64,000 nucleotides of DNA, taken from contig JAJZRA010000001.1 in NCBI GenBank assembly GCA_021847485.1, positions 20,757 through 84,756 of the forward strand. Reading direction: 5' to 3'. Position 1 is the stretch's first letter. Each line of letters begins with the position of its first letter. This DNA is from a bacterium. GTDB taxonomy: Bacteria > Elusimicrobiota > Elusimicrobia > Elusimicrobiales > UBA9959. This document shows, piece after piece, positions 1 through 64,000 of the stretch. Both the position numbers and the translations under genes were made by a program. The notes below the pieces were generated by a model, which saw only the letters and a program-made list of their open reading frames with translations, made no database searches and was not told where the DNA came from.

Positions 1-55
1 CTGGCTGGGCAGGGACCATCTGGTAAAGAACGCTAAATAGCAACAGGAGTACAAC

Positions 56-913
56 GTGAAAAAACCTAAAGTCAGCAAGGAAGTCCTCAGGCTCCGCCGT
101 TCCAAAGCCTACCGGAAAGCCTACCTGGACCCCGAATTCCTCAGCAGCGACGAGATGCGGCCGGTGCGCCTGCAGCTCGAACTGCAGAAGCCGGAGATGA
201 CCCTGGCCGAGTACGGCGTGAAGTCCACCGTCGTGGTCTTCGGCAGCGCCCGGATCTGGGACGCGGCGCAGTCCGAGGAGCGCGTCAGGCAGGTGAAGGC
301 CCTGCTGAAGAAGGACCCGAAGAACCCCGTCCTCCGCAACAAGCTGGCCTCGGTGGTCAGGCTGAAGAACTCCACGAAGTACTACGACGTGGCCCGCGAC
401 TTCGGCAGGCTGGTCTCGCAGAGCGAGGTGCTGCCCGGCCGCAAGCTCGTGGTCGTCACCGGCGGCGGCCCCGGCATCATGGAAGCCGCCAACCGCGGCG
501 CCCACGAGGCCGGCGCGCACAGCATCGGCCTCAATATCACGCTGGAGATGGAACAGGGGCCCAACCCCTACGTCTCCCCGGAGTTCTGCTTCCGCTTCCA
601 CTACTTCGCCGTGCGCAAGATGCACTTCGTGATGCGCGCCAGGGCGCTCGTCGTCTGCCCCGGCGGTTTCGGCACGATGGACGAGCTCTTCGAGGTGCTG
701 ACCCTCGTGCAGACCGGCAAGAAGAGCCGCCTGCCGATAGTGCTCGTCGGCAAGAAGTACTGGACCGACGTGATGAACTTCCCGAACATGGCCAAGTGGG
801 GCTATATCTCGAAGGAAGACCTCAAGCTGTTCCGCTACGCGGAGACCGGCGAGGAGATCCTCGGGCACATCGAGGACTTCTACAGGAAATACCCGCTGGC
901 TAACGGCAAATGA
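56..913 (+). CDS. LOG family (TIGR00730-type) nucleotide phosphoribohydrolase
   Basis: VFGSAR, TGGGPGIMEAANRGA and PGGFGTMDELFE motifs; GTG start after AGGAG. Confidence 0.9.
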   Translation: MKKPKVSKEVLRLRRSKAYRKAYLDPEFLSSDEMRPVRLQLELQKPEMTLAEYGVKSTVVVFGSARIWDAAQSEERVRQVKALLKKDPKNPVLRNKLASVVRLKNSTKYYDVARDFGRLVSQSEVLPGRKLVVVTGGGPGIMEAANRGAHEAGAHSIGLNITLEMEQGPNPYVSPEFCFRFHYFAVRKMHFVMRARALVVCPGGFGTMDELFEVLTLVQTGKKSRLPIVLVGKKYWTDVMNFPNMAKWGYISKEDLKLFRYAETGEEILGHIEDFYRKYPLANGK

Positions 914-2136
914 GCCGCGCGGGGGGGGCGGCGGCCTGGGGCCTGGCGGTCTTGACCGCCGGCGCCGCCCTGGCCGCCGCCGCTCTCGTGGCCCTCTACC
1001 CGCCTCCCGCTACCTTCTCCCTGATCTATCCTCCGGCCAGCCCGCACGTGCGGGACGGCCGTTTCGCCGGGCCCGCCTGCAACGGCGTGCAGTGCCGGCT
1101 GTGCCCTTACGAGTGCTTCCTGCCCGAAGGCGCCCGCGGCCGCTGCCGCGTGCGCATGAACTGCGGGGGCCGCATAAAGACGCTGGTCTACGGCCAGCCG
1201 GCCGCCGTCCACGTCGACCCGATCGAGAAGAAGCCGGTCTACCACATGTACCCGGGCAGCCTCGTCTACTCGCTGGCCACCGCGGGGTGCAACCTCTCGT
1301 GCAAGGGCTGCCAGAACTGGGAGATCTCGCAGATCTACCCGGAACAGGCCCCCGCGCGCCTGGCCGTGCCGTCGTCGCTGCTGTTCCGGGCGGACCCCGG
1401 CGGCCGCGCGTTCGGCGAGCTGGCCGTCTCCGAGGTCTCCTCGCTGCCGCCGGAGAAAGTGGTAGAGTACGCGCTGGCCACCCGCTGCCGCTCCGTGGCG
1501 TACACCTATTCCGAGCCGACCGTCTTCTACGAGTACATGTACGACACCGCCGCGCTGGCCAGGAAGAACGGCCTGCGCAACGTGATGGTCAGCGCCGGTT
1601 TCATCAACCCGGAGCCGCTCGAGCGGCTGCTGCCGCTGATGGACGTGGTGAAGATAGACCTGAAGGGCTTCAGCGGCAAGTTCTACCGGGCCTATACCGG
1701 CGGCCGCCTGGAGCCGGTCAAGCGCACGCTGCTGGAGCTCAAGAAGAAGGGCGCCCTCGTCGAGGTGGTGAACCTGGTGGTGCCCGGCCTCAACGACGCC
1801 CCGGCGGACATCGACGCGCTGACGACGTGGGTGCGCGACGCGCTCGGGCCCGACACCCCGCTCTTCTTCACGCGCTTCACGCCCGCCTACCTGGCTGGCG
1901 ACCTGCCGCCCACGCCGGTCGCCACGCTGGACCGGGCGCGGGAGACGGCGATGAAGAAAGGGCTGCGGTACGTCTACGTCGGCAACGTGCCGGGCGACCC
2001 GGGCGAGAACACCTACTGCCCCAAGTGCGGCAGGGTGCTGGTCCGGCGCTACGGCTACGCCGTGCTCGAGGACAGGCTGACCGCGACCGGCGGCCGCTGC
2101 CCGTGGGACGGCACTAAGATACCCGGTATCTGGTAG
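910..2136 (+). CDS. amrS: AmmeMemoRadiSam system radical SAM enzyme
   Basis: N-terminal CRLCPYEC..CRVR, HVDPIEKKP, CNLSCKGC(QNWEISQ), C-terminal CPKC; next to Memo/AMMECR1 gene. Confidence 0.9.
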   Translation: MSRAGGAAAWGLAVLTAGAALAAAALVALYPPPATFSLIYPPASPHVRDGRFAGPACNGVQCRLCPYECFLPEGARGRCRVRMNCGGRIKTLVYGQPAAVHVDPIEKKPVYHMYPGSLVYSLATAGCNLSCKGCQNWEISQIYPEQAPARLAVPSSLLFRADPGGRAFGELAVSEVSSLPPEKVVEYALATRCRSVAYTYSEPTVFYEYMYDTAALARKNGLRNVMVSAGFINPEPLERLLPLMDVVKIDLKGFSGKFYRAYTGGRLEPVKRTLLELKKKGALVEVVNLVVPGLNDAPADIDALTTWVRDALGPDTPLFFTRFTPAYLAGDLPPTPVATLDRARETAMKKGLRYVYVGNVPGDPGENTYCPKCGRVLVRRYGYAVLEDRLTATGGRCPWDGTKIPGIW

Positions 2137-2144
2137 GGGGGGAC

Positions 2145-3599
2145 ATGCATAAACTCATATTCTGCTGCGCGCTGCTGGCGGCCGCGCCTTGCGCCGCGCG
2201 CGAGCCGGCCGTGGCCGGGCAGTTCTACCCGGCGGACCCGGCCGAGCTGGCCGGGACCGTCGACGCCTACCTGGCCGCCGCCGCCACGGGCTACGCCCCG
2301 GCGGCGGACGTCGTCGCGGCGGTCAGCCCGCACGCCGGCTATGAGTTCTCCGGCCGGCTGGCGGCGCTGGCCGTCAGGAACGTGGCCGACTCCTACGACA
2401 CCGTCGTCGTGCTGGCTACCGGCCATACCGAGGCCGTGAAAGGGGCCGCGTTGCTGGCCTCCGACGATTATTCCACGCCGCTCGGCAGGGTGCCCACCGA
2501 CCGCGCGCTCGCCGCGGCGCTGCTGAAGGCGAGCCCGCTCTTCGAGGACCGCCCGTCGGCGCACGCGCGCGAGCACGCCGTCGAGGTGCAGCTGCCGTTC
2601 CTGCAGCGCCGGCTGAAGAAGCCGTTCAAGCTGCTGGCCGCCGTGCTGAACACTGACGACCGGGCCGCGCTGAAGAAGATCGGGGCGGCGCTCGCCGCCG
2701 CGCTGCGCGGCCGCAAGGCGCTGATCCTGGTGTCCACCGACTTTTCCCATTACCCGCCCCACTCCGTCGCGGCCCCCGCGGACGGGGCGATGGCCCTGGC
2801 CGCGGAGTCCATGGACCCGGCGCTGGTCGCCGCCACGTCGCGCGTGCTGCTGGCCGCCGGGGCGCCGGGCCTCGAGACCTGCGCCTGCGGCGAGGCCGCC
2901 CTCGAGGCGGGGATGGAGGCCGCGCGCCTGCTCGGCGCGAAGTCCTTTTCCGTCCTCAAGACGGCGGATTCCTATTCCGAGGCCCCGGCCCTCTCCGGTC
3001 CGGACAGGGTGGTGGGCTATATCGCCGGGCTCTTCCTGAAGACGGGGACGCCGCCGTCCCTGGCGCTGGATAAAGGCCAGAAGGCCTTCCTGCTGGCCGA
3101 GGCGCGGCGCACCGTCGCCGCCGCGCTCTCCGGGAAGAAGCCCGCCGCCGGCCTGGCCGCGGACCCGCGCCTGGACCTGCCTGGCGCGGCCTTCGTCACG
3201 CTGACCATAGGCGGCGCGCTGCGCGGCTGCGTCGGCACGGTGGAGCCGGTCATGACGCTGGCGGACGCCGTGCGTTACGGCGCCTATTCCGCGGCCTTCC
3301 GCGACGGGCGCTTCCGGCCGCTGACCGCGGCCGAGCTGCCTAAGGTGAAGATGGAAGTGTCGGTGCTGTCCCGTCTGAAGCCGTCATCGGCCGCGGCACT
3401 TAAGCCCGGCCGCGACGGGGCCGTGGTGGAGAAGGGCGGCCGGTCCGGCCTCTTCCTGCCTCAGGTCTGGGAACAGTTGCCGGACAGGAAGGAGTTCCTC
3501 GGCGAGCTTTGCGAACAGAAGGCCGGCCTCCCGCGCGACTGCTGGAAGGACCCGGCGGTGAAGATCTACTCCTTTACGGTAGACGCTTTCTCGGAGTGA
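2145..3599 (+). CDS. amrB: AmmeMemoRadiSam protein B-A fusion (Memo + AMMECR1), with signal-like N-terminus
   Basis: REPAVAGQFYP, PHAGY, EHAVEVQLPFL, DFSHY (Memo); AFVTL..LRGCVG and GLFLPQVW (AMMECR1). Confidence 0.9.
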   Translation: MHKLIFCCALLAAAPCAAREPAVAGQFYPADPAELAGTVDAYLAAAATGYAPAADVVAAVSPHAGYEFSGRLAALAVRNVADSYDTVVVLATGHTEAVKGAALLASDDYSTPLGRVPTDRALAAALLKASPLFEDRPSAHAREHAVEVQLPFLQRRLKKPFKLLAAVLNTDDRAALKKIGAALAAALRGRKALILVSTDFSHYPPHSVAAPADGAMALAAESMDPALVAATSRVLLAAGAPGLETCACGEAALEAGMEAARLLGAKSFSVLKTADSYSEAPALSGPDRVVGYIAGLFLKTGTPPSLALDKGQKAFLLAEARRTVAAALSGKKPAAGLAADPRLDLPGAAFVTLTIGGALRGCVGTVEPVMTLADAVRYGAYSAAFRDGRFRPLTAAELPKVKMEVSVLSRLKPSSAAALKPGRDGAVVEKGGRSGLFLPQVWEQLPDRKEFLGELCEQKAGLPRDCWKDPAVKIYSFTVDAFSE

Positions 3600-5614
3600 C
3601 GCCGGGCCAGCAGGCCGCCCGCCAGGGCGGCGGCCGCGGCGGCGCAGAAGATATAGAACGAGCCGCGGATGCCCGCCAGCGGTACGCTGAATGCGGCCGC
3701 GGCGAGCCCCCCGGCGGCCCCGCCGGCCAGGTCCCAGGCGTAGACGTCCCGGCCCGCGGACCCCGCCGCCGCCGCGAAGAAGGCGCCGGACGCGCCCCCG
3801 CCGAGGAGGATCAGCGTCCTGGCGCTCCAGGGCGCCAGTGCGGCCTGCGGGTGCAGGCCGGCGCAGAGAGCCAGCGCCGCCGCCGCGCTCTCGGCTAAAA
3901 AGACCGTCCTCGGCGAGCGGCCGCGGCCGGCGGCCGCCCCGGCGGCCGCCCCGGCCATGAAGAGCGCGAACATCGCGCCCAGTTCCGGGCTCAGCCTGCC
4001 CGTGCCGGACTGGAAGGCCAGCAGGACCGTCGTCTCGAACCCCAGCGCCCAGAACCCCACCAGGAAAGCCTCTCCGGTGCGCTCTTCCTCGGAGAAGCGC
4101 AGCTTCCCGGCCAGCGAGCGGCCGGCGAAAGCGGCCGCCCCGGCCAGCGCCGCGAGCCCCAGCAGCGCGCCCGGAGACATGACCATGGACAGCCACGCCC
4201 GCCAGAAGTTGAAATAGGAGAGCGGGTCCAGGTCGGTGTTGAGCGGAGGGTCCTTGACCTTGGCTATCTCGCCGGCGGCCCAGGCCCGCCGGTAAGGGTC
4301 CAGGATGAAGGGCAGGGCGGAAGGCACGACGAACCTGGAATGGATCTTGCGCCGCGCGTAGGCCGCCGCCAGCGCGGCCGGGTCCAGGTTCAGCTGTCCG
4401 CGGGAGGCCAGGACCGTCAGCCGGGCTCCGGGCAGGAGCTCCACGTGGGGGAAGACGGCGCGCGCGGAGGCCAGCACGCAGGCGGCGGCGTAGGCCTGGC
4501 TCGGCGGCACGTAGTTCTCCGCGAAAGGCAGCTGGAAGACCAGCGCGCCGCCCGGCTCCAGCAGGGCCGCGGCCTTCCTGAAATACTCCACCGTGTAGAA
4601 CCGGTTCTGAGCGGCGTTCTCCGGCGGCCCTCCGGCGTTGAAGACCGCGGCGTAGCGGCCGTCCCGGCCGGCGAGAGCGCGCGGGTCGGCGCGCAGCTCC
4701 GTGAAAGAGCCGCTCTTCGCGCCGGCCAACCGCGCGAGGGCCGCCGCCTTGAACGCGTCGGGCTCGGCGATCTCGGCCGCGGCGGGGGAATGTTTTAGGA
4801 CCTCCGCCAGCGCGAACCACGCGCCGCCGCCGTGGAGCAGCACCGGGCCCGGCCGCTTCAGCGCGAGCAGCGGCACGTGCACCAGCTCCTCGGGGGCCGG
4901 GTCGTCGGGCGCGTGCAGCGGCCTGCCGTCCTCGTAGACGGAGCCGTCCGCCGTCACGGAGAGACGGGAACCCTCGGTCTGGACCGTGCCGACGGGCGGC
5001 GGGGCGGGCGGCTTGAGCGTCCACAGCCGCGGGGCCGCGGCAGCCGCCGCGCCCAGGACCAGGACCGCGAAGCCGGCCGCCGCCGCCTTGCGGGGCGAGC
5101 GCGGCCGCAGGGCGGCCCAGGCCGCCGCCAGCGCCAGCGCCGGTATTGCCAGCACCAGCACCGGCTCCACGCCGGGAAAAAGATGGTAATAGAGGACCGT
5201 GAAAGCGCCCGCCGCCGCGGACCCGGCGGCCTCGGCCGCGTAGAACGCCGCCGGCCTGCCGCCGAGCGCCAGGCCTGCGGCGAAGCCGTTCGCGAGCGCG
5301 GCGGGCAGGCAGAGCAGGGCCGGGCCGGCCAGCATGGCGGCAAGCCCCGGCTGGTAGAGGGCGGGCAGCGCGCCGGGTACCAGGCGCACGGCGAGAACGT
5401 TGAGCGGCGCGGCGAGGGCGAAGAGCAGCGCCGCCCCGGCGAAGCCCCGCTCGCCGCCGCGCGCCAGCCGGGCCCCGGCGCCGGTCCAGACCAGCCAGGC
5501 CGCCAGCGCCGCGGCCAGCGAGAGCTCGTGCGCCGCGAAGACCTGCGAGATCTCCCGCAGCAGCAGCGTCTGGGCCAGCAGCGAGGCCAGGCCGAAGAGT
5601 AGGAAGAGCGCCAT
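3566..5614 (-). CDS. Membrane-bound spermidine-synthase-like protein (TM + SAM-binding fold + TM)
   Basis: LLAQTLLLREI start, EELVHVPL, LLHGGG, NRFYTVEYF, NTDLDP, YAWDLAGG; start moved to MALFLLFG to avoid overlap with the divergent gene. Confidence 0.7.
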   Translation of the reverse strand: MALFLLFGLASLLAQTLLLREISQVFAAHELSLAAALAAWLVWTGAGARLARGGERGFAGAALLFALAAPLNVLAVRLVPGALPALYQPGLAAMLAGPALLCLPAALANGFAAGLALGGRPAAFYAAEAAGSAAAGAFTVLYYHLFPGVEPVLVLAIPALALAAAWAALRPRSPRKAAAAGFAVLVLGAAAAAAPRLWTLKPPAPPPVGTVQTEGSRLSVTADGSVYEDGRPLHAPDDPAPEELVHVPLLALKRPGPVLLHGGGAWFALAEVLKHSPAAAEIAEPDAFKAAALARLAGAKSGSFTELRADPRALAGRDGRYAAVFNAGGPPENAAQNRFYTVEYFRKAAALLEPGGALVFQLPFAENYVPPSQAYAAACVLASARAVFPHVELLPGARLTVLASRGQLNLDPAALAAAYARRKIHSRFVVPSALPFILDPYRRAWAAGEIAKVKDPPLNTDLDPLSYFNFWRAWLSMVMSPGALLGLAALAGAAAFAGRSLAGKLRFSEEERTGEAFLVGFWALGFETTVLLAFQSGTGRLSPELGAMFALFMAGAAAGAAAGRGRSPRTVFLAESAAAALALCAGLHPQAALAPWSARTLILLGGGASGAFFAAAAGSAGRDVYAWDLAGGAAGGLAAAAFSVPLAGIRGSFYIFCAAAAAALAGGLLARRHSEKASTVKE

Positions 5615-5636
5615 CGATTTTATATCATAATATACC

Positions 5637-6767
5637 ATGACCGGCACGGGCAACGTCAGGGGGAGAACTGTCGGGGCGGGCGTCTTCGGGGCGCTCCTCT
5701 TCCTGCCGGTCTTTTTCCTTTCCTCGCGCATAGCCGCGGCCGGTCCCGGCGCCCGCTACGCGCTGCCCTGGGCGCTCTTCGCCGCCGGCATCGGCGCGGC
5801 CATCGTTTACACCGGCAGGGTCTCCTTTTTCCGGCGTATATTCTTTTCGGTCTCCGCGCTGGCCTTCCTGGTCCACTTCAAGCTGGGGATGCTCTACAAG
5901 GTTTTCAACGTCACCTGCTCCAAGGACGCCCCTTTCTGCCATATAGCGATGGCGCCCTACTTTACCGGCTACCTCTACCAGCAGTATCTCGCCTTCATGA
6001 GCGGCGGCTGGAAGCTGTGGGGGCCGCTGACGCTGGGCGCGGCGTGGCTCTTCGTGACGCTGGCGATAGGCAGGGGCTGGTGCTCCTGGGCCTGTTTCTA
6101 CGGCGGGATAGACGACGGCCTGCGCGCGCTGCCGCGCCGCGCCCTGCTGAAGCCCGGCGCCTGGGCCGCCAGGTTCAGGGACCTGCCCGCCGCGCTGCTG
6201 GTCTTCCTGCTGCTGGCCTCCTTCGCCTATATGCTGCCGGTCTACTGTCTGTGGCTCTGCCCGTTCAAGCTGACGGGGGAGTTCCTGGACGCCGAGCGCT
6301 CGACGAGGGCGCTGCAGTACGGCCTGATGGGCCTGGCGCTGGCGGCGCTGACGCTCGGGCCGCTGCTCACCAAGAAGCGCGTCTTCTGCTCCTACCTGTG
6401 CCCGTTCGCCGCCTGGCAGGCCTTCTGGGGGCGGATCAACCCTTTCCGCGTGACGCCGGCCGAGGCCTGTTCCGGCTGCGGCGCCTGCGCGCGCGTCTGC
6501 CCTATGTCGGCCATAAAGAGCGGGCCGGGAGGCAGGGCCGAGGTCCTCGCCTACTGCAACCTCTGCGGCGAATGCGTGGAAGCCTGCCCCGCCGGAGGCT
6601 TGCGCTATACCCTCTTCGGGCTGGAGCTCCCCGGCGGCGGCGCCCTGGCCGGTTTCCTGACCGCGCAGAATTTTTACGTGTACTCGGCCCTGACGCTGGG
6701 GGCCGTATTCTCTTCGTTGTGGGCGCCGGCAGCGCTGAAGGACGTGATCGGCGCGCTGGCCCGCTAA
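5637..6767 (+). CDS. Membrane 4Fe-4S binding protein (NapH/FixG-like)
   Basis: GRGWCSWACFYG, FCSYLCP, CSGCGACARVCP, CNLCGECVEACP; several TM helices. Confidence 0.85.
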   Translation: MTGTGNVRGRTVGAGVFGALLFLPVFFLSSRIAAAGPGARYALPWALFAAGIGAAIVYTGRVSFFRRIFFSVSALAFLVHFKLGMLYKVFNVTCSKDAPFCHIAMAPYFTGYLYQQYLAFMSGGWKLWGPLTLGAAWLFVTLAIGRGWCSWACFYGGIDDGLRALPRRALLKPGAWAARFRDLPAALLVFLLLASFAYMLPVYCLWLCPFKLTGEFLDAERSTRALQYGLMGLALAALTLGPLLTKKRVFCSYLCPFAAWQAFWGRINPFRVTPAEACSGCGACARVCPMSAIKSGPGGRAEVLAYCNLCGECVEACPAGGLRYTLFGLELPGGGALAGFLTAQNFYVYSALTLGAVFSSLWAPAALKDVIGALAR

Positions 6768-6779
6768 AAGGATGGAAGA

Positions 6780-6974
6780 ATGAAAGACGGGAAATGGCTG
6801 GAACCGCGCTACACTAGCAAGGAGATCTTCGAGAAGGATTACTCCAAGCTTGACCTCTCCGGAATGGAAGTGAGGTGCCCGGGCTGCAAGGACGGGGTCG
6901 CGCTCAACCATAAGAACAACTTCGGCAAGAACGCCGGCTGGTGCAAGCGCTGCAACCGGGCCGTCAACATCTAG
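6780..6974 (+). CDS. Small Zn-ribbon-like protein (CxxC...CxxC)
   Basis: 64 aa with CPGC and CKRC; fills the gap in an operon; purine-rich RBS. Confidence 0.65.
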   Translation: MKDGKWLEPRYTSKEIFEKDYSKLDLSGMEVRCPGCKDGVALNHKNNFGKNAGWCKRCNRAVNI

Positions 6975-6992
6975 CGCCGTCAGCGGTCCGAG

Positions 6993-7610
6993 ATGCCGGC
7001 ACTTTTCGCCGAAGGCTTCCTGCTGGGGCTTTCCACCGGCTTCTACTGCCTCGCCTCCTGCCTGCCGCTGCTGGCGCCGTACATGCTGGCCGAGGGCGGC
7101 GGGACCTGGAAGCCCAACCTCCTGATCTTCCTGCGTTTCGCGGGCGGCCGCCTGGCCGCCTACGCGCTCTTCGCGCTGCTGGCCACGCTGGCGGGCCGGG
7201 CCGGCCGGTACGCGCTGCCCGGCTGGGCGGTGCCCGCCTCGCTGCTGGCCTGCGGCCTGCTGATGACGGCCCTGGCCCTGCTGCGGACGGCCGGCGGGGG
7301 GAAGGCTCTCTGCGCTCTCGAGCGCGGGCTTTCCCCGGCCCTCAAGAGGCTGCCGCTGGCTATGGGCTTCGCCACCGGAATTAACATCTGCCCGCCTTTC
7401 GCCGCCGGCTTTCTTAGGCTGGTCGGGCTGGCCGACCTGCCGAAGGGCTTCGCTTACTTCGGCGGCTTCTTCGTTTCCACTACCCTTTTCCTGACCCCGG
7501 TCCTGCTGGGGACCCCCTGGCTGGGCCGGCGCGCCAACGAGATCGGGCGCCTCACCCTGCTGGTGGCCGGCCTCTGGTTCTGCCTGCTCGGGCTTAAAGG
7601 TCTTATTTGA
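6993..7610 (+). CDS. DsbD_2 / sulfite-exporter-like membrane protein
   Basis: GFLLGLSTGFYCLASC, GRLAAY and NICPP motifs; hydrophobic. Confidence 0.75.
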   Translation: MPALFAEGFLLGLSTGFYCLASCLPLLAPYMLAEGGGTWKPNLLIFLRFAGGRLAAYALFALLATLAGRAGRYALPGWAVPASLLACGLLMTALALLRTAGGGKALCALERGLSPALKRLPLAMGFATGINICPPFAAGFLRLVGLADLPKGFAYFGGFFVSTTLFLTPVLLGTPWLGRRANEIGRLTLLVAGLWFCLLGLKGLI

Positions 7611-7657
7611 CATTCGTCATAGGTCCTAGGGCCTATATCCATATAGGCCTTTTGGCC

Positions 7658-7687
7658 TTGCCGGGTTTTACCTTTCGGGCCTATAAT
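7658..7687 (+). promoter_or_regulatory. Putative sigma70 promoter for the carboxypeptidase
   Basis: TTGCCG-18nt-TATAAT in an AT-rich intergenic region. Confidence 0.45.
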
Positions 7688-7725
7688 TAATAAGTAGTTG
7701 ATTATAGTCAACAAGGATTTTCAGC

Positions 7726-9021
7726 ATGAAGAAACTGCTCCTCGTCTCCCTGCTCCTCCAGGCCGCTTATTTCGCGGCGCCGCTCCAGGCCGAAGACAAT
7801 GTCTCCTATTCCCAGCTGCTCGCCCAGCTGAGCGTGCCCGCGGCCGACATAGCCCCGGAGCCTTCCTATTCCAAGTCCACCCTGCCGGGCGCGGACGAGG
7901 GGCGTTACTGGGTAACGGTGCTGGCCGCCGACAAGCACGCCCGTACCCGCCTGCTGGAAGCCGGCATGGACATCGTGGAGATCAGCAAGGACAGGGTCTC
8001 CGGCTTCGCCGGCCCCTACACGATGGCGCAGCTCTCCTCCAAGGCCTTCACCCTGGTCTCCAAGGTGCCGGCCTCCGCGCTGGCGGGCGGCTATAACAAG
8101 GATTTCCCTTCGGCCGACTCCGCCTACCACAACTACAAGGAGACGACCGACCTGCTGAACTCGCTGGCCGCCAAGAACTCCGACATCGCCTCGGTCTTCT
8201 CCATCGGCAAGACCACCGAGGGCCGCGATATCTGGTGCCTGCGCATCAACTCCAGCGCCAAGGGCACGGCGCCCAGCTCCAAGCCGGGGGCTTTCTTCCT
8301 GGGCAATATCCACGCCCGCGAGCACCTGGCCAACGAGGTGCCGCTGCTGCTGGCCGCCTGGCTGATGGACCACCGCAACGACGCCGACGTCAAGAAATAT
8401 ATATCCACGCTCGACATCTACATAGTGCCGATGGGCAACCCCGACGGCGTGGAGTACGACGTCAAGAGCGGCAGCTACCAGTACTACCGCAAGAACATGA
8501 GCGTCAACAGCGACAAGTCGCGGGGCGTGGACCTCAACCGCAACTTCGATTCCTGGTGGTGCGAGTCCGGGGCCTCGACGTACCCGAACTCCGACACCTA
8601 CTGCGGCCCTAAGGCCTTCTCCGAGCCCGAGAGCCAGGCCATCAAGCGTTTCTTCGAGGCGCGCCGCAACATCAAGACGCACATCAGCTACCACTCCTAC
8701 GCGAGCGAGATCCTCTACCCGTGGGGCGGCAACGAGGCCGACGTGCCCAACGCCAAGGACAAGCAGGCTTTCGTGAAGATCGCGGGCGAGATGGCCAAGC
8801 TGACCGGCTACGAGTCGCTGAAGTCCAGCGACATGTACATCGCCACCGGCGACAGCTGCGACTGGGCCTACGCCGCCACCGGCGTGCTGGCCTTCACGTT
8901 CGAGCTGGAAGGCCGCGGCTTCTACCCGGGTGCGGCCATCATCAACGGGGCGGCGGACCGCAATATCAAGGCGGCCGTCTACCTGCTGAGCGTGACCGAT
9001 AATCCCTACAAGAACATCTGA
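7726..9021 (+). CDS. Secreted M14 zinc carboxypeptidase (carboxypeptidase T-like)
   Basis: Signal peptide; HARE, NPDG, RKN, GVDLNRNF, HSY and FTFEL motifs. Confidence 0.92.
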   Translation: MKKLLLVSLLLQAAYFAAPLQAEDNVSYSQLLAQLSVPAADIAPEPSYSKSTLPGADEGRYWVTVLAADKHARTRLLEAGMDIVEISKDRVSGFAGPYTMAQLSSKAFTLVSKVPASALAGGYNKDFPSADSAYHNYKETTDLLNSLAAKNSDIASVFSIGKTTEGRDIWCLRINSSAKGTAPSSKPGAFFLGNIHAREHLANEVPLLLAAWLMDHRNDADVKKYISTLDIYIVPMGNPDGVEYDVKSGSYQYYRKNMSVNSDKSRGVDLNRNFDSWWCESGASTYPNSDTYCGPKAFSEPESQAIKRFFEARRNIKTHISYHSYASEILYPWGGNEADVPNAKDKQAFVKIAGEMAKLTGYESLKSSDMYIATGDSCDWAYAATGVLAFTFELEGRGFYPGAAIINGAADRNIKAAVYLLSVTDNPYKNI

Positions 9022-9036
9022 GCGGCCAGGCCGCGC

Positions 9037-9072
9037 AAGAAAGGCCCGGGACTCCCCGGGCCTTTTCTTTTT
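9037..9072. terminator. Bidirectional rho-independent terminator
   Basis: AAGAAAGGCCCGGG-actc-CCCGGGCCTTTTCTT between convergent genes. Confidence 0.8.
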
Positions 9073-9093
9073 CTAATAGCCGCCCCGGGGGCG

Positions 9094-9999
9094 CTATTTA
9101 AGGGTGAGCGAGTAGGACTTGATGGTGAAGGCGGGGTAGTAGGATTCCTTGGCCTTGACCAGGCCGGGCTTGCCGAGGTCGCTCTCCTTGTTGATGAAGG
9201 AGTAGCCGTGCGGCAGGTGCTTGGCCAGCTCGTTGTCGAGGAACTGGTAGAGGCCCTTCACGTCGTCGAGGGCCTTCTCGAAATTGAGCACGAAGACGCC
9301 GTCGGAGAGGCGCGAGCCGAAGGCGAAGCCGGAGATCTCGCCGTCGATGCGGACCAGCACGCCCTTCATCTCGAGCAGCTCGAAGTGCTTTAACCCGGTG
9401 ACGATGGCCTTGCGCTCGCAGTTCAGCATGTCCAGCCGCGCGCCCACTTCGGGGTCCCTGGCCCAGCGGTCCAGCAGGTTCAGGCAGGCGCCGTTGTTGG
9501 CCTTGGTCAGCGGTTCCACCTTCACTTTTTTCAGCGCGGCCGTCTGCTTGTTGAACTGCGCTATCAGGTTGCGCTTCTTGGAATACTTGTGGCCGGCCAG
9601 GCCGGCCATGTCGGAGGTCCGGTAGAGGTAATCCTTGTAGCCCTGCTGCTCCTCCACGGTGAAGAGCTCCTCCAGAGCGGAGCGGTGGCGCTCGCAGTAG
9701 TCCTGCGGCACGTAATAATAGCGGGTATGGCGGTGGCGGCGGGCGACGTCGGCGAGCTCGCGCGGCTCGAGCTCGCGGAAAGGGCACGGCACCGGCATCA
9801 GCAGGCGCTTCTCCGACGGCGGCTCGATGTCGGTCTCGGCGATCAGCAGCAGGTCGCCGTCTATCCGCCAGCCCACCTCGTAGAGGCAGCGGTTCCAGAC
9901 CACTATCGTGGCGGGGGAATACTCGCACAGCGGGTAGCGGTGCTTGTCGAAGAACTTCTTTATCGAGGGGTAATCCTCGGGCTTGAGACGGTTAAACAT
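9094..9999 (-). CDS. DUF2156 / phosphatidylglycerol lysyltransferase-like domain protein
   Basis: DYLY...LAGHKYSKKRN, FEKA, GLYQ, INKESDLGKPGLVKAKESYYP. Confidence 0.85.
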   Translation of the reverse strand: MFNRLKPEDYPSIKKFFDKHRYPLCEYSPATIVVWNRCLYEVGWRIDGDLLLIAETDIEPPSEKRLLMPVPCPFRELEPRELADVARRHRHTRYYYVPQDYCERHRSALEELFTVEEQQGYKDYLYRTSDMAGLAGHKYSKKRNLIAQFNKQTAALKKVKVEPLTKANNGACLNLLDRWARDPEVGARLDMLNCERKAIVTGLKHFELLEMKGVLVRIDGEISGFAFGSRLSDGVFVLNFEKALDDVKGLYQFLDNELAKHLPHGYSFINKESDLGKPGLVKAKESYYPAFTIKSYSLTLK

Positions 10000-10420
10000 G
10001 GGTGCCTTTGGAGAGCATCGGCAGGGCCCGTCCCAGCCGGCGGAAGCCGAGCTTCCGGTAGAAAGGGTGGGAATCGTCCTGGGCGATCAGGGCGACCCAG
10101 CCTATCCCGTCGCGGCGCAGGCGGGCCAGCACGGCGCGCACCAGCCGGCGGCCGGTGCCGCGGCCGCGTTCGCTCTCGAGCACGGCCACGTCCTGGATGT
10201 AGGCGTCGCTGGCGCGGTCGCTGATGGCGCGGGCCATGCCGACCACTTCGCCCCCGCGCTCGGCCACCGCGAAGCAGTGGCTGCCGCGGATGAGGCGCCG
10301 CAGGCCGGCCGGGGTGTCTCCCGGCTTCCACCAGCCGTGGGCGCGGTAAAGTGTTATAATCCTTTTCAGGGTCCCGGGCGAAGGGGCGGTCACGAACCTG
10401 AAAGTAGGCTTGCCGGGCAT
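9992..10420 (-). CDS. GNAT acetyltransferase
   Basis: VGMARAISD, YIQDVAV..RGRGTG, FYRKLGF. Confidence 0.88.
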   Translation of the reverse strand: MPGKPTFRFVTAPSPGTLKRIITLYRAHGWWKPGDTPAGLRRLIRGSHCFAVAERGGEVVGMARAISDRASDAYIQDVAVLESERGRGTGRRLVRAVLARLRRDGIGWVALIAQDDSHPFYRKLGFRRLGRALPMLSKGTHV

Positions 10421-10474
10421 ACGAGCATGATATAAATCTTCCGGGCGCCCTGGAAAGCGCCGCGGGGAGGGGAT

Positions 10475-11257
10475 ATGTACTCAGAAGACAGGAACGGGCT
10501 GAAGCTGCTGAAGTTCGACAATTTCAGGGGCGCCGACGGCGTGACCTGCGCCGTCTCCACGCGCGCCGGAGGCCTTAGCTCCGGCCCGTACGCCGGCCTG
10601 AACCTCGGGCCCGGCACCGGGGACGACCCGGAGAAGGTGGACGGCAACCTGGAACTGCTCTGCGCCGCCATCGGGGCGGAACCCGCCCGCCTGGAGCGCA
10701 TGCGCCAGCGGCATACCGCCAACGTGGCCGTGGCGGAAGGGGGAGGCGGCGTCCCTCCCGACAACACGGACGCCCTGGTGACCGCCGTACCCGGCGTGCC
10801 GCTGCTGGCCCTGTCGGCGGACTGCGCCCTGACCGCGCTCTACGACCGCAGGCGCAACGTGCTGGCCGTGGCCCACAGCGGCTGGCGCGGCGCCCTGCTG
10901 GGCGTGCACGCCGCGGCGCTGGGCGTCATGCGCCTGCGCTTCGGCACCGAGCCCTCCGACGTGACCGCCGGGATCTCGCCGATGATCTCGGCCGCCCGCT
11001 ACCCGGTGCGGGCCGACTTCCTGGAGAAGCTAAAGACCTTCTGGCCGGACGGGGCCGACCGCCGCTTCCTGACGATGAAGGACGGCGTTCATTTCTTCAG
11101 CCTGCGCGAGCTGCTGCGCGTCCAGCTGGAGCGGCTGGGCGTGACGGACCACGAGTTCATGCACCTGTGCACCTACGACGAGAAGGAGATGTTCTACTCC
11201 TGGCGGAGGGACGGGGAGAGGACGGGGCGCTTCGGACTGATCGCGATGCTGCGCTAG
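10475..11257 (+). CDS. pgeF: PgeF/YfiH family (peptidoglycan editing factor / purine nucleoside enzyme)
   Basis: STRAGG, LNLG, QRH, ADC, HSGWRG and CT..FYSWRR..GR motifs. Confidence 0.88.
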   Translation: MYSEDRNGLKLLKFDNFRGADGVTCAVSTRAGGLSSGPYAGLNLGPGTGDDPEKVDGNLELLCAAIGAEPARLERMRQRHTANVAVAEGGGGVPPDNTDALVTAVPGVPLLALSADCALTALYDRRRNVLAVAHSGWRGALLGVHAAALGVMRLRFGTEPSDVTAGISPMISAARYPVRADFLEKLKTFWPDGADRRFLTMKDGVHFFSLRELLRVQLERLGVTDHEFMHLCTYDEKEMFYSWRRDGERTGRFGLIAMLR

Positions 11258-11258
11258 C

Positions 11259-12031
11259 CTAGCGCAGCATATCCCAGACTATCTTGCCGAGCAGCGAGGC
11301 CGAGACCAGGAAGAGCATCGGCCGGATGGCCCATGCCCCTTTCCGGAGGGCGACGTGGGCGCCGGCGTAGTTGCCGGCCATGCCGGCCACGCCCATGGCC
11401 AGGCCGAGGCGCAGGTCCACCCTGCCCAGGGCCAGGAAGGTCGCCAGCGCGGCGAGGTTGGAGACCAGGTTCAAGAGCTTCGCCAGCGCGGTGGAGCGCA
11501 GCAGGTCGTAGCCGCAGGCCCGCGAGAAGGCCAGCGCCAGGAAGGTCCCCGTGCCCGGCCCCAGCAGCCCGTCGTAGAAACTGATCCCGAAAGCTATCAG
11601 GCAGGAGCGGGAGAGCAGCGCGCCCTCGGAGAAGCGCGAGCTGGTGTCCGAGAAGCCGAAGCCTTTCCGCGCCGCGAGGAAGACCGCGACCGGCGGCAGC
11701 AGGACTATCAGCAGGTACCGGACCGCCTCCGGCGGCACCAGCGAGACCGCCCTCGCCCCTAAAAAGGCCCCTACGGCCCCGACGGCGGCCATGATGAAGA
11801 GCAGGTCGGCCCGGGTGCGGGTCTCGCGCAGGAACCTGCCCGCGGCCACCGCGGTGCCCATCGAAGAGGAAAGTTTATTGGTGCCCAGCAGCAGCGCCGG
11901 GGAGAGGCCGTGGGCCAGGTAGGCCGGCAGCGTTATCAGGCCGCCGCCGCCGGCCATCGAGTCGACGAAGCCGGCCAGGAAGACCAGCAGGGCCAGCGGC
12001 AGGTAAGGCTGGGCCGTGTGCAGGAGTTCGA

Positions 12032-12035
<4 letters not shown>
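11259..12035 (-). CDS. TSUP/TauE family transporter
   Basis: AGFVDSMAGGGGLITLP, GTNK, YDGLLGPGTGTF. Confidence 0.9.
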
Positions 12036-15403
<3,368 letters not shown>

Positions 15404-15526
15404 GTTTTGCGCGGCCCCGGGGCCGCCGCGAGGTATGATACAAAAATAGCGGGGGGGCGCGCTTTGCGCGCCGGGCGCATAATATGTAGAATTAAAAATC
15501 AAAATAAGCGGCGAAAAGGACCGGCC

Positions 15527-17269
15527 ATGGAAAAAGACGCTAACCTTGAGAGGATACGCAACACCATAGAGATCTCCGGCGGGGGCAAGCGCGTGGATAC
15601 GCTGCTGCGCAACGCGCGCGTCATCAACACGTTCTCGGGGGACATCCACCGCACGCACGTGGCCATCCACGGCGGCAAGATCGTCGGCTTCGGCGACTAC
15701 AAGGCCAAGCGCACGGTGGACCTCAAAGGCGCCTACGTCGCCCCCGGCTTCATCGACGGCCACGTCCATATCGAGAGTTCGATGGTCAAGGTCCCCGAGT
15801 TCGCCCGCACCGTGCTGCCGTGCGGCACCACCTCCGTGGTGATAGATCCGCACGAGATCGCCAACGTGCTCGGCCTGGACGGCATAAAGTACATGCTCTC
15901 CTCCAGCCTCAACGCCGTGCTCGGCGTCTACGTGATGCTGCCGTCCTGCGTGCCGGCCACGCACCTCGAGACCGCCGGCGCCGAGCTGGACGCGCACGAC
16001 CTGTCGCTGCTGCTGGGCGACGACCGCGTGCTGGGCATAGGCGAGATGATGAACTACCCCGGCGTGATCTTCCGCGACCGCGGCGTGCTGGAGAAGATCG
16101 CCATAGCGAAGAACAAGGTGATCGACGGCCACGCGCCGATGCTCAAGGACAAGCAGCTCTACGCCTACGTCTCGGCCGGCATCAAGAGCGACCACGAGTG
16201 CACCGACGTCGCCGAGGCCCGCGAGAAGCTGCGCGCCGGCATGTACATCATGATCCGCGAAGGCACGGCCGCCAAGAACCTCAGGGGCCTGCTGCCGCTC
16301 GTCAATTCCGAGAATTCCCGCAAGTTCATCTTCGTCACGGACGACCGCCACCTCGAGGACATAGAGCGGGAGGGCCATATAGACTACCTGGTGCGCACCG
16401 CGGTGCGCCTCGGCGTGGACCCTATCCGCGCTATCCAGATGGCGACGATCAACACGGCCGAGTACTTCGGGCTGAAGAACCTCGGCGCGATAGCCCCCGG
16501 TTACCAGGCCGACATCGTGGTCCTGCAGGACCTGAAGGGCCTGAAGGTCACCAAGGTCTTCAAGCAGGGCCGCCTCGTCGCATCCGACCGCCGCATCGCC
16601 CCGGGCGTCATCAAGGACTACGAGGGCAAGGCCCGCGGCACCGTCAACGTGAAGTGGATCGAGCACGAGGACTTCGCGCTGAAGGCCGAGGGGGACTACG
16701 CCCGGGTCATCAACGTCGTCCCGGACCAGATCGTCACGAAGATGACCGTGGAGAAGGTCAAGCAGGACGGCGGGTACGTCTCCTCGGACACCGACCGCGA
16801 CGTCCTGAAGATCGCCGTCATCGAGCGGCACATGGCCTCCGGCCGCATCGCCAAGGGCCTCGTGAAGGGCTTCGGCCTGAAGAAGGGGGCGATAGCCTCC
16901 TCGGTCTCCCATGACTCGCATAATATCGTGGTGATCGGCACGCACGACGGCGACATGTACACGGCCGCCGTGCAGGTGGTAAAGATGCAGGGCGGCATAG
17001 TGGCCGCGCTCAACGGCCAGGTGCTGGAGGCGCTGCCGCTGCCGGTGGCCGGCCTGATGTCCGACCGCAGCTCCGAGTTCGTGCGCGAGAAGCTCAAGCG
17101 CCTCTCGGAAACCGCCCGGATGCTGGGCTCCAGGCTCTCCGACCCTTTCATGGCGATGGCCTTCCTGACGCTGCCGCCCATCCCGGAGCTCCGGATCACG
17201 GACCGCGGCGTCATCGACGCGGTCAAGTTCCAGGTCACGCCGCTCTTCTGCGGCCCCAAAGGCAGATGA
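15527..17269 (+). CDS. ade: Adenine deaminase
   Basis: PGFIDGHVHIESSM, DPHEIANV, GEMMNYPGV, DHEC, IREG, TDDR, SHDSHN. Confidence 0.95.
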   Translation: MEKDANLERIRNTIEISGGGKRVDTLLRNARVINTFSGDIHRTHVAIHGGKIVGFGDYKAKRTVDLKGAYVAPGFIDGHVHIESSMVKVPEFARTVLPCGTTSVVIDPHEIANVLGLDGIKYMLSSSLNAVLGVYVMLPSCVPATHLETAGAELDAHDLSLLLGDDRVLGIGEMMNYPGVIFRDRGVLEKIAIAKNKVIDGHAPMLKDKQLYAYVSAGIKSDHECTDVAEAREKLRAGMYIMIREGTAAKNLRGLLPLVNSENSRKFIFVTDDRHLEDIEREGHIDYLVRTAVRLGVDPIRAIQMATINTAEYFGLKNLGAIAPGYQADIVVLQDLKGLKVTKVFKQGRLVASDRRIAPGVIKDYEGKARGTVNVKWIEHEDFALKAEGDYARVINVVPDQIVTKMTVEKVKQDGGYVSSDTDRDVLKIAVIERHMASGRIAKGLVKGFGLKKGAIASSVSHDSHNIVVIGTHDGDMYTAAVQVVKMQGGIVAALNGQVLEALPLPVAGLMSDRSSEFVREKLKRLSETARMLGSRLSDPFMAMAFLTLPPIPELRITDRGVIDAVKFQVTPLFCGPKGR

Positions 17270-18438
17270 GGCGCGCCGCCCTGCCGCTCCTGCTGCTGCT
17301 GACGGCCCTGCCGGCGGCCGCCGCCCGCATAGAGCGGGGGCCTTACCTCGAGAACATGGCCAAGGACATGGTCACGGTCCGCTTCAGGGTGGACGCGGCC
17401 ACGCCCGCCTGGGTCACGTACGGGGCGGCCCCGGACTGCGAGCGGTTCCTGACCATCTTCCCGGCAGCCAGGGAGCAGAAGGCGCCGCTCTTCGGCCTGC
17501 TGCCCGACACGACGCACTGCTACCGCATCTACCTGCCCGCCGACCAGAGCACCGGCGTCTACAAGGCCTACGAGGGGACCTTCGCCACTTTCCGCGACGA
17601 GGACAAGCCGCGTTTCTCGTTCCTGGCGTTCGGCGACTCCGGCTCCGGCACCCCGGAGCAGCTGCAGCTGGCCGGCCAGATGGACAAGTTCTCCCCGGAC
17701 TTCGTGCTGCACCTGGGCGACATGGTGGAGTCCGGCCTCGACGCGGACGCGGACGCGCAGTATTTCCGCCCCTACGCCGGCCTGCAGGCCCGCGTTCCCT
17801 TCTTTCAGGCGCTGGGCAACCACGACTACGGCGCCGACGCCCGCGCCGCGGCCGGCCGCGGTTTCCTGCGGGCCAACTACGTGCCGTTCCACAGCACCCC
17901 GCTGACCGGGCTGCCGCCGCATTACTATTTCTTCGACGTCGGCAACGCCCGCTTCTTCGTCCTGGACGCCAACGCCTTCGACGGCGCGAAGTTCGCCCCG
18001 TCGCTGGAGCCGGGGTCCCGGCAGTACAGGTGGCTGGAGCGCTTCCTGGCCAGGACCGACAAGACCTGGAAGTTCGTGGCGGTGCACGAGCCGCTCTACT
18101 CCACCGGGGCGCACGGCACTTCCGAGGCCGAGCTCAAGGCCCTGGAACCGCTCTTCCTGAAATACAAGGTGGACCTGGTCTTCCAGGGGCACGACCACGA
18201 CTACGAGCGCACGACGCCGGTGCGCGCCGGCGCTCCTGACGAGGCGGAAGGGATAGTCTATGTCACGCTGGGGGGAGGGGGCAGCACGCTCTATATCCAG
18301 CGGCGCAACGAGGACTGGTCCGAGAAGTTCCTGCCGACGTACAGCTTCGCCTACGCCGAGGTCGCTGACAAGGCTTTCACGATGACCGTCTACAACAAGG
18401 ACGGCGAGGTCATAGACACGCTGGAGGTCACCAAGTAG
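17266..18438 (+). CDS. Secreted purple-acid-phosphatase-like metallophosphoesterase
   Basis: Signal peptide; GD, HLGD, GNHD, GHDH motifs; FN3-like N-terminal domain. Confidence 0.88.
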   Translation: MRRAALPLLLLLTALPAAAARIERGPYLENMAKDMVTVRFRVDAATPAWVTYGAAPDCERFLTIFPAAREQKAPLFGLLPDTTHCYRIYLPADQSTGVYKAYEGTFATFRDEDKPRFSFLAFGDSGSGTPEQLQLAGQMDKFSPDFVLHLGDMVESGLDADADAQYFRPYAGLQARVPFFQALGNHDYGADARAAAGRGFLRANYVPFHSTPLTGLPPHYYFFDVGNARFFVLDANAFDGAKFAPSLEPGSRQYRWLERFLARTDKTWKFVAVHEPLYSTGAHGTSEAELKALEPLFLKYKVDLVFQGHDHDYERTTPVRAGAPDEAEGIVYVTLGGGGSTLYIQRRNEDWSEKFLPTYSFAYAEVADKAFTMTVYNKDGEVIDTLEVTK

Positions 18439-18456
18439 GGGGGCGCCTCCCGCCTT

Positions 18457-20445
18457 ATGCGGAAGACGGAATCTGACGGGAACGGCCGGGCGCCTTTTTT
18501 TACGCTGCAGCGCAAGCTGCTGGCGGCGGTCGTCTTTTTCAGCGCCCTGCTGGCGGTGAATTTCAAGTTCTATCTCGGCCTGGAGCGGGAATCCTCCGGA
18601 CTGCTGCCGGCTATAAACCTGCTTAGCGAGCAGCGCCTCCTCGCCGGGGAGATCGGCTGTTTCGCGCAGCTCCCGGCGGGCGGGCCCGCTTCCGGCGGCC
18701 GCAAAGCGCAGGAGCTGGCCGCTAAATTCTCGGGCAACCTGGCCGCCCTGGCCGGGACTTCCCCTGCGGGCAGCGTACTGCGTCATTCTCCTTCCCCCGA
18801 GCTGGAAAAGGCGCTGGCGTCGGTGGAAGCGCAATGGGAGCCGCTGCGCGAGGCCCTCGTGGCGGCCTCCCTTACCGGCCGGGACGGACCTTCCCGGTCC
18901 TCCCGCCTGCAGCTGCGGCGGCGCTCCGCCGTGCTGGAGGAGGCCTGCGACCGCGCCTACCAGGCCGCCCTGGCGCACAGCCACGCCATGGTCCTGGGGC
19001 TGCGGAACTCGCTTATCTACCTCTTCCTTGCCGATATACTCGCGGCAGTTCTCATGCTGGTCCTGGCCCGCAGGTACCTGGTCGCCCCCATAATCCGCCT
19101 GGACAAGGCGGCTTCGGAGGCGGCCGCCGGCCGGTTGATGCGGGTGGGCGGCCCGTCGGGCCGAGACGAGTTGGGGCGGCTCGTCGCTTCGTATAACGCC
19201 ATGGTCGACGCCATCCAGCGCGACGCCGACATAAAGGCCGTCTTCAATAGTCTGCTGGCCATCGCCATCGAGCGTCTCCCTATGGAGGAGATGCTCTCCC
19301 GGATGCTGAAGCGCATCCTCTCCATCCCCTGGCTGACGATAGAGTCCAAAGGCGCGATCCTGACGGCCGACGGCTCCGGGGAACTGGAGATGAGGGCCCA
19401 GTTCGGCCTGGACGGACCCACCCTCGCCGCCTGCGCTAAAGTTCCTTTGGGACGCTGCCTGTGCGGCCGGGCCGCCAGGGACAGGAAGCTGGTTTTCGCC
19501 GCCGACCTGGATCCCCGCCACGAGGTCCGTTACGAGGGGATAACGCCTCACGGCCATTACTGCATCCCGATAGTGTCCAAGGGAAGGCTGTTGGGCGTGC
19601 TGACCGTCTACCTGAAGGCCGGGCACGTCAAGATAGACGACGACGTAAGGGTGCTGGGCGCCATCGCCGACCTGCTGGCCGGAGTAATAGAGGCGCAGCA
19701 GGCCGAAGAGGAGCGCTCCAGGCTCACCGAGACGCTGAGGCAGGCCCAGAAGATGGAGGCGATGGGCCTGATGGCCGGCGGCGTGGCCCATGATTTCCAG
19801 ACCATCCTGAGGGCTATCGCTTCCTATCTCGACCCGCTGCTCCGGGCCGCCGCGGAGTGCCCCCGCAACGCGTCCGACATAGACGGGATAAAGGATGCGG
19901 TGGCCAAGGGGACTTCGCTGACGCGGCAACTGCTCGCTTTCAGCCGCAAGCAGGCGTTAAGGCTCAAGCCTGTCGAGTTGGGCGAAGCCGCGCTGGGCAT
20001 GCGCAAGGTCCTGGAAGGTATCCTGGGCGGGGGAGTGCGGCTGGAGATAGATCCGGGACCCGGACGGATCAACGCGGACATCGGCCAGTTGGAGCAGATA
20101 TTCATAAACCTGGCGGCTAACGCCAGGGACGCCATGCCTGAAGGCGGGAGGTTCTCGGTCGCCGTCTCGGCCGCCGCCCTGGACGGGAGCGGCCGCGGGG
20201 AACTGGCGGACGCCAGGCCCGGCGCTTATGTCCTGCTTTCCGTGAGCGACACCGGTTCGGGGATGAGCGAGACGACGGCCGGGAAGATCTTCGAACCTTT
20301 CTTCACCACTAAACGGCCCGGTCAAGGGACCGGGCTGGGGCTCTCCACCGTCTACGGCATCGTAAAACAGAGCGGAGGATATATCTCCGTCGAAAGCTCG
20401 CCCGGCAAGGGGACCAGGTTCAGCATCTATTTCCCGGCCGTCTGA
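18457..20445 (+). CDS. Sensor histidine kinase (HAMP-GAF-HisKA-HATPase)
   Basis: DELGRLVASYN, CLCG/HGHYCIP GAF, AGGVAHDF, NARDAM, FFTTK..GTGLGL. Confidence 0.88.
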   Translation: MRKTESDGNGRAPFFTLQRKLLAAVVFFSALLAVNFKFYLGLERESSGLLPAINLLSEQRLLAGEIGCFAQLPAGGPASGGRKAQELAAKFSGNLAALAGTSPAGSVLRHSPSPELEKALASVEAQWEPLREALVAASLTGRDGPSRSSRLQLRRRSAVLEEACDRAYQAALAHSHAMVLGLRNSLIYLFLADILAAVLMLVLARRYLVAPIIRLDKAASEAAAGRLMRVGGPSGRDELGRLVASYNAMVDAIQRDADIKAVFNSLLAIAIERLPMEEMLSRMLKRILSIPWLTIESKGAILTADGSGELEMRAQFGLDGPTLAACAKVPLGRCLCGRAARDRKLVFAADLDPRHEVRYEGITPHGHYCIPIVSKGRLLGVLTVYLKAGHVKIDDDVRVLGAIADLLAGVIEAQQAEEERSRLTETLRQAQKMEAMGLMAGGVAHDFQTILRAIASYLDPLLRAAAECPRNASDIDGIKDAVAKGTSLTRQLLAFSRKQALRLKPVELGEAALGMRKVLEGILGGGVRLEIDPGPGRINADIGQLEQIFINLAANARDAMPEGGRFSVAVSAAALDGSGRGELADARPGAYVLLSVSDTGSGMSETTAGKIFEPFFTTKRPGQGTGLGLSTVYGIVKQSGGYISVESSPGKGTRFSIYFPAV

Positions 20446-20476
20446 CCGGCAGGGCTGAAAATTCCGGAAAAAACTA

Positions 20477-20505
20477 TTGCTACCCGTACGTCTTTGTGCT
20501 ATAAT
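20477..20505 (+). promoter_or_regulatory. sigma70 promoter of tRNA-Met
   Basis: TTGCTA-17nt-TATAAT with extended -10 TG, 5 nt before the tRNA. Confidence 0.75.
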
Positions 20506-20510
20506 AAATG

Positions 20511-20588
<78 letters not shown>

Positions 20589-20611
20589 GTTTAAGCAATT
20601 CGAACCTGAGA

Positions 20612-20807
20612 CAAGAAATATCAGGCCGGGCCCCAGATGAAAATCTGGGGCTTCGTGTTTTATGGCGGCTGGCGAGCGGGCACCCGGAGGGTGGCTGCCA
20701 CGCATCGGGCGCACGGCATGATTATGCCGTGCTCTAAAGCGGCCCTCACCTTCGGCAAGAAATATCAGGCCGGGCCCCGGATGAAGATCCGGGGCTTCGT
20801 GTTTTAT
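20612..20807 (+). repeat. 52-bp direct repeat (20612-20663, 20756-20807), each copy a terminator-like hairpin
   Basis: CAAGAAATATCAGGCCGGGCCCC[A/G]GATGAA[A/G]ATC[T/C]GGGGCTTCGTGTTTTAT occurs twice, 144 bp apart. Confidence 0.9.
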
Positions 20808-20885
20808 ACGGTTCTCCGGCCGCGCTTTACCTCGCCGCCGCGGCGTCAGTTGAAATGGGCCGCCAATAACTATAGAATAGGTCCG

Positions 20886-23048
20886 ATGACCACCTCATGG
20901 CGTTTCAAGGACGAAGGCCTCCTGCGCTGCCTCGCGGGGCTGGACGGCGTGACCCCGCAACAGGTGGCGAAGTTCAGGAATGAGCGACGCAAGTACCTGT
21001 CGCATTCTCTTATCGAGGCCGGGACCGTCACGCAGGAACGCCTGGTAGGCGCCGTGGAGGCGGCTTACAGGTGCCGCTACGTCCCGCTCTCCGCCGACAG
21101 GGCGGAGAAGTTCGCGCTGTCCCTGGTGCCGGAGCGGATCTGCCGCAAGTACGACCTGGTCCCGCTGCGCCTGACCGAGAGCGAGATGCTGGTGGCCACT
21201 TACGATCCGGCGGACCTGAACGCACAGGCGGACGTCGAGGCCCTTACGGGGCGGCGCGTCAGGCCGCAGTTCAGCCTCCCGCTGGAGATCGAGAGCTGCC
21301 TTGACCAGCTCTATAGTTCCGACAAGGTCATCTTCGACCTGCTCAGCCGCGTGGAGGCGCCCGACGATATCATGGTGGTGGGCGGGACCGGAGGCGAGGC
21401 GCCGCCGGCGGACGCCGTCTCCTCCCCGGTCATAACGCTGGTCAATTCCATCATCTCGCAGGCCTACCGCAAGCGTTCCTCGGACATCCACATCGAGCAC
21501 GAGGAGCAGGGCAGCCACGTCCGCATCCGGATAGACGGCGAGCTCAGGAACATCATGAAACTGCCGCGCTACGTGGCGGCCGGGCCGGTCGTTTCCCGCA
21601 TCAAGATCATGTCGGAACTGGACGTGTCCAACCATATGCGGCCGCAGGACGGCCGCACCAAGGTCCGTATCGGGCCGGCGGAGGTCGGCCTGCGCGTCTC
21701 CACGCTGCCCACCGCCTACGGCGAGAAGGTCGTCATCCGCATCCTGGACCAGCGCGCCGCCGAGGTCCCGTTCGAGAAGCTGGGCTTCGCCCCCGAGGTG
21801 GCCGCCGCGCTGGACAGGTGCGTCTCCGCCCATCAGGGAATACTGCTGGTGACCGGCCCTACCGGCTCCGGCAAGACCACCACCCTTTATTCCGTCCTTA
21901 ATAAGGTAAAGCAGGAGACCAGCAACGTCGTTACCGCGGAGGACCCCATAGAGTACAAGCTGGCCGGCATCAACCAAGTGCAGGTGAACGAGCGGCAGGG
22001 GCTCTCCTTCGCCTCCGTCCTGCGGTCGGTGCTGCGCCAGGACCCCGACATCATCATGGTGGGCGAGATCCGCGACAGGGAGACGGCCGACATGGCCTTC
22101 CAGGCCGCGATGACCGGCCACCTGGTCCTTTCGACGCTGCACACCAACGACACCGTCTCCGCCATCTCGCGCCTGGCGGACATGGGCGTGGACCGCTTCA
22201 AGATCTCGCCCGGCCTGCTGGCCGTGACCGCGCAGCGGCTGGTCCGCCGCCTCTGCCCGCAGTGCAGGCGGCCGGTCCCGCCGGAGGAACTGCCCGCCGG
22301 CGTCGCCAGGGAGCTGGCGCGCCACGGTTTCGGCGCCGCCTGTTACCGCGCGGCCGGCTGCAAGGCCTGCGAAGGCTCCGGCTACTCCGGGCGCACCTCC
22401 ATCGTGGAACTGCTGCTGGTGGACGCCAAGGTGAAGGAGCACATCAATTCCGGAGTTCCGGCGGAGACCATTAAGGCGAGGGCCCTGGCGTCCGGCAGCC
22501 TCAGGACTATCGGAAAGGACGCCCTCTGGCACCTGTCCACGGGGGAGACCGACCTGAAGGAGATAGAGCCGTACCTGGATGCGCCGGGCGCCGAGCCCGA
22601 GGCCGATCCCGGCCCGGAGGCCGCCTCCGCTCCGTCCCCGCGCCCGGCGGGCGCGCCGGCCCGCCGCCCGCGCGTGATGGTGGCCGACGACGACGCCATA
22701 ATGCGCATGCTCATGCGCAAGGCCATCGAAAGCGCCGGCTACGAGGCGCTCGAGGCAGCGGACGGGGAGGAGGCCATCACCAGGATAGCCGCCGGCCCCG
22801 CCCCCGACCTGCTGGTGGCCGACATCAATATGCCGCGCCTCGACGGCCTCGGCCTGGTGAAGGGCGTGCGCGGAACGCTGGGGCTGCTGGACCTGCCGGT
22901 CATCATGCTGACCAGCGAAAGCTCCGACAGGAGCCAGGAGCTGGCCTTCCAGTTGGGGGCGGACGATTACGTGATAAAGCCGTTCAAGGGCCCGCTGGTC
23001 ATGGCCCGGATAACGGCCGCGCTCAGGCGGGCCGGCCGCGTGAAGTGA
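20886..23048 (+). CDS. GspE/PilB-family ATPase with C-terminal receiver domain
   Basis: SDIHIE, RPQDG, GPTGSGKT, LRQDPD, GHLVLSTLH, CxxC...CxxC; C-terminal ADDD/DINMP/MLT/KPF receiver; TTGAAA-17-TAGAAT directly upstream. Confidence 0.9.
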   Translation: MTTSWRFKDEGLLRCLAGLDGVTPQQVAKFRNERRKYLSHSLIEAGTVTQERLVGAVEAAYRCRYVPLSADRAEKFALSLVPERICRKYDLVPLRLTESEMLVATYDPADLNAQADVEALTGRRVRPQFSLPLEIESCLDQLYSSDKVIFDLLSRVEAPDDIMVVGGTGGEAPPADAVSSPVITLVNSIISQAYRKRSSDIHIEHEEQGSHVRIRIDGELRNIMKLPRYVAAGPVVSRIKIMSELDVSNHMRPQDGRTKVRIGPAEVGLRVSTLPTAYGEKVVIRILDQRAAEVPFEKLGFAPEVAAALDRCVSAHQGILLVTGPTGSGKTTTLYSVLNKVKQETSNVVTAEDPIEYKLAGINQVQVNERQGLSFASVLRSVLRQDPDIIMVGEIRDRETADMAFQAAMTGHLVLSTLHTNDTVSAISRLADMGVDRFKISPGLLAVTAQRLVRRLCPQCRRPVPPEELPAGVARELARHGFGAACYRAAGCKACEGSGYSGRTSIVELLLVDAKVKEHINSGVPAETIKARALASGSLRTIGKDALWHLSTGETDLKEIEPYLDAPGAEPEADPGPEAASAPSPRPAGAPARRPRVMVADDDAIMRMLMRKAIESAGYEALEAADGEEAITRIAAGPAPDLLVADINMPRLDGLGLVKGVRGTLGLLDLPVIMLTSESSDRSQELAFQLGADDYVIKPFKGPLVMARITAALRRAGRVK

Positions 23049-23098
23049 CCGGCCATTATTTTGTAAGATTATGCGCAGTGGATCCCAGGAGGATTAAG

Positions 23099-23866
23099 AT
23101 GAAAAAGATACTTCTCGCTGTTTTCGCCTGCTTCATGGCGGGCACCGCGCTGGCCGCGGACAACACCGACCTTACCGAAGACCAGAAGACCCTGTACTTC
23201 CTCGGCAAAGCCGTCAGTTCCAAGATCAAGCAGTTCGACTTCACCCCCGAGGAGACCAAGTACATCGTCATGGGCTTCTCGGAGTCGCTGGAGGGCAAGC
23301 CCGCCAAGGCCGACGATTCCTACGGCATGAAGCTCAACGAGTACCTCGCCAAGAAGCAGGAGGCCGCGGTGGCCAAGCAGAAGGAGGCCGCCAAGCCCTT
23401 CCTCGAGAAGATGGCCAAGGAGAAGGGCGCCAAGACTCTGCCGTCCGGCGTGATCTATATCCCCGTCAAGGAAGGCAAGGGGGCCAGCCCCAAGGCCTCC
23501 GACATGGTCAAGGTGCACTACCACGGCACCTTCCCCGACGGTAAGGTCTTCGACTCCTCGGTGGAGCGCGGCACTCCCGCCGAGTTCCCGCTCAACGGCG
23601 TGATCCCGTGTTGGACCGAGGGCGTGCAGAAGATGAAGGTCGGCGGCAAGGCCAAGCTGGTCTGCCCGTCCGACACCGCCTACGGCGACCAGGGCGCGGG
23701 CGGCGCCATCCCCGGCGGCGCCACGCTGGTGTTCGACGTGGAACTGCTCGACATCGTCAAGCCCGAGGCCCCGGCCAAACCGGCCGCCAAGCCCGCCAAG
23801 AAGGACGCTCCCAAGGCCGAGGCCAAGCCCGCCGAAGCCAAGCCCGCCGAGACCAAGAAGAACTGA
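23099..23866 (+). CDS. FKBP-type peptidyl-prolyl isomerase (FkpA/Mip-like)
   Basis: Signal peptide; VHYHG, FDSS, VIPCWTEG, AYG, IPGGATLVFDVELL; RBS AGGAGG. Confidence 0.93.
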   Translation: MKKILLAVFACFMAGTALAADNTDLTEDQKTLYFLGKAVSSKIKQFDFTPEETKYIVMGFSESLEGKPAKADDSYGMKLNEYLAKKQEAAVAKQKEAAKPFLEKMAKEKGAKTLPSGVIYIPVKEGKGASPKASDMVKVHYHGTFPDGKVFDSSVERGTPAEFPLNGVIPCWTEGVQKMKVGGKAKLVCPSDTAYGDQGAGGAIPGGATLVFDVELLDIVKPEAPAKPAAKPAKKDAPKAEAKPAEAKPAETKKN

Positions 23867-23886
23867 AGCGCGGTCAGCGGATAAAG

Positions 23887-23919
23887 AAAAAGCCCCGGGG
23901 TTCTCCCGGGGCTTTTTTT
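23887..23919. terminator. Bidirectional rho-independent terminator
   Basis: AAAAAGCCCCGGG-gttct-CCCGGGGCTTTTTTT. Confidence 0.85.
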
Positions 23920-23931
23920 CTGAGGGCGGTT

Positions 23932-24855
23932 TCAGGCTTTCTTCCCGTCCGGCTTTATCAGCACCGACAGCAGCATCGACAGGGCCAGGATCCCCAGCAC
24001 CACGCCGAGCGAAAGGATGGCGGGGATATGTACGAAGTCGGAGGCCAGCATCTTGCAGCCCACGTAGAACAGGATGACCGAGATGCCGGTCTTGAGATAG
24101 CGGAACAGGTCCAGCAGCGAGGCCAGGAGGAAGTACAGCGAGCGCAGGCCGACCACGGCGAAGACGTTGGAGGTGTAGACGATGAAGGCCTCCTTGGAGA
24201 TGGCCAGCACCGCCGGGATCGAGTCCACCGCGAAGATCAGGTCCGAGGTCTCGATGACGAGCAGCGTGGCGAAGAGGGGGGTGGCGTAGAGCACCGCGTC
24301 CCTGCGCACGAAGAAGTCGCCGCTGCGGTCGTCCTTGGCGATGGGCATGACTTTCGCCAGCAGCTTCAGCACCGGGTTCGCGCCGGGGTCCATCTCCTCG
24401 TCCTTCTGGAAGTACATCTTGAAGGCCGTGTAGATCAGGATGGCGCCGAAGACGTAGATGATCCAGCCGAAGGCCTTTATCAGGCCGACGCCGGTGAAGA
24501 TCAGGATCATGCGCATCACGACGGCGCCTATGATGCCCCAGGTCAGGATCTTCGGCTGGTACCGCTTGTCCACGCCGAAGTAGGCGAAGATCATCACGAA
24601 GACGAACATATTGTCCATCGAGAGGGAATACTCGATGACGTAGCCCGTGAAGAACTCTATCATGCGCTCGTAGCCCAGCATGTAGCCGGTCAGGAAGCCG
24701 AACAGCGAGGCCACCAGCACCCAGAAGCCGCAGAGCATCAGCGCTTCCTTGCGCGTGATCTCGTGCGCGCGGCCTGCCGAGAGCTTTATGTCGGCCGCGA
24801 ACAGCGATGCCGCGGTGACGCCGAAGACCAGCCACATGATCTCGAGAGGTGTCAT
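23932..24855 (-). CDS. terC: TerC/Alx family membrane protein
   Basis: EYSLSMDNMFVF, DLIFAVDSIPA, YTSNVFAVVGLRSLYF. Confidence 0.92.
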   Translation of the reverse strand: MTPLEIMWLVFGVTAASLFAADIKLSAGRAHEITRKEALMLCGFWVLVASLFGFLTGYMLGYERMIEFFTGYVIEYSLSMDNMFVFVMIFAYFGVDKRYQPKILTWGIIGAVVMRMILIFTGVGLIKAFGWIIYVFGAILIYTAFKMYFQKDEEMDPGANPVLKLLAKVMPIAKDDRSGDFFVRRDAVLYATPLFATLLVIETSDLIFAVDSIPAVLAISKEAFIVYTSNVFAVVGLRSLYFLLASLLDLFRYLKTGISVILFYVGCKMLASDFVHIPAILSLGVVLGILALSMLLSVLIKPDGKKA

Positions 24856-24945
24856 GATAAAGGAGATTATATTAAATAAAGCGCGGTTTACTTTTACGGT
24901 GATATTGTCTAGAATTTACTGACACCATTCGGTATAGGAGGAGAA

Positions 24946-25929
24946 ATGAGCGATACGTTCGATATAGTGCTCCTGCTGGCCCTGCCCGCTTCCGGCAAGT
25001 CCGAAGTGCGGCGCTTCCTGGCCAACATCGAGCCCGAGAGGCTTACGAAAGAATTCCACATCGGCCCCAACCTGCAGCTGGACGACTTTCCGTACGTCCA
25101 TATGATGCGCCGCGCCGACGACGAGCTCGGCAAGCTCGGCAAGGCTCGCATGTTCTTCAAGAGCGGCGACAAGCCGTTCATCGACCCCAAGGACTGGGGG
25201 ACCCTGATCCACCTCCTCAACGAGGATTACCACGACCTGATGAAGAAGAACGTCGTGAAGGCGGATTCCGCCGCCGACCTGCTGATGCGCCGCATCGACA
25301 AGGCCGGCGAGAAGGCCAAGCTCGCCCCGCGCCTGGCGAAACTGGACAAGGACACCTGGACCAAGGTGGCCCAGGCCCTGGAAAAGGAAGCGAGGGCGAT
25401 GCTCGACGAGAAGCACGCCGCCTACCCCGCCTCGTTCGAGGGCAAGACCATAGTCATCGAGGCCGCCCGCGGCGGTCCGGACAAATCGACCTTCCCTCTG
25501 CAGGACCCGCTCGGTTACCAGTACTCGCTGCGCGAGCTGGACCCCGAGATCCTCAAGCGCGCCGTGATCCTCTACGTCTGGGTCACCCCGGAGGAGAGCC
25601 GCCGCAAGAACACGGCCCGCACCAACCCGAACGACCCGGGCTCGATCCTGCACCACGGCGTGCCGATGGAAGTGATGCTCAACGACTACGGCTGCGACGA
25701 CATGGACTACCTCGAGAAGACCTCCGAAGTGCCCGGCACGATCACCGTGGCCAACGGCGGCGTGAAGTACCACGTCCCGATAGGCCGCTTCGACAACCGC
25801 GTGGACAAGACCTCGTTCCTGCGCGTCGACAAGAAGGACTGGGACCCGAAGATGGTGGCCGACGTCACCAGCGGCATCAAGGGAGCTACCGACAAGCTGT
25901 ACTCGATGCTGGCCGCCGCCCGGAAGTAA
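24946..25929 (+). CDS. Uncharacterised P-loop-like protein
   Basis: LLALPASGKSE Walker A-like motif; strong RBS AGGAGGAG; own terminator. Confidence 0.75.
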   Translation: MSDTFDIVLLLALPASGKSEVRRFLANIEPERLTKEFHIGPNLQLDDFPYVHMMRRADDELGKLGKARMFFKSGDKPFIDPKDWGTLIHLLNEDYHDLMKKNVVKADSAADLLMRRIDKAGEKAKLAPRLAKLDKDTWTKVAQALEKEARAMLDEKHAAYPASFEGKTIVIEAARGGPDKSTFPLQDPLGYQYSLRELDPEILKRAVILYVWVTPEESRRKNTARTNPNDPGSILHHGVPMEVMLNDYGCDDMDYLEKTSEVPGTITVANGGVKYHVPIGRFDNRVDKTSFLRVDKKDWDPKMVADVTSGIKGATDKLYSMLAAARK

Positions 25930-25941
25930 GGGCGTACGGCG

Positions 25942-25984
25942 AAAAAGAAGAGGGCCCCGGCGAAAACCGGGGCCCTTCTCTTTT
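25942..25984. terminator. Bidirectional rho-independent terminator
   Basis: AGGGCCCCGG-cgaaaa-CCGGGGCCCT with A and T tracts. Confidence 0.8.
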
Positions 25985-25997
25985 GCCGGGACGGCGG

Positions 25998-27467
25998 CTA
26001 TTTGTTCCAGTCGTCGGCGGGGGCGGGGGCCAGCCGGCTGTTGTGGCGGCCGTAGAAGAAGTAGATCGCCAGGCCGATGCCCATCCAGACTATCAGCCGC
26101 AGCCAGGTGGCCAGCGGCAGCATGAACATCTGCCCGACGGTGATCAGGATGCCCAGGGCCGGCACCAGCGGCACCAGCGGGGTCTTGAACGGCCGGGCGA
26201 GGTCCGGGTGGGTCCGCCTGAGCACTATGATGCTGGCGCAGACTATCGCGAAGGCGAGCAGCGTGCCGATCGAGACCATCTCGCCGAGCGCGCCTATCGG
26301 GAACAGCCCGCCGAACACCGCCGCCACCGCGCCGGTCGCCATCGTGGTGACGTGCGGCGTGCGGAACTTCGGGTGCACCTTCGAGAAGAAGGGGGGCAGC
26401 AGGCCGTCCATCGCCATCGCGTAGAAGATGCGCGGCTGGCCCAGCAGCAGTACCAGCATCACCGAGGAGAGGCCCGCTATCGCGCCTATCTTGATGAACT
26501 TGCGCAGCCAGAAGAGCTGGGGACCGGCGGCGTTGACGCCGACGGCGATCGGGTCGGGGACGTTGAGCAGGTCGAACTTCACGATGCCGGTCAGCACCAG
26601 CGCTACGGCGATGTAGAGCACCGTGCAGACGGCCAGCGACGCGAGGATGCCTATCGGCATGTCGCGCTGCGGGTTCTTGGCCTCCTGCGCGGCCGTCGAG
26701 ACCGCGTCGAAGCCTATGTAGGCGAAGAAGATCACGCCCGCGGCCCGGAAGACGCCGCTCCAGCCGAACTGGCCGAAAGTGCCGGTGTTGGCCGGCATGA
26801 ACGGGTCCCAGTTGGCCCGGTTTATGTAGGCGACGCCGAAGACGATGAACAGGATGACCACCGTGACCTTGGCGAACACCGCGAAGTCGTTGACGGTGGC
26901 GGACTCCTGGATGCCGATCACCAGCAGGCCGGTCACCACGGCGATGATCAGCACGGCGGGCAGGTTGATGATCCCGCCGGTGGCGGCCCAGCCGGTGGCG
27001 GGGTCGAACGCGAACGGCGCGCTCGACAGCGCGGCCGGGATATTGATCCCGAAGTCTTTCAGGAAGCTTACGACGTAGCCGCTCCAGCCGACGGAGACGG
27101 CCGCGGCGCCGAACAGGTACTCGAGGATCAGGTCCCAGCCGATGATCCAGGCCAGCAGTTCGCCTATCGTCGCGTAGGAATAGGTATAGGCGGAGCCGGC
27201 TATCGGGATCATCGAGGCGAACTCGGCGTAGCAGAGGCCGGCGAAAGCGCAGCCTACGGCCGAGATGATGAACGACAGCACGATGGCGGGGCCGGCGTAC
27301 TGCGCGGCCGCCTGGCCGGTCAGCACGAAGATGCCCGCGCCTATGATGCCGCCGATGCCGAGCAGCGTGAGGTTCATCGCGCCGAGCGCGCGCTTGAGCG
27401 AATGCTCCTTCTCCGACGCCTGCTCCATCAGCGCGGCCAAGGATTTCTTCCTGAACAATGCCTGCAT
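25998..27467 (-). CDS. APC-family amino acid permease
   Basis: GIGGIIGAGIFV, YAEFASMIPIAGSAY, FFAYIGFDAVST..EAKNPQRD. Confidence 0.93.
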   Translation of the reverse strand: MQALFRKKSLAALMEQASEKEHSLKRALGAMNLTLLGIGGIIGAGIFVLTGQAAAQYAGPAIVLSFIISAVGCAFAGLCYAEFASMIPIAGSAYTYSYATIGELLAWIIGWDLILEYLFGAAAVSVGWSGYVVSFLKDFGINIPAALSSAPFAFDPATGWAATGGIINLPAVLIIAVVTGLLVIGIQESATVNDFAVFAKVTVVILFIVFGVAYINRANWDPFMPANTGTFGQFGWSGVFRAAGVIFFAYIGFDAVSTAAQEAKNPQRDMPIGILASLAVCTVLYIAVALVLTGIVKFDLLNVPDPIAVGVNAAGPQLFWLRKFIKIGAIAGLSSVMLVLLLGQPRIFYAMAMDGLLPPFFSKVHPKFRTPHVTTMATGAVAAVFGGLFPIGALGEMVSIGTLLAFAIVCASIIVLRRTHPDLARPFKTPLVPLVPALGILITVGQMFMLPLATWLRLIVWMGIGLAIYFFYGRHNSRLAPAPADDWNK

Positions 27468-27568
27468 AAGCCTCCCTGAAGATACGGAATAGCGGAAATA
27501 CTACTAATTTCTCCCGTCGGGCGCAAGGCGGAGCCCGTCGTGAGGGGGGCGGTATCCCGCCTCGGGTT

Positions 27569-27597
27569 TTGAAATTCCGTTAAAATTACTATATAAT
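27569..27597 (+). promoter_or_regulatory. sigma70 promoter of tRNA-Thr
   Basis: TTGAAA-17nt-TATAAT. Confidence 0.75.
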
Positions 27598-27608
27598 TAT
27601 ATTCCATT

Positions 27609-27680
27609 GCCGAGGTAGCTCAATGGTAGAGCATTCGCTTCGTAAGCGACAGGTTGTGGGTTCGAGTCCCATCCTCGGCT
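27609..27680 (+). tRNA. tRNA-Thr(CGT), CCA not encoded
   Basis: GCCGAGG/CCTCGGC acceptor stem, GCTC/GAGC D stem, TTCGTAA anticodon loop, GTTCGAGTC. Confidence 0.88.
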
Positions 27681-27737
27681 GAAGATCTTTCCGTGAACCA
27701 GGGGTTTGGCCCGTCCTTTCCGCGTTCCTCCGCTACC

Positions 27738-30119
27738 ATGTCAAAGAAAAACATCCCGTCCCCCGCAGAGTTCGACGACGTCAGCTTCGCGCCCGGGGTC
27801 AGCTTCGCGCGCAAGGTCATCTGGTGGTGGCTGCCGCTGCTGTACCTGCTGATCTCGGACACGTTCTACCTGCGCACCTACGATTCGGCGCAGGTGAAGA
27901 TCACGCTGCTGCAGATGGGCGGCATCGGCCTGATAGGGCTGTGGGCCTCGCTGCTGCTGCTCGAGGGGCGCCGCGCCTTCCGCCGCGAGGATTTCATCTT
28001 CCTGGCCCCGTTCTTCGCCTACCTGCTCTACGTGGTGGTCTCGTTCACGCACGCGCCCTACAAGGGCCCCAGCGTAGACGACTTCGTCCGCTACATCATC
28101 TACATGTCGATCACGCTGATCGTGGTGCGGGAGTTCACCACCGAAGCCATCGACCGCCTGACGAAGGTGCTGATCATCACGGCCTACATCGCCGTCCTCT
28201 ACGGCGTAGTTCAGTTCCTCGACTTCCACTTCTTCCCGCCGAAAGAACAGGGGCCCGGCCTGGACCCGTTCGTCTGGCGCGGGGCTTTCGGGCGCCGCAT
28301 CTTCTCCACCTACGGCAATCCCAACTTCTTCGGCAACTTCCTGGTGCTGATCTTCCCTATCGCGCTGACGCAGTTCATGAAGAAGCGTTCGGTCTTCCTG
28401 CTGCCGCTGGTGCTGCTGGACCTGTTCTGCCTCTACGCCACCGAGACCAAGGGCGCGCTGCTGGGCTTCGGCATTTCGTCGTTCCTGTTCCTGGTGTTCT
28501 ACAGCTACTTCTTCCTGCGCGACAGGCTGCCTATCAGCCGTCCCAAGTTCCTGGGGCTCGCGCTGCTGCTGCCGCTTACGGCCGTCCTCGTGATCTACAA
28601 GATAGGCAACCCCATCTCCTACAGTTTCCGCATCAACACCTGGCTGTCCACCTGGGAAATGGTGGAGTCCCACCCGCTCGTCGGCCTGGGCGTGGGCAGT
28701 TTCAAGGTGATCTACCCGGCCTACCGCCGGCCGGCGATCTTCCACCTCGAGGGCAAGCATAACACCGAGACCGACCACGCCGAGGAGGAACACCTCGAGC
28801 AGTGGATGGACAACGGCCTTATAGGCATGGGGCTCTACCTGTGGGTCATAGTCTTCGTGACCGTGGTGGGCCTCCGGGCGCTGGGCGTTATGACGGAAGG
28901 ACTTAAAGGCTCCAGGCCGCCGCCGGTGGCCTACGACCTGCTCGGCTACCTCACCGCGCTGCTGGGCATGCTCATCCATAACTTTACCGACGTCAGCATG
29001 CGCTTCGTCTCCTCGGGCGTCTACCTGGGCCTGCTGCCCGGCGTCATCATCAACCTGGCCCGCGGCCACGCGCTGTGGGAACTGCATTACAAGGACGAGG
29101 CCGCCGCCCCCAAGGCCGACCAGGGCCCCGCGCCTTTCTCCTGGGGGCTCTGGGCGGCCAGGGCCGCCGCCCTGTGCGCCCTGTTCTACACGGCTTTCCT
29201 CGTGCTCAGCCAGTTCGACGGGCTGCAGGGCCCGCTGCGCAACTACGTCGCCACCGGCGAGATCCTGCAGTGGTACATCTCCTGGGCGCTGATGCTGTTC
29301 TGCGTGGGCGGCGCCGTCTACGCCTTCGGCAACGTGCTGCTGCGGGGCCTGTCCCCGGCGGTCCCGGTGGTGGTGATCCTCGTCATGTTCCCGATCTACT
29401 ACTTCTGGGGCTGGTTCAAGGGCGACGTCTACCACAACATGGCCATCTACTTCTCCAAGCAGGGCAAGTGGGAGGACGCGATCAGCTATTACGAGAAGGT
29501 CAACAAGCTCAACCCCAGTTTCATCATGCCCTACTACTTCACGGGCAACGTGTTCAACGACCGCTTCAACATGCAGAAGAGCTATCACCCCGAGTGGGGC
29601 GACAGGAACGAGGTTCCCCGGGACGACTTCGAGCGCGCGATGGCGGCCTACGAGAAGGCCCGGGCGCTGGCGCCGAACTACGTGCAGATGCATCACCAGG
29701 TCGGCACGCTCTACCTGAAGATGTACGAGTACTACATGCGGGCCGGCAAGCCGCAGGAGGCCGCGCTCTACCTGGACAAGGCCCTCGCGCGCCTGAACCT
29801 CTACGAGAACCTCGACCCGGTCTACCCGCTCAACTACTACCGGAAGGCGCAGGCCTATATAATGAAGCGCGACCTCCCGGCGGCGGAACGGGAGTATCTC
29901 AACAACATCTACGCGTGGCGCTGCTACGTCAAAGGCCACCTGCACGAGTCGCCCGAGGCCTACACCAACCTGGGCAACGTCCAGTACGCCCTGGGTAAGT
30001 ACCGGGAGGCCGCCGAGAGCTACCGGAAGGCGCTCGCGCTGGACCCCGCCTACGAGCAGGCCAGGCGCAACCTCGGCATAGTCCTGGGGCGGCTGCCGGC
30101 CGCCCAGGCCCGGAAATAG
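27738..30119 (+). CDS. O-antigen ligase (Wzy_C)/O-oligosaccharyltransferase-like protein with TPRs
   Basis: STYGNPN, R..W..HPLVGLGVGSF, HAEEEHL; many TM helices; C-terminal TPRs. Confidence 0.8.
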   Translation: MSKKNIPSPAEFDDVSFAPGVSFARKVIWWWLPLLYLLISDTFYLRTYDSAQVKITLLQMGGIGLIGLWASLLLLEGRRAFRREDFIFLAPFFAYLLYVVVSFTHAPYKGPSVDDFVRYIIYMSITLIVVREFTTEAIDRLTKVLIITAYIAVLYGVVQFLDFHFFPPKEQGPGLDPFVWRGAFGRRIFSTYGNPNFFGNFLVLIFPIALTQFMKKRSVFLLPLVLLDLFCLYATETKGALLGFGISSFLFLVFYSYFFLRDRLPISRPKFLGLALLLPLTAVLVIYKIGNPISYSFRINTWLSTWEMVESHPLVGLGVGSFKVIYPAYRRPAIFHLEGKHNTETDHAEEEHLEQWMDNGLIGMGLYLWVIVFVTVVGLRALGVMTEGLKGSRPPPVAYDLLGYLTALLGMLIHNFTDVSMRFVSSGVYLGLLPGVIINLARGHALWELHYKDEAAAPKADQGPAPFSWGLWAARAAALCALFYTAFLVLSQFDGLQGPLRNYVATGEILQWYISWALMLFCVGGAVYAFGNVLLRGLSPAVPVVVILVMFPIYYFWGWFKGDVYHNMAIYFSKQGKWEDAISYYEKVNKLNPSFIMPYYFTGNVFNDRFNMQKSYHPEWGDRNEVPRDDFERAMAAYEKARALAPNYVQMHHQVGTLYLKMYEYYMRAGKPQEAALYLDKALARLNLYENLDPVYPLNYYRKAQAYIMKRDLPAAEREYLNNIYAWRCYVKGHLHESPEAYTNLGNVQYALGKYREAAESYRKALALDPAYEQARRNLGIVLGRLPAAQARK

Positions 30120-30125
30120 CCGGCG

Positions 30126-32744
30126 ATGCAGGCCCAGGACGACAAACTCCCTGTCCGGCGCGGCCTGCTGGCCGCGCTGCTGACGGCGGCGTTCTTCGTC
30201 GCCCCGCTGCTGTTCTTTACGGGGCTCACGCGCAACCCGTACTACCTGCAGATCGTCATCCTCAACCTCGCCCTGCTCGGCGCGTCGGCCCTCTTTCTCC
30301 TCGCGTCGCTCAGGCGCGGGACCTGGCTGCTGCCGCGGGCCGCGGCCTCGCGGCCTTTAGCCGCCCTGGGGCTGATCTACCTGGCTTCTTTCCTTCTGTC
30401 CTGGTTCGGCCACGCCCCGTTCTTCCGGCCCGCCATGGCCTCCGAAGGGCTCAAGGCGGGGCTTTTCTTCCTGATCAACGTCGCGGCGGTCTTCTACCTC
30501 TCTTACTCCGTGCCTTTCGCCGGCGAGGGGGAGGAGGAGCCCCGGGCCGGAAGGTGGCTGGCGCTGGTCCTGGGCTGGGGCGCGCTGTGGCTGCTGTTCC
30601 CGTTCCTGCGCACCCCTCCGGCCGGCAACGGGCTGCTCGATCGGCTGCTGGACCCGTACGGCCTGCTGGTCTGGGCCGCCGGCTTCGCCGCCGTGTGGGC
30701 CCTGGTCCGGCGCTGCCGCCAGGAGGACGTCCTGCACCTGGCCCTCGCGGCGGGCGTCATCGCGTCGCTCTACGGCATCCTCGAGTACTTCCACGTCGAA
30801 GTGGTCTGGGCGAAACTGATAAACCCGTACGGCAACCGCTCCGTCTCCACGTTCGGAAATCCGAACTTCATCTCCACTTACGTCGTCATCCTGCTGCCGC
30901 TGGCGGTCTCGCTCCTGCTTAAGGCCCGGGGCGCGGCCCAGCGCTGGTTCTACGGACTCGCGGTCCTGTCCTACGAGGGCATGCTGATGTGCAGCCTGAC
31001 CCGCTCCTCCTGGATAGGCGCGGCGGCGGCGCTGGCCCTCCTGTTCTCGTTCCGCTCCCACCGGGAGGCCCTGAAGGCCGGCAGGCGCTTCCTCTACCCT
31101 TTCTTCGGCGCCGCGCTGCTGCTGCTGCTCTTCTGGCCCGCCAGCTCGCTCAAACCCCTGAGTTCGGGCCTGCTGGACAGGGTCTCGGAAGCGGTGACGA
31201 ACGTGAATTCCCCGTCCGACATAAACCTCGCCGGCGACACGGGCAGGGTCTACGCCTCGCTGCACCAGCGCCTGCTGATCTGGACCAGCGCCTGGCAGAT
31301 GGGCCTGCAGGACCCGCTGCTCGGCAACGGTTGGGGGCAGTTCGAGCTCTTCTATCCCTTCTTCCAGGGGCGCCTGATGCTGGCCTACCCGATGGCGCGC
31401 GGCCTGCGCACCCACGCCAATAACGCGCATAACGAGGTCCTAGAGCAGTGGTCGCAGGCCGGCATTCTCGGCCTCGGGGCTTTCCTCTGGCTGCTGGTGG
31501 TCCTGTTCGGCGGCTTCCTGCGCTTCTACCGGTCCGCCGGGCCGGAGGCCGCCTATCCGGCGGTGCCGCTGGCGGCCGGGCTGGCCGGCGCGCTCGCCGA
31601 CAACATGCTCAACGTTTCCCTGCATTTCGCGGTGCCGGCCCTCGCCTTCTGGTGGGTGGCCGGGGCGCTCGCGCGGCGGACGGCCGGGGCCGTCCAGCGC
31701 GGGCCGTGGGCCCGTCCCCGCCTCTCAGCGGTCCTCGCCTGGGCGCTGCTCGGGGCCTGCCTGGCCGGGGCCTGGTTCTGGCAGCGCCAGTTCAAGAGGG
31801 AGTTCCTCTACTTCGAAGGCTTCCGGGCCATGCGGGCCGGCGACGCGCGGGGCGCGGCGGAGAGCCTGTTCGGGGCGTGGCAGGCGCACCCGCGCGAGGT
31901 CAACAGCAACTACGAGATGGGCAACGCCTACGTGCGCTCCGGGGACGAGCAGAAAGGTCTGTGGGCCTACGGCGAAGCGCTCAAGTCCAACGCCGGTTAC
32001 GACGAGATCTACTTCAACAGGGCCATAGTTCTCAAACGCCTGGGCCGCCTGGCCGAGGCCCGCGCCGACCTGCGGGCCTCCACGCTGATCAACCCGATGA
32101 ACCTGACCGCCTGGCAGGCGCTCGCCGAGGCTTACCTGACCGACCCGGGGAAGGCCGCGCTCGCGCCGGAGGCCGTCGCCGACTTTTCCGAGGCGGTCAG
32201 GGTCTTCCCGCACGACGGGAATCTCTGGAACACGCTTGGGTATTTCTACACGCTGGCCAAGGACTACAAAGCCGCCCGCGACGCCTACGGGAGGGGGGTC
32301 CTGGAGGACCCGGAGAACCGCATGCTCGCCGAGAACCTGGCCGGCGTCTCGCGGCAGCTCGGGACCGTCAACGACCCGGACCTGGCCTGGCTGGCCGCCT
32401 ATTCCAGGCTGGCGGCCTCGCTCTCCGGGACGCCCGGGCCGGGGGACCTGAAAGCGGCCGACGGGCTGGTGGCCGCGCACCCCGGCAACGTGAAAGCCCT
32501 GGCGCTGCGCGCCAAGCTGCTCTTCAAGGCCGGCCGTCTCGACGAGGCCGCCGCGGACCTGAGGGCGGTGCTGGCCGAGGACTACGCCGACAACTCGGCC
32601 CGCTACGGGCTGGCGGTTATCCTGGAAAAGAAGGGGGACCTGAAAGGCGCGGCGGCGCAGTGGCGCGCTTTCCTGGAGCTGGAGCCGGGCAACTCCGCGG
32701 TCGCGGCGCGCCTGAAGGCGGATTCGCAAGGACCGGCGCGCTGA
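30126..32744 (+). CDS. O-antigen ligase (Wzy_C)/O-oligosaccharyltransferase-like protein with TPRs
   Basis: STFGNPN, TRSSW, RLLIW..PLLGNGWGQF, NAHNEVL..GILG; C-terminal TPRs. Confidence 0.83.
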   Translation: MQAQDDKLPVRRGLLAALLTAAFFVAPLLFFTGLTRNPYYLQIVILNLALLGASALFLLASLRRGTWLLPRAAASRPLAALGLIYLASFLLSWFGHAPFFRPAMASEGLKAGLFFLINVAAVFYLSYSVPFAGEGEEEPRAGRWLALVLGWGALWLLFPFLRTPPAGNGLLDRLLDPYGLLVWAAGFAAVWALVRRCRQEDVLHLALAAGVIASLYGILEYFHVEVVWAKLINPYGNRSVSTFGNPNFISTYVVILLPLAVSLLLKARGAAQRWFYGLAVLSYEGMLMCSLTRSSWIGAAAALALLFSFRSHREALKAGRRFLYPFFGAALLLLLFWPASSLKPLSSGLLDRVSEAVTNVNSPSDINLAGDTGRVYASLHQRLLIWTSAWQMGLQDPLLGNGWGQFELFYPFFQGRLMLAYPMARGLRTHANNAHNEVLEQWSQAGILGLGAFLWLLVVLFGGFLRFYRSAGPEAAYPAVPLAAGLAGALADNMLNVSLHFAVPALAFWWVAGALARRTAGAVQRGPWARPRLSAVLAWALLGACLAGAWFWQRQFKREFLYFEGFRAMRAGDARGAAESLFGAWQAHPREVNSNYEMGNAYVRSGDEQKGLWAYGEALKSNAGYDEIYFNRAIVLKRLGRLAEARADLRASTLINPMNLTAWQALAEAYLTDPGKAALAPEAVADFSEAVRVFPHDGNLWNTLGYFYTLAKDYKAARDAYGRGVLEDPENRMLAENLAGVSRQLGTVNDPDLAWLAAYSRLAASLSGTPGPGDLKAADGLVAAHPGNVKALALRAKLLFKAGRLDEAAADLRAVLAEDYADNSARYGLAVILEKKGDLKGAAAQWRAFLELEPGNSAVAARLKADSQGPAR

Positions 32745-32844
32745 GCAGGTCAAAAACCTGTAACAATCCTGTAATAATTAGGCAAACAGGAAAAGGTTGA
32801 ATATAGACGCGGAGGGCCCGGTACGGCCCCGCGGAGCTTTTAAA

Positions 32845-34668
32845 ATGAGAAAATACCATGCCCCTAAACTGGCGACGCCGGCCCTGCTGCTGGCCCTGCT
32901 GCTCGCCCCGACCGGCCAGTTCCTCCCGGAGCTTTCCGCCCAGGCAGGCCGCAGCGGCGGGGTCAGCCGCTCGATGGAGCAGGCCATCCGCCTCTACCAC
33001 GAGGGGCAGGACACCGAGGCGATGGACAGGTTCATGGATATCCTGGTCAAGGGCACGCCGTCGGAGAAGGCCCTCGCCAACGAGTACATCTCCAAGATAA
33101 CGCTGCGCATGAACACCGGCGTCAATACCGTCAAGGACCGCGGGGCCGAACCGTCCGCCCTGCACGAGGTCTCGGTGGCGAAGCCCCGCGATACGGGCGC
33201 GGGCCGCCCGGCGGACGACGTCAGGGGCGGCGACGACCGGGAAGAGGACGAGGGCGGCGCCGCGGAGGAGGGGGAGGCGCAGAAGGCGCGGGCTTCGGAG
33301 AAGATAACGGCCCGGATCGCCCAGATGCGCAGGGACCTGCTGCTGGAACTGGGCCGCGGCAACGCGGTCAAGATCTATATGGGCGATTCGATGCCGAAGG
33401 CCCTGACGCTGGACCCCGCTTACTTCTTCACCGGAGAGACCTCCTTCCGCCCCGGCAGCGACAAGACCCTGGCCGCCTTGGCGGGCCTGCTCTTCACGCT
33501 GGGCAAGGCCAACTGCCTGATCCTGCCGGAAGGCACGGCGGAGGGCGACGTAAAGATCCGCAGCATCCGCCGGGCGCTGGCCCTGAACTCCTATTTCGAG
33601 TCCCGCGGCATCTCCAAGTCCCGGCTGGAGGTCAACCTGACCGGGACCGGCGTCAGCTTCCCCCGGGAACTGACCAATATAAGCGGAATGGTCATCATCT
33701 TCGATTATGACAAGGCCCCGCTACTCAAGGACGAGGCGGACCCCAGGACGAAGGGGCCGCGCGTCTCTCTCGGCGTCTACCCCACTTCGATCTCCGTGCA
33801 GAAGAACGAAGGCGCCATAGTGGAGTTCTCCGTCTTCGAACCCCCTACCGGCTCCCCGACGTGGAAGTTCCAGGTCTTCCAGGTGCAGAAGGACGGTTCC
33901 CGGCTCCAGCTCCAGGAATTCTCCGGCTCCGGCCCCCAGTACAACCAGAGTTTCTGGAACGGCCGCAAGAAGTTCTTCGGCGCTCCCTACCCTTCGGGCA
34001 AGTACATGTTCACCGTGACCGCCTCCGACATCGAGGGCAGGGAGACCTCGCTGTCCCGGCTGCTGCTGGTCAAGCCCACCGCGGAGGAGGAGCGCGCCGC
34101 GCTGATGGCCAGGCCCGCCGCGCGTTCGGCCGAACGCAGGGAGACCGTGACCCCCTCGGGCGTCAAGGCCAGGGCGGTGACGAGGAAAGGCGCCGCGTTG
34201 AAAGGCAAGACCCTCAAGGGCAAGGCTCCAGCCAGGGTCAAGGGCAAGGGCGCCAAGACCCGCAAGAAGAAGCCGGCCGCGGCCGCTCCCCCGGCCGGGG
34301 ACTCCGCGGAGCCGCGGAACGGCGGCGAAGCTCCTTCCGGCGACTCCCAGCCCGCGGCCTTCTCGGGCCAGGTCAGCTACAAGATCTATTTCAAGGAGAA
34401 CACCACCAGCCTGACGGCCACCAGCGAGAAGCGCCTGGCCCAGGTGGCGGAGACCCTGGGCTACTATCCGATGGCCACCATAATCCTTACCGGCTACGCC
34501 TATTCCGGAGAGGCGAATGCGGACGCGGTGGCCGAGAGCCGGGCCGACTACGTCGCCGCCCGCCTGGCCGAAAAGTACAGGATAGACCGTTCCAGGATGG
34601 AGGTCAACTCAGCGGTCTCGGAAGTGCCGAAGAGTATCGTGGAGATAAAACTTGCCGGTAAGGAATAG
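32845..34668 (+). CDS. Exported OmpA-like peptidoglycan-binding domain protein
   Basis: Signal-like N-terminus, internal degenerate OmpA-like segment, FlgD-Ig-like WNG..GKY, C-terminal IYF..LTGY..SRA. Confidence 0.65.
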   Translation: MRKYHAPKLATPALLLALLLAPTGQFLPELSAQAGRSGGVSRSMEQAIRLYHEGQDTEAMDRFMDILVKGTPSEKALANEYISKITLRMNTGVNTVKDRGAEPSALHEVSVAKPRDTGAGRPADDVRGGDDREEDEGGAAEEGEAQKARASEKITARIAQMRRDLLLELGRGNAVKIYMGDSMPKALTLDPAYFFTGETSFRPGSDKTLAALAGLLFTLGKANCLILPEGTAEGDVKIRSIRRALALNSYFESRGISKSRLEVNLTGTGVSFPRELTNISGMVIIFDYDKAPLLKDEADPRTKGPRVSLGVYPTSISVQKNEGAIVEFSVFEPPTGSPTWKFQVFQVQKDGSRLQLQEFSGSGPQYNQSFWNGRKKFFGAPYPSGKYMFTVTASDIEGRETSLSRLLLVKPTAEEERAALMARPAARSAERRETVTPSGVKARAVTRKGAALKGKTLKGKAPARVKGKGAKTRKKKPAAAAPPAGDSAEPRNGGEAPSGDSQPAAFSGQVSYKIYFKENTTSLTATSEKRLAQVAETLGYYPMATIILTGYAYSGEANADAVAESRADYVAARLAEKYRIDRSRMEVNSAVSEVPKSIVEIKLAGKE

Positions 34669-34704
34669 ACAAATATCAACTATATTATTTAAAATCTAAA
34701 AGTT

Positions 34705-36279
34705 ATGGCTAAAACAGAAGGGAAGGCCTTTCTGGGCGTCTACGTTTCTCCGAAGGAGATCTCGATCGCCCAGATGAAGATAGGCAAGGACTCCAAACCG
34801 GAGCCCGAGCACCTCGTTACCTTCCCGACGGGCTTCGCGGTGAAGGAGGGGATGCTGCGCCCCCTGTCCCTCAACCACGAGTTCTTCAGCGAGAAGGCCC
34901 CCTGGCTGGCGCCTTTCAAGCAGGCCATCAAGAGCGTTTCCTGGGACACCTCTTCGGCCGTCGTGACGCTCTCCCCGCAGTTCGCGATCCTCCGCTATTT
35001 CGTGATGCCGGCCATCGAGCGCCGTTTCTGGAGCAAGTCGATCCCGCTCGAGTCCAAGAAGTACATCCCGGTCTCCTTCGAGGAGGTCGTCTACGATTTC
35101 AACGCCGTGCCCGCGGACGGCGGCAAGAAGCTGGGCGTGCTGTTCGGCCTGACCCAGCGCAAGAGCGTCGAGTTCCTGACCGAGACCCTCAAGTCCGCGG
35201 GGCTTACCCTGGCGGCCCTGGAGGTCAGCGCCGTCTCCCTTGAACGGCTGCTCGGTTTTACTGACGCCCAGGATCACGACGCGAAGGGCTACATCCATTT
35301 CGCCGCCGGCACCACGCTGATGATGTTCTCCCACGGCGGCTATCCGGTGCTGTACCGCGAGACGGATTCCGACGCCGGCGGCACTATGAGCGACCGCCGC
35401 CGCCTGGACATAAACGGCGCGGTCCAGTTCGTGGACCGCTATGTGGGCGGGAAGGACTACAAGAAGATCATGCTCAGCGGCGACGGCGCCGAGGGCGCCA
35501 AGCCCGCCGCCGAGAAGGAAGCCGCGCCGATAGCCGTGGAGGTCTGGGACTGCGCCAAGACCTGCGGCCTGAAGGGCAACGAGGCCGCCGGGCTCTTCGC
35601 GGCGGGCGCCGCGCTGCGCGAGCGGGTCCCGGGCCGCCTGAAGCTGGACGTCTCGGGCGTCAGCACCGCCGCCGCGCTCGAGAAACAGGTGCAGTCCTAC
35701 GTCTGGAACGTCACCTTCATGCTCGGCGGGTTCCTTCTGCTCCTCGCGCTGATCGCCCAAGCCAGGCTCATGATGATCAATTCCCGCCTGGTCGGCCTGA
35801 ACTCCAGGGTGATGGACGTCTCGGAACTGGAGGGCAGCGACGCCGACACCATACGGGCGAAGATAGAGCGGATACAGGCGGACGCCAAGATGCTCACGTC
35901 CCTCACGCAGGACGCTAATACCCTGGCGCCCAAGCTTTCCGCCATCGCCGACCAGATCCCCCAGCCCCTCTGGATCGTAGATATCAACTACTCGAGCCCG
36001 CTGGGAGTGTCCGAGGCGATGGGCTCCTCCACCGAGCTGAAACTGGTCGGGGAGACCTTCCTCAAGGGCGAGGCCAAGATGCGCGCCGTCGACGCGTTCA
36101 CCAAGGCCCTGAAGGCCACGCCGGAGTTCAAGCCTTTCACGCCGCCGGCCGGGAGGATGGACAGCACTACGGACGCCGAGAGTTCCCAGCCCGGGATGGC
36201 GACGCCGTCCGGGGAGGACCCGCTGGCCCCTAAGCCGGGCGGCTTCTCGGTGACCTGCGTCGCCAACAAGAGGAACTAG
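34705..36279 (+). CDS. PilM-PilN-like fused alignment protein
   Basis: Actin-like N-terminal domain (YIPV..EVVYDF, LSGDG), one TM helix, PilN-like IPQPLWI; first gene of pilMNOPQ-type order. Confidence 0.7.
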   Translation: MAKTEGKAFLGVYVSPKEISIAQMKIGKDSKPEPEHLVTFPTGFAVKEGMLRPLSLNHEFFSEKAPWLAPFKQAIKSVSWDTSSAVVTLSPQFAILRYFVMPAIERRFWSKSIPLESKKYIPVSFEEVVYDFNAVPADGGKKLGVLFGLTQRKSVEFLTETLKSAGLTLAALEVSAVSLERLLGFTDAQDHDAKGYIHFAAGTTLMMFSHGGYPVLYRETDSDAGGTMSDRRRLDINGAVQFVDRYVGGKDYKKIMLSGDGAEGAKPAAEKEAAPIAVEVWDCAKTCGLKGNEAAGLFAAGAALRERVPGRLKLDVSGVSTAAALEKQVQSYVWNVTFMLGGFLLLLALIAQARLMMINSRLVGLNSRVMDVSELEGSDADTIRAKIERIQADAKMLTSLTQDANTLAPKLSAIADQIPQPLWIVDINYSSPLGVSEAMGSSTELKLVGETFLKGEAKMRAVDAFTKALKATPEFKPFTPPAGRMDSTTDAESSQPGMATPSGEDPLAPKPGGFSVTCVANKRN

Positions 36280-36281
36280 AT

Positions 36282-36881
36282 ATGACGCCGCTCATAACTT
36301 CCCTGCTGGCCAAGGCCCGGTCCTTCTTCAAGGACATGGCGGATAACGTCATGATCATCTACGGGGAGAAGGGGATAGAGCCTTTCAAGAAGCCGCTGAT
36401 GATAGCCCTTCCTACGCTGCTGGTGCTCTACGCCGGCGTCTACAGCCCGCTCGGCTCGAAGCTCTCCGCGGCCAAGACCAAGCTGGAAGTGCTTACCGTG
36501 GTGGCGCAGTACGCCTCCGATTACCAGGACGCCAAGACCAGGCTGTCCGCCTACCAGCGCAGGCTGCCGCTGCTCAAGGACAAGGACGAGTGGCTTAACT
36601 ACATCATCACCAGCACGGCGCGCTCCTACGGCATCTCTTTCGACGGGGTCAGCGGCCAGAAGGAGTCCGAGATCGGCAATTTCCTGGTGGTCTCGCGCGA
36701 GGTCACGGTGACCACCACCTACGCCAAGCTCGGTAAATGGCTGGCAGAGATAGAGAATTCCCCGATCTTCCTGAGGGTCATCGAGCTGGACGCCCGCCGC
36801 GACGCCAATAACCCCGGCACGGTAAAGGTCACGTTCCGCCTGGCCACCGTCTTCCCGCGGTTCCAGGGGGGGAGGGGCTGA
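36282..36881 (+). CDS. pilO: PilO/GspM-like protein
   Basis: TM helix + coiled coil + RLP.., TYAKLGKWLAEIE; position in operon. Confidence 0.7.
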   Translation: MTPLITSLLAKARSFFKDMADNVMIIYGEKGIEPFKKPLMIALPTLLVLYAGVYSPLGSKLSAAKTKLEVLTVVAQYASDYQDAKTRLSAYQRRLPLLKDKDEWLNYIITSTARSYGISFDGVSGQKESEIGNFLVVSREVTVTTTYAKLGKWLAEIENSPIFLRVIELDARRDANNPGTVKVTFRLATVFPRFQGGRG

Positions 36882-36882
36882 T

Positions 36883-37611
36883 ATGAAGAGCCTTACCTCC
36901 ATGCTGGGCTGGCTGCTGCTGCTGGCGGTGCTGGCGGTGCCGTCTTTCCTTTTCTATAACTGGTGGACCAAGAGCAGGCAGCAGACCTCCTCCGAACTGG
37001 CGCAGGAACCGGTGCAGGCCAACATCTTCCCGTCCTCCGAGAAGGCCGCGCCCGCCGCCCCGCCGGCCCGGTCCACCGCTCCCGCGCCTTCCCCCGAGGT
37101 CCAGCCCGGCCCCAAGGCCGCGCAGGAGAGTGCTTCCCAGCCGGCGGCCGCCACCCGCCCCGCGGCGCAGCAGGCCGCCCGGCAGCCCGCGCCGCAGCAG
37201 CCCGCGCCCCAGCCGCCGGCCCCCGCTTCCCAACCGGCGCAGGTCCAGCAGTCCAGCGCGCCGGCCCGCTCGGTCGCGGTCTCCACCGCGCCTAAGCCGG
37301 TTTCTTACTACGACCCGAAGACCGACCGCGATCCCACCCTTTCGCCTGCCGACTACAGCAAGATCAAAAAGCTCGAGCTGGAGCGCCTGGAGGCGGCCCG
37401 CCAGGCGCGCCTGGCGGCTTTACATCGTCCTTCCGAGCCGACCATCGAGAGCCGCCTGCTGCTCCAGGGGATAATAGGCAACGCGGCCATCATAAACGGG
37501 GACATGTATTACGCCGGGCAGTCGGTGCGGGGCGCCAAGATACTTAAGATCGGCGCCAATTACGTCATATTGGAATACAAGGGCCGCAGGTTCCGGAAGG
37601 TGCTCAGGTAG
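36883..37611 (+). CDS. PilP/GspC-like protein with Pro/Ala/Gln linker
   Basis: TM helix, low-complexity linker, RDP, LQGII..AIING; sits before the secretin. Confidence 0.6.
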   Translation: MKSLTSMLGWLLLLAVLAVPSFLFYNWWTKSRQQTSSELAQEPVQANIFPSSEKAAPAAPPARSTAPAPSPEVQPGPKAAQESASQPAAATRPAAQQAARQPAPQQPAPQPPAPASQPAQVQQSSAPARSVAVSTAPKPVSYYDPKTDRDPTLSPADYSKIKKLELERLEAARQARLAALHRPSEPTIESRLLLQGIIGNAAIINGDMYYAGQSVRGAKILKIGANYVILEYKGRRFRKVLR

Positions 37612-37675
37612 CGGCTCTGGCCCCGGCCCGGGAACTTAACATATAATGAATGTCAGGGAGCCTCACGGAGGAGCT

Positions 37676-39400
37676 ATGAAAACCTTGAAAATTATGCTGG
37701 CGCTGGCGCTGGCGCTGGAACAGGTGGTCTTTCCCGTCTCGTACCTGTTCGCGCAGGACGAGGTGCCCTCCGCGGACAAGAACTTCGCGCAGGACCTCCA
37801 GGGGCCTTCCGGGGACGAGGGCGGCCCGATCATGGAGGGCCAGGCCTCCCAGTCGGCCGAGGCGGCCCCTCCCGCCACGATGCCGCAGGCCCAGACCCCG
37901 GGGTCCCCGATAGAGTCCGTCCAGATCGGCGGCGCCGCGCCGAAGGACGCCCCGATGTACGAGGACGCCGAGTCCGTCTCGCCGCTCGACCGCAAGATCG
38001 GCCCGATCCGCCTCAAGGGCGCGCCGCTCTCCACCTTTCTCGACGTGGTTTCCGCCCAGTCCAAGGTCAACTTCATCATCACCGAGGGCCTGGAATCCAA
38101 AACGATCACCGTGTTCCTGCGCAAGACCACCGTCCGCGAGGCCCTCGAACTGCTGCTGCGCGTCAAAGGCCTGACCTACCAGCGCATCGGCAAGAGCAAT
38201 ACCTACGTCGTGCAGAAGCGTTCGGCCGATATGCCGAACCTGATCACCAAGATCTATACCCTCAACTATATCCCGCTGATCCCGATCACCTCTATCGGCG
38301 AGGAGCTCGCGTCCATCACCTCCCAGGACGTTTCCTCCAACGTGGATCAGAACCAGCAGCAGGGCGGCGGGCAGGGCAACGCCCTCAAGAGCGCCGACAG
38401 CAACATCGCCATCCTCGGCATCGTGCGCAGCGTGCTTTCCAAGAAGTACGGCAAGCTCGCCACCGACCCGCGCACCAACACGCTGATCATCACCGACGTG
38501 CCGGAGGTCTTCCCGCAGGTCGAGCAGATCATCGCCGAGCTGGATAAGAAAGCCCCGCAGATCCTGATCGAGGCCCAGATCGTGGAGATCAACACCGACC
38601 GCATGAACGAGCTCGGCATCGAGTGGGGCGGCAGCCGCGGCGAGATGGCCTTCTTCGCCGGCCCTGCCCGCCTGACCGACTACGGTCTGCGGCCCGGCTT
38701 CTATTCCGGCGACCAGTGGAAGAAGTTCTTCCCGGTCACGCAGGATATCGGCACCGCCGCCTCGGGCAGCTCCGGCGGCAGCTCCGGCGGCTCCATCGAC
38801 CCGCTCTTCTCCACCGGCCAGCAGAGCTCGAAGGGCGTCTACTACGGCATCTTCAGCCTCGCGCAGCTGCAGGCCATCTTCCGCGCGCTGATCTCGAAGG
38901 GCGAGGCCCGCTACCTCGGCAAGCCCAAGATCGTCGCGATGAACAACAAGACCGCGCTGATCACGATAGCCAAGGACGCCGCGATGGGCACGCAGAGCAC
39001 CGTCGCCTCGGCCGGCGGCTCCTCCGGCACGCAGTCCACCGGCGTGGAGCGCCGCCGCATCGGCCTCGTGCTCAAGGTCACGCCCCAGGTCAACAAGGAA
39101 GGGTTCATCACGATGATCGTGCAGCCCGCCTACGCCGACATGGTCGCTTCGGCCGTCACCGTGCAGGGGTCCACCGTCTACGACCCGGTCAGCCGCGGCG
39201 CCTCGACGATGGTGCGCGTCAAGAACGGGCAGACCGTGGTCATCGGCGGCATGCTCGCTTCCACCGAGAACAAGACCATCAAGAAGGTGCCGCTGCTGGG
39301 CTACATCCCGATCATCGGCTGGCTGTTCACGAGCGTGAGTTCCAGGCGGACCAACACCGACCTGGTCATGTTCCTGACCCCGACCATACTGGTCGACTAG
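37676..39400 (+). CDS. pilQ: Secretin (PilQ/GspD family)
   Basis: DPRTNTLIITD, QILIEAQIVE, LKVTPQV, GQTVVIGG, KVPLLGYIPIIGWLF. Confidence 0.9.
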   Translation: MKTLKIMLALALALEQVVFPVSYLFAQDEVPSADKNFAQDLQGPSGDEGGPIMEGQASQSAEAAPPATMPQAQTPGSPIESVQIGGAAPKDAPMYEDAESVSPLDRKIGPIRLKGAPLSTFLDVVSAQSKVNFIITEGLESKTITVFLRKTTVREALELLLRVKGLTYQRIGKSNTYVVQKRSADMPNLITKIYTLNYIPLIPITSIGEELASITSQDVSSNVDQNQQQGGGQGNALKSADSNIAILGIVRSVLSKKYGKLATDPRTNTLIITDVPEVFPQVEQIIAELDKKAPQILIEAQIVEINTDRMNELGIEWGGSRGEMAFFAGPARLTDYGLRPGFYSGDQWKKFFPVTQDIGTAASGSSGGSSGGSIDPLFSTGQQSSKGVYYGIFSLAQLQAIFRALISKGEARYLGKPKIVAMNNKTALITIAKDAAMGTQSTVASAGGSSGTQSTGVERRRIGLVLKVTPQVNKEGFITMIVQPAYADMVASAVTVQGSTVYDPVSRGASTMVRVKNGQTVVIGGMLASTENKTIKKVPLLGYIPIIGWLFTSVSSRRTNTDLVMFLTPTILVD

Positions 39401-39406
39401 GACGTT

Positions 39407-41155
39407 ATGGCAGGCAAGAGACTCGGCGAGATAATGGTCCAGTCCGGCTGGATCGACGAGGACAAGCTCAACAAGGCCCTCAAGGTCCAGCAACTGCAGG
39501 GGGGGCTGATAGGCGAGGTCCTCATCAAGCTCCACTACGCCACCGAGGAGCAGGTGGCGCAGGCCCTCGGGCGCCAGCTCGGCATCACCTACGCCTCCCG
39601 CGAGAACCAGATCCTTAACCCCGAGAAGGGCCAGGGCCTGGAGAAGTCCATTCCCGAGAAGTTCGCGCGCGACAACGCGGTGGTCCCGCTGTTCATCGAG
39701 AACAACACGCTCGCCGTGGCGATGACGGACCCGACCAACATCCTGATGCTGGACAACATCAAGCTCGTGTCCGGCATGGAGATCACGCCGTTCATAGCCA
39801 CCAAGGCGCAGATCCTCAAGGTCATAGACTCCTTCTACCAGGGCCAGACCAACCTGATCGACAAGGTCATAGAGAAGGGCGCGGGCCAGGGCCAGGGGGA
39901 GATGTCCGACGCCGACGTCATAACGCCGGACGGCAAGCTGGACCTGGACAAGGTCATCATCGGCGAGTCCAAGGGCGCCCAGAGCATCAAGCTCGTCAAC
40001 GCCATCATGAAGCAGGCGATCAGCGAGCGCACCTCGGACATCCACCTGGAGAAGTTCGACGAGAAGGTCTCGCTGAGGCTGCGCATCGACGGCGTGCTCT
40101 ACGAGCGCAGCGCGCCGCCGGCCGACCTCGTGGACGCCATGATCTCCCGCGTGAAGATCCTCTCCAAGCTCGACATCTCCGAGCGCCGCCTGCCGCAGGA
40201 CGGCAGCTTCTCGATCAAGTACCAGAACCGCATCATCGAGATCCGCGTCAGCGTCTGCCCGACCGTGTTCGGCGAGAAGCTGGTCATGCGTATCCTCGAC
40301 AAGGGCTCGGTGGAGCTCAACATCAACATCATCGGCTTCGAACAGCGCCAGAAGGACGACTTCCTGAAGGCCGCCCAGGCCCCGAACGGCCTGATCTTCC
40401 TGACCGGCCCGACCGGCTCCGGCAAGACGACGACGCTCAACGCCGTGCTGAACACGATCAAGTCCCCCGAGATCAACATCATGACGCTGGAGGACCCCGT
40501 CGAAATAAAGATGGAGGGCATCAGCCAGGTGCAGATCAAGCCGCAGATCGGCCTGACCTTCGCCAGCGGCCTGCGCTCGTTCCTCCGCCAGGACCCCGAC
40601 GTCATCCTCGTCGGCGAGGTCCGCGACAACGAGACCGCCGAAGCCTGCCTCAAGGCGGCCATGACCGGCCACCTCGTGCTCTCGACGCTGCATACCAACA
40701 GCGCGCTCGAGGCCGTGCCGCGCCTTTTGGACATGGGCATCGAGAAGTACCTGCTCGCGAGCACGCTGCTCTGCCTGGCCGCGCAGCGCCTCGTGCGCCA
40801 GCTCTGCCCCGACTGCAAGACGCCCTACCGGCCCTCGCAGCAGGAGATCGACCAGTTCGCGGCGGAGTCCATGCTGAACCCGCTGCCGGACCTGACCAAG
40901 CTGACTTTCTACAAGCCGCGCGGCTGCCCGAAGTGCTTCAACATGGGCTATAAGGGCCGCAAGGCCATCTACGAGGTCTATTTCAACACCGAGGCCATGA
41001 AGAGCATCATCTACAGGGACGCCGACGTGCAGAAGCTCTCCGTGGAGGCCGCCAAGGGCGGCGCCTGGAACCTGCGCGCCAGCGGCTGGCGCAAGGTGCT
41101 GGCCGGCGTGACCTCCGTTGAGGACATGCTTTCCGTTACCGTCACCGAGCGGTAA
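39407..41155 (+). CDS. pilB: Pilus assembly ATPase PilB/GspE with MshEN domain
   Basis: RLGEIMVQSGWI...L..AL..Q MshEN motif; GPTGSGKT; LRQDPD; GHLVLSTLH; tetra-Cys. Confidence 0.92.
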   Translation: MAGKRLGEIMVQSGWIDEDKLNKALKVQQLQGGLIGEVLIKLHYATEEQVAQALGRQLGITYASRENQILNPEKGQGLEKSIPEKFARDNAVVPLFIENNTLAVAMTDPTNILMLDNIKLVSGMEITPFIATKAQILKVIDSFYQGQTNLIDKVIEKGAGQGQGEMSDADVITPDGKLDLDKVIIGESKGAQSIKLVNAIMKQAISERTSDIHLEKFDEKVSLRLRIDGVLYERSAPPADLVDAMISRVKILSKLDISERRLPQDGSFSIKYQNRIIEIRVSVCPTVFGEKLVMRILDKGSVELNINIIGFEQRQKDDFLKAAQAPNGLIFLTGPTGSGKTTTLNAVLNTIKSPEINIMTLEDPVEIKMEGISQVQIKPQIGLTFASGLRSFLRQDPDVILVGEVRDNETAEACLKAAMTGHLVLSTLHTNSALEAVPRLLDMGIEKYLLASTLLCLAAQRLVRQLCPDCKTPYRPSQQEIDQFAAESMLNPLPDLTKLTFYKPRGCPKCFNMGYKGRKAIYEVYFNTEAMKSIIYRDADVQKLSVEAAKGGAWNLRASGWRKVLAGVTSVEDMLSVTVTER

Positions 41156-41203
41156 GGCTTGGAACGGACGCGGTATTTTTTGTAGATTGACTGACGGGGA
41201 GAT

Positions 41204-42430
41204 ATGGGAAGATTCATCTATACCGTACAGGACGCCCAGGGCACGGTCACGACCGGCGCCGTGGACGCCGACGACGAGGACGGCGCGGTACAGTCCCTGC
41301 AGACCAAGGGGCTGTTCATCCTCTCCATCCAGTCCGAGAGCGTAAAGTCCAAGGGCATCCTCAACATCAAGAAGATAAGCGGCGGGGGGAAGGTCTCCGG
41401 CCGCGAGATGGTGTTCTTCGGCGAGCAGATGGCCACGCTGCTCGGCGGCGGCATCCCGCTGGTCCGCGCGCTCTCGCTCCTGAGCGAGCACGCCGAGAAC
41501 AAGGCCCTCGGCGTGGTGCTCTCGTCCGTGACCAAGGAGGTCTCGGCCGGCGGCGCGCTCCATAAGGCGCTCGAGAAGCACCCGAAGGTCTTCGACGAGA
41601 TCTGGATCTCGCTGGTGCAGGCCGGCGAGGTCTCCGGCCAGCTGCCGACCGTGCTGCGCCAGATCACCACCTACAACGAGGCGCAGGAGAACATCAAGTC
41701 CAAGATCGTCACCGCCCTGGCCTACCCGGCCGTGCTGATGACGATGTCCATCGGCGTGCTGATCTACTTCATCGTCTACATCGTGCCGGTCTTCGCCGAC
41801 ATCTTCAAGGACTTCAACCTCCAGCTGCCGCTGATCACCCGCGTCATCATGGCCGTCTCGGCCGTGATCACCAAATACCTGGTCTTCATGATCGTGCTCG
41901 GGATAGGCGGCATCTTCGGCTTCCGCGCCTATATCGCCACGCCGCCGGGCCGGCTGACCTGGAACCACATCCAGTTCGGCATTCCCTTCTTCGGCGGCCT
42001 GATCCGCAGCATGCAGATCGAGCGCATGCTGACGACGATGGCCACGCTGATCCGCTCGGGCGTCAGCATCCTGAACTCGGTCTCGGTGCTCGAGGGCGCC
42101 TTCAGGAAGAACATGATCTTCCAGAACGCGCTGAAGCAGGCCAAGAACGACATCGCCAGCGGCCGGTCGATCTCGGAGTCCTTCAAGAAGACCGGCATCT
42201 TCCCGCCTATGGTCACCGAGATGATGTGGATGGGAGAGGAGTCCGGCAAGCTGCCGGACATCATCGTCGTGCTGTCCAAGTACTACCAGGAGCAGATCGA
42301 CCAGTTCATCCGCCGCTTCTCCTCCATGGTGGACCCGATCCTGGTCGTCGGCATCGGCGGCGTGATCGCCGTCATCGTGATGAGCATCTTCATGCCCATC
42401 TTCCAGCTGTCGCAGATCGGCGCCGGCTGA
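41204..42430 (+). CDS. pilC: Platform protein PilC/GspF
   Basis: GIPLVRAL, AGEVSGQL, ALAYP, GEESGKL. Confidence 0.92.
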   Translation: MGRFIYTVQDAQGTVTTGAVDADDEDGAVQSLQTKGLFILSIQSESVKSKGILNIKKISGGGKVSGREMVFFGEQMATLLGGGIPLVRALSLLSEHAENKALGVVLSSVTKEVSAGGALHKALEKHPKVFDEIWISLVQAGEVSGQLPTVLRQITTYNEAQENIKSKIVTALAYPAVLMTMSIGVLIYFIVYIVPVFADIFKDFNLQLPLITRVIMAVSAVITKYLVFMIVLGIGGIFGFRAYIATPPGRLTWNHIQFGIPFFGGLIRSMQIERMLTTMATLIRSGVSILNSVSVLEGAFRKNMIFQNALKQAKNDIASGRSISESFKKTGIFPPMVTEMMWMGEESGKLPDIIVVLSKYYQEQIDQFIRRFSSMVDPILVVGIGGVIAVIVMSIFMPIFQLSQIGAG

Positions 42431-42463
42431 CGGTCAGCGGGCGGCCGCAAGCAGGAGAAAAAA

Positions 42464-42958
42464 ATGAACAGAAAAGGCTTTACGCTGATAGAGCTGATGG
42501 TGGTGGTGCTGATCATGGGCATCCTGGCCTCGATGGGCATCCCCTACTACTACAAGACTATCGAGACCTCCCGCGCCGGCGACGCCGTGGCGCTGGGCCA
42601 CCTGATCGCCAACGCCAACCGGATGTACAACATCGATAGGCCCGGCTCCCCGATCAGCGGCGGCATCACGAACGGCTGCAACACCCAGACCTGCACCACC
42701 GCCACCGGCGCCTGCATCCTGATAGCCTGCAGCTACGTCGCCGCTCAGGACTGGAACGGCGGTTCCTACGACTTCTACGCCTGCAACGGCGCCACCGGGG
42801 GGCCCTGCTGCGGCAACGGCGGCGTCGGCGAGACCGGCGTCTCCTGCGCCAGGCGCAAGTCCGGGGTCGGTTTCCCTTACGCTAACTGGGGCTACCAGTT
42901 CTACAGCAGCGGCCGCTGCTACGCGGTGGGGGGCGCGCCGAGCTGTCCCAAGTTCTGA
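42464..42958 (+). CDS. Type IV pilin, Cys-rich
   Basis: KG|FTLIELMVVV class III signal; 10 Cys in the mature domain. Confidence 0.9.
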   Translation: MNRKGFTLIELMVVVLIMGILASMGIPYYYKTIETSRAGDAVALGHLIANANRMYNIDRPGSPISGGITNGCNTQTCTTATGACILIACSYVAAQDWNGGSYDFYACNGATGGPCCGNGGVGETGVSCARRKSGVGFPYANWGYQFYSSGRCYAVGGAPSCPKF

Positions 42959-42959
42959 T

Positions 42960-43421
42960 ATGACGCGGAGAAGGCCCGGCCAGACCCTTGTCGAGGTGGT
43001 AATGGCGACCATGATAGCCGCCATGACGACCACGGCCGTCTTTTCCGTCATCCTCTCCAGTTTCGTCGGAGGCGCGAAGGCCGACAAGCGCGACACGGCG
43101 GCGGCCATCATGCGCCGCGCGCAGGAGACGCTCCGGAGCTACGTGAGCGTGGACCCTTATAACTCGGTTTATTCGGCCGGCCCTTTAGGCAGCCCCGGCC
43201 GCTGGCCGGCGGACAACTCCGGCACCTGGGCGCTGCGCGCGGGCCCTCACGATATTTCCTCGCTGCTGACCGGCACGCCGCTGGCCGGCGCGGGCGCGTC
43301 TTTTACGTACACGGTTGCCAACAGCGACTGCCTGGGCCTGATCCCGGCTGGCGGGGATCTGGGCCCGAACGGGGAGTTCGCCTGCAAGACGGTGGTGTTC
43401 AATCTCGTCTACCCGGACTGA
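42960..43421 (+). CDS. Minor pilin (PilV-like)
   Basis: RRPG|QTLVEVVMA prepilin-like motif. Confidence 0.75.
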   Translation: MTRRRPGQTLVEVVMATMIAAMTTTAVFSVILSSFVGGAKADKRDTAAAIMRRAQETLRSYVSVDPYNSVYSAGPLGSPGRWPADNSGTWALRAGPHDISSLLTGTPLAGAGASFTYTVANSDCLGLIPAGGDLGPNGEFACKTVVFNLVYPD

Positions 43422-43423
43422 CC

Positions 43424-44170
43424 ATGAAAACACGTCCCGGCTTCACACTGGCGGAACTGCTGCTCGCGGTGATCATCTTTTCGTTCATGATGACGTCGCT
43501 GGCGACCATCTATTCCACCGCCAACCGCAACATGTTCCAGAACTACCGGGCCAACATCGTAAAGACCAACGTCGGGATAGCGATGCGGGCCATCCAGAAC
43601 ACCCTCGTCGGGGCGACCCGCCTGGACACCCCGATCTACGGCGCTTCCGGCAATATCCTCGCTTTCGCGACCAACGTGGACCAGAACACCGGCTGTTACC
43701 CGGTCAACACCGACGCGTCCTCTTCCCGGCTGATCCAGGGCGTTTACCTGAGCGCCGCGAGCCCGCCGGCCTGGCATTATTTCTGCGTGGCTCAGGACGC
43801 CACTACCCCGGGCGTGACGGCCCTGTATTACCATACCGGCCTTATTCCCCTCGGTCCTCCCGGCACCGGCTGCGACTCGGCGACGCCGGCCATCTGGGAC
43901 CGGAACGGGGCCAACGGCTACCCGGCCTTCTGCGGCTTCGGGGGGGGCGGGACCGTGACCCTGCTGATGCAGATAAAGGACAACTCCGCCCCGGTGGTCA
44001 TTCCGCCCCTGTTCAGCCGCAGCAACGCCGATAACGTCTACGAGAAGGACCTGGTCCTGGTCCGCCTGCGCTCCTACTGGTCCGCCTCCTCCCGCGGCTT
44101 CGGCAAGTCCCAGCGCGACGTGGATTTCTCGCTTGCCAGCGCCGTCAAGGCCAGCATCCCGGTGCAGTGA
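43424..44170 (+). CDS. Minor pilin (PilW-like)
   Basis: RPG|FTLAELLLA. Confidence 0.8.
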   Translation: MKTRPGFTLAELLLAVIIFSFMMTSLATIYSTANRNMFQNYRANIVKTNVGIAMRAIQNTLVGATRLDTPIYGASGNILAFATNVDQNTGCYPVNTDASSSRLIQGVYLSAASPPAWHYFCVAQDATTPGVTALYYHTGLIPLGPPGTGCDSATPAIWDRNGANGYPAFCGFGGGGTVTLLMQIKDNSAPVVIPPLFSRSNADNVYEKDLVLVRLRSYWSASSRGFGKSQRDVDFSLASAVKASIPVQ

Positions 44171-44222
44171 GCGCCCTCCCCGCGCCCTTGCCGTTCGCCG
44201 GTTTCTCTGCTAGACTATCATT

Positions 44223-44540
44223 ATGACGCCCCGGCTCCGGAAAGGCATGGTGCTGCTGCAGACCCTCGTCCTCTCCGTCATCCTGTCGATGATAGCGGTG
44301 ATGGTCATGAAGTGGGTCCTGGGCCGCTATATGCTCGCGGCGCGCAACGTCCGCTCCAACGAGGCGAAGGTCCATTCACAGGGGTATTCCTCCCAGCAGT
44401 TCACCACCTGGAACTTCAACCTGACTCTCGTCACCTCCAACGGCGGCACCACGATGGACACCAAGTCGGTGCGCTACGTCACCGAAGGCGGCAGCTCCGG
44501 GATGCGGCGGTTCCTGATCTCCTCCGACGAAGACCAGTAG
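44223..44540 (+). CDS. Minor pilin (PilX/GspK-like, no Glu5)
   Basis: RKG|MVLLQTLVL; TTGCCG-17-TAGACT promoter ends 6 nt before the ATG. Confidence 0.65.
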   Translation: MTPRLRKGMVLLQTLVLSVILSMIAVMVMKWVLGRYMLAARNVRSNEAKVHSQGYSSQQFTTWNFNLTLVTSNGGTTMDTKSVRYVTEGGSSGMRRFLISSDEDQ

Positions 44541-44556
44541 CCCGCGGGGACCAGCC

Positions 44557-45486
44557 ATGCGCCGCCTCCTGCTGACCTGCTGCCTGCTAGCCGCCCCGGC
44601 CCTCGCCGCGGAGCCTCCCGCGTCTCCGCCCCCGGCGGCCCCGGCCGCGCCCGCCGCGCCGCGCACCGCCTGGCATCTCAAATCCTCGCCGCATTTCGAG
44701 ATCTACCACGAGTCGTCCTGGTCCCCGGCCTCCATCTCCCTCGAGATGGAGCGGATGTACGCCTCCATGCGCATGAGCATGGCCATGTTCGCGCCGTGGA
44801 TGATAAAGGAGAAGGCGAAGATCTACATCTACGCCTCGCAGGATTCCTACCTGAACGGCGAGTTCGCCCCGCCCAAATGGTCGAAGGGCCTGGCCTATTC
44901 CGCCAGGAAGACGATCGTCGTCTACGACACCGGCGACGCGGCCAAGCTCAAGGCCGTCATCGCCCACGAGCTGGGGCACCTCTATTTCGAGGGCTACTTC
45001 GCCGAGAAGCTGAAATACCCGCCGCAATGGCTCAACGAGGGACTGGCCGTCTACCTGGAGGACTCCTCCTTCCCGGAAGGCGGGCCGTGGGGCAGGGCGC
45101 TCGCCTATTTCCCCGAGGCGCGCCGCTACCCGTTCGACCGCTTCTTCGACCTGAAGATCGACCAGCTGGATTCCGACGCCAGGATAGCCGACTGGTACCT
45201 GCAGGCCTACGGCGCGGTGCTCTACCTCTACCGTCCTTCCCAGCGGCTGCAGTTCAAAGGCCTCTGCGAGGCGCTGCGCTCAGGAGAGGGGCTGCAGGAC
45301 GCGCTGTGGAAGTATTACAGGGTGGGCGGCGGAAAGGATTTCGCGCGCAAGTGGGGGGCGTGGCTGCAGGAGTACAGCCGCAACGAACAGGCCGGCGAAA
45401 GCGGGGGGATGCGGTCGGCCAGCTTCAACTTCAAGCCGGTACAGTTGTCTTCGTTCACGTTCACCAATTTCGGGTCAAAACGATAG
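44557..45486 (+). CDS. Secreted gluzincin (peptidase MA-like) protein
   Basis: Signal peptide; HELGH plus WLNEGLA. Confidence 0.75.
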   Translation: MRRLLLTCCLLAAPALAAEPPASPPPAAPAAPAAPRTAWHLKSSPHFEIYHESSWSPASISLEMERMYASMRMSMAMFAPWMIKEKAKIYIYASQDSYLNGEFAPPKWSKGLAYSARKTIVVYDTGDAAKLKAVIAHELGHLYFEGYFAEKLKYPPQWLNEGLAVYLEDSSFPEGGPWGRALAYFPEARRYPFDRFFDLKIDQLDSDARIADWYLQAYGAVLYLYRPSQRLQFKGLCEALRSGEGLQDALWKYYRVGGGKDFARKWGAWLQEYSRNEQAGESGGMRSASFNFKPVQLSSFTFTNFGSKR

Positions 45487-47220
45487 GCCGGCGGCCTTAT
45501 AGAGGTCGGCCAGGGCCGCCAGGTCCGCTTTATCGCCCGGGGAAAGCCCCGGGCTCTTCTTCGTCCCCGTCATCAGCAGCGTGAGCGCCGCCTCGCGGTG
45601 GCCGGGGTCCTCGGCGAGGGCCCGGCGCAGGAGGGCCGTCCCGGCCGCGCGCCGGCCGCGGTGGAGTTCCAGCAGGCCTTCGAGATAGAGCGCGTCCGCG
45701 GAACGCGGGGCCAGGGCCAGCGCTTCCCGCGCCGTCGCGCCGGCGTCGGCGGGGCGGCGGCACCAGGCCTGAGCGTAGGCCAGGCGAAGCTTCAGGCCCG
45801 CGCTGGCCGGCGCCAGGCGGGACGCCTCGGCAGCCTCGCGCAGGGCGCCGGCGCAGTCGCCGCCGCGCAGCAGGACCGCGGCCAGGTTAGCGCGGGCGCG
45901 GGGCACGCCGGGGCCGCGCCTGACCGCCTCCGAGAAGAAGGCTTCGTCGTCACGGAAGGAGGGGGCGCGCCGCAGGGTCGCCCAGGAGAGGCCGGCCAGC
46001 CAGGCCAGCGTAAGAACGGCCGCCGCTGCGGCCGCGGGGCGCTTGCGGGCCCTGCCCAGCAGGGCCGCCGCCAGCAGGGCCCCGCCGGCCAGCGGGAAAT
46101 ACAGGTAGCGGTCCGCCCGCAGGTTGTAGATCGGCACCAGGTTCCAGACAGGGGCCAGCGTCAGCACCGAAAGGGTGATCCCCAGCCCCGCCAGGTCGCG
46201 CCGGAGCAGCAGCAGGAGGCCGGCGGCCGCGGCGGCCAGCGGCAGCGCCAGCAGCGCCAGGCCTTCGGCCGAGAACCCGCGGACCGGCGGGTTGTAGTCG
46301 GAGTTCAGCCCCGCGGGGAAGGCCATGGCCGCCGCGTAGGAGGAGAGGACGCCCCCCATCGTGAAGAGGTTGGCCTCCCGGTCGGTATACACCCCGCTCC
46401 AGGGCATGGCGGGCGCCGGCCTGGAGCGGGGGGCGGCGCGCGGGAACAGGGCGGCCGGGTAGGCGGCGGCCGGAGCGCTTATTCCCGGGGCCGAGACGCC
46501 TTCTATCGAGTAGCCCGAGCGCGGGGCCCGGAACCAGACGTAGAAGCCGGCGGCGAGGAGCAGGGCGGCCAGCAGCGGCGCCGAGCGCCTCAGGCCTTCC
46601 CTGCCGGTATCGAAATAGACCGCGGCGGCCGCGGCCGCCGGGAGCACCGCCGCCGTCTCCACGCTGAGCATCCCTAGCAGCGCGCAGGCCGCGGCCGCGG
46701 CCGCCTTGCCGGCGGCCGGGCGCCTGGCGTTGAAGACGGCGGCGAGCAGGGCGCAGGTAAAGAAGAAGAAGCCCAGCAGGTGGGACCTGAAGACGGCCAC
46801 GTTCACCGCCTCGGCGGCCGCCGGATGAACGGCGAACAGCAGCGCCCCGCCCAGCGCGGGCAGGAGCCCGCCGGAAAGCGTCAGGATTAGCAGGAAAAGC
46901 AGCGCCGAGTCGCAGGCGTGCAGCAGCAGGTTGGTCAGCCGCAGGCCGTAGGGCCCGGCGCCGGAGCAGGCGTCCAGCAGCAGCGAGGCGTTCACTACGG
47001 GGCGGGAGCTCATCGGGACCGGCAGCACCTTCACCAGGTTGACGGGGGACAGCGCCGCGGGCAGGTTGCGGCAGTCCGAGGCGAAGGAGCCGGGACCGAG
47101 GAAAGCCGCGTCGTCCCAGAGCAGGCTGCCCGAGAGGGACGGCAGGTGGACCAGCGCGGCGGCGCAGAAGACCAGCGCGGCGGCCGCCAGCGCGGGCGCG
47201 GTTTTTACCCGGTTCTCCAT
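45475..47220 (-). CDS. TMTC-like GT-C glycosyltransferase with TPRs
   Basis: LWDD, RP, TNLLLH, LFAVHP..EAV, ADRYLYFP; C-terminal TPRs. Confidence 0.75.
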   Translation of the reverse strand: MENRVKTAPALAAAALVFCAAALVHLPSLSGSLLWDDAAFLGPGSFASDCRNLPAALSPVNLVKVLPVPMSSRPVVNASLLLDACSGAGPYGLRLTNLLLHACDSALLFLLILTLSGGLLPALGGALLFAVHPAAAEAVNVAVFRSHLLGFFFFTCALLAAVFNARRPAAGKAAAAAACALLGMLSVETAAVLPAAAAAAVYFDTGREGLRRSAPLLAALLLAAGFYVWFRAPRSGYSIEGVSAPGISAPAAAYPAALFPRAAPRSRPAPAMPWSGVYTDREANLFTMGGVLSSYAAAMAFPAGLNSDYNPPVRGFSAEGLALLALPLAAAAAGLLLLLRRDLAGLGITLSVLTLAPVWNLVPIYNLRADRYLYFPLAGGALLAAALLGRARKRPAAAAAAVLTLAWLAGLSWATLRRAPSFRDDEAFFSEAVRRGPGVPRARANLAAVLLRGGDCAGALREAAEASRLAPASAGLKLRLAYAQAWCRRPADAGATAREALALAPRSADALYLEGLLELHRGRRAAGTALLRRALAEDPGHREAALTLLMTGTKKSPGLSPGDKADLAALADLYKAAGLSF

Positions 47221-47278
47221 CGGTAAAGAATTCTATAATATTACGCGGGGGCGCCGCCCCCGGGCCAAGGAGAGCCGC

Positions 47279-48073
47279 ATGAAGAAGATCAGCGTAGTCA
47301 TACCCGTCCACAACGCACCGCAGGACCTGAAGCTCTGCGTGGAGAGCCTCGCGCGCACCGCGAAGGGCGCCTATGAACTCATCCTGGTCGACAACGGCTC
47401 GGCCGCGCCGGCCAGGCGCTATATCGCCTCGCTGAAAGGGGCGGTGAAGATAGCTTCCAGGACCAACCGCGGGTTCTCGTGGGCCGTGAACCGCGGCCTC
47501 CGGGCGGCCTCCGGCGACTATATCGCCGTGGTGAACAGCGACGTGGCCTTCTTCGACGGCGGCCTGCAGGGGCTGGCCGCCTGCCTCGACGCCAGCCCCG
47601 AGGCCGGGGCCTGCGGCCCGCTCACTAACCGCACCGTCGGCGTGCAGCGGGTGGTGCTCGACCCGAAGGTGGAGAAGGACGCGGCGTCGCTCGGCGTCTT
47701 CGCCCAGGCGATGCGCCTGAAGTTCGCGGGCGAGCGCTTCGACGTGCACCGGCTGGTCGGCTTCTGCCTGATGCTGCGGCGCGAAGCCTACGAGAGCGTC
47801 GGCCTCTTCGACGAGCGTTTCGGCACGGGCTGCTTCGAGGATTTCGACTACTGCCTGCGCCTGCGCCAGGCCGGCTGGAAGCTGAAGGCCGCCAAGGACG
47901 TCTTCGTCTGGCACCGGCACCACGCCAGCTTCGACGGGCACGACCATTTCCATTCCTGCGCGGTGAAGAACCGCGAGGTCTTCGTGGACAAGTGGTGCCG
48001 CAAGGCGCTGGAGTTCCTCGACGAGCTGGACCCGGCGCTGGAGACGGCGCCGCCGCGCGGGGCGGCCCGCTAG
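47279..48073 (+). CDS. Glycosyltransferase family 2
   Basis: SVVIPVHN, LVDNGS, NRGFSWAVNRG, NSD, FDERFG..EDFD; RBS AGGAG. Confidence 0.9.
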   Translation: MKKISVVIPVHNAPQDLKLCVESLARTAKGAYELILVDNGSAAPARRYIASLKGAVKIASRTNRGFSWAVNRGLRAASGDYIAVVNSDVAFFDGGLQGLAACLDASPEAGACGPLTNRTVGVQRVVLDPKVEKDAASLGVFAQAMRLKFAGERFDVHRLVGFCLMLRREAYESVGLFDERFGTGCFEDFDYCLRLRQAGWKLKAAKDVFVWHRHHASFDGHDHFHSCAVKNREVFVDKWCRKALEFLDELDPALETAPPRGAAR

Positions 48074-48083
48074 GAGCCCGCCG

Positions 48084-51000
48084 GTGCGCAAGACCTACCC
48101 CGTCCTCGGCCACTCGATGCGCTTCGCGCTGGAGCCCGGCGACGCCGTGGAGGCCGAGCCCTGCCCGCCGGAGGAGTTGAGGGCGGGGGAACTGGCTCTG
48201 CTGGTAAAATGGGAAGGCTCCCGCCCCGGCGGCTACGTGGTGCACCGCGTGCTGCTCAACCTGGAGCTGGCCGGCCGCCGCCTGCTGCTGACCAAGGGCG
48301 ACGCCAATCTGCTGCCGGACCTCCCTCCGCGGGCGTTCCAGCCGGTGGGCCGGGCCCTGGCCGGCGGGTCCCCGCCCCGCGTCCCGTGGCCCCTCGCCGC
48401 GGCCTATTCCTGGGCGGCCGGCCGCCTGCTCTCGGCCTGCGTCTTCCTGGTTTATTACCTGCTGCGCGCCCTGGCGGCCCTGCCGGCCTTCAGCCGGCCG
48501 GCCGTCAACGCCCTGGCCCTGCTCTGGGAGACACGCGTTTATCCGAGGCTGCCGGCCCTGCTCGCCGCGCCGGTGCGCCTGGCCCCGGCGGCCGCGGCGC
48601 GCCCTCTCGTCCGGAGCGGCCGGCTGGCCGCCGGCGAGACCTGGTCCGGCGAGGTTACCGTGGCCGATTACCTCATTATCCCGCCGGGCGTCGCCGTGAC
48701 GGTGCGGCCAGGCACCCGGATCTCCTTCGTCAGGCGGGAGCCCTGGTTCTTTCCCGTGCTGCGCGCCGGGGAGGGGCCGCGCGAACTGGACAGCCGCCTG
48801 GCCAAGATCCTGGTCTACGGCGAGTTGCGCGCGGAGGGGGGCGCCGGGGCCCCGGTCGTCATGGGCGGGCCCTCCTTCGGCGGCCTGCACGCGCTGGGCG
48901 GGGGCCGCATCTCGCTCTCCGGCTGTTCTCTGGAAAACTCCGGCGGCGCGGCCCTGAGCGCCTGGGACCATTCCCTGGCCGCGGCCTCGCGCTGCTCGTT
49001 CGCCTCCTGCGCTCGCGGCGCCGAGGCCTTCGGCTCCGGCGCCCTGTCGCTGGACGCCTGCTCCTTCGGGGCGCCGGCCGGCCCGGCCGCGCGCGCCTGC
49101 GACGGGGCCTCGCTGCTGCTTTCCCGCTGCGCGGTCTCCGCCGGCGGCGGCCCGGCCGTAGAGCTCTCGGGTTCGGCTTTCGCCGGGCTCTCCGGCCTTT
49201 CGGTCTCGGACTGCGCCGGCGGCCTTTCCGCCTCGGGCGGGGCCGCGGTCCTGTTGAGGGGCTGCGCTTTCTCGGGCTGCTCAGGTCAGGCCGCGGAAGC
49301 CGGCGACGGCGCCTCTTTCTCCGCCGTCGCCTGTTCCTTCTCCCGTGGCGGCGCCGGCCTGGCCGTCCGGGGGCGGGCCCGCGTTAGGCTGGAAGCCTGC
49401 TCCTTCTCCGCCAACCGCGGCCCCGCCGTCAGGCTCTGCGGCCCCGCCGCCCTTCGCGTCCGGGGTTGCGCCTTCGCGGGCGGGGGGAGCGGCATCGAGG
49501 GCGCGGGCAGGCTTTCGGCGGACATCGAGGGATCGTCTTTCGTCTCGGCCGGAGGCCCGGCCCTGCGTTTCGAACGACCTGCCCGGGTGGAGGCCTCCTC
49601 GCTGACCATTTCCGACTGCCGCGCGGGACTGGTGCTGTCGGGGGCGGCGGCGGCCGTCTGCCGCGGCCTGCGAGTAGAGAGTACCGCGGGCCCCGCCCTG
49701 CTGGCGGAGGACTGCCGGGACCTGCGCGTTACCGGCGCGTCCTTCTCCGGCTGCTCCTCCGGAACCGTCCTCTCCGGTATCACCGCGGCTTCGCTGAGCG
49801 GCTGCTCTTTCTCCGGCGGGGCCGGCGCGGGCTGCGCCGTCTCCGGCCCCGCCCGCGCCCGGCTGACGGGCTGCGGTTTCTCCGGCGGCGGGCTGAAGCT
49901 CTCCGGCGCAGCGGAAGTCTCCGGAGAGGACTGCTCCTTCTCAGGCCGGACGGGCCCGGCCGTGCAGGCCTGCGGGGCGGCCGCCCTGGCGCTGAGCCGG
50001 GCCTCTTTCTCGTCCGCCGGCCCGGCCGCGGCCGCGTGGGACTCGGCCTCGCTTTCCCTGACGGGCGCGCGCGTCTCGTCGGGAGGGGGGCCGGCCCTGG
50101 CCGTCTCGGGCCGGGCCTCGCTGGCCTGCTCCTCCTGCGCCGTCTCCGCCGTCTCCGACGCGGTCGGCGTCTCCGGCGGCGCCCGCGCGCTGCTCGAGGG
50201 CAGCCGCCTCTCCTCGGCCGGCGGCGCCGCGCTGAACCTGGGGTCCGGCTCGGCTGCGGCGCTGGGCTGCGAGCTGAACGGCCGCGGCGGCGTTCTGGCG
50301 ACCGGCGGAGAATTGCGGCTCGAGGATTCCCGCGTGAACGCCTCGGCTTACGGGATAGACTCCTCGGCCGCCGTGTCCGTCAGCGGGACCAGCGTCCGCG
50401 GCGGCGCGGAGGGGGGAGCCAGGCTGACCGGGCCGGGTTCAGTTCGCGGGCTGTCCGTAGAGGCCGCTCCCTATCCCGGCATTTCAGCCGGGCCCGAAGT
50501 GGACGTCTCCGGCGCCGTCTATAACGGCCGGCCTTGGAGCCGTCCCGCCGCCCCGGCGCGCGGTCCGGCCGCCAGGCGCCTGCTCTTCTCCTTCGCCGCG
50601 GCCACGGCGGGGCTGCCCGTCCTCTCCTCCGTTTACCGGCTGATCTACGCCGCCGCCGCGCGGCTGGCCCCCGCGCTGCTAGGCGTGCGCGGTCTGCGCG
50701 CCGTCTATCTCTACCGCGGGATGACCGAGCGGGACTGGGTCCCGGGGCTGAGCGACATGGACCTGGCTTTCGTCCTCGACGCGCTCCCGCCGGCGGAGGA
50801 CCGGCGCGCCTACGCGGGCCTCAAGACCCGCCTTTCCGGCTTCAGGACGCTCTTCCCTTTCACCGGCGAGGCTCTGGTGGCCTCTTTCGGAGAGCTCGCG
50901 GCCTTCCTGCCCGCCTGGGGGATAAAAGGCTCGGAGTTCCGGCGCACGGCCCGCCTGCTGGCGGGCGAGCCGCTCCCGGCGGGGCCGGCCGTCCCCGGCC

Positions 51001-51980
51001 CGGGGGATGACACCGAAGCTTTCTATTCCTACACGCTGCTGATGCGCCACTTTTTCGAGAGCGGGGCGCCTGAGAACTTCCTGCGCCGCAACTGCCTTAA
51101 GAACCTGGCGGATATCCGCCGCTACCTGGACGTCTCGTCCCCGGAGCGCGGCTCGCGCGGGGCTTACGCGCGGGCGGCCGGCCTGCCGCTGGACGCTTAC
51201 TCCGGTTTTCCGCGGGAGCGCAGCGCCTTCCTGGCCTTCTCGGCCCTGCACGCGGCCGCGGCCGGGCGCGCCCGCTGGCGCCCGGCCGGCGAAGCCGCCG
51301 CCGGAGGCGGCGGCTGGTTCAACGTTCCGGTCTTCGAGGCCGCCTGCCGCGGCCTGGCCCGCCGCGCCGGCTTCGACGTGGGGGTCGCGCTGGATTCCCT
51401 CTACCGGGTCTATGTGGTGCTTCCCGACGAGCGGGCCGGGGACGAAGCGGCTTTCCGCAGCGCCTGCGCGGCCCTGGCCGCGGCGCGCGCCTCCGAGCCG
51501 GCGCTGGGAGCCTCGCCGCTGGTCCTTACGGCCTCCTCCTTCGCTCTGCTGGCCCGCCTGCCCTATCTCAACAATCCGCTGCTCTGGGCCGACGCCGCGG
51601 CCGCCCCGGCCGGCTCCGGCCCGGAGGACGGCGGCGTGCGCACCTTCGGCCTGCCGGGCCTGCCGGAACCGCCCGGTCCGGCGGAGCTGCGCGCGGCCGC
51701 CGTCTACGCGGCGCGCCATTTCCGCGCGTCGTGGCGTTCGCTGTGGGGGGAGATGCCGCCGCACTATTTCTATACCCGCGTCTGCGGCCTGGAACTGCTG
51801 CTGCGGACCGGGGCCAGCCCGGCCTTCAGCGGCCCGGAGGGCCTGCGGGCGGCGCTGGCCGCCGCGGGGGGCGCCGCCCCGGACTGGCGCGCCTTCCTGG
51901 CCGGCGGGGCGGGGGCGGAGAATTACGAACATATAGCGGCGCGGGCCGCGGCGCTGGGGAGGCTGGCCGATGCGGCCTGA
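48084..51980 (+). CDS. Fusion: S24/S26-like peptidase + right-handed beta-helix + Pol-beta-type nucleotidyltransferase
   Basis: GHSM...PGD, VVHRV, LTKGDAN; ETWSGEV..LIIPPGV..VRPG then repeated CSFS/GC coils; VYLYRGM..VPGLSDMDL; GTG after AGGAG. Confidence 0.7.
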   Translation: MRKTYPVLGHSMRFALEPGDAVEAEPCPPEELRAGELALLVKWEGSRPGGYVVHRVLLNLELAGRRLLLTKGDANLLPDLPPRAFQPVGRALAGGSPPRVPWPLAAAYSWAAGRLLSACVFLVYYLLRALAALPAFSRPAVNALALLWETRVYPRLPALLAAPVRLAPAAAARPLVRSGRLAAGETWSGEVTVADYLIIPPGVAVTVRPGTRISFVRREPWFFPVLRAGEGPRELDSRLAKILVYGELRAEGGAGAPVVMGGPSFGGLHALGGGRISLSGCSLENSGGAALSAWDHSLAAASRCSFASCARGAEAFGSGALSLDACSFGAPAGPAARACDGASLLLSRCAVSAGGGPAVELSGSAFAGLSGLSVSDCAGGLSASGGAAVLLRGCAFSGCSGQAAEAGDGASFSAVACSFSRGGAGLAVRGRARVRLEACSFSANRGPAVRLCGPAALRVRGCAFAGGGSGIEGAGRLSADIEGSSFVSAGGPALRFERPARVEASSLTISDCRAGLVLSGAAAAVCRGLRVESTAGPALLAEDCRDLRVTGASFSGCSSGTVLSGITAASLSGCSFSGGAGAGCAVSGPARARLTGCGFSGGGLKLSGAAEVSGEDCSFSGRTGPAVQACGAAALALSRASFSSAGPAAAAWDSASLSLTGARVSSGGGPALAVSGRASLACSSCAVSAVSDAVGVSGGARALLEGSRLSSAGGAALNLGSGSAAALGCELNGRGGVLATGGELRLEDSRVNASAYGIDSSAAVSVSGTSVRGGAEGGARLTGPGSVRGLSVEAAPYPGISAGPEVDVSGAVYNGRPWSRPAAPARGPAARRLLFSFAAATAGLPVLSSVYRLIYAAAARLAPALLGVRGLRAVYLYRGMTERDWVPGLSDMDLAFVLDALPPAEDRRAYAGLKTRLSGFRTLFPFTGEALVASFGELAAFLPAWGIKGSEFRRTARLLAGEPLPAGPAVPGPGDDTEAFYSYTLLMRHFFESGAPENFLRRNCLKNLADIRRYLDVSSPERGSRGAYARAAGLPLDAYSGFPRERSAFLAFSALHAAAAGRARWRPAGEAAAGGGGWFNVPVFEAACRGLARRAGFDVGVALDSLYRVYVVLPDERAGDEAAFRSACAALAAARASEPALGASPLVLTASSFALLARLPYLNNPLLWADAAAAPAGSGPEDGGVRTFGLPGLPEPPGPAELRAAAVYAARHFRASWRSLWGEMPPHYFYTRVCGLELLLRTGASPAFSGPEGLRAALAAAGGAAPDWRAFLAGGAGAENYEHIAARAAALGRLADAA

Positions 51981-52986
51981 CCCGGTCATAAGCGCGCTCA
52001 TCATCACGCGGGGGCGGGAGCCCCTGCTGCGCGATTGCCTGGCGGCCCTGCGCGCCGCCGGTCCGGCGGAGGTCATCGTGGGCGTGAACGGGGAGGATCC
52101 CGCCTCGCTGCGCGCGGCCGCGGATTTCCCGGGGACCCGGGCCGCGGCGCTGCCGCGGATGTGCCGCGGCGAGGCCCGCAACGCGCTGGCCGCGCTGGCC
52201 TCGGGGCGCTGGCTCTGCTTTCTCGACGACGACACCGTGCCTCCGCCGGGCTATTTCGACAGGCTAGCGGCGCTGATCGCCGCCGACCCCGGGGCCGCCG
52301 TCTTCGGCGGGGGGCAGCTGCCGTCGCCGCGCGCCGGGGCCTTCGAGACGGCCGCCTACTGGACGCTGGCCTCGCGCTGGGGTTCCGGCCCCTTCGCCGA
52401 GCGCTTCCGCGCCGCCGAAGGCACCCGCCGGGCGGGGCCCGAAAAGTTCATCCTCTGCAACCTGGCGCTGGACCGGGAATTCCTGCGGCGCGAAGGGCTC
52501 GCTTTCGAGGGACACCTGACCAGCGCCGAGGAGAACCTGCTGCTCAACCGCATGGCCGCCGCCGGCGCCGCCATGGCGCTCAGCGGGGACCTGAACCTCG
52601 TGCACCGGCGCCGCGCCGCGCCCGGGGCTTTCCTGCGGCAGACCTTCTCCTGCGCCCGGGGGCGGGCCCAGATAACCCTGCTCAGCCGGCGGGGTTTCCA
52701 CCCGTTCACGCTGCTGCCCGCGTGCGGCCTGCTGGCCGCCGCCGCGCTGGCCGTCCTGCGGCCGGGGTGGCTGGCGGCCGCGGTCTGCGGCTACGCCGCC
52801 TGCTGCGCCGCCGCGGCGGCCCTTTCCGGCGCTCCGGCCCGTCTGAAGCCCGGCGTGGCGGCGCTGTTCCCGGCCGTCCACCTGGCGTACGCGGCGGGGC
52901 TGCTGTGGGGGGCGGGCGAAGCCGCCGCGGATAAGGTTTTCAGCGCGGGCCGCCCGGCCCGCTGCAGCTGCGAAGGAAATCCCTGA
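51970..52986 (+). CDS. Glycosyltransferase family 2 with C-terminal membrane segments
   Basis: LIITRGR..LRDCL, ARN, LCFLDDD, CNLA, AEE, HRRR. Confidence 0.82.
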   Translation: MRPDPVISALIITRGREPLLRDCLAALRAAGPAEVIVGVNGEDPASLRAAADFPGTRAAALPRMCRGEARNALAALASGRWLCFLDDDTVPPPGYFDRLAALIAADPGAAVFGGGQLPSPRAGAFETAAYWTLASRWGSGPFAERFRAAEGTRRAGPEKFILCNLALDREFLRREGLAFEGHLTSAEENLLLNRMAAAGAAMALSGDLNLVHRRRAAPGAFLRQTFSCARGRAQITLLSRRGFHPFTLLPACGLLAAAALAVLRPGWLAAAVCGYAACCAAAAALSGAPARLKPGVAALFPAVHLAYAAGLLWGAGEAAADKVFSAGRPARCSCEGNP

Positions 52987-53941
52987 GCGCGTCCGCGCTC
53001 CGCTCCGGCCCGGGGCCGGTAACGAACGTCCAGAAAGAAGCGTCCCTGATCAGGCCGGCGGCGGCGCGCAGGCGGGAGAGCAGTATGCCCGCTTTGGCCG
53101 CCGCGTCGGCGGGGGAAGGCCTCAGGAAATATTCCGCCATCTGCGGCACCCCGTGCCCGGCCACGAGCGCCGCCGCCAGCGCGGCCGCGGCGGGGGCCGA
53201 CCCGCACCTCTCGATGCGCGGGGCCGGGCCCCGGCGCAGCAGGAAAACGTGGGCCGGCCGGACCGGGCCGGAGGCCAGGCGCCCGGCGGCGCCGGCTGGA
53301 ACTAGGCGCTTCGGCGGATAATGGCGGCGGCGCAGGAGTTCCGCGCCGGGGAAGCGGGCAAGGTGGGGGCTGCCCCCGTCAAGCCCCACGCGCAGGGGGA
53401 AAGGCAGCAGGCCGGCCGGGGAGAGCAGCGGCGTGTCGTCGGAGATCAGCGCGAAGGCCGGGTCCCGCAGAAGCTCCAGCAGCAGCGTGGTCTTGCCCGT
53501 GCCCTGAGACCCGCAGAAGACAAGCCCCCCGGCCGCCGAGGCCAGCGCGCCCGCGTGCAGCCGGTGTAGCCCCCTCCGGTCCAGCCATTCGCCCGCGCGC
53601 GAGAGGACCAGCAGGTAAAGCAATTCCCGCAGCAGGTGCGGTTCCCCGGCGGAGACCCGGCATTTGCCGGAAACGTAATCCAGTTCGCAGAGGGCCCCTT
53701 CGGGGTACCAGACTTTCCTCGTCCCGGGAGGGGAGGCCAGCACCGTCCATTTGGCGCGGGCGAACAGCGCGCGGCCGGGCGGGCGGGGGACGGGGGCGAG
53801 CTCGGCCAGTACGTCCACGTCGGGAGGATCGCTCCCGGGGGCGGCGAAGGCCGCGAGGTCGGCGGCGAGGCCGGCCACCGCGGCGGCATCGCCGGCCGCG
53901 CGCACCCGGCAGCCGTGCACCAACAGGCAGGCCCGCGTCAC
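52940..53941 (-). CDS. HPr-kinase-like (HprK-related) kinase
   Basis: LHAGAL...GSQGTGKTT, LISDD, PFP; GTG start overlaps the upstream stop (GTGA). Confidence 0.78.
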   Translation of the reverse strand: MTRACLLVHGCRVRAAGDAAAVAGLAADLAAFAAPGSDPPDVDVLAELAPVPRPPGRALFARAKWTVLASPPGTRKVWYPEGALCELDYVSGKCRVSAGEPHLLRELLYLLVLSRAGEWLDRRGLHRLHAGALASAAGGLVFCGSQGTGKTTLLLELLRDPAFALISDDTPLLSPAGLLPFPLRVGLDGGSPHLARFPGAELLRRRHYPPKRLVPAGAAGRLASGPVRPAHVFLLRRGPAPRIERCGSAPAAAALAAALVAGHGVPQMAEYFLRPSPADAAAKAGILLSRLRAAAGLIRDASFWTFVTGPGPERSADALRDFLRSCSGPGGPR

Positions 53942-54903
53942 GCGCCCTCCCTGAGGCGGCGCAGCGTCCGCCTGAAGTTGTCCGGCGTGTCGGTGCGCAG
54001 CACCTCGGCGCCGGGCGGGAGGCGGCAGATGAACTCGGTGAGCATCGCGCCGGGGGCCATCTCGACGAAGAGCGAGGCCCCCGCGGCGGCCATGGCCTCC
54101 ACCGATTCGCACCACTTGACCCTGTGGTTGGCCCCGCGCAGCAGCGCGCGGCGCAGGCCGGCGCCGTCGAGATGCGGCCTGGCGTCGCAGTTGGCGTAGA
54201 CCGGGAAGGCCGGGTCCGCGAAGGGGCGGGAGTCGAAATAGGGGCGCAGCTCCGCGGCGTAGGCGTCGTAGGCGGAGGTGTGGAAGGCGTTGGGCTCGGG
54301 CGAGACGGTCAGCCGGTGGCGGCGCCCGGCGAGCGCCCGCTTCAGCCTGCCCACCGCGCCGGGCGAGACGCCGACGAAGCCTATCGAGGGGCGGGAGAAA
54401 TAGGTGATGAGCTCGCAGAAATCCCCGGCGGAGCGCAGCGCCGCGGCCGCCGCCTGCAGGGCCCGGCGCGGCACGCCGTAGACCGTGGCCAGCCGCGTCG
54501 GGAAGCGCAGGTTGTGGGGCTGGCCGCGGAGCAGCATCTCGCGGGCCGTGCCCAGGCAGTCCTCGGCGGAGAAGACGCCGGCGAAGGCGCAGGCGCTGAA
54601 CTCGCCCATGCTGCGCCCGGCGGCCATGTCCGCCGCGGCGCCGCCGGCGCGCAGCGCGCGGGCCACGGCGAGCGACAGGTAGAGCGTGACCTCTATGAAG
54701 ACGCTGGGATGGGGGGTGTCGGGAGGCGGGAACAGCAGGGACCTGTCCCCTTCGAACATGATCCGGCGCAGGTCGAACGGGCTGGCGGGGGCCAGCCGGT
54801 CCAGCTCCCTCCTGACCGCCGGGACGCCGCGGTAGAGGTCCAGGCCCATGCCGGGGTACTGCGTACCCGAGCCGGGGAAGAGGAAGGCCGTCCGGGGGCG
54901 CGC
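53938..54903 (-). CDS. FabD-like acyltransferase (atypical; canonical start missing)
   Basis: AFLFPGSGTQYPGMG, GRSMGE, AFHT, VKW..SV, FVEMAPG; first in-frame ATG (54849) lies inside the conserved N-terminal motif. Confidence 0.8.
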   Translation of the reverse strand, partial: ARPRTAFLFPGSGTQYPGMGLDLYRGVPAVRRELDRLAPASPFDLRRIMFEGDRSLLFPPPDTPHPSVFIEVTLYLSLAVARALRAGGAAADMAAGRSMGEFSACAFAGVFSAEDCLGTAREMLLRGQPHNLRFPTRLATVYGVPRRALQAAAAALRSAGDFCELITYFSRPSIGFVGVSPGAVGRLKRALAGRRHRLTVSPEPNAFHTSAYDAYAAELRPYFDSRPFADPAFPVYANCDARPHLDGAGLRRALLRGANHRVKWCESVEAMAAAGASLFVEMAPGAMLTEFICRLPPGAEVLRTDTPDNFRRTLRRLREGA

Positions 54904-54904
54904 G

Positions 54905-55009
54905 CTACGGCTTGAAGGCCGACGCGACTTCGCTGATCTTACCGTGGGATTTCACCTGCGGCTTCTGGTATTTCTTCTGCTTCTGCTGGGGTTTCTTCGG
55001 CTGTTTCAT
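54905..55009 (-). CDS. Putative RiPP precursor with lasso-type leader, MKQPKKPQQKQKKYQKPQVKSHGKISEVASAFKP
   Basis: Not in the ORF track; GGAGG 7 nt before the ATG; ATGA overlap with the PqqD stop; YxxPxVxxHG leader motif. Confidence 0.78.
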   Translation of the reverse strand: MKQPKKPQQKQKKYQKPQVKSHGKISEVASAFKP

Positions 55010-55287
55010 TCCGCAGCCTCCGGCGAGAGGATTTTGAGTCTGGAAAGGTCTTCGATGAAAGCGGCCACGTCGGCGGCCGCCTGCGCGGGCGGGATGCCGT
55101 ACTCGGCGGCGAGGGCCTCGGCTATCTTGGCCGGCCGGCGGCCCGCGGCGAGCAGCTCCCAGACGAAAGTGCCGGTCCCGTTGGCGGAATAGTACTCGGA
55201 GGTCCGGAGGTCCAGGATGACGGCCTCGTCCCCGGTCCTGCGCCAGGCGATAGTCTTCGGTACGGGGCTTTTCTTGTCCGCTGCCAT
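55006..55287 (-). CDS. PqqD-family RiPP recognition element (RRE)
   Basis: IAWRRTGDEAVILD..EYYSANGTGTFVWELL...LAAEY......DVAAFIEDL..IL. Confidence 0.9.
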   Translation of the reverse strand: MAADKKSPVPKTIAWRRTGDEAVILDLRTSEYYSANGTGTFVWELLAAGRRPAKIAEALAAEYGIPPAQAAADVAAFIEDLSRLKILSPEAAE

Positions 55288-55296
55288 GGGGCTATT

Positions 55297-56205
55297 CTAG
55301 CAAACTCGCGCGGGCGCGTGGCACGGGAAAATGCCGGGGCGCGTCCGTTCGCCGCCGAAGAAGCGCCGGAGGCCGCGGTCCGCCCGGCCGAGCGCGCGCC
55401 CGGAGTAGGGGCAGCTCCTGACCGAAAGGTCCGCGTCCACGAACAGGATCTCGCCGGCGGCGGCCGCGCAGTCCCGGCGCCCGGGCCGCACGCAGCCGCG
55501 CGAGAAACCGTCCGGCGCGGCGGCGGCCAGCGCGGCGGCGAGGCGCCTGGAAGGGGCGGCCTTGCCGCCGGAGCGCGGGGAATACATGACCGTCCTGGCG
55601 CCGTGCGCGCCGAGGCGCCGCGCCAGGGCCAGCAGGCGGCGGACCCCGGCGGCGCCGGGCCGCGCCGAGAAGAGGCAGGAGGAGACGTGCACGAAGAGCC
55701 CGGCGCCGAGCGCGGCGGCCACGGCGGCTTCGGCCTTGCGGAAGGAGCCGGGCCCGGCCAGCGCGTCGTGGCGGCTCCGCTCGGCGGAGTGCAGGCTGAT
55801 CATCGCCAGCGAGAGGCCCGCCGCCGCGAGTTCCGCCGCGCGGGCGGCCCCGAGGCGCTGGCCGTTGGTGTCGAGCTGGGTGAAGAGGCCGAGCCGGGAG
55901 GCCAGCCGCACGGCGGCGTCCAGCCCGGGGTAGAGCAGCGGCTCGCCGCCGAAGAAGGCGACGCGCGGTATCCCGGCCGCGGCGGCTTCCTTCAGGAGGC
56001 GGCGCAGGCGCGCGGGAGGGATGTCGGGGCCGGCGGGGCCGCCGCGGTACTTGCAGTGGCGGCACGCGAGGTCGCAGCGCGACGTCAGCCCGACGTAGAG
56101 CGTGTCCGGCGTGCCGGGCGGCAGGCCGGTGAGGCGGCGTTTGAGCACGGCCATGTCCAGGAGCGCGCGGGGCGAGAGGCGGAGTTTACCTGCTGCGGAG
56201 GCCAT
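55297..56205 (-). CDS. Radical SAM enzyme with Twitch/partial SPASM-like C-terminus
   Basis: CDLACRHC, FGGEPLL, TNG, ISLHS; C-terminal CAAAAGEILFVDADLSVRSCP and further Cys. Confidence 0.87.
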   Translation of the reverse strand: MASAAGKLRLSPRALLDMAVLKRRLTGLPPGTPDTLYVGLTSRCDLACRHCKYRGGPAGPDIPPARLRRLLKEAAAAGIPRVAFFGGEPLLYPGLDAAVRLASRLGLFTQLDTNGQRLGAARAAELAAAGLSLAMISLHSAERSRHDALAGPGSFRKAEAAVAAALGAGLFVHVSSCLFSARPGAAGVRRLLALARRLGAHGARTVMYSPRSGGKAAPSRRLAAALAAAAPDGFSRGCVRPGRRDCAAAAGEILFVDADLSVRSCPYSGRALGRADRGLRRFFGGERTRPGIFPCHAPARVC

Positions 56206-56227
56206 ACGGGAATTCTATAATATACTC
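56206..56227. promoter_or_regulatory. Overlapping bidirectional -10 elements, leaderless on both sides
   Basis: TATAAT (+, 56216-56221) and TAGAAT (-, 56212-56217), each 6 nt from its ATG. Confidence 0.6.
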
Positions 56228-56989
56228 ATGCTGGTGATTAAGGCCGGCGGCAGCGTGCTGACCCGCAAGGGGGACGTACCGGTCTTCGACCGGGCGGCCG
56301 CCGCGCGCCTGGCCGCGGAGCTCGCGCTGCTCCGGGAGCCCTTCATCCTGACGCACGGCACCGGCTCTTTCGGCAAACCTCCGGCCGTGCGCTACGGCTA
56401 CCTCGGCGGAAAGATAGCGCCGGGCGCGGCCCCGGTGGAGCGCATCAACGCCTCGCTGCTGGAGCTGCACCGCGCCTTCCTCGCCGAGCTGCTGGCGGCG
56501 GGGGTGCGGGCCGCGAGCCTCCCCGGTCCGGAAAATTTCGTCCTCAGGGCCGGGCGCCCGGTACCGGCGGACCCGGCCGCCCTGGCCGGCCTGCTCGGCC
56601 GCGGCGCGGCGCCGGTGGTGTCCAGCGGCATCTTCCCCGACGGGGCCGGCGGGGGGACGGTAGTCTCCAGCGACGCCCTCGCGGCCGGGCTGGCCCGCCT
56701 GTTCCGCCCCAGGCTGGCCGTCTTCCTGACCGACTCCGACGGCGTCACCGGCCCCGGCGGAAGACCGCTGCGCGAGGCCGGAGCGCGGGAGCTGCTGCGC
56801 GCCTGCCGGCCGGCGCCGGGCGACGTCAGCGGCGGCATGGCCGGCAAGGCCGCCCAGCTGGCGCGCATCGCCGCCCTCGGGATCCCGGCGGCGGTGACGG
56901 ACGGGCGCCGCCGCGGCTGGGGGGCCAGGCTCGCCTCGGGCGCCCTGCCGGGCGGCACCTTCGTCCGGCCCGGCCGAAGGCCGGCTTAA
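56228..56989 (+). CDS. Isopentenyl-phosphate-kinase-like amino-acid-kinase family protein
   Basis: VIKAGGSVLTRK, HGTGSFGK, VSSD, TDSDGV, DVSGGMAGK. Confidence 0.82.
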   Translation: MLVIKAGGSVLTRKGDVPVFDRAAAARLAAELALLREPFILTHGTGSFGKPPAVRYGYLGGKIAPGAAPVERINASLLELHRAFLAELLAAGVRAASLPGPENFVLRAGRPVPADPAALAGLLGRGAAPVVSSGIFPDGAGGGTVVSSDALAAGLARLFRPRLAVFLTDSDGVTGPGGRPLREAGARELLRACRPAPGDVSGGMAGKAAQLARIAALGIPAAVTDGRRRGWGARLASGALPGGTFVRPGRRPA

Positions 56990-57016
56990 GATTTGATATC
57001 ATAGTCCCCTGTAAAG

Positions 57017-58060
57017 ATGACCACTACCCGATTGTCCCTGAGCGGCCTCTACCGGCTCCCCTGGAGCGTGCCTGACAACATTATCTCGTGGATAGAGCCC
57101 ACCAAGAACTGCAATCTCTCCTGCCCCGGCTGCTATTCCCTTAATTCGCCGGGCGCGCACCGGCCCGCGGCCGAGGTCTCGGCGGAGCTGCGCCGCATAG
57201 CCGAAGGGGCCAGGTCCGACGTGCTGGCGATAGGCGGCGGGGAGCCGCTCACCTATCCGGGGCTGACGGAGCTTACGGCGGAGGCTAAGGCCCTCGGCTT
57301 CAAGCCTTTTCTCAACACCAACGGCCTGCTGGCCACGGCGGAGCGCCTGAAGGAGCTTAAGGCCGCCGGCCTGGCCGGCGTAACCTTCCACGTGGACAGC
57401 CTGCAGAACAGGCCCGGCTGGGAAGGCGCCGACGAGGAGAAGCTCAACGCCCTGCGCGCCGGGCTAGGGGCCCTGTGCCGCCCGCTGGGCCTTACCTGCT
57501 ATTTCAGCATGACCGTGACCGGCTCCAACCTGCCCGGCGTCCCGGCGGTCCTGCGCTGGGCCAGGGCCAATCCTGCGACGGCGCACATGGCGCTTTTCAT
57601 CTCCTACAAGGAACCGGCGGCGGGCGGGACCGCCTCCGCCGGCGCCGAGGCGCCTCTGCCGGAGGTATGGGCCCGGGCCGCGGAGGCCGAGCCGGGCCTC
57701 GAGGCCGCCGGCTACGTCAATTCCGCGCTCAAGTTCTCGAAGGCCAAGTGGCTGGTCTCGCTGGCCGCCGTCTCGCCTTCCGCCGGTGTGCTCGGCTATT
57801 TCGGGCCCCGGGCCCTCGAGGCCCTGCAGGCGGTCCCGCACCTGCTGCGCGGGCGCTATCCCGGCAGCGCCGCCCCGCGCTGGCAGCGGGCGGGGCGCTT
57901 GTTCTCGCTGCTTACGCTCTGGGACCGCGGGGCGCGCCGCGCCGCGCTGCGCGCTTTCCTGGAGCCGGCGGCCTGGACTTCCCCTGTCTGGCTGCAGCCG
58001 CTCGTCTTCATCGAGCCGGACACCCTGGTCAAGGACGGGCGCCCCGTCTTCTTCCTGTGA
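57017..58060 (+). CDS. Radical SAM enzyme of unknown function
   Basis: CNLSCPGC, GGGEPL, NTNG, FHVDS. Confidence 0.85.
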   Translation: MTTTRLSLSGLYRLPWSVPDNIISWIEPTKNCNLSCPGCYSLNSPGAHRPAAEVSAELRRIAEGARSDVLAIGGGEPLTYPGLTELTAEAKALGFKPFLNTNGLLATAERLKELKAAGLAGVTFHVDSLQNRPGWEGADEEKLNALRAGLGALCRPLGLTCYFSMTVTGSNLPGVPAVLRWARANPATAHMALFISYKEPAAGGTASAGAEAPLPEVWARAAEAEPGLEAAGYVNSALKFSKAKWLVSLAAVSPSAGVLGYFGPRALEALQAVPHLLRGRYPGSAAPRWQRAGRLFSLLTLWDRGARRAALRAFLEPAAWTSPVWLQPLVFIEPDTLVKDGRPVFFL

Positions 58061-58866
58061 TGGTCCTGCTGGAACGCCTTTCTTCCGCCCGCGCGCAGCT
58101 GCCGCTGCTCGCGCTGCTCTGCTTCCTGTACGCGGCCTCCCTGATGGGCCTGCCGCTCACCGGCGACGCGCTCAGGCTGGGCCTCGCCAATTACGCCTTC
58201 ATGCAGCTGGTCTATCTGGCGGACCGGTACTTCGCCCCGGCGGAGGACGCCGCCAACGGCGTGCGCCCGCCGGAGCCGCTGCCGGTGCCGGGCTCGGTCT
58301 TCTTCTTCGCGCTGGCCGCGGCGGCGGCCTATATCGCCTCCTTCCCGCGGCAATGGGTGTTCCCGGCGGCCGGCCTGCTGCTCTTTTTCCTCTATTCCTT
58401 CCCGCCGCTAGGCCGGCTGCGGCTCAAGAACTTCTTCCTGTCCAAGACGCTGATCAACGCCTCGCTCTTCACGGCGGCGGTGACGTTCTCCCCGGCGCTG
58501 CTCAGGTGGGGGGCGGAACCGCCGGTGCTGGCGGCCGTCGCGCGCGCCGCCGCCGGGATGTTCCCCGCGGCCCTCTGCCTGACGGTGCTGCTGGACGTGC
58601 GCGACGCGGCCGGGGACGCGGCGGCCGGGGTCAGGACGCTGCCGGTTGTCCTGGGGGCCCGCCGGGCTTCGCTGGGCGTAGCGGTACTTGCCGCGGCCGC
58701 GGGCCTGCTGGCCTGGCACGGCGGGTCCCGCTTCGGGACGGCTTTCTACGCGGTCCTCGCGGGGGCTTCGCTCTTCGCGGCGGGGCGTGGCCGGCTCTAC
58801 TTCGAGGGCTGCCTGCTGGCGCTCAACCTGCTGGCGGCCTGCGCGCTTTTCGGGGGATGGAGGTAA
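58060..58866 (+). CDS. UbiA-family prenyltransferase
   Basis: YLADRYF..EDAAN, YS..RLK, LDVRDAAGD..GVRTLPV; several TM helices. Confidence 0.82.
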   Translation: MVLLERLSSARAQLPLLALLCFLYAASLMGLPLTGDALRLGLANYAFMQLVYLADRYFAPAEDAANGVRPPEPLPVPGSVFFFALAAAAAYIASFPRQWVFPAAGLLLFFLYSFPPLGRLRLKNFFLSKTLINASLFTAAVTFSPALLRWGAEPPVLAAVARAAAGMFPAALCLTVLLDVRDAAGDAAAGVRTLPVVLGARRASLGVAVLAAAAGLLAWHGGSRFGTAFYAVLAGASLFAAGRGRLYFEGCLLALNLLAACALFGGWR

Positions 58867-58867
58867 C

Positions 58868-59896
58868 GTGGCGAAGCTTCACGAGACGTACCGGCTCAGG
58901 ACGCGGGAACGGGTCTATGCCAGGATAGCCGCCTGGCTGCGGGCCGAGGCCCGCGGGCTCGAGCCCTCTTTCGCCCGGCAGGTGGCGGACTACCCGCTCA
59001 GGCGCGGCAAGGCCGCGCGGGCCGCCCTGCTGACGCTTTTCTACGGGGCCTGCGGCGGCCGGGACGGGCGCGCCGCCGTCGACGCGGCGGCCGCCTACGA
59101 GATGCTGGAGTCGTGGGGTATCGGGCGCGACGACATCCTCGACGGGGCGCTGCTGCGCCGCGGGGGCCCGGCGCTGCACGTCAAGTACGGCCTGCCCTCG
59201 GCGCTGAACGCGCTGGACTACCTGCACGTGCTGGTCTTCAAGTTCATCCTGCGCTCGCGGGCCCTCGGCGCCGGGCAGCGGGACGCGCTCTTCGGGCTGT
59301 TCGCCGAGGCTTCGCGCCGGACTCTGGCCGGCCAGCACGAGGATATCCGCAGCCGCGGCCTCCCGCTGGAGCGCCTCACCGAGGCCAAATGCCTAGCCCT
59401 GGCCGGGGGGAAGACGGCCTACTATACCGTCTATTACCCGTGCCTGGCCGGAGCGCTGCTGGCGGGGCGCAAGGAGCCGCCCGCCCTCGCGGACTTCGCC
59501 TGGAGGATCGGGACCGCGTTCCAGCTCATCGACGACGTGCTCGACGCCGAGAACGAAGGCGGCGGGCGCTTCGGCAAGGCGGTGGGCAACGACATCCGCG
59601 AGCGCAAGCGGACGCTGGTCCTCTTGCGCGCCTACCGCGCGGCTTCGCCCGCGGAGCGCGGGTTCCTGCGGCGTCTCTACGAGGATTTTTCCGCCCCGCC
59701 GCGCGAGGCCGACGTCCGCCGGGCGCGCGCGCTGATGCTGCGCCTCGGGGCGCCGGCCGAAGCCAGGCGGACGGCGGAGGGGCTGGCTGCCTCGGCGCTG
59801 GAACTCTTCGAGCGCCGGCTCGCCCCGGGGCTGCGGCCGCGCGAGGCCGGGATCCTGCGCGGGCTGCTCGGCTTCCTTACCGGGAGGGACCATTAG
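58868..59896 (+). CDS. Polyprenyl diphosphate synthase
   Basis: GKAAR, DDILD..RRG, GQ..D, KTAYY, FQLIDDVLD, DIRERK; GGAGG-TAAC-GTG. Confidence 0.9.
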   Translation: MAKLHETYRLRTRERVYARIAAWLRAEARGLEPSFARQVADYPLRRGKAARAALLTLFYGACGGRDGRAAVDAAAAYEMLESWGIGRDDILDGALLRRGGPALHVKYGLPSALNALDYLHVLVFKFILRSRALGAGQRDALFGLFAEASRRTLAGQHEDIRSRGLPLERLTEAKCLALAGGKTAYYTVYYPCLAGALLAGRKEPPALADFAWRIGTAFQLIDDVLDAENEGGGRFGKAVGNDIRERKRTLVLLRAYRAASPAERGFLRRLYEDFSAPPREADVRRARALMLRLGAPAEARRTAEGLAASALELFERRLAPGLRPREAGILRGLLGFLTGRDH

Positions 59897-59966
59897 GCGC
59901 CCGTCCGTCCTCCTGCCGGGCTGCCGCTCCCTGGCCCTCGAGGACCGCTGCAGGACGGTCCTGCCT

Positions 59967-60980
59967 TTGATCACGGCGGCGACGCTGGATTCCCTGCCGG
60001 CGTCCTTTCCGGCCGCGTCCTTCCCGGGCGGCGCCGCCCGGGCCGGCGCGGCCGCCGGCAGGCTGCTGCGCCCGCCGGCCAGGCTTTACGTCGGGCGGAT
60101 GGGCAAGCGGCTGCGCCCGCTGATAACGGCCGTCGTCCTCGAAGGCCTCGGCCGGCGGCCCGGCCGTTTCGCCGGGGCCCTCGGCGCGATAGAGCTGATG
60201 GAGGCCTCGACCGTCAGCTTCGACGACATCATCGACCATTCCGACGTCCGGCGCGGCGGCCCGGCCACGCACGTCCTTTACGGCCGCGGGCGCGCCTACC
60301 TGGCCTACCAGGCCGCCTATAACTGGGCCTACCGGGCCTTCCTGGACCCGGCCCTGCCGCTGGAACCCCGGCGGCGGGCCGAACTGCTCTCCTCGCTGGC
60401 CCGCGAGATCTTCGCCTACGGCTACGGCCAGGCCTCGGAACTCCGGTGGAGCGCGCGCCGCCGCGCGCCGTCGCCGGGGGAGTACCTGTCGATGACCTGG
60501 GACAGGATCCGCTTCCTCTCTTTCAACGGGCCGCTGCGCATAGGGGCGCTGCTCGGCGGGGCGCCGCGGGAGGCCCTGCCGCGCTTCGCGGCCGCCGGCT
60601 CCTGGCTCGGCATGGCCTACCACCTGCACGGCGACGAGCTCAACCTGTTCCCGCGCTCCGCGGAGTGGGGCAAGCCCCTCGCCGACGACATCACCGGCGG
60701 CCGGTATACCTTCCTCTACCTGACCGCTATGCGGCTTTCCTCCGCGCCGCGCCGCCGCCTGCTCGCGCGGGCGCTGGGGGACCGCCGGATTTCCGGCGGG
60801 GCCCTTAAAAATGTTATAGATATAGTCCGGGACAGCGGCGCCGTCGCCGAGAACCGCAGGAAGATAGGCGTCTTCCACCGCCGGGCGGCGGCGGCCTTGA
60901 AGGGGCTGCCGCTGGCCGCCGGGAGCCGCCGCCTGCTGCTGGACCTCGCACGTTACATGGCCTATGACAGGACGAAATAG
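59967..60980 (+). CDS. Second polyprenyl synthase-like protein, degenerate second Asp motif (start may be 59892)
   Basis: GKRLRP, DDIID..RRG, GQ; SARM reads HGDELN and KT is replaced by RI. Confidence 0.82.
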   Translation: MITAATLDSLPASFPAASFPGGAARAGAAAGRLLRPPARLYVGRMGKRLRPLITAVVLEGLGRRPGRFAGALGAIELMEASTVSFDDIIDHSDVRRGGPATHVLYGRGRAYLAYQAAYNWAYRAFLDPALPLEPRRRAELLSSLAREIFAYGYGQASELRWSARRRAPSPGEYLSMTWDRIRFLSFNGPLRIGALLGGAPREALPRFAAAGSWLGMAYHLHGDELNLFPRSAEWGKPLADDITGGRYTFLYLTAMRLSSAPRRRLLARALGDRRISGGALKNVIDIVRDSGAVAENRRKIGVFHRRAAAALKGLPLAAGSRRLLLDLARYMAYDRTK

Positions 60981-60981
60981 A

Positions 60982-61692
60982 ATGAAGCTTCTCGTCAGCC
61001 CCGCCGACCTGCGCGAGGCCGCCGTGGTCGCGCGGTCCGGCGCCGATATCCTCGACCTCAAGAACCCGGCCGAAGGCTCGCTCGGGGCCAACTTCCCGTG
61101 GGTGCTCGCCGCCGTGATCCGGCGCCTGCGCCGCCCCGGGCTGGAGTTCAGCGCCGCCATAGGCGACCTCGGGTTCCAGCCCGGCACCGCCGCGCTCGCC
61201 GCCCACGCCGCGGCCTCGCTCGGGGCCGACTACGTGAAGGCCGGCCTCTACGGGGTGAAGGACCTGCGCCGCGCGCTGCCGCTGGCCGCCGCCGTGGTGA
61301 AGGGCGTCAGGACCGGGCGTCCCCGCGCCCGGGCCGTGATCGCGGGCTACGCCGACTGGCGCCGTTTCGGCGGCCTGGCCCCGCTGGACCTGGTGCGCGC
61401 CGCCCGCAAGGCCGGCGCCGGTCTGGTGATGCTGGACACGGCGCTCAAGGACGGCCGCTCCCTTTTCGACAATATGACCCACCGCGAACTCGAGCGCTTC
61501 CTGGCAGCGGCCCGGAAGGCCGGGCTGGGCACGGCGCTCGCCGGGTCCGTCAGGGCCGAACACCTGCCCGCGCTGGCCGCGCTGGGGCCCGACATCGTCG
61601 GGCTGCGCGGCGCCGTCTGCCTGGGCGGGGACCGCCGCCGGCGGGTCTGCCCGCGGCGTTTGGCCGAGCTGAGGCGCGCATGCGGCGCTTGA
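60982..61692 (+). CDS. mfnB: (5-formylfuran-3-yl)methyl phosphate synthase (4-HFC-P synthase)
   Basis: MKLLVSP, GADILDLKNPAEGSLGANFPWV, SAAIGD, DYVKAG, GYAD, MLDTALKDG, ALAGS, DIVGLRGAVC. Confidence 0.9.
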   Translation: MKLLVSPADLREAAVVARSGADILDLKNPAEGSLGANFPWVLAAVIRRLRRPGLEFSAAIGDLGFQPGTAALAAHAAASLGADYVKAGLYGVKDLRRALPLAAAVVKGVRTGRPRARAVIAGYADWRRFGGLAPLDLVRAARKAGAGLVMLDTALKDGRSLFDNMTHRELERFLAAARKAGLGTALAGSVRAEHLPALAALGPDIVGLRGAVCLGGDRRRRVCPRRLAELRRACGA

Positions 61693-62201
61693 CCCCGCTC
61701 TTCCCCGGGCCCCGCGGCCTGGCCGCCTGGCATAAGGCTTTCCTCGGGCGCGATCCTTTCGGGGGCTGCGGCCCGGCGCCGTCGGCCGCGTTCTTCCGGC
61801 CCGCCGCCCGGCTGTGCCGCCTGCCTTCCCCGGCCGAGAAGCTCCTGCCCCGCTCCCTTCCCGCCGCCGTCAGAAGGGAAGCCGTCATGGCCGTGCGCCT
61901 GTGGCAGGCCTCGCAAAAGGTCACGGAGGACCTCGTCCGGAGCGGCAGGTCCCTGGCCGGCATGGACGCGGACATGACGATGAATTTCGCGATGGCCCTC
62001 GGGAACTACTCCCGCTTCCTGCTTTTTTCCTCGCGCGGGCTGGCGCCGGAGGCGCAGCTGGCGCTGCACCGCGCTTTCGCCGCGGAGATGACCGCCATGC
62101 CGGCCGCGCTGGCCCTGCGCCGGCCGGGGGCGCGCTTCTCGCCCGCCGCTTCCGCCGGGCGCCTGGCCGCCGCCTTCGCGGCACTGGAGGACCGAAGATG
62201 A
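61680..62201 (+). CDS. Hypothetical protein, possibly a degenerate isoprenoid-synthase fold
   Basis: Coupled to both neighbours; AVRLWQASQKVTEDL resembles the AVEL..AS.IHDD helix. Confidence 0.5.
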   Translation: MRRLTPLFPGPRGLAAWHKAFLGRDPFGGCGPAPSAAFFRPAARLCRLPSPAEKLLPRSLPAAVRREAVMAVRLWQASQKVTEDLVRSGRSLAGMDADMTMNFAMALGNYSRFLLFSSRGLAPEAQLALHRAFAAEMTAMPAALALRRPGARFSPAASAGRLAAAFAALEDRR

Positions 62202-63037
62202 AGACCGACCCCCGCTGGCTGGCCCGGATAGCGGCCCTGTACGACTCCAAGCGCAGGGATTTCAACTGGCGCCTGGCCGCCGACGGGGTTATACACCACC
62301 ATAACGGCCTCGCTTACGGCAAGGCCGCTTTTCTGCGGCGCCTGCGGCGCGCCTCCCCGGAGGGCGCGGACAGGATCATCCACGATTCCGAGACCGCGCT
62401 CTCCCGGCTGGGCTTCCGGTACCTCGGCCGCCCGGCCCCCGGCGCGGTCCTGCTCGACGCGGGCTGCGGCCGCGGCGGTTCCAGCCTGCTGCTCGCCGCG
62501 AAATATCCGCGCCTGGCGATACGCGGCGTGACGCTGTCCGCCTACCAGGCCGCGGCGGCCCGCGCCGCGGCGAAGGCCCGCGGCCTCGGGGCCCGCGTGC
62601 GTTTCAGCCGGGCGTCCATGCTGGACCTGCCGTTCAAAAAAGGGTCTTTCGACCTGGTCTGGGCCTGCGAATCCACCGAGCACGTGCCCGACCTGCGCGA
62701 CTTCTTCCGCGAGGCGGCCCGGGCGGCCCGGCCCGGGGCGCGGCTCGTCGTGATAGCCTGGGTGCTCAACCCGGCGCACCCGCGCGCCGCCGGGTTCGCG
62801 GCCCTGACCGACCGGGCCTACGTTACCCGCGTGCACCCGGAAGAGGAGTACCTCCGGGCGGCGTCCGCGGAGGGCTGGCGGCTGCGCCTGAAAAAGGACC
62901 TGACCGGCCCGACGGCGGCCTACTGGGCCGGCCGCGCCGCGTTGAAGTCCGGCTCGGGGACCGAAGCCTTCATGGCCCCGGCCTTCGCCTCGCGCGCTCT
63001 GCTCTACCGGTTATATTCTTACGACCTTGTCGAATGA
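62198..63037 (+). CDS. SAM-dependent methyltransferase, GPP/prenyl-diphosphate C-methyltransferase-like
   Basis: NWRLAADGVIHHHNG, IHDSE, DAGCGRGGS, GVTLSAYQA, MLDLPF, WACEST; RBS GGAGG. Confidence 0.8.
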   Translation: MKTDPRWLARIAALYDSKRRDFNWRLAADGVIHHHNGLAYGKAAFLRRLRRASPEGADRIIHDSETALSRLGFRYLGRPAPGAVLLDAGCGRGGSSLLLAAKYPRLAIRGVTLSAYQAAAARAAAKARGLGARVRFSRASMLDLPFKKGSFDLVWACESTEHVPDLRDFFREAARAARPGARLVVIAWVLNPAHPRAAGFAALTDRAYVTRVHPEEEYLRAASAEGWRLRLKKDLTGPTAAYWAGRAALKSGSGTEAFMAPAFASRALLYRLYSYDLVE

Positions 63038-64000
63038 CGGCCAGGCCGCGGCCGCGGCCTTGACGGTGTTCAGGTTTATCCTCGCGCAGTCCTCGGGCGG
63101 GCCGTAGGCCCCGCCGAGCACCAGGCAGGCCGGCACGCCGAGCGAGGCCAGCCTGCCGAAGAGGAATTCGTCCCTCTCCCTGAGCCCGGCCTCGGTCAGC
63201 GCCAGGCCTCCCAGCGCGTCCTTCCAGTAGGCGTCCGCCGAACACAGCGCGAAGACGAAGTCAGGCCTGCGGACCCGCAGGAAATCCTCCAGTCCTCTCT
63301 TCACCGCCTCCAGGTAGCGCGCGTCCCCGCAGCCGGGGGGGATGTCCACGTCCATGGAGGAGCGGACGCGCTCGGCCGGGTAGCCGTCGGCCCGGTGGGC
63401 GGAGAACGTTCCCACGGCCCCGTCGGCGAGGATGAAAGCCGTGCCGTTGCCCTGGTGGGCGTCGAGGTCTATCACAACGGGGCGCGCGGCCAGGCCTTCC
63501 TTCAGCAGGGCGCGCGCCGCCACGGCGAGGTCGTTGACGGGGCAGAAGCCTTCTCCGCGGTCCGGGAAGGCGTGGTGCCCTCCGCCGTGGGGGAAGACCC
63601 CGAGCGTCCGGGAGGCGGCCGCGGCCCTGGCCGCCTCCAGCGTGCCGCCGGCCAGGCGCCAGGCCGCCGGCAGCAGCGCGCGGGAATGAGGCATGGCCAA
63701 AGTCTTCTCTTCTTCGGGCGAGAGGTCGTTGGTTTTCAGCCGCGCGAGCCAGGCCGGCGTGTGGGCCAGCAGCAGCTCTTCGTCGGAGGCCGGCGCGGCC
63801 TCCTTCAGGGCGAAGCCGTCCGCCTTCAGCGCCCCGAGCAGCGCCGGGAAGCGTTCCAGGCCTTCGCGGAAGGAGGAGCCGGGGGCGCGGGAAGGACCGG
63901 CTTCCGGCATACCCGCCGCGGGCCCGAGGTAGGCCGGGCGGCCGCGGTCGAGGCAGAGCGCCGCGTCGGCGAGCGACCGGGCGAGCTCCCCGTCGTGCGT
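63011..64000 (-). CDS. HDAC-family deacylase; frame stays open to the window edge through an ABC-ATPase-like C-terminal segment
   Basis: GGGHHA, GFC, DLDAHQGNG, SAD..D.LG, GGAY; upstream in-frame THDGELARSLADAALCLDRGR. Confidence 0.82.
   Translation of the reverse strand, partial: THDGELARSLADAALCLDRGRPAYLGPAAGMPEAGPSRAPGSSFREGLERFPALLGALKADGFALKEAAPASDEELLLAHTPAWLARLKTNDLSPEEEKTLAMPHSRALLPAAWRLAGGTLEAARAAAASRTLGVFPHGGGHHAFPDRGEGFCPVNDLAVAARALLKEGLAARPVVIDLDAHQGNGTAFILADGAVGTFSAHRADGYPAERVRSSMDVDIPPGCGDARYLEAVKRGLEDFLRVRRPDFVFALCSADAYWKDALGGLALTEAGLRERDEFLFGRLASLGVPACLVLGGAYGPPEDCARINLNTVKAAAAAWPSFDKVVRI

Follow-up and report, generated by a model that had tools for sequence, protein, structure and literature searches.

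A 34-residue open reading frame lodged between an RRE gene and an acyltransferase gene in an Elusimicrobiota genome is probably the gene of a precursor from which a small modified peptide, RRE-dependent and not of the lasso kind, is made. We take its pathway to be an Elusimicrobial variant of the type known from linear polyphosphorylated peptides (LPP). The window, by which we mean the whole stretch of 64,000 nt that was analysed, belongs to contig JAJZRA010000001.1 of assembly GCA_021847485.1 (Elusimicrobiota; UBA9959), which is 83% complete. An earlier note on this DNA had proposed a non-lasso RiPP class reusing a lasso-type leader, and this proposal was essentially right, the matching published class being LPP as described by Popov et al. 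(Nat Commun, May 2026; PMC13381572). The relevant part of the window holds a string of genes for a radical SAM enzyme, an RRE, the peptide, an acyltransferase (AT) and a kinase, which faces two GT2 glycosyltransferase genes with the gene of a 1298-aa protein between them. The features are as follows.

54905..55009 (stop included), minus strand: ORF of the putative 34-aa precursor peptide, translated from the sequence as read.
55021-55017, minus strand: GGAGG ribosome-binding site inside the PqqD coding sequence, read directly.
55006..55287, minus strand: discrete RRE of the PqqD family, 93 aa (PF05402, E 5.8e-20).
55297..56205, minus strand: radical SAM enzyme, 302 aa (PF04055, E 1.6e-20).
53938..54933, minus strand: FabD-like acyltransferase (PF00698, E 2.5e-12).
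52940..53944, minus strand: HprK-like P-loop kinase, 334 aa when started at GTG 53944 as orthologue starts suggest; the ORF is open to 54115.
51970..52986, plus strand: GT2 glycosyltransferase (PF00535, E 1.7e-11), its end overlapping the end of the convergent kinase gene.
48084..51980, plus strand: multidomain protein of 1298 aa, convergent on the cassette, its domains assigned from searches and models.
[quoted passage not shown]
Residues 114-137 of the 1298-aa protein: hydrophobic segment.
Residues ~250-800 of the 1298-aa protein: right-handed beta-helix (Beta_helix, E 2.5e-30).
50538-51977, plus strand: Pol-beta-type nucleotidyltransferase-like domain, residues 819-1298 of the 1298-aa protein, from a model and a motif.
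47270..48073, plus strand: GT2 glycosyltransferase (PF00535, E 2.2e-25) upstream of the 1298-aa gene; its start is uncertain, the ORF being open from 47039.

The peptide gene is conserved and under selection

Translation of 54905..55009 on the minus strand yields exactly the 34-residue peptide that the earlier note had quoted, with its ATG at 55009-55007 when 55400..54700 is read on that strand. The GGAGG site that the note had named is present 7 nt 5' of this ATG, and the overlap that it had described is there as well: the TGA of the PqqD-family gene shares the tetranucleotide ATGA with the peptide start. This overlap is kept in 11/11 sequences compared, while the ribosome-binding site among 11 compared sequences reads CCGGAGGC in 7/11 and CCTGAGGC, CGAGGGGG or CGGGAGAC in the other four. 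Given that the stretch has a G+C content of 74% and that the chance background amounts to 109 ORFs of at least 25 aa per 18 kb, the open frame alone carries no meaning.

The peptide ORF is kept in 10/10 congeneric loci, with 71-82% identity and zero indels, and it was also found in 16 genome loci and 26 metagenome loci, which together give 24 distinct sequences; the genomes come from samples of groundwater, sediment and mine drainage. All 24 share the C-terminus HG(K/R)(I/L)SEVASAFKP; the N-terminus is Lys-rich and variable. The check proposed beforehand, namely to collect and align the short ORFs beside homologous RREs, hence brought out a conserved ORF. Among the variable sites in codons 21-34, 2, 0 and 11 fall on codon positions 1, 2 and 3, respectively, and across codons 14-34 a mean dN of 0.067 against a dS of 1.137 gives a dN/dS of ~0.06. 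The last 9 sense codons of the peptide gene (26-34) and its stop also lie within the AT frame (27 nt of overlap in relatives), and in this shared segment 5/5 variable sites fall on third codon positions of the peptide. The peptide gene is real and is under purifying selection at the amino-acid level, the acyltransferase overlap included.

The peptide had also been called hidden, which is right only in part, since an identical peptide has already been recorded as a predicted, unnamed protein. The exhaustive profile search returned only 13 clusters, short ORFs often being without a gene call. The scans of genomes and metagenomes were seeded with main-clade patterns, which very divergent members outside Elusimicrobiota could escape. 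When the peptide profile was run against PDB chains, no leader-peptide chain was matched, and a designed coiled coil (E 5.6) was the sole return.

Leader register, RRE and predicted core

The leader motif reads Y14-x-x-P17-x-V19-x-x-H22-G23-x-I25-S26-x-V28-A29. In an alignment of 17 diverse members, Y14, P17, H22 and G23 are invariant (17/17), position 19 is V, I or L, residue 29 is Ala in 16/17 and Thr in 1/17, and Ser or Thr stands three residues before it, at -4 of the register used below, in 17/17. The lasso-type Y-x-x-P-x-(V/I/L) leader that had been recognized beside a lasso-B1-like RRE is accordingly seen in every aligned member, and the position of the lasso Thr(-2) is occupied by Ala and not Thr in the peptide studied here, just as had been stated. 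Precursors of the family are 34-49 aa long, with a core that is constant in the main clade and variable in distant members.

The LPP leader is given as YxxPxVLxHQxIxFET, followed after the cleavage point by xxS, with the spacing P-x9-F-x-[T/A], a Tyr at -16 and RRE-dependent cleavage (PMC13381572). The peptide falls into the same register with Y-16, P-13, V-11, H-8 and I-5 and with a small residue, A29, at -1, and by analogy the core is predicted to be released after A29 as S30-A-F-K-P34. Cleavage after A-S-A, which would follow the classical AxA rule and leave FKP, was considered as well; the small residue at that place is not kept in relatives, and this site was rejected because all 17 members keep a small residue one position past V/T instead.

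The best NCBIfam model for the RRE is lasso_PqqD_Strm, at 62.8 bits and so under its cut-off of 70. In a search of PDB chains, the RRE profile matched TbiB1 (2.5e-16), TfuB1 (1.1e-9), 9x8z_B (9.8e-8) and 9x90_B (1.7e-7), of which 9x8z_B is LppB according to PMC13381572. The RRE is thus more like the lasso protein TbiB1 than LppB, and not specifically LPP-like, so that its likeness to LPP may stem from convergence as well as from common descent. A predicted complex of RRE and peptide, another of the checks suggested by the earlier note, lends weak support, with a score of 0.57 versus 0.02 for the best of three controls, a contact agreement between runs of at least 91% and a partner pLDDT of at least 58. 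The mark applied is passed by 58/80 solved complexes and by 2/110 mismatched pairs, and scores of 0.60 or lower take in 7 of the 80 solved complexes as well as both passing mismatches. Since B1-leader complexes of a similar kind have already been solved, the pass may reflect likeness to them. Taking the motif, the B1 similarity and the weakly supportive complex prediction together, we infer that the RRE probably binds Y14-x-x-P17-x-V19.

Neighbouring enzymes and lineage variants

RRE, peptide and AT occur together in 16/16 genome loci, and the kinase, GT2 and the large protein in 15/15 loci that extend that far. The radical SAM enzyme is absent beside the RRE in 1/16 loci (L034), and in another (L047) its orthologue is fused in frame to the RRE. 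Its cysteines, C44-x3-C48-x2-C51, C177 and the C-terminal 238, 246, 265 and 295, are kept in 14/14 orthologues. The four conserved C-terminal Cys together with C177 fit one auxiliary cluster of the twitch-like type and not a full SPASM domain; the seven-Cys pattern of a SPASM domain with two auxiliary clusters is lacking in this enzyme, and a search for PF13186 found no match in it. NCBIfam models, those of PqqE and MftC included, match over the generic core only and far under their cut-offs, and the PDB matches likewise cover the generic core only (BlsE-type decarboxylase 1.7e-8, PqqE 4.9e-7). As for what it might do, a radical SAM cross-link at F-K-P is a guess, and so is prenylation of the peptide. 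Separately, contig C43 was seen to be rich in radical SAM genes.

The AT starts with GTG in 10/10 relatives. At this place the window has GCG (54933-54931), with no base difference in the contigs of 4 sequencing runs, two of which possibly represent the source DNA; the first canonical start in the window is an ATG at 54849, 3' of the FLFPGSG motif. Among the sequencing runs listed, 9 entries from 3 studies, none was of RNA. Against FabD in the PDB (2cuy), the AT scores E 2.9e-28, and the positions of Ser (GRSMGE), His (AFHTS) and Arg (LLRGQ) are aligned. It departs from FabD in that GQGSQ has become GSGTQ and the His before the Ser has become Arg, and a separate FabD copy of housekeeping type lies on contig C73. 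From these residues, the AT appears to retain the Ser-His pair as well as the Arg by which carboxy-acyl (malonyl-type) donors are selected, which would suit acyl transfer; acylation of the peptide by this adjacent enzyme is a reasonable guess from sequence.

The kinase gene overlaps the AT stop by 7 nt. Its best NCBIfam models, HprK_rel_B (1.7e-4, 21 bits) and HprK_rel_A (3.6e-3), are both far under cut-off, and searches of the PDB by sequence and by profile yielded matches at the level of the P-loop alone (HprK 1ko7 at E 0.96, PEPCK at E 0.26-0.75). Its structure model (pLDDT 85.7) matches ATP-PEPCK folds (E 2e-11, TMq 0.56-0.60), and the nearest named Atlas clusters carry Hpr_kinase_C (32% of members) or ScmC. 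The modelled fold and the weak family matches fit a P-loop kinase of the HprK/PEPCK type, and phosphorylation of a Ser by this neighbour is a reasonable guess. Nevertheless, two kinase-bearing loci (G210 and G362) have cores without Ser or Thr, and 4 genomes have kinase and GT2 side by side with no peptide, RRE or AT adjoining, 3 of these genomes giving no significant peptide match at all. The target of the kinase is therefore less clear than the earlier note had assumed.

The GT2 at 51970..52986 adjoins the kinase in 15/15 loci extending that far, and the one at 47270..48073 is kept in 12/16 genome loci; of the other four, three reach the end of the contig or of the retrieved sequence before it and one (L048) has no match in its last 63 bases. 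In the 1298-aa protein between them, the SpI domain matches TIGR02228 (sigpep_I_arch) with E 1.7e-5 and 24.7 bits versus a cut-off of 51.85. G9-H10-S11-M12, H54 and D73 are invariant in 8/8 orthologues, and the best PDB matches of the profile, SEC11C (E 0.076) and SEC11A (E 0.14), align all three motifs. The C-terminal domain has an invariant G61...S72-D73-x-D75, its model (pLDDT 89.5) is nearest to AadA/ANT nucleotidyltransferases (E 2e-3, low TM), and its Atlas neighbours carry NTP_transf_2 or Polbeta. Pfam searches with its N- and C-terminal parts taken separately gave no match up to E 10. The nucleotidyltransferase domain also lacks a match to PF14907, which we take to be the family of the LPP and paeninodin nucleotidyltransferases, and the genome's sole match to this family lies on contig C57 and not on that of the window. 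Coming from sub-cut-off matches or from fold likeness at low TM, the assignments of SpI, kinase and nucleotidyltransferase are tentative.

Outside the main clade, both core and enzymes change. The cores GIIVRE and GADDDPVR are found in loci with a radical SAM/SPASM enzyme, an AMP-binding enzyme, AT and kinase, the core GHAK in a locus with a spermidine-synthase-like/AT fusion and a kinase, and the core DAYY where an aKG-HExxH peptide beta-hydroxylase (TIGR04267 at 51.5 bits versus a cut-off of 40) is the neighbour. Relatives G210 and G182 carry SPASM-type enzymes; proteins with an SpI domain occur in three distant loci, at E 3.3e-12 (46.5 bits versus a cut-off of 51.85), 3.4e-6 and 5e-6; and one relative, P0012, is a 130-aa fusion of RRE and precursor. 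That a conserved leader is followed by C-termini of 4-8 residues, which vary together with the neighbouring enzymes, supports a RiPP. Such lineage-specific cores with different enzymes amount to a natural experiment on leader-guided modularity, and the fusions of peptidase with nucleotidyltransferase, radical SAM enzyme with RRE, and RRE with precursor indicate parts that work together.

Comparison with LPP and competing explanations

In PMC13381572, LPP pathways (LppA/B/K/S/N/D) are defined by an SpI, a free-standing RRE, a kinase resembling HprK and an NTP transferase in glycosyltransferase-rich loci. They are said to be restricted to Bacillota, with precursors of 35-200 aa whose C-termini are highly variable, and it is noted there that PQQ leaders have the lasso-like motif too. 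Set beside that description, the Elusimicrobial system likewise joins a lasso-type leader to a discrete RRE in a pathway that is not a lasso one, and has an apparent HprK-like kinase, an archaeal-type SpI with Ser, His and Asp, a nucleotidyltransferase and glycosyltransferase neighbours. The SpI takes the form of a fused domain and not a stand-alone protein, and the NTP transferase would be the C-terminal domain of the same 1298-aa protein, with the beta-helix between the two.

The differences from the LPP systems of that text are several. The host belongs to Elusimicrobiota and not Bacillota; the core has 4-8 residues, with SAFKP constant within the clade; F-3, E-2 and T-1 are not kept, E-V-A standing in their place; and the acceptor Ser is at +3 in LPP but at +1 here, with none in several relatives. 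Also additional are the radical SAM enzyme, of the twitch type, and the FabD-like acyltransferase. The MsbA-like exporter of LPP clusters is missing from the contig; a genome-wide search with PF00664 for ABC exporters gave three matches, all off-contig (C5 and C46). We found no literature account of this Elusimicrobial system, nor of LPP beyond PMC13381572, whose supplementary lists of SpI and co-occurring families may hold non-Bacillota members or co-occurrence with radical SAM enzymes and acyltransferases. If the assignment is correct, then LPP logic reaches a distant uncultured phylum, beyond the Bacillota in which the family was defined in 2026. It would also gain two enzyme types not described for LPP, one a small radical SAM enzyme of the twitch type, the other a FabD-like acyltransferase that has no visible carrier protein, and with a 5-residue core against the 45-residue LPP core the chemistry should be far easier to follow by mass spectrometry.

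According to this LPP-type reading, translation of the peptide would be coupled to that of the RRE gene through the ATGA overlap read from the sequence. The RRE would bind Y14-x-x-P17-x-V19 and hand the invariant C-terminal segment to the enzymes of this string of overlapping genes, of which the twitch-type radical SAM enzyme and the FabD-like acyltransferase may act on it. By analogy with LppK and the paeninodin kinases, the HprK-like kinase would put phosphate on a Ser, which could be S30 or the S/T kept at -4 throughout the family. The SpI-like N-terminal domain of the 1298-aa membrane protein would then cut after A29, in the LPP register P-x9-x-x-[T/A], and free SAFKP, while a nucleotide or a sugar may be added to the phosphate by the nucleotidyltransferase domain together with the two GT2 enzymes, following the logic of LPP and paeninodin.

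A bolder reading, which we regard as doubtful, is that this is an unrecognized RiPP class so far restricted to Elusimicrobiota. A lasso/LPP-type leader would bring a core of 4-8 residues to a modular set of enzymes that depends on the lineage (radical SAM, FabD-like acyl transfer, phosphorylation, and hydroxylation or aminopropyl-type transfer), and one membrane protein would both cut the leader, through its signal-peptidase domain, and couple the phosphopeptide to a nucleotide or glycan, through the nucleotidyltransferase domain and the beta-helix. The product might then be a glycan or lipid of the envelope that is capped by, or linked to, the peptide, and not a free antibiotic.

It is also conceivable, though unlikely, that the peptide is a substrate of the RRE-dependent radical SAM enzyme and the AT only, as a radical SAM RiPP standing by itself, and that the kinase, the GT2 enzymes and the 1298-aa protein are part of a neighbouring envelope-glycan locus, the likeness to LPP being partly coincidental. 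The 4 genomes with kinase and GT2 away from any peptide, RRE or AT would agree with such a division, and so would the two kinase-bearing loci with Ser/Thr-free cores, the beta-helix of the large protein, which is typical of carbohydrate-active proteins, and the surroundings rich in GT2, Wzy_C and TPR genes. However, its 7-nt overlap with the AT places the kinase gene in one string with the peptide, SpI proteins stand beside the peptide even in distant loci from which the AT or the kinase is missing, the cassette holds no other leader peptidase, and the LPP-type spacing to a small -1 residue recurs in 17/17 members.

It is quite unlikely that the peptide gives rise to a small molecule or cofactor as the precursors of PQQ and mycofactocin do. 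Radical SAM enzyme and RRE would here modify residues at the C-terminus, and excision and glycosylation of the product would follow. Both these known systems likewise pair a discrete PqqD-type chaperone with a radical SAM enzyme that works on a short, highly conserved precursor close to its C-terminus, and the enzyme of the window appears to have one auxiliary cluster. In 25 distinct main-clade sequences ~14 C-terminal residues are constant save for K/R and I/L, something uncommon among RiPPs of the antibiotic type but characteristic of cofactor precursors. Many relatives' peptides end in Tyr, and the best NCBIfam model for both GT2 enzymes is MftF (E 8.7e-27 and 5e-12), although far under cut-off. 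On the other hand, cores and enzymes differ between lineages, the radical SAM enzyme resembles PqqE and MftC in its generic core only, and dependent oxidoreductases were not identified. Homologues of PqqB/C/F and MftD/E were not noticed in the cassette, which instead has the kinase, SpI and nucleotidyltransferase. Finally, the family is patchy (28/401 genomes of the phylum), which argues against a core cofactor.

The malonate-decarboxylase carrier protein receives a phosphate-linked prosthetic group and is then loaded with malonyl. A peptide acting as a carrier or scaffold in this fashion would take such a group from the kinase and nucleotidyltransferase on its conserved Ser/Thr (-4 or +1), and the FabD/MdcH-like AT would load a malonyl-type unit. 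That MdcH, with 83.5 bits, outscores FabD, with 76.4 bits, as the best NCBIfam model of the AT would speak for this, though both are far under their cut-offs of 261-298, as would the kept malonyl-selecting Arg, the unbroken S/T at -4 and a cassette in which we saw no gene for an acyl carrier protein. Given, however, that relatives pair variable 4-8-residue C-termini with different tailoring enzymes, which points to the C-terminus as the working end, and that the four most distant loci have no AT, we consider a carrier very unlikely.

Highly improbable is a peptide that stays unmodified, whether as a small basic protein or as an upstream ORF that merely couples translation of the RRE to that of the acyltransferase. 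Its Lys-rich N-terminus and the gene overlaps on both sides would be accounted for, but selection acts on the amino-acid sequence and not just on the open frame, the invariant residues coincide with the RRE-binding motif, an RRE-precursor fusion exists, and the complex prediction is weakly supportive.

The likeness to lasso pathways with split B1 and B2 proteins, phosphorylated paeninodin included, extends to the Y-x-x-P-x-(L/V/I) leader, the B1-like RRE and an HprK-like tailoring kinase, whereas neither the macrolactam synthetase nor the B2 protease was found. The absence of a lasso cyclase, claimed for the window by the earlier note, holds genome-wide, PF00733 having one marginal, partial match on contig C120 (20.8 bits over model positions 19-75, within a 357-aa open frame), and the transglutaminase-like B2 said to be missing from the window is without a single PF13471 match in the 83%-complete genome. 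The core had been judged too short and devoid of an acidic acceptor; indeed SAFKP or AFKP contains no Asp or Glu, and a core of 4-5 residues of this kind makes a lasso ring of 7-9 residues impossible. A lasso precursor with its cyclase and protease encoded elsewhere, which the leader motif and the B1-like RRE might suggest, is already contradicted by this core length, and we give it practically no credence.

The LPP-type reading leaves one further group of systems for comparison. Those computed by Haft, SynChlorMet (ScmC-F), GeoRSP and the HprK-related kinase A/B systems, reportedly bring together radical SAM, PqqD and HprK-like proteins; to our knowledge, none of them includes a FabD-like acyltransferase or an SpI fusion. 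Their models are among the best or near-best matches in the window (GeoRSP_rSAM 69 bits, ScmF 55, ScmD 25, HprK_rel_B 21), but all these scores are far under the cut-offs, and the radical SAM enzyme has four C-terminal Cys and not the full SPASM domain. Hence, going by the scores, the system of the window is not a member of this group. It does resemble this group in bringing an RRE of the PqqD type together with a radical SAM enzyme and an HprK-like protein, and ScmC clusters are found among the structural neighbours of its kinase in the Atlas.

A conserved short gene behind the RRE

The minus-strand genes of the cassette form a single run, separated by short gaps or overlapping slightly.

52940..53944, minus: P-loop protein (HprK-like kinase), 334 aa, counted from the GTG used by orthologues
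53938..54933, minus: FabD-like acyltransferase; aligned to Thermus FabD 2cuy (E 2.9e-28), with the Ser, the His and the malonyl-selecting Arg in matching positions
54905..55009, minus: precursor peptide; ATG at 55009-55007, 34-codon frame ending at 54905
55006..55287, minus: RRE (PqqD), 93 aa; PF05402, E 5.8e-20
55021-55017, minus: GGAGG, 7 nt upstream of the peptide ATG
55297..56205, minus: radical SAM enzyme; CX3CX2C, C177 and four C-terminal Cys, conserved in 14/14 orthologues

The earlier note had described a 34-aa ORF with a GGAGG and an ATGA overlap with the PqqD stop. This is confirmed, with an identical translation, the ATGA being common to the RRE stop (TGA) and the peptide start. An ORF of this size is by itself no evidence, because DNA of 74% G+C is full of them (109 of at least 25 aa within the last 18 kb of the window). 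The alignment of short ORFs behind homologous RREs, proposed in the same note, recovered a conserved ORF at 10 congeneric loci, with 71-82% peptide identity and no indels; the ATGA overlap is kept in 11/11 sequences compared. Kinase orthologues occur in 14 of the 36 other genomes of the genus, and by tblastn the order radical SAM enzyme, PqqD, peptide, acyltransferase, kinase is found in 10 of 15 regions examined. As for the precursor being hidden, it has no named annotation, but the exact peptide is already recorded as an unnamed predicted protein.

Codons 21-34 contain 2, 0 and 11 variable sites at codon positions 1, 2 and 3, respectively. Mean pairwise dN and dS are 0.067 and 1.137 over codons 14-34, and 0.445 and 1.021 over the Lys-rich codons 2-13. 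In relatives, the acyltransferase GTG start lies inside peptide codons 26-27, creating a 27-nt gene overlap in which all five variable sites are silent for the peptide and change the acyltransferase (dN 0.176, dS 0). From these patterns together, it is the peptide that is under selection. In the window, the acyltransferase start position (54931-54933, minus) reads GCG, while 10/10 relatives have GTG; in the peptide frame the change is AGT to AGC and silent. The window acyltransferase has no ATG, GTG or TTG ahead of its conserved FLFPGSG motif, and the GCG base showed no difference in contigs of four public runs from two studies, two of the runs possibly being the source of the same DNA. Thus, the acyltransferase may be poorly expressed or unconventionally initiated in this organism.

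Alignment-seeded scans yielded 16 loci in species genomes (titled Elusimicrobia, Elusimicrobiales or bacterium MAGs) and 26 in metagenomes, together giving 24 distinct peptides of 34-49 aa, measured from the ATG adjoining the RRE stop. Every one of them has the C-terminus HG(K/R)(I/L)SEVASAFKP. Two public sequencing runs, X1 and X6, each contain a second, lower-depth contig at window 54906-54976 that matches the conserved peptide part only, at five differences, before diverging; the samples probably also contained a related organism carrying a peptide gene of its own.

A constant leader with varying cores

In a set of 401 genomes from the phylum, the profile of this main clade detects the peptide in 17 and a broader profile, A6, in 28, which represent 12 of 122 genera (genomes with the peptide, per family: f1 12/47, f8 11/47, f6 2/10, f7 1/2, f2 1/118, f16 0/89). 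Among 17 aligned members, Y14, P17, H22 and G23 are invariant; counting from the predicted cleavage A29|S30, residue -1 is Ala in 16 and Thr in one, and S/T occupies -4 in all 17. The sequence after -1 varies (SAFKP, TAFKP, GIIVRE, GADDDPVR, GHAK, DAYY, LAHSY), and each core is accompanied by its own enzyme set.

Cores and accompanying enzymes in five genomes of relatives (SpI, signal peptidase I)
Genome; core; enzymes
G210; GIIVRE and GADDDPVR (two tandem precursors); radical SAM/SPASM, AMP-binding enzyme, acyltransferase, kinase
G362; GHAK; spermidine-synthase-like/acyltransferase fusion, kinase
G182; TAFKP; 789-aa radical SAM/SPASM, acyltransferase, SpI-bearing large protein; no kinase match
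G355; DAYY; aKG-HExxH peptide beta-hydroxylase directly upstream (TIGR04267, 51.5 bits, cut-off 40), 380-aa SpI protein
G418; LAHSY; 800-aa SpI protein (E 3.3e-12)

At locus L081 (G355:C1, 4623-7223), the beta-hydroxylase-domain protein is 772 aa long and directly precedes a 38-aa member ending DAYY, with the 380-aa SpI-like protein nearby. Searched exhaustively with the profile, 1.84 billion representatives gave no more than 13 clusters (E up to 0.001), among them further cores, mostly Tyr-ending, and one of two putative fusions, for each of which an assembly frameshift is possible. This one is P0012, a 130-aa predicted protein (source NCBI) that unites a PqqD domain and a precursor with the ending TAFKP; in the other, from a single species, the radical SAM ORF at L047 (G016:C39) continues in frame into the RRE.

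Judged from sequence, a constant leader whose variable short C-termini are paired with variable tailoring enzymes is the signature of a RiPP family. This supports the earlier suggestion of a non-lasso RiPP class reusing the leader.

Likeness to linear polyphosphorylated peptides

On the plus strand, a GT2 gene, a 1298-aa protein and a second GT2 gene, in that order, converge on the minus-strand string. The N-terminal 82 residues of the 1298-aa protein resemble archaeal-type SpI (TIGR02228, E 1.7e-5, below cut-off); G-H-S11-M, H54 and D73 are invariant in 8/8 orthologues, and in a profile comparison with the PDB the Ser/His/Asp peptidases SEC11C (E 0.076) and SEC11A (E 0.14) come first, with all three motifs aligned. 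The protein also has a hydrophobic segment (residues 114-137), a right-handed beta-helix (E 2.5e-30) and a C-terminal 480-residue domain with no Pfam match and an invariant G...S-D-x-D. The PDB folds closest to the confident model of this domain (pLDDT 89.5) are Pol-beta nucleotidyltransferases (AadA, AAD(9), ANT; E 2e-3, low TM), and the Atlas neighbours of the domain carry NTP_transf_2 or Polbeta. For the kinase, HprK-related kinase B (E 1.7e-4) and A (E 3.6e-3) rank highest among NCBIfam models, both far below cut-off. HPr kinase shares the PEPCK-type fold; the AlphaFold model of the window protein (pLDDT 85.7) matches ATP-PEPCK at E 2e-11, and among named Atlas clusters the closest carry Hpr_kinase_C or ScmC. 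The Cys pattern of the radical SAM enzyme fits one auxiliary cluster and not a SPASM domain, for which a family search of this enzyme gave no match.

Linear polyphosphorylated peptides (LPP) were described in Bacillota in May 2026 (Nat Commun, PMC13381572). In that account, the family is recognised by a conserved set, often within capsule loci: LppS, a SipW-like SpI; LppB, a discrete RRE; LppK, an HprK-like kinase; LppN, an NTP transferase; and a pump of the MsbA type. The precursors, 35-200 aa long, share the motif YxxPxVLxHQxIxFETxxS, alternatively P-x9-F-x-[T/A], with Y at -16. Cleavage by LppS follows T-1 and requires presentation of the peptide by LppB, S3 is polyphosphorylated by LppK, and the final product is unknown (PMC13381572). 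The window peptide reads Y14-Q-K-P17-Q-V19-K-S-H22-G-K-I25-S-E-V-A29, then SAFKP. Set against the LPP motif, its Y, P, V, H and I are in register and A29 takes the -1 place of [T/A], whereas F-3, E-2, T-1 and S+3 are not kept. The SpI, kinase and nucleotidyltransferase calls behind this likeness are all sub-threshold or fold-level. No ABC exporter was found on the window's contig, and the genome's sole match to the PF14907 nucleotidyltransferase family lies off it (C57:8325-8891, 72.7 bits).

Against the PDB, the RRE profile matches lasso TbiB1 (2.5e-16) better than 9x8z_B (9.8e-8), which is LppB (PMC13381572). Structure prediction of the RRE-peptide complex, a further check from the earlier note, passed at a score of 0.57, with 0.02 for the best of three controls; of 80 solved complexes 58 pass the same mark, as do 2 of 110 mismatched pairs, and only 7 of the 80 score 0.60 or lower, as do both mismatched pairs that pass. 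At least 91% of contacts recur between runs, and the partner's pLDDT is 58 or higher. Binding of the peptide by the RRE is thus weakly supported, and the pass may come from likeness, because similar complexes have already been solved.

We consider it reasonably probable that the cassette encodes an LPP-like pathway yielding a modified SAFKP, the chemistry of which we infer as follows. The RRE would bind the leader; the radical SAM enzyme, acyltransferase and kinase would tailor the invariant tail; the SpI domain would cut after A29, releasing modified SAFKP; and the fused nucleotidyltransferase and the GT2 enzymes would add further decoration. The system would then be a variant of the recently described LPP kind, set apart by phylum, far shorter cores, two added enzyme types, and the fusion of peptidase and nucleotidyltransferase in a beta-helix protein.

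RRE, peptide and acyltransferase are present in 16/16 genome loci, kinase, GT2 and large protein in 15/15 loci reaching that far, and the radical SAM enzyme in 15/16, L034 having none next to the RRE. According to the main rival explanation, which we judge unlikely, only the radical SAM enzyme and acyltransferase belong with the peptide, the kinase, GT2 and large protein being a separate glycan pathway. Two observations favour it and count against an LPP-like pathway: four genomes have the kinase-GT2 pair without an adjacent peptide, RRE or acyltransferase, and G210 and G362 carry a kinase, yet their predicted cores lack Ser and Thr. Given the latter, the kinase may target the S/T at -4 or something besides the peptide. 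One of the four genomes, G034, has a divergent 41-aa peptide member elsewhere, between GT9- and GT4-like genes (named by reading translations); the other three gave no significant peptide match. A lasso peptide is ruled out: as previously argued, the core is too short (4-5 residues in any register) and has no acidic acceptor, and the absence of a cyclase or B2 protein from the window extends to the 83%-complete assembly, with no match to PF13471 and a single partial one to PF00733 (20.8 bits, another contig).

Neighbouring genes

Beside the cassette, a divergent operon (56222-63037, plus) encodes an archaeal-type isopentenyl phosphate kinase (86.8 bits, below cut-off), a second radical SAM enzyme, a UbiA-family prenyltransferase, two prenyl diphosphate synthases, an MfnB-like (5-formylfuran-3-yl)methyl phosphate synthase (275 bits, cut-off 304) and a geranyl-diphosphate-2-C-methyltransferase-like enzyme. 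Of the 12 genome loci that extend far enough upstream, 10 have such genes beside the peptide cassette, as does G182, which belongs to another family. The operon may make a prenylated furan or a terpenoid, perhaps in connection with the peptide.

The region is rich in envelope-glycan genes, as seen from the GT2 genes, two adjacent large proteins with a Wzy_C (O-antigen ligase-like) membrane domain and C-terminal TPR repeats (27654-32744, plus), and a 581-aa TPR membrane protein (45475-47220). A type IV pilus/type II secretion-like cluster (34705-44170) includes a secretin, a T2SSE ATPase, a T2SSF platform protein and, at 42464-42958, a protein with a prepilin N-methylation motif; a second T2SSE ATPase, fused to a response-regulator receiver domain, lies at 20637-23048. 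Finally, on contig C43 of the same genome (~2.6-20.2 kb), seven separate tblastn matches to the cassette radical SAM enzyme fall within ~18 kb.
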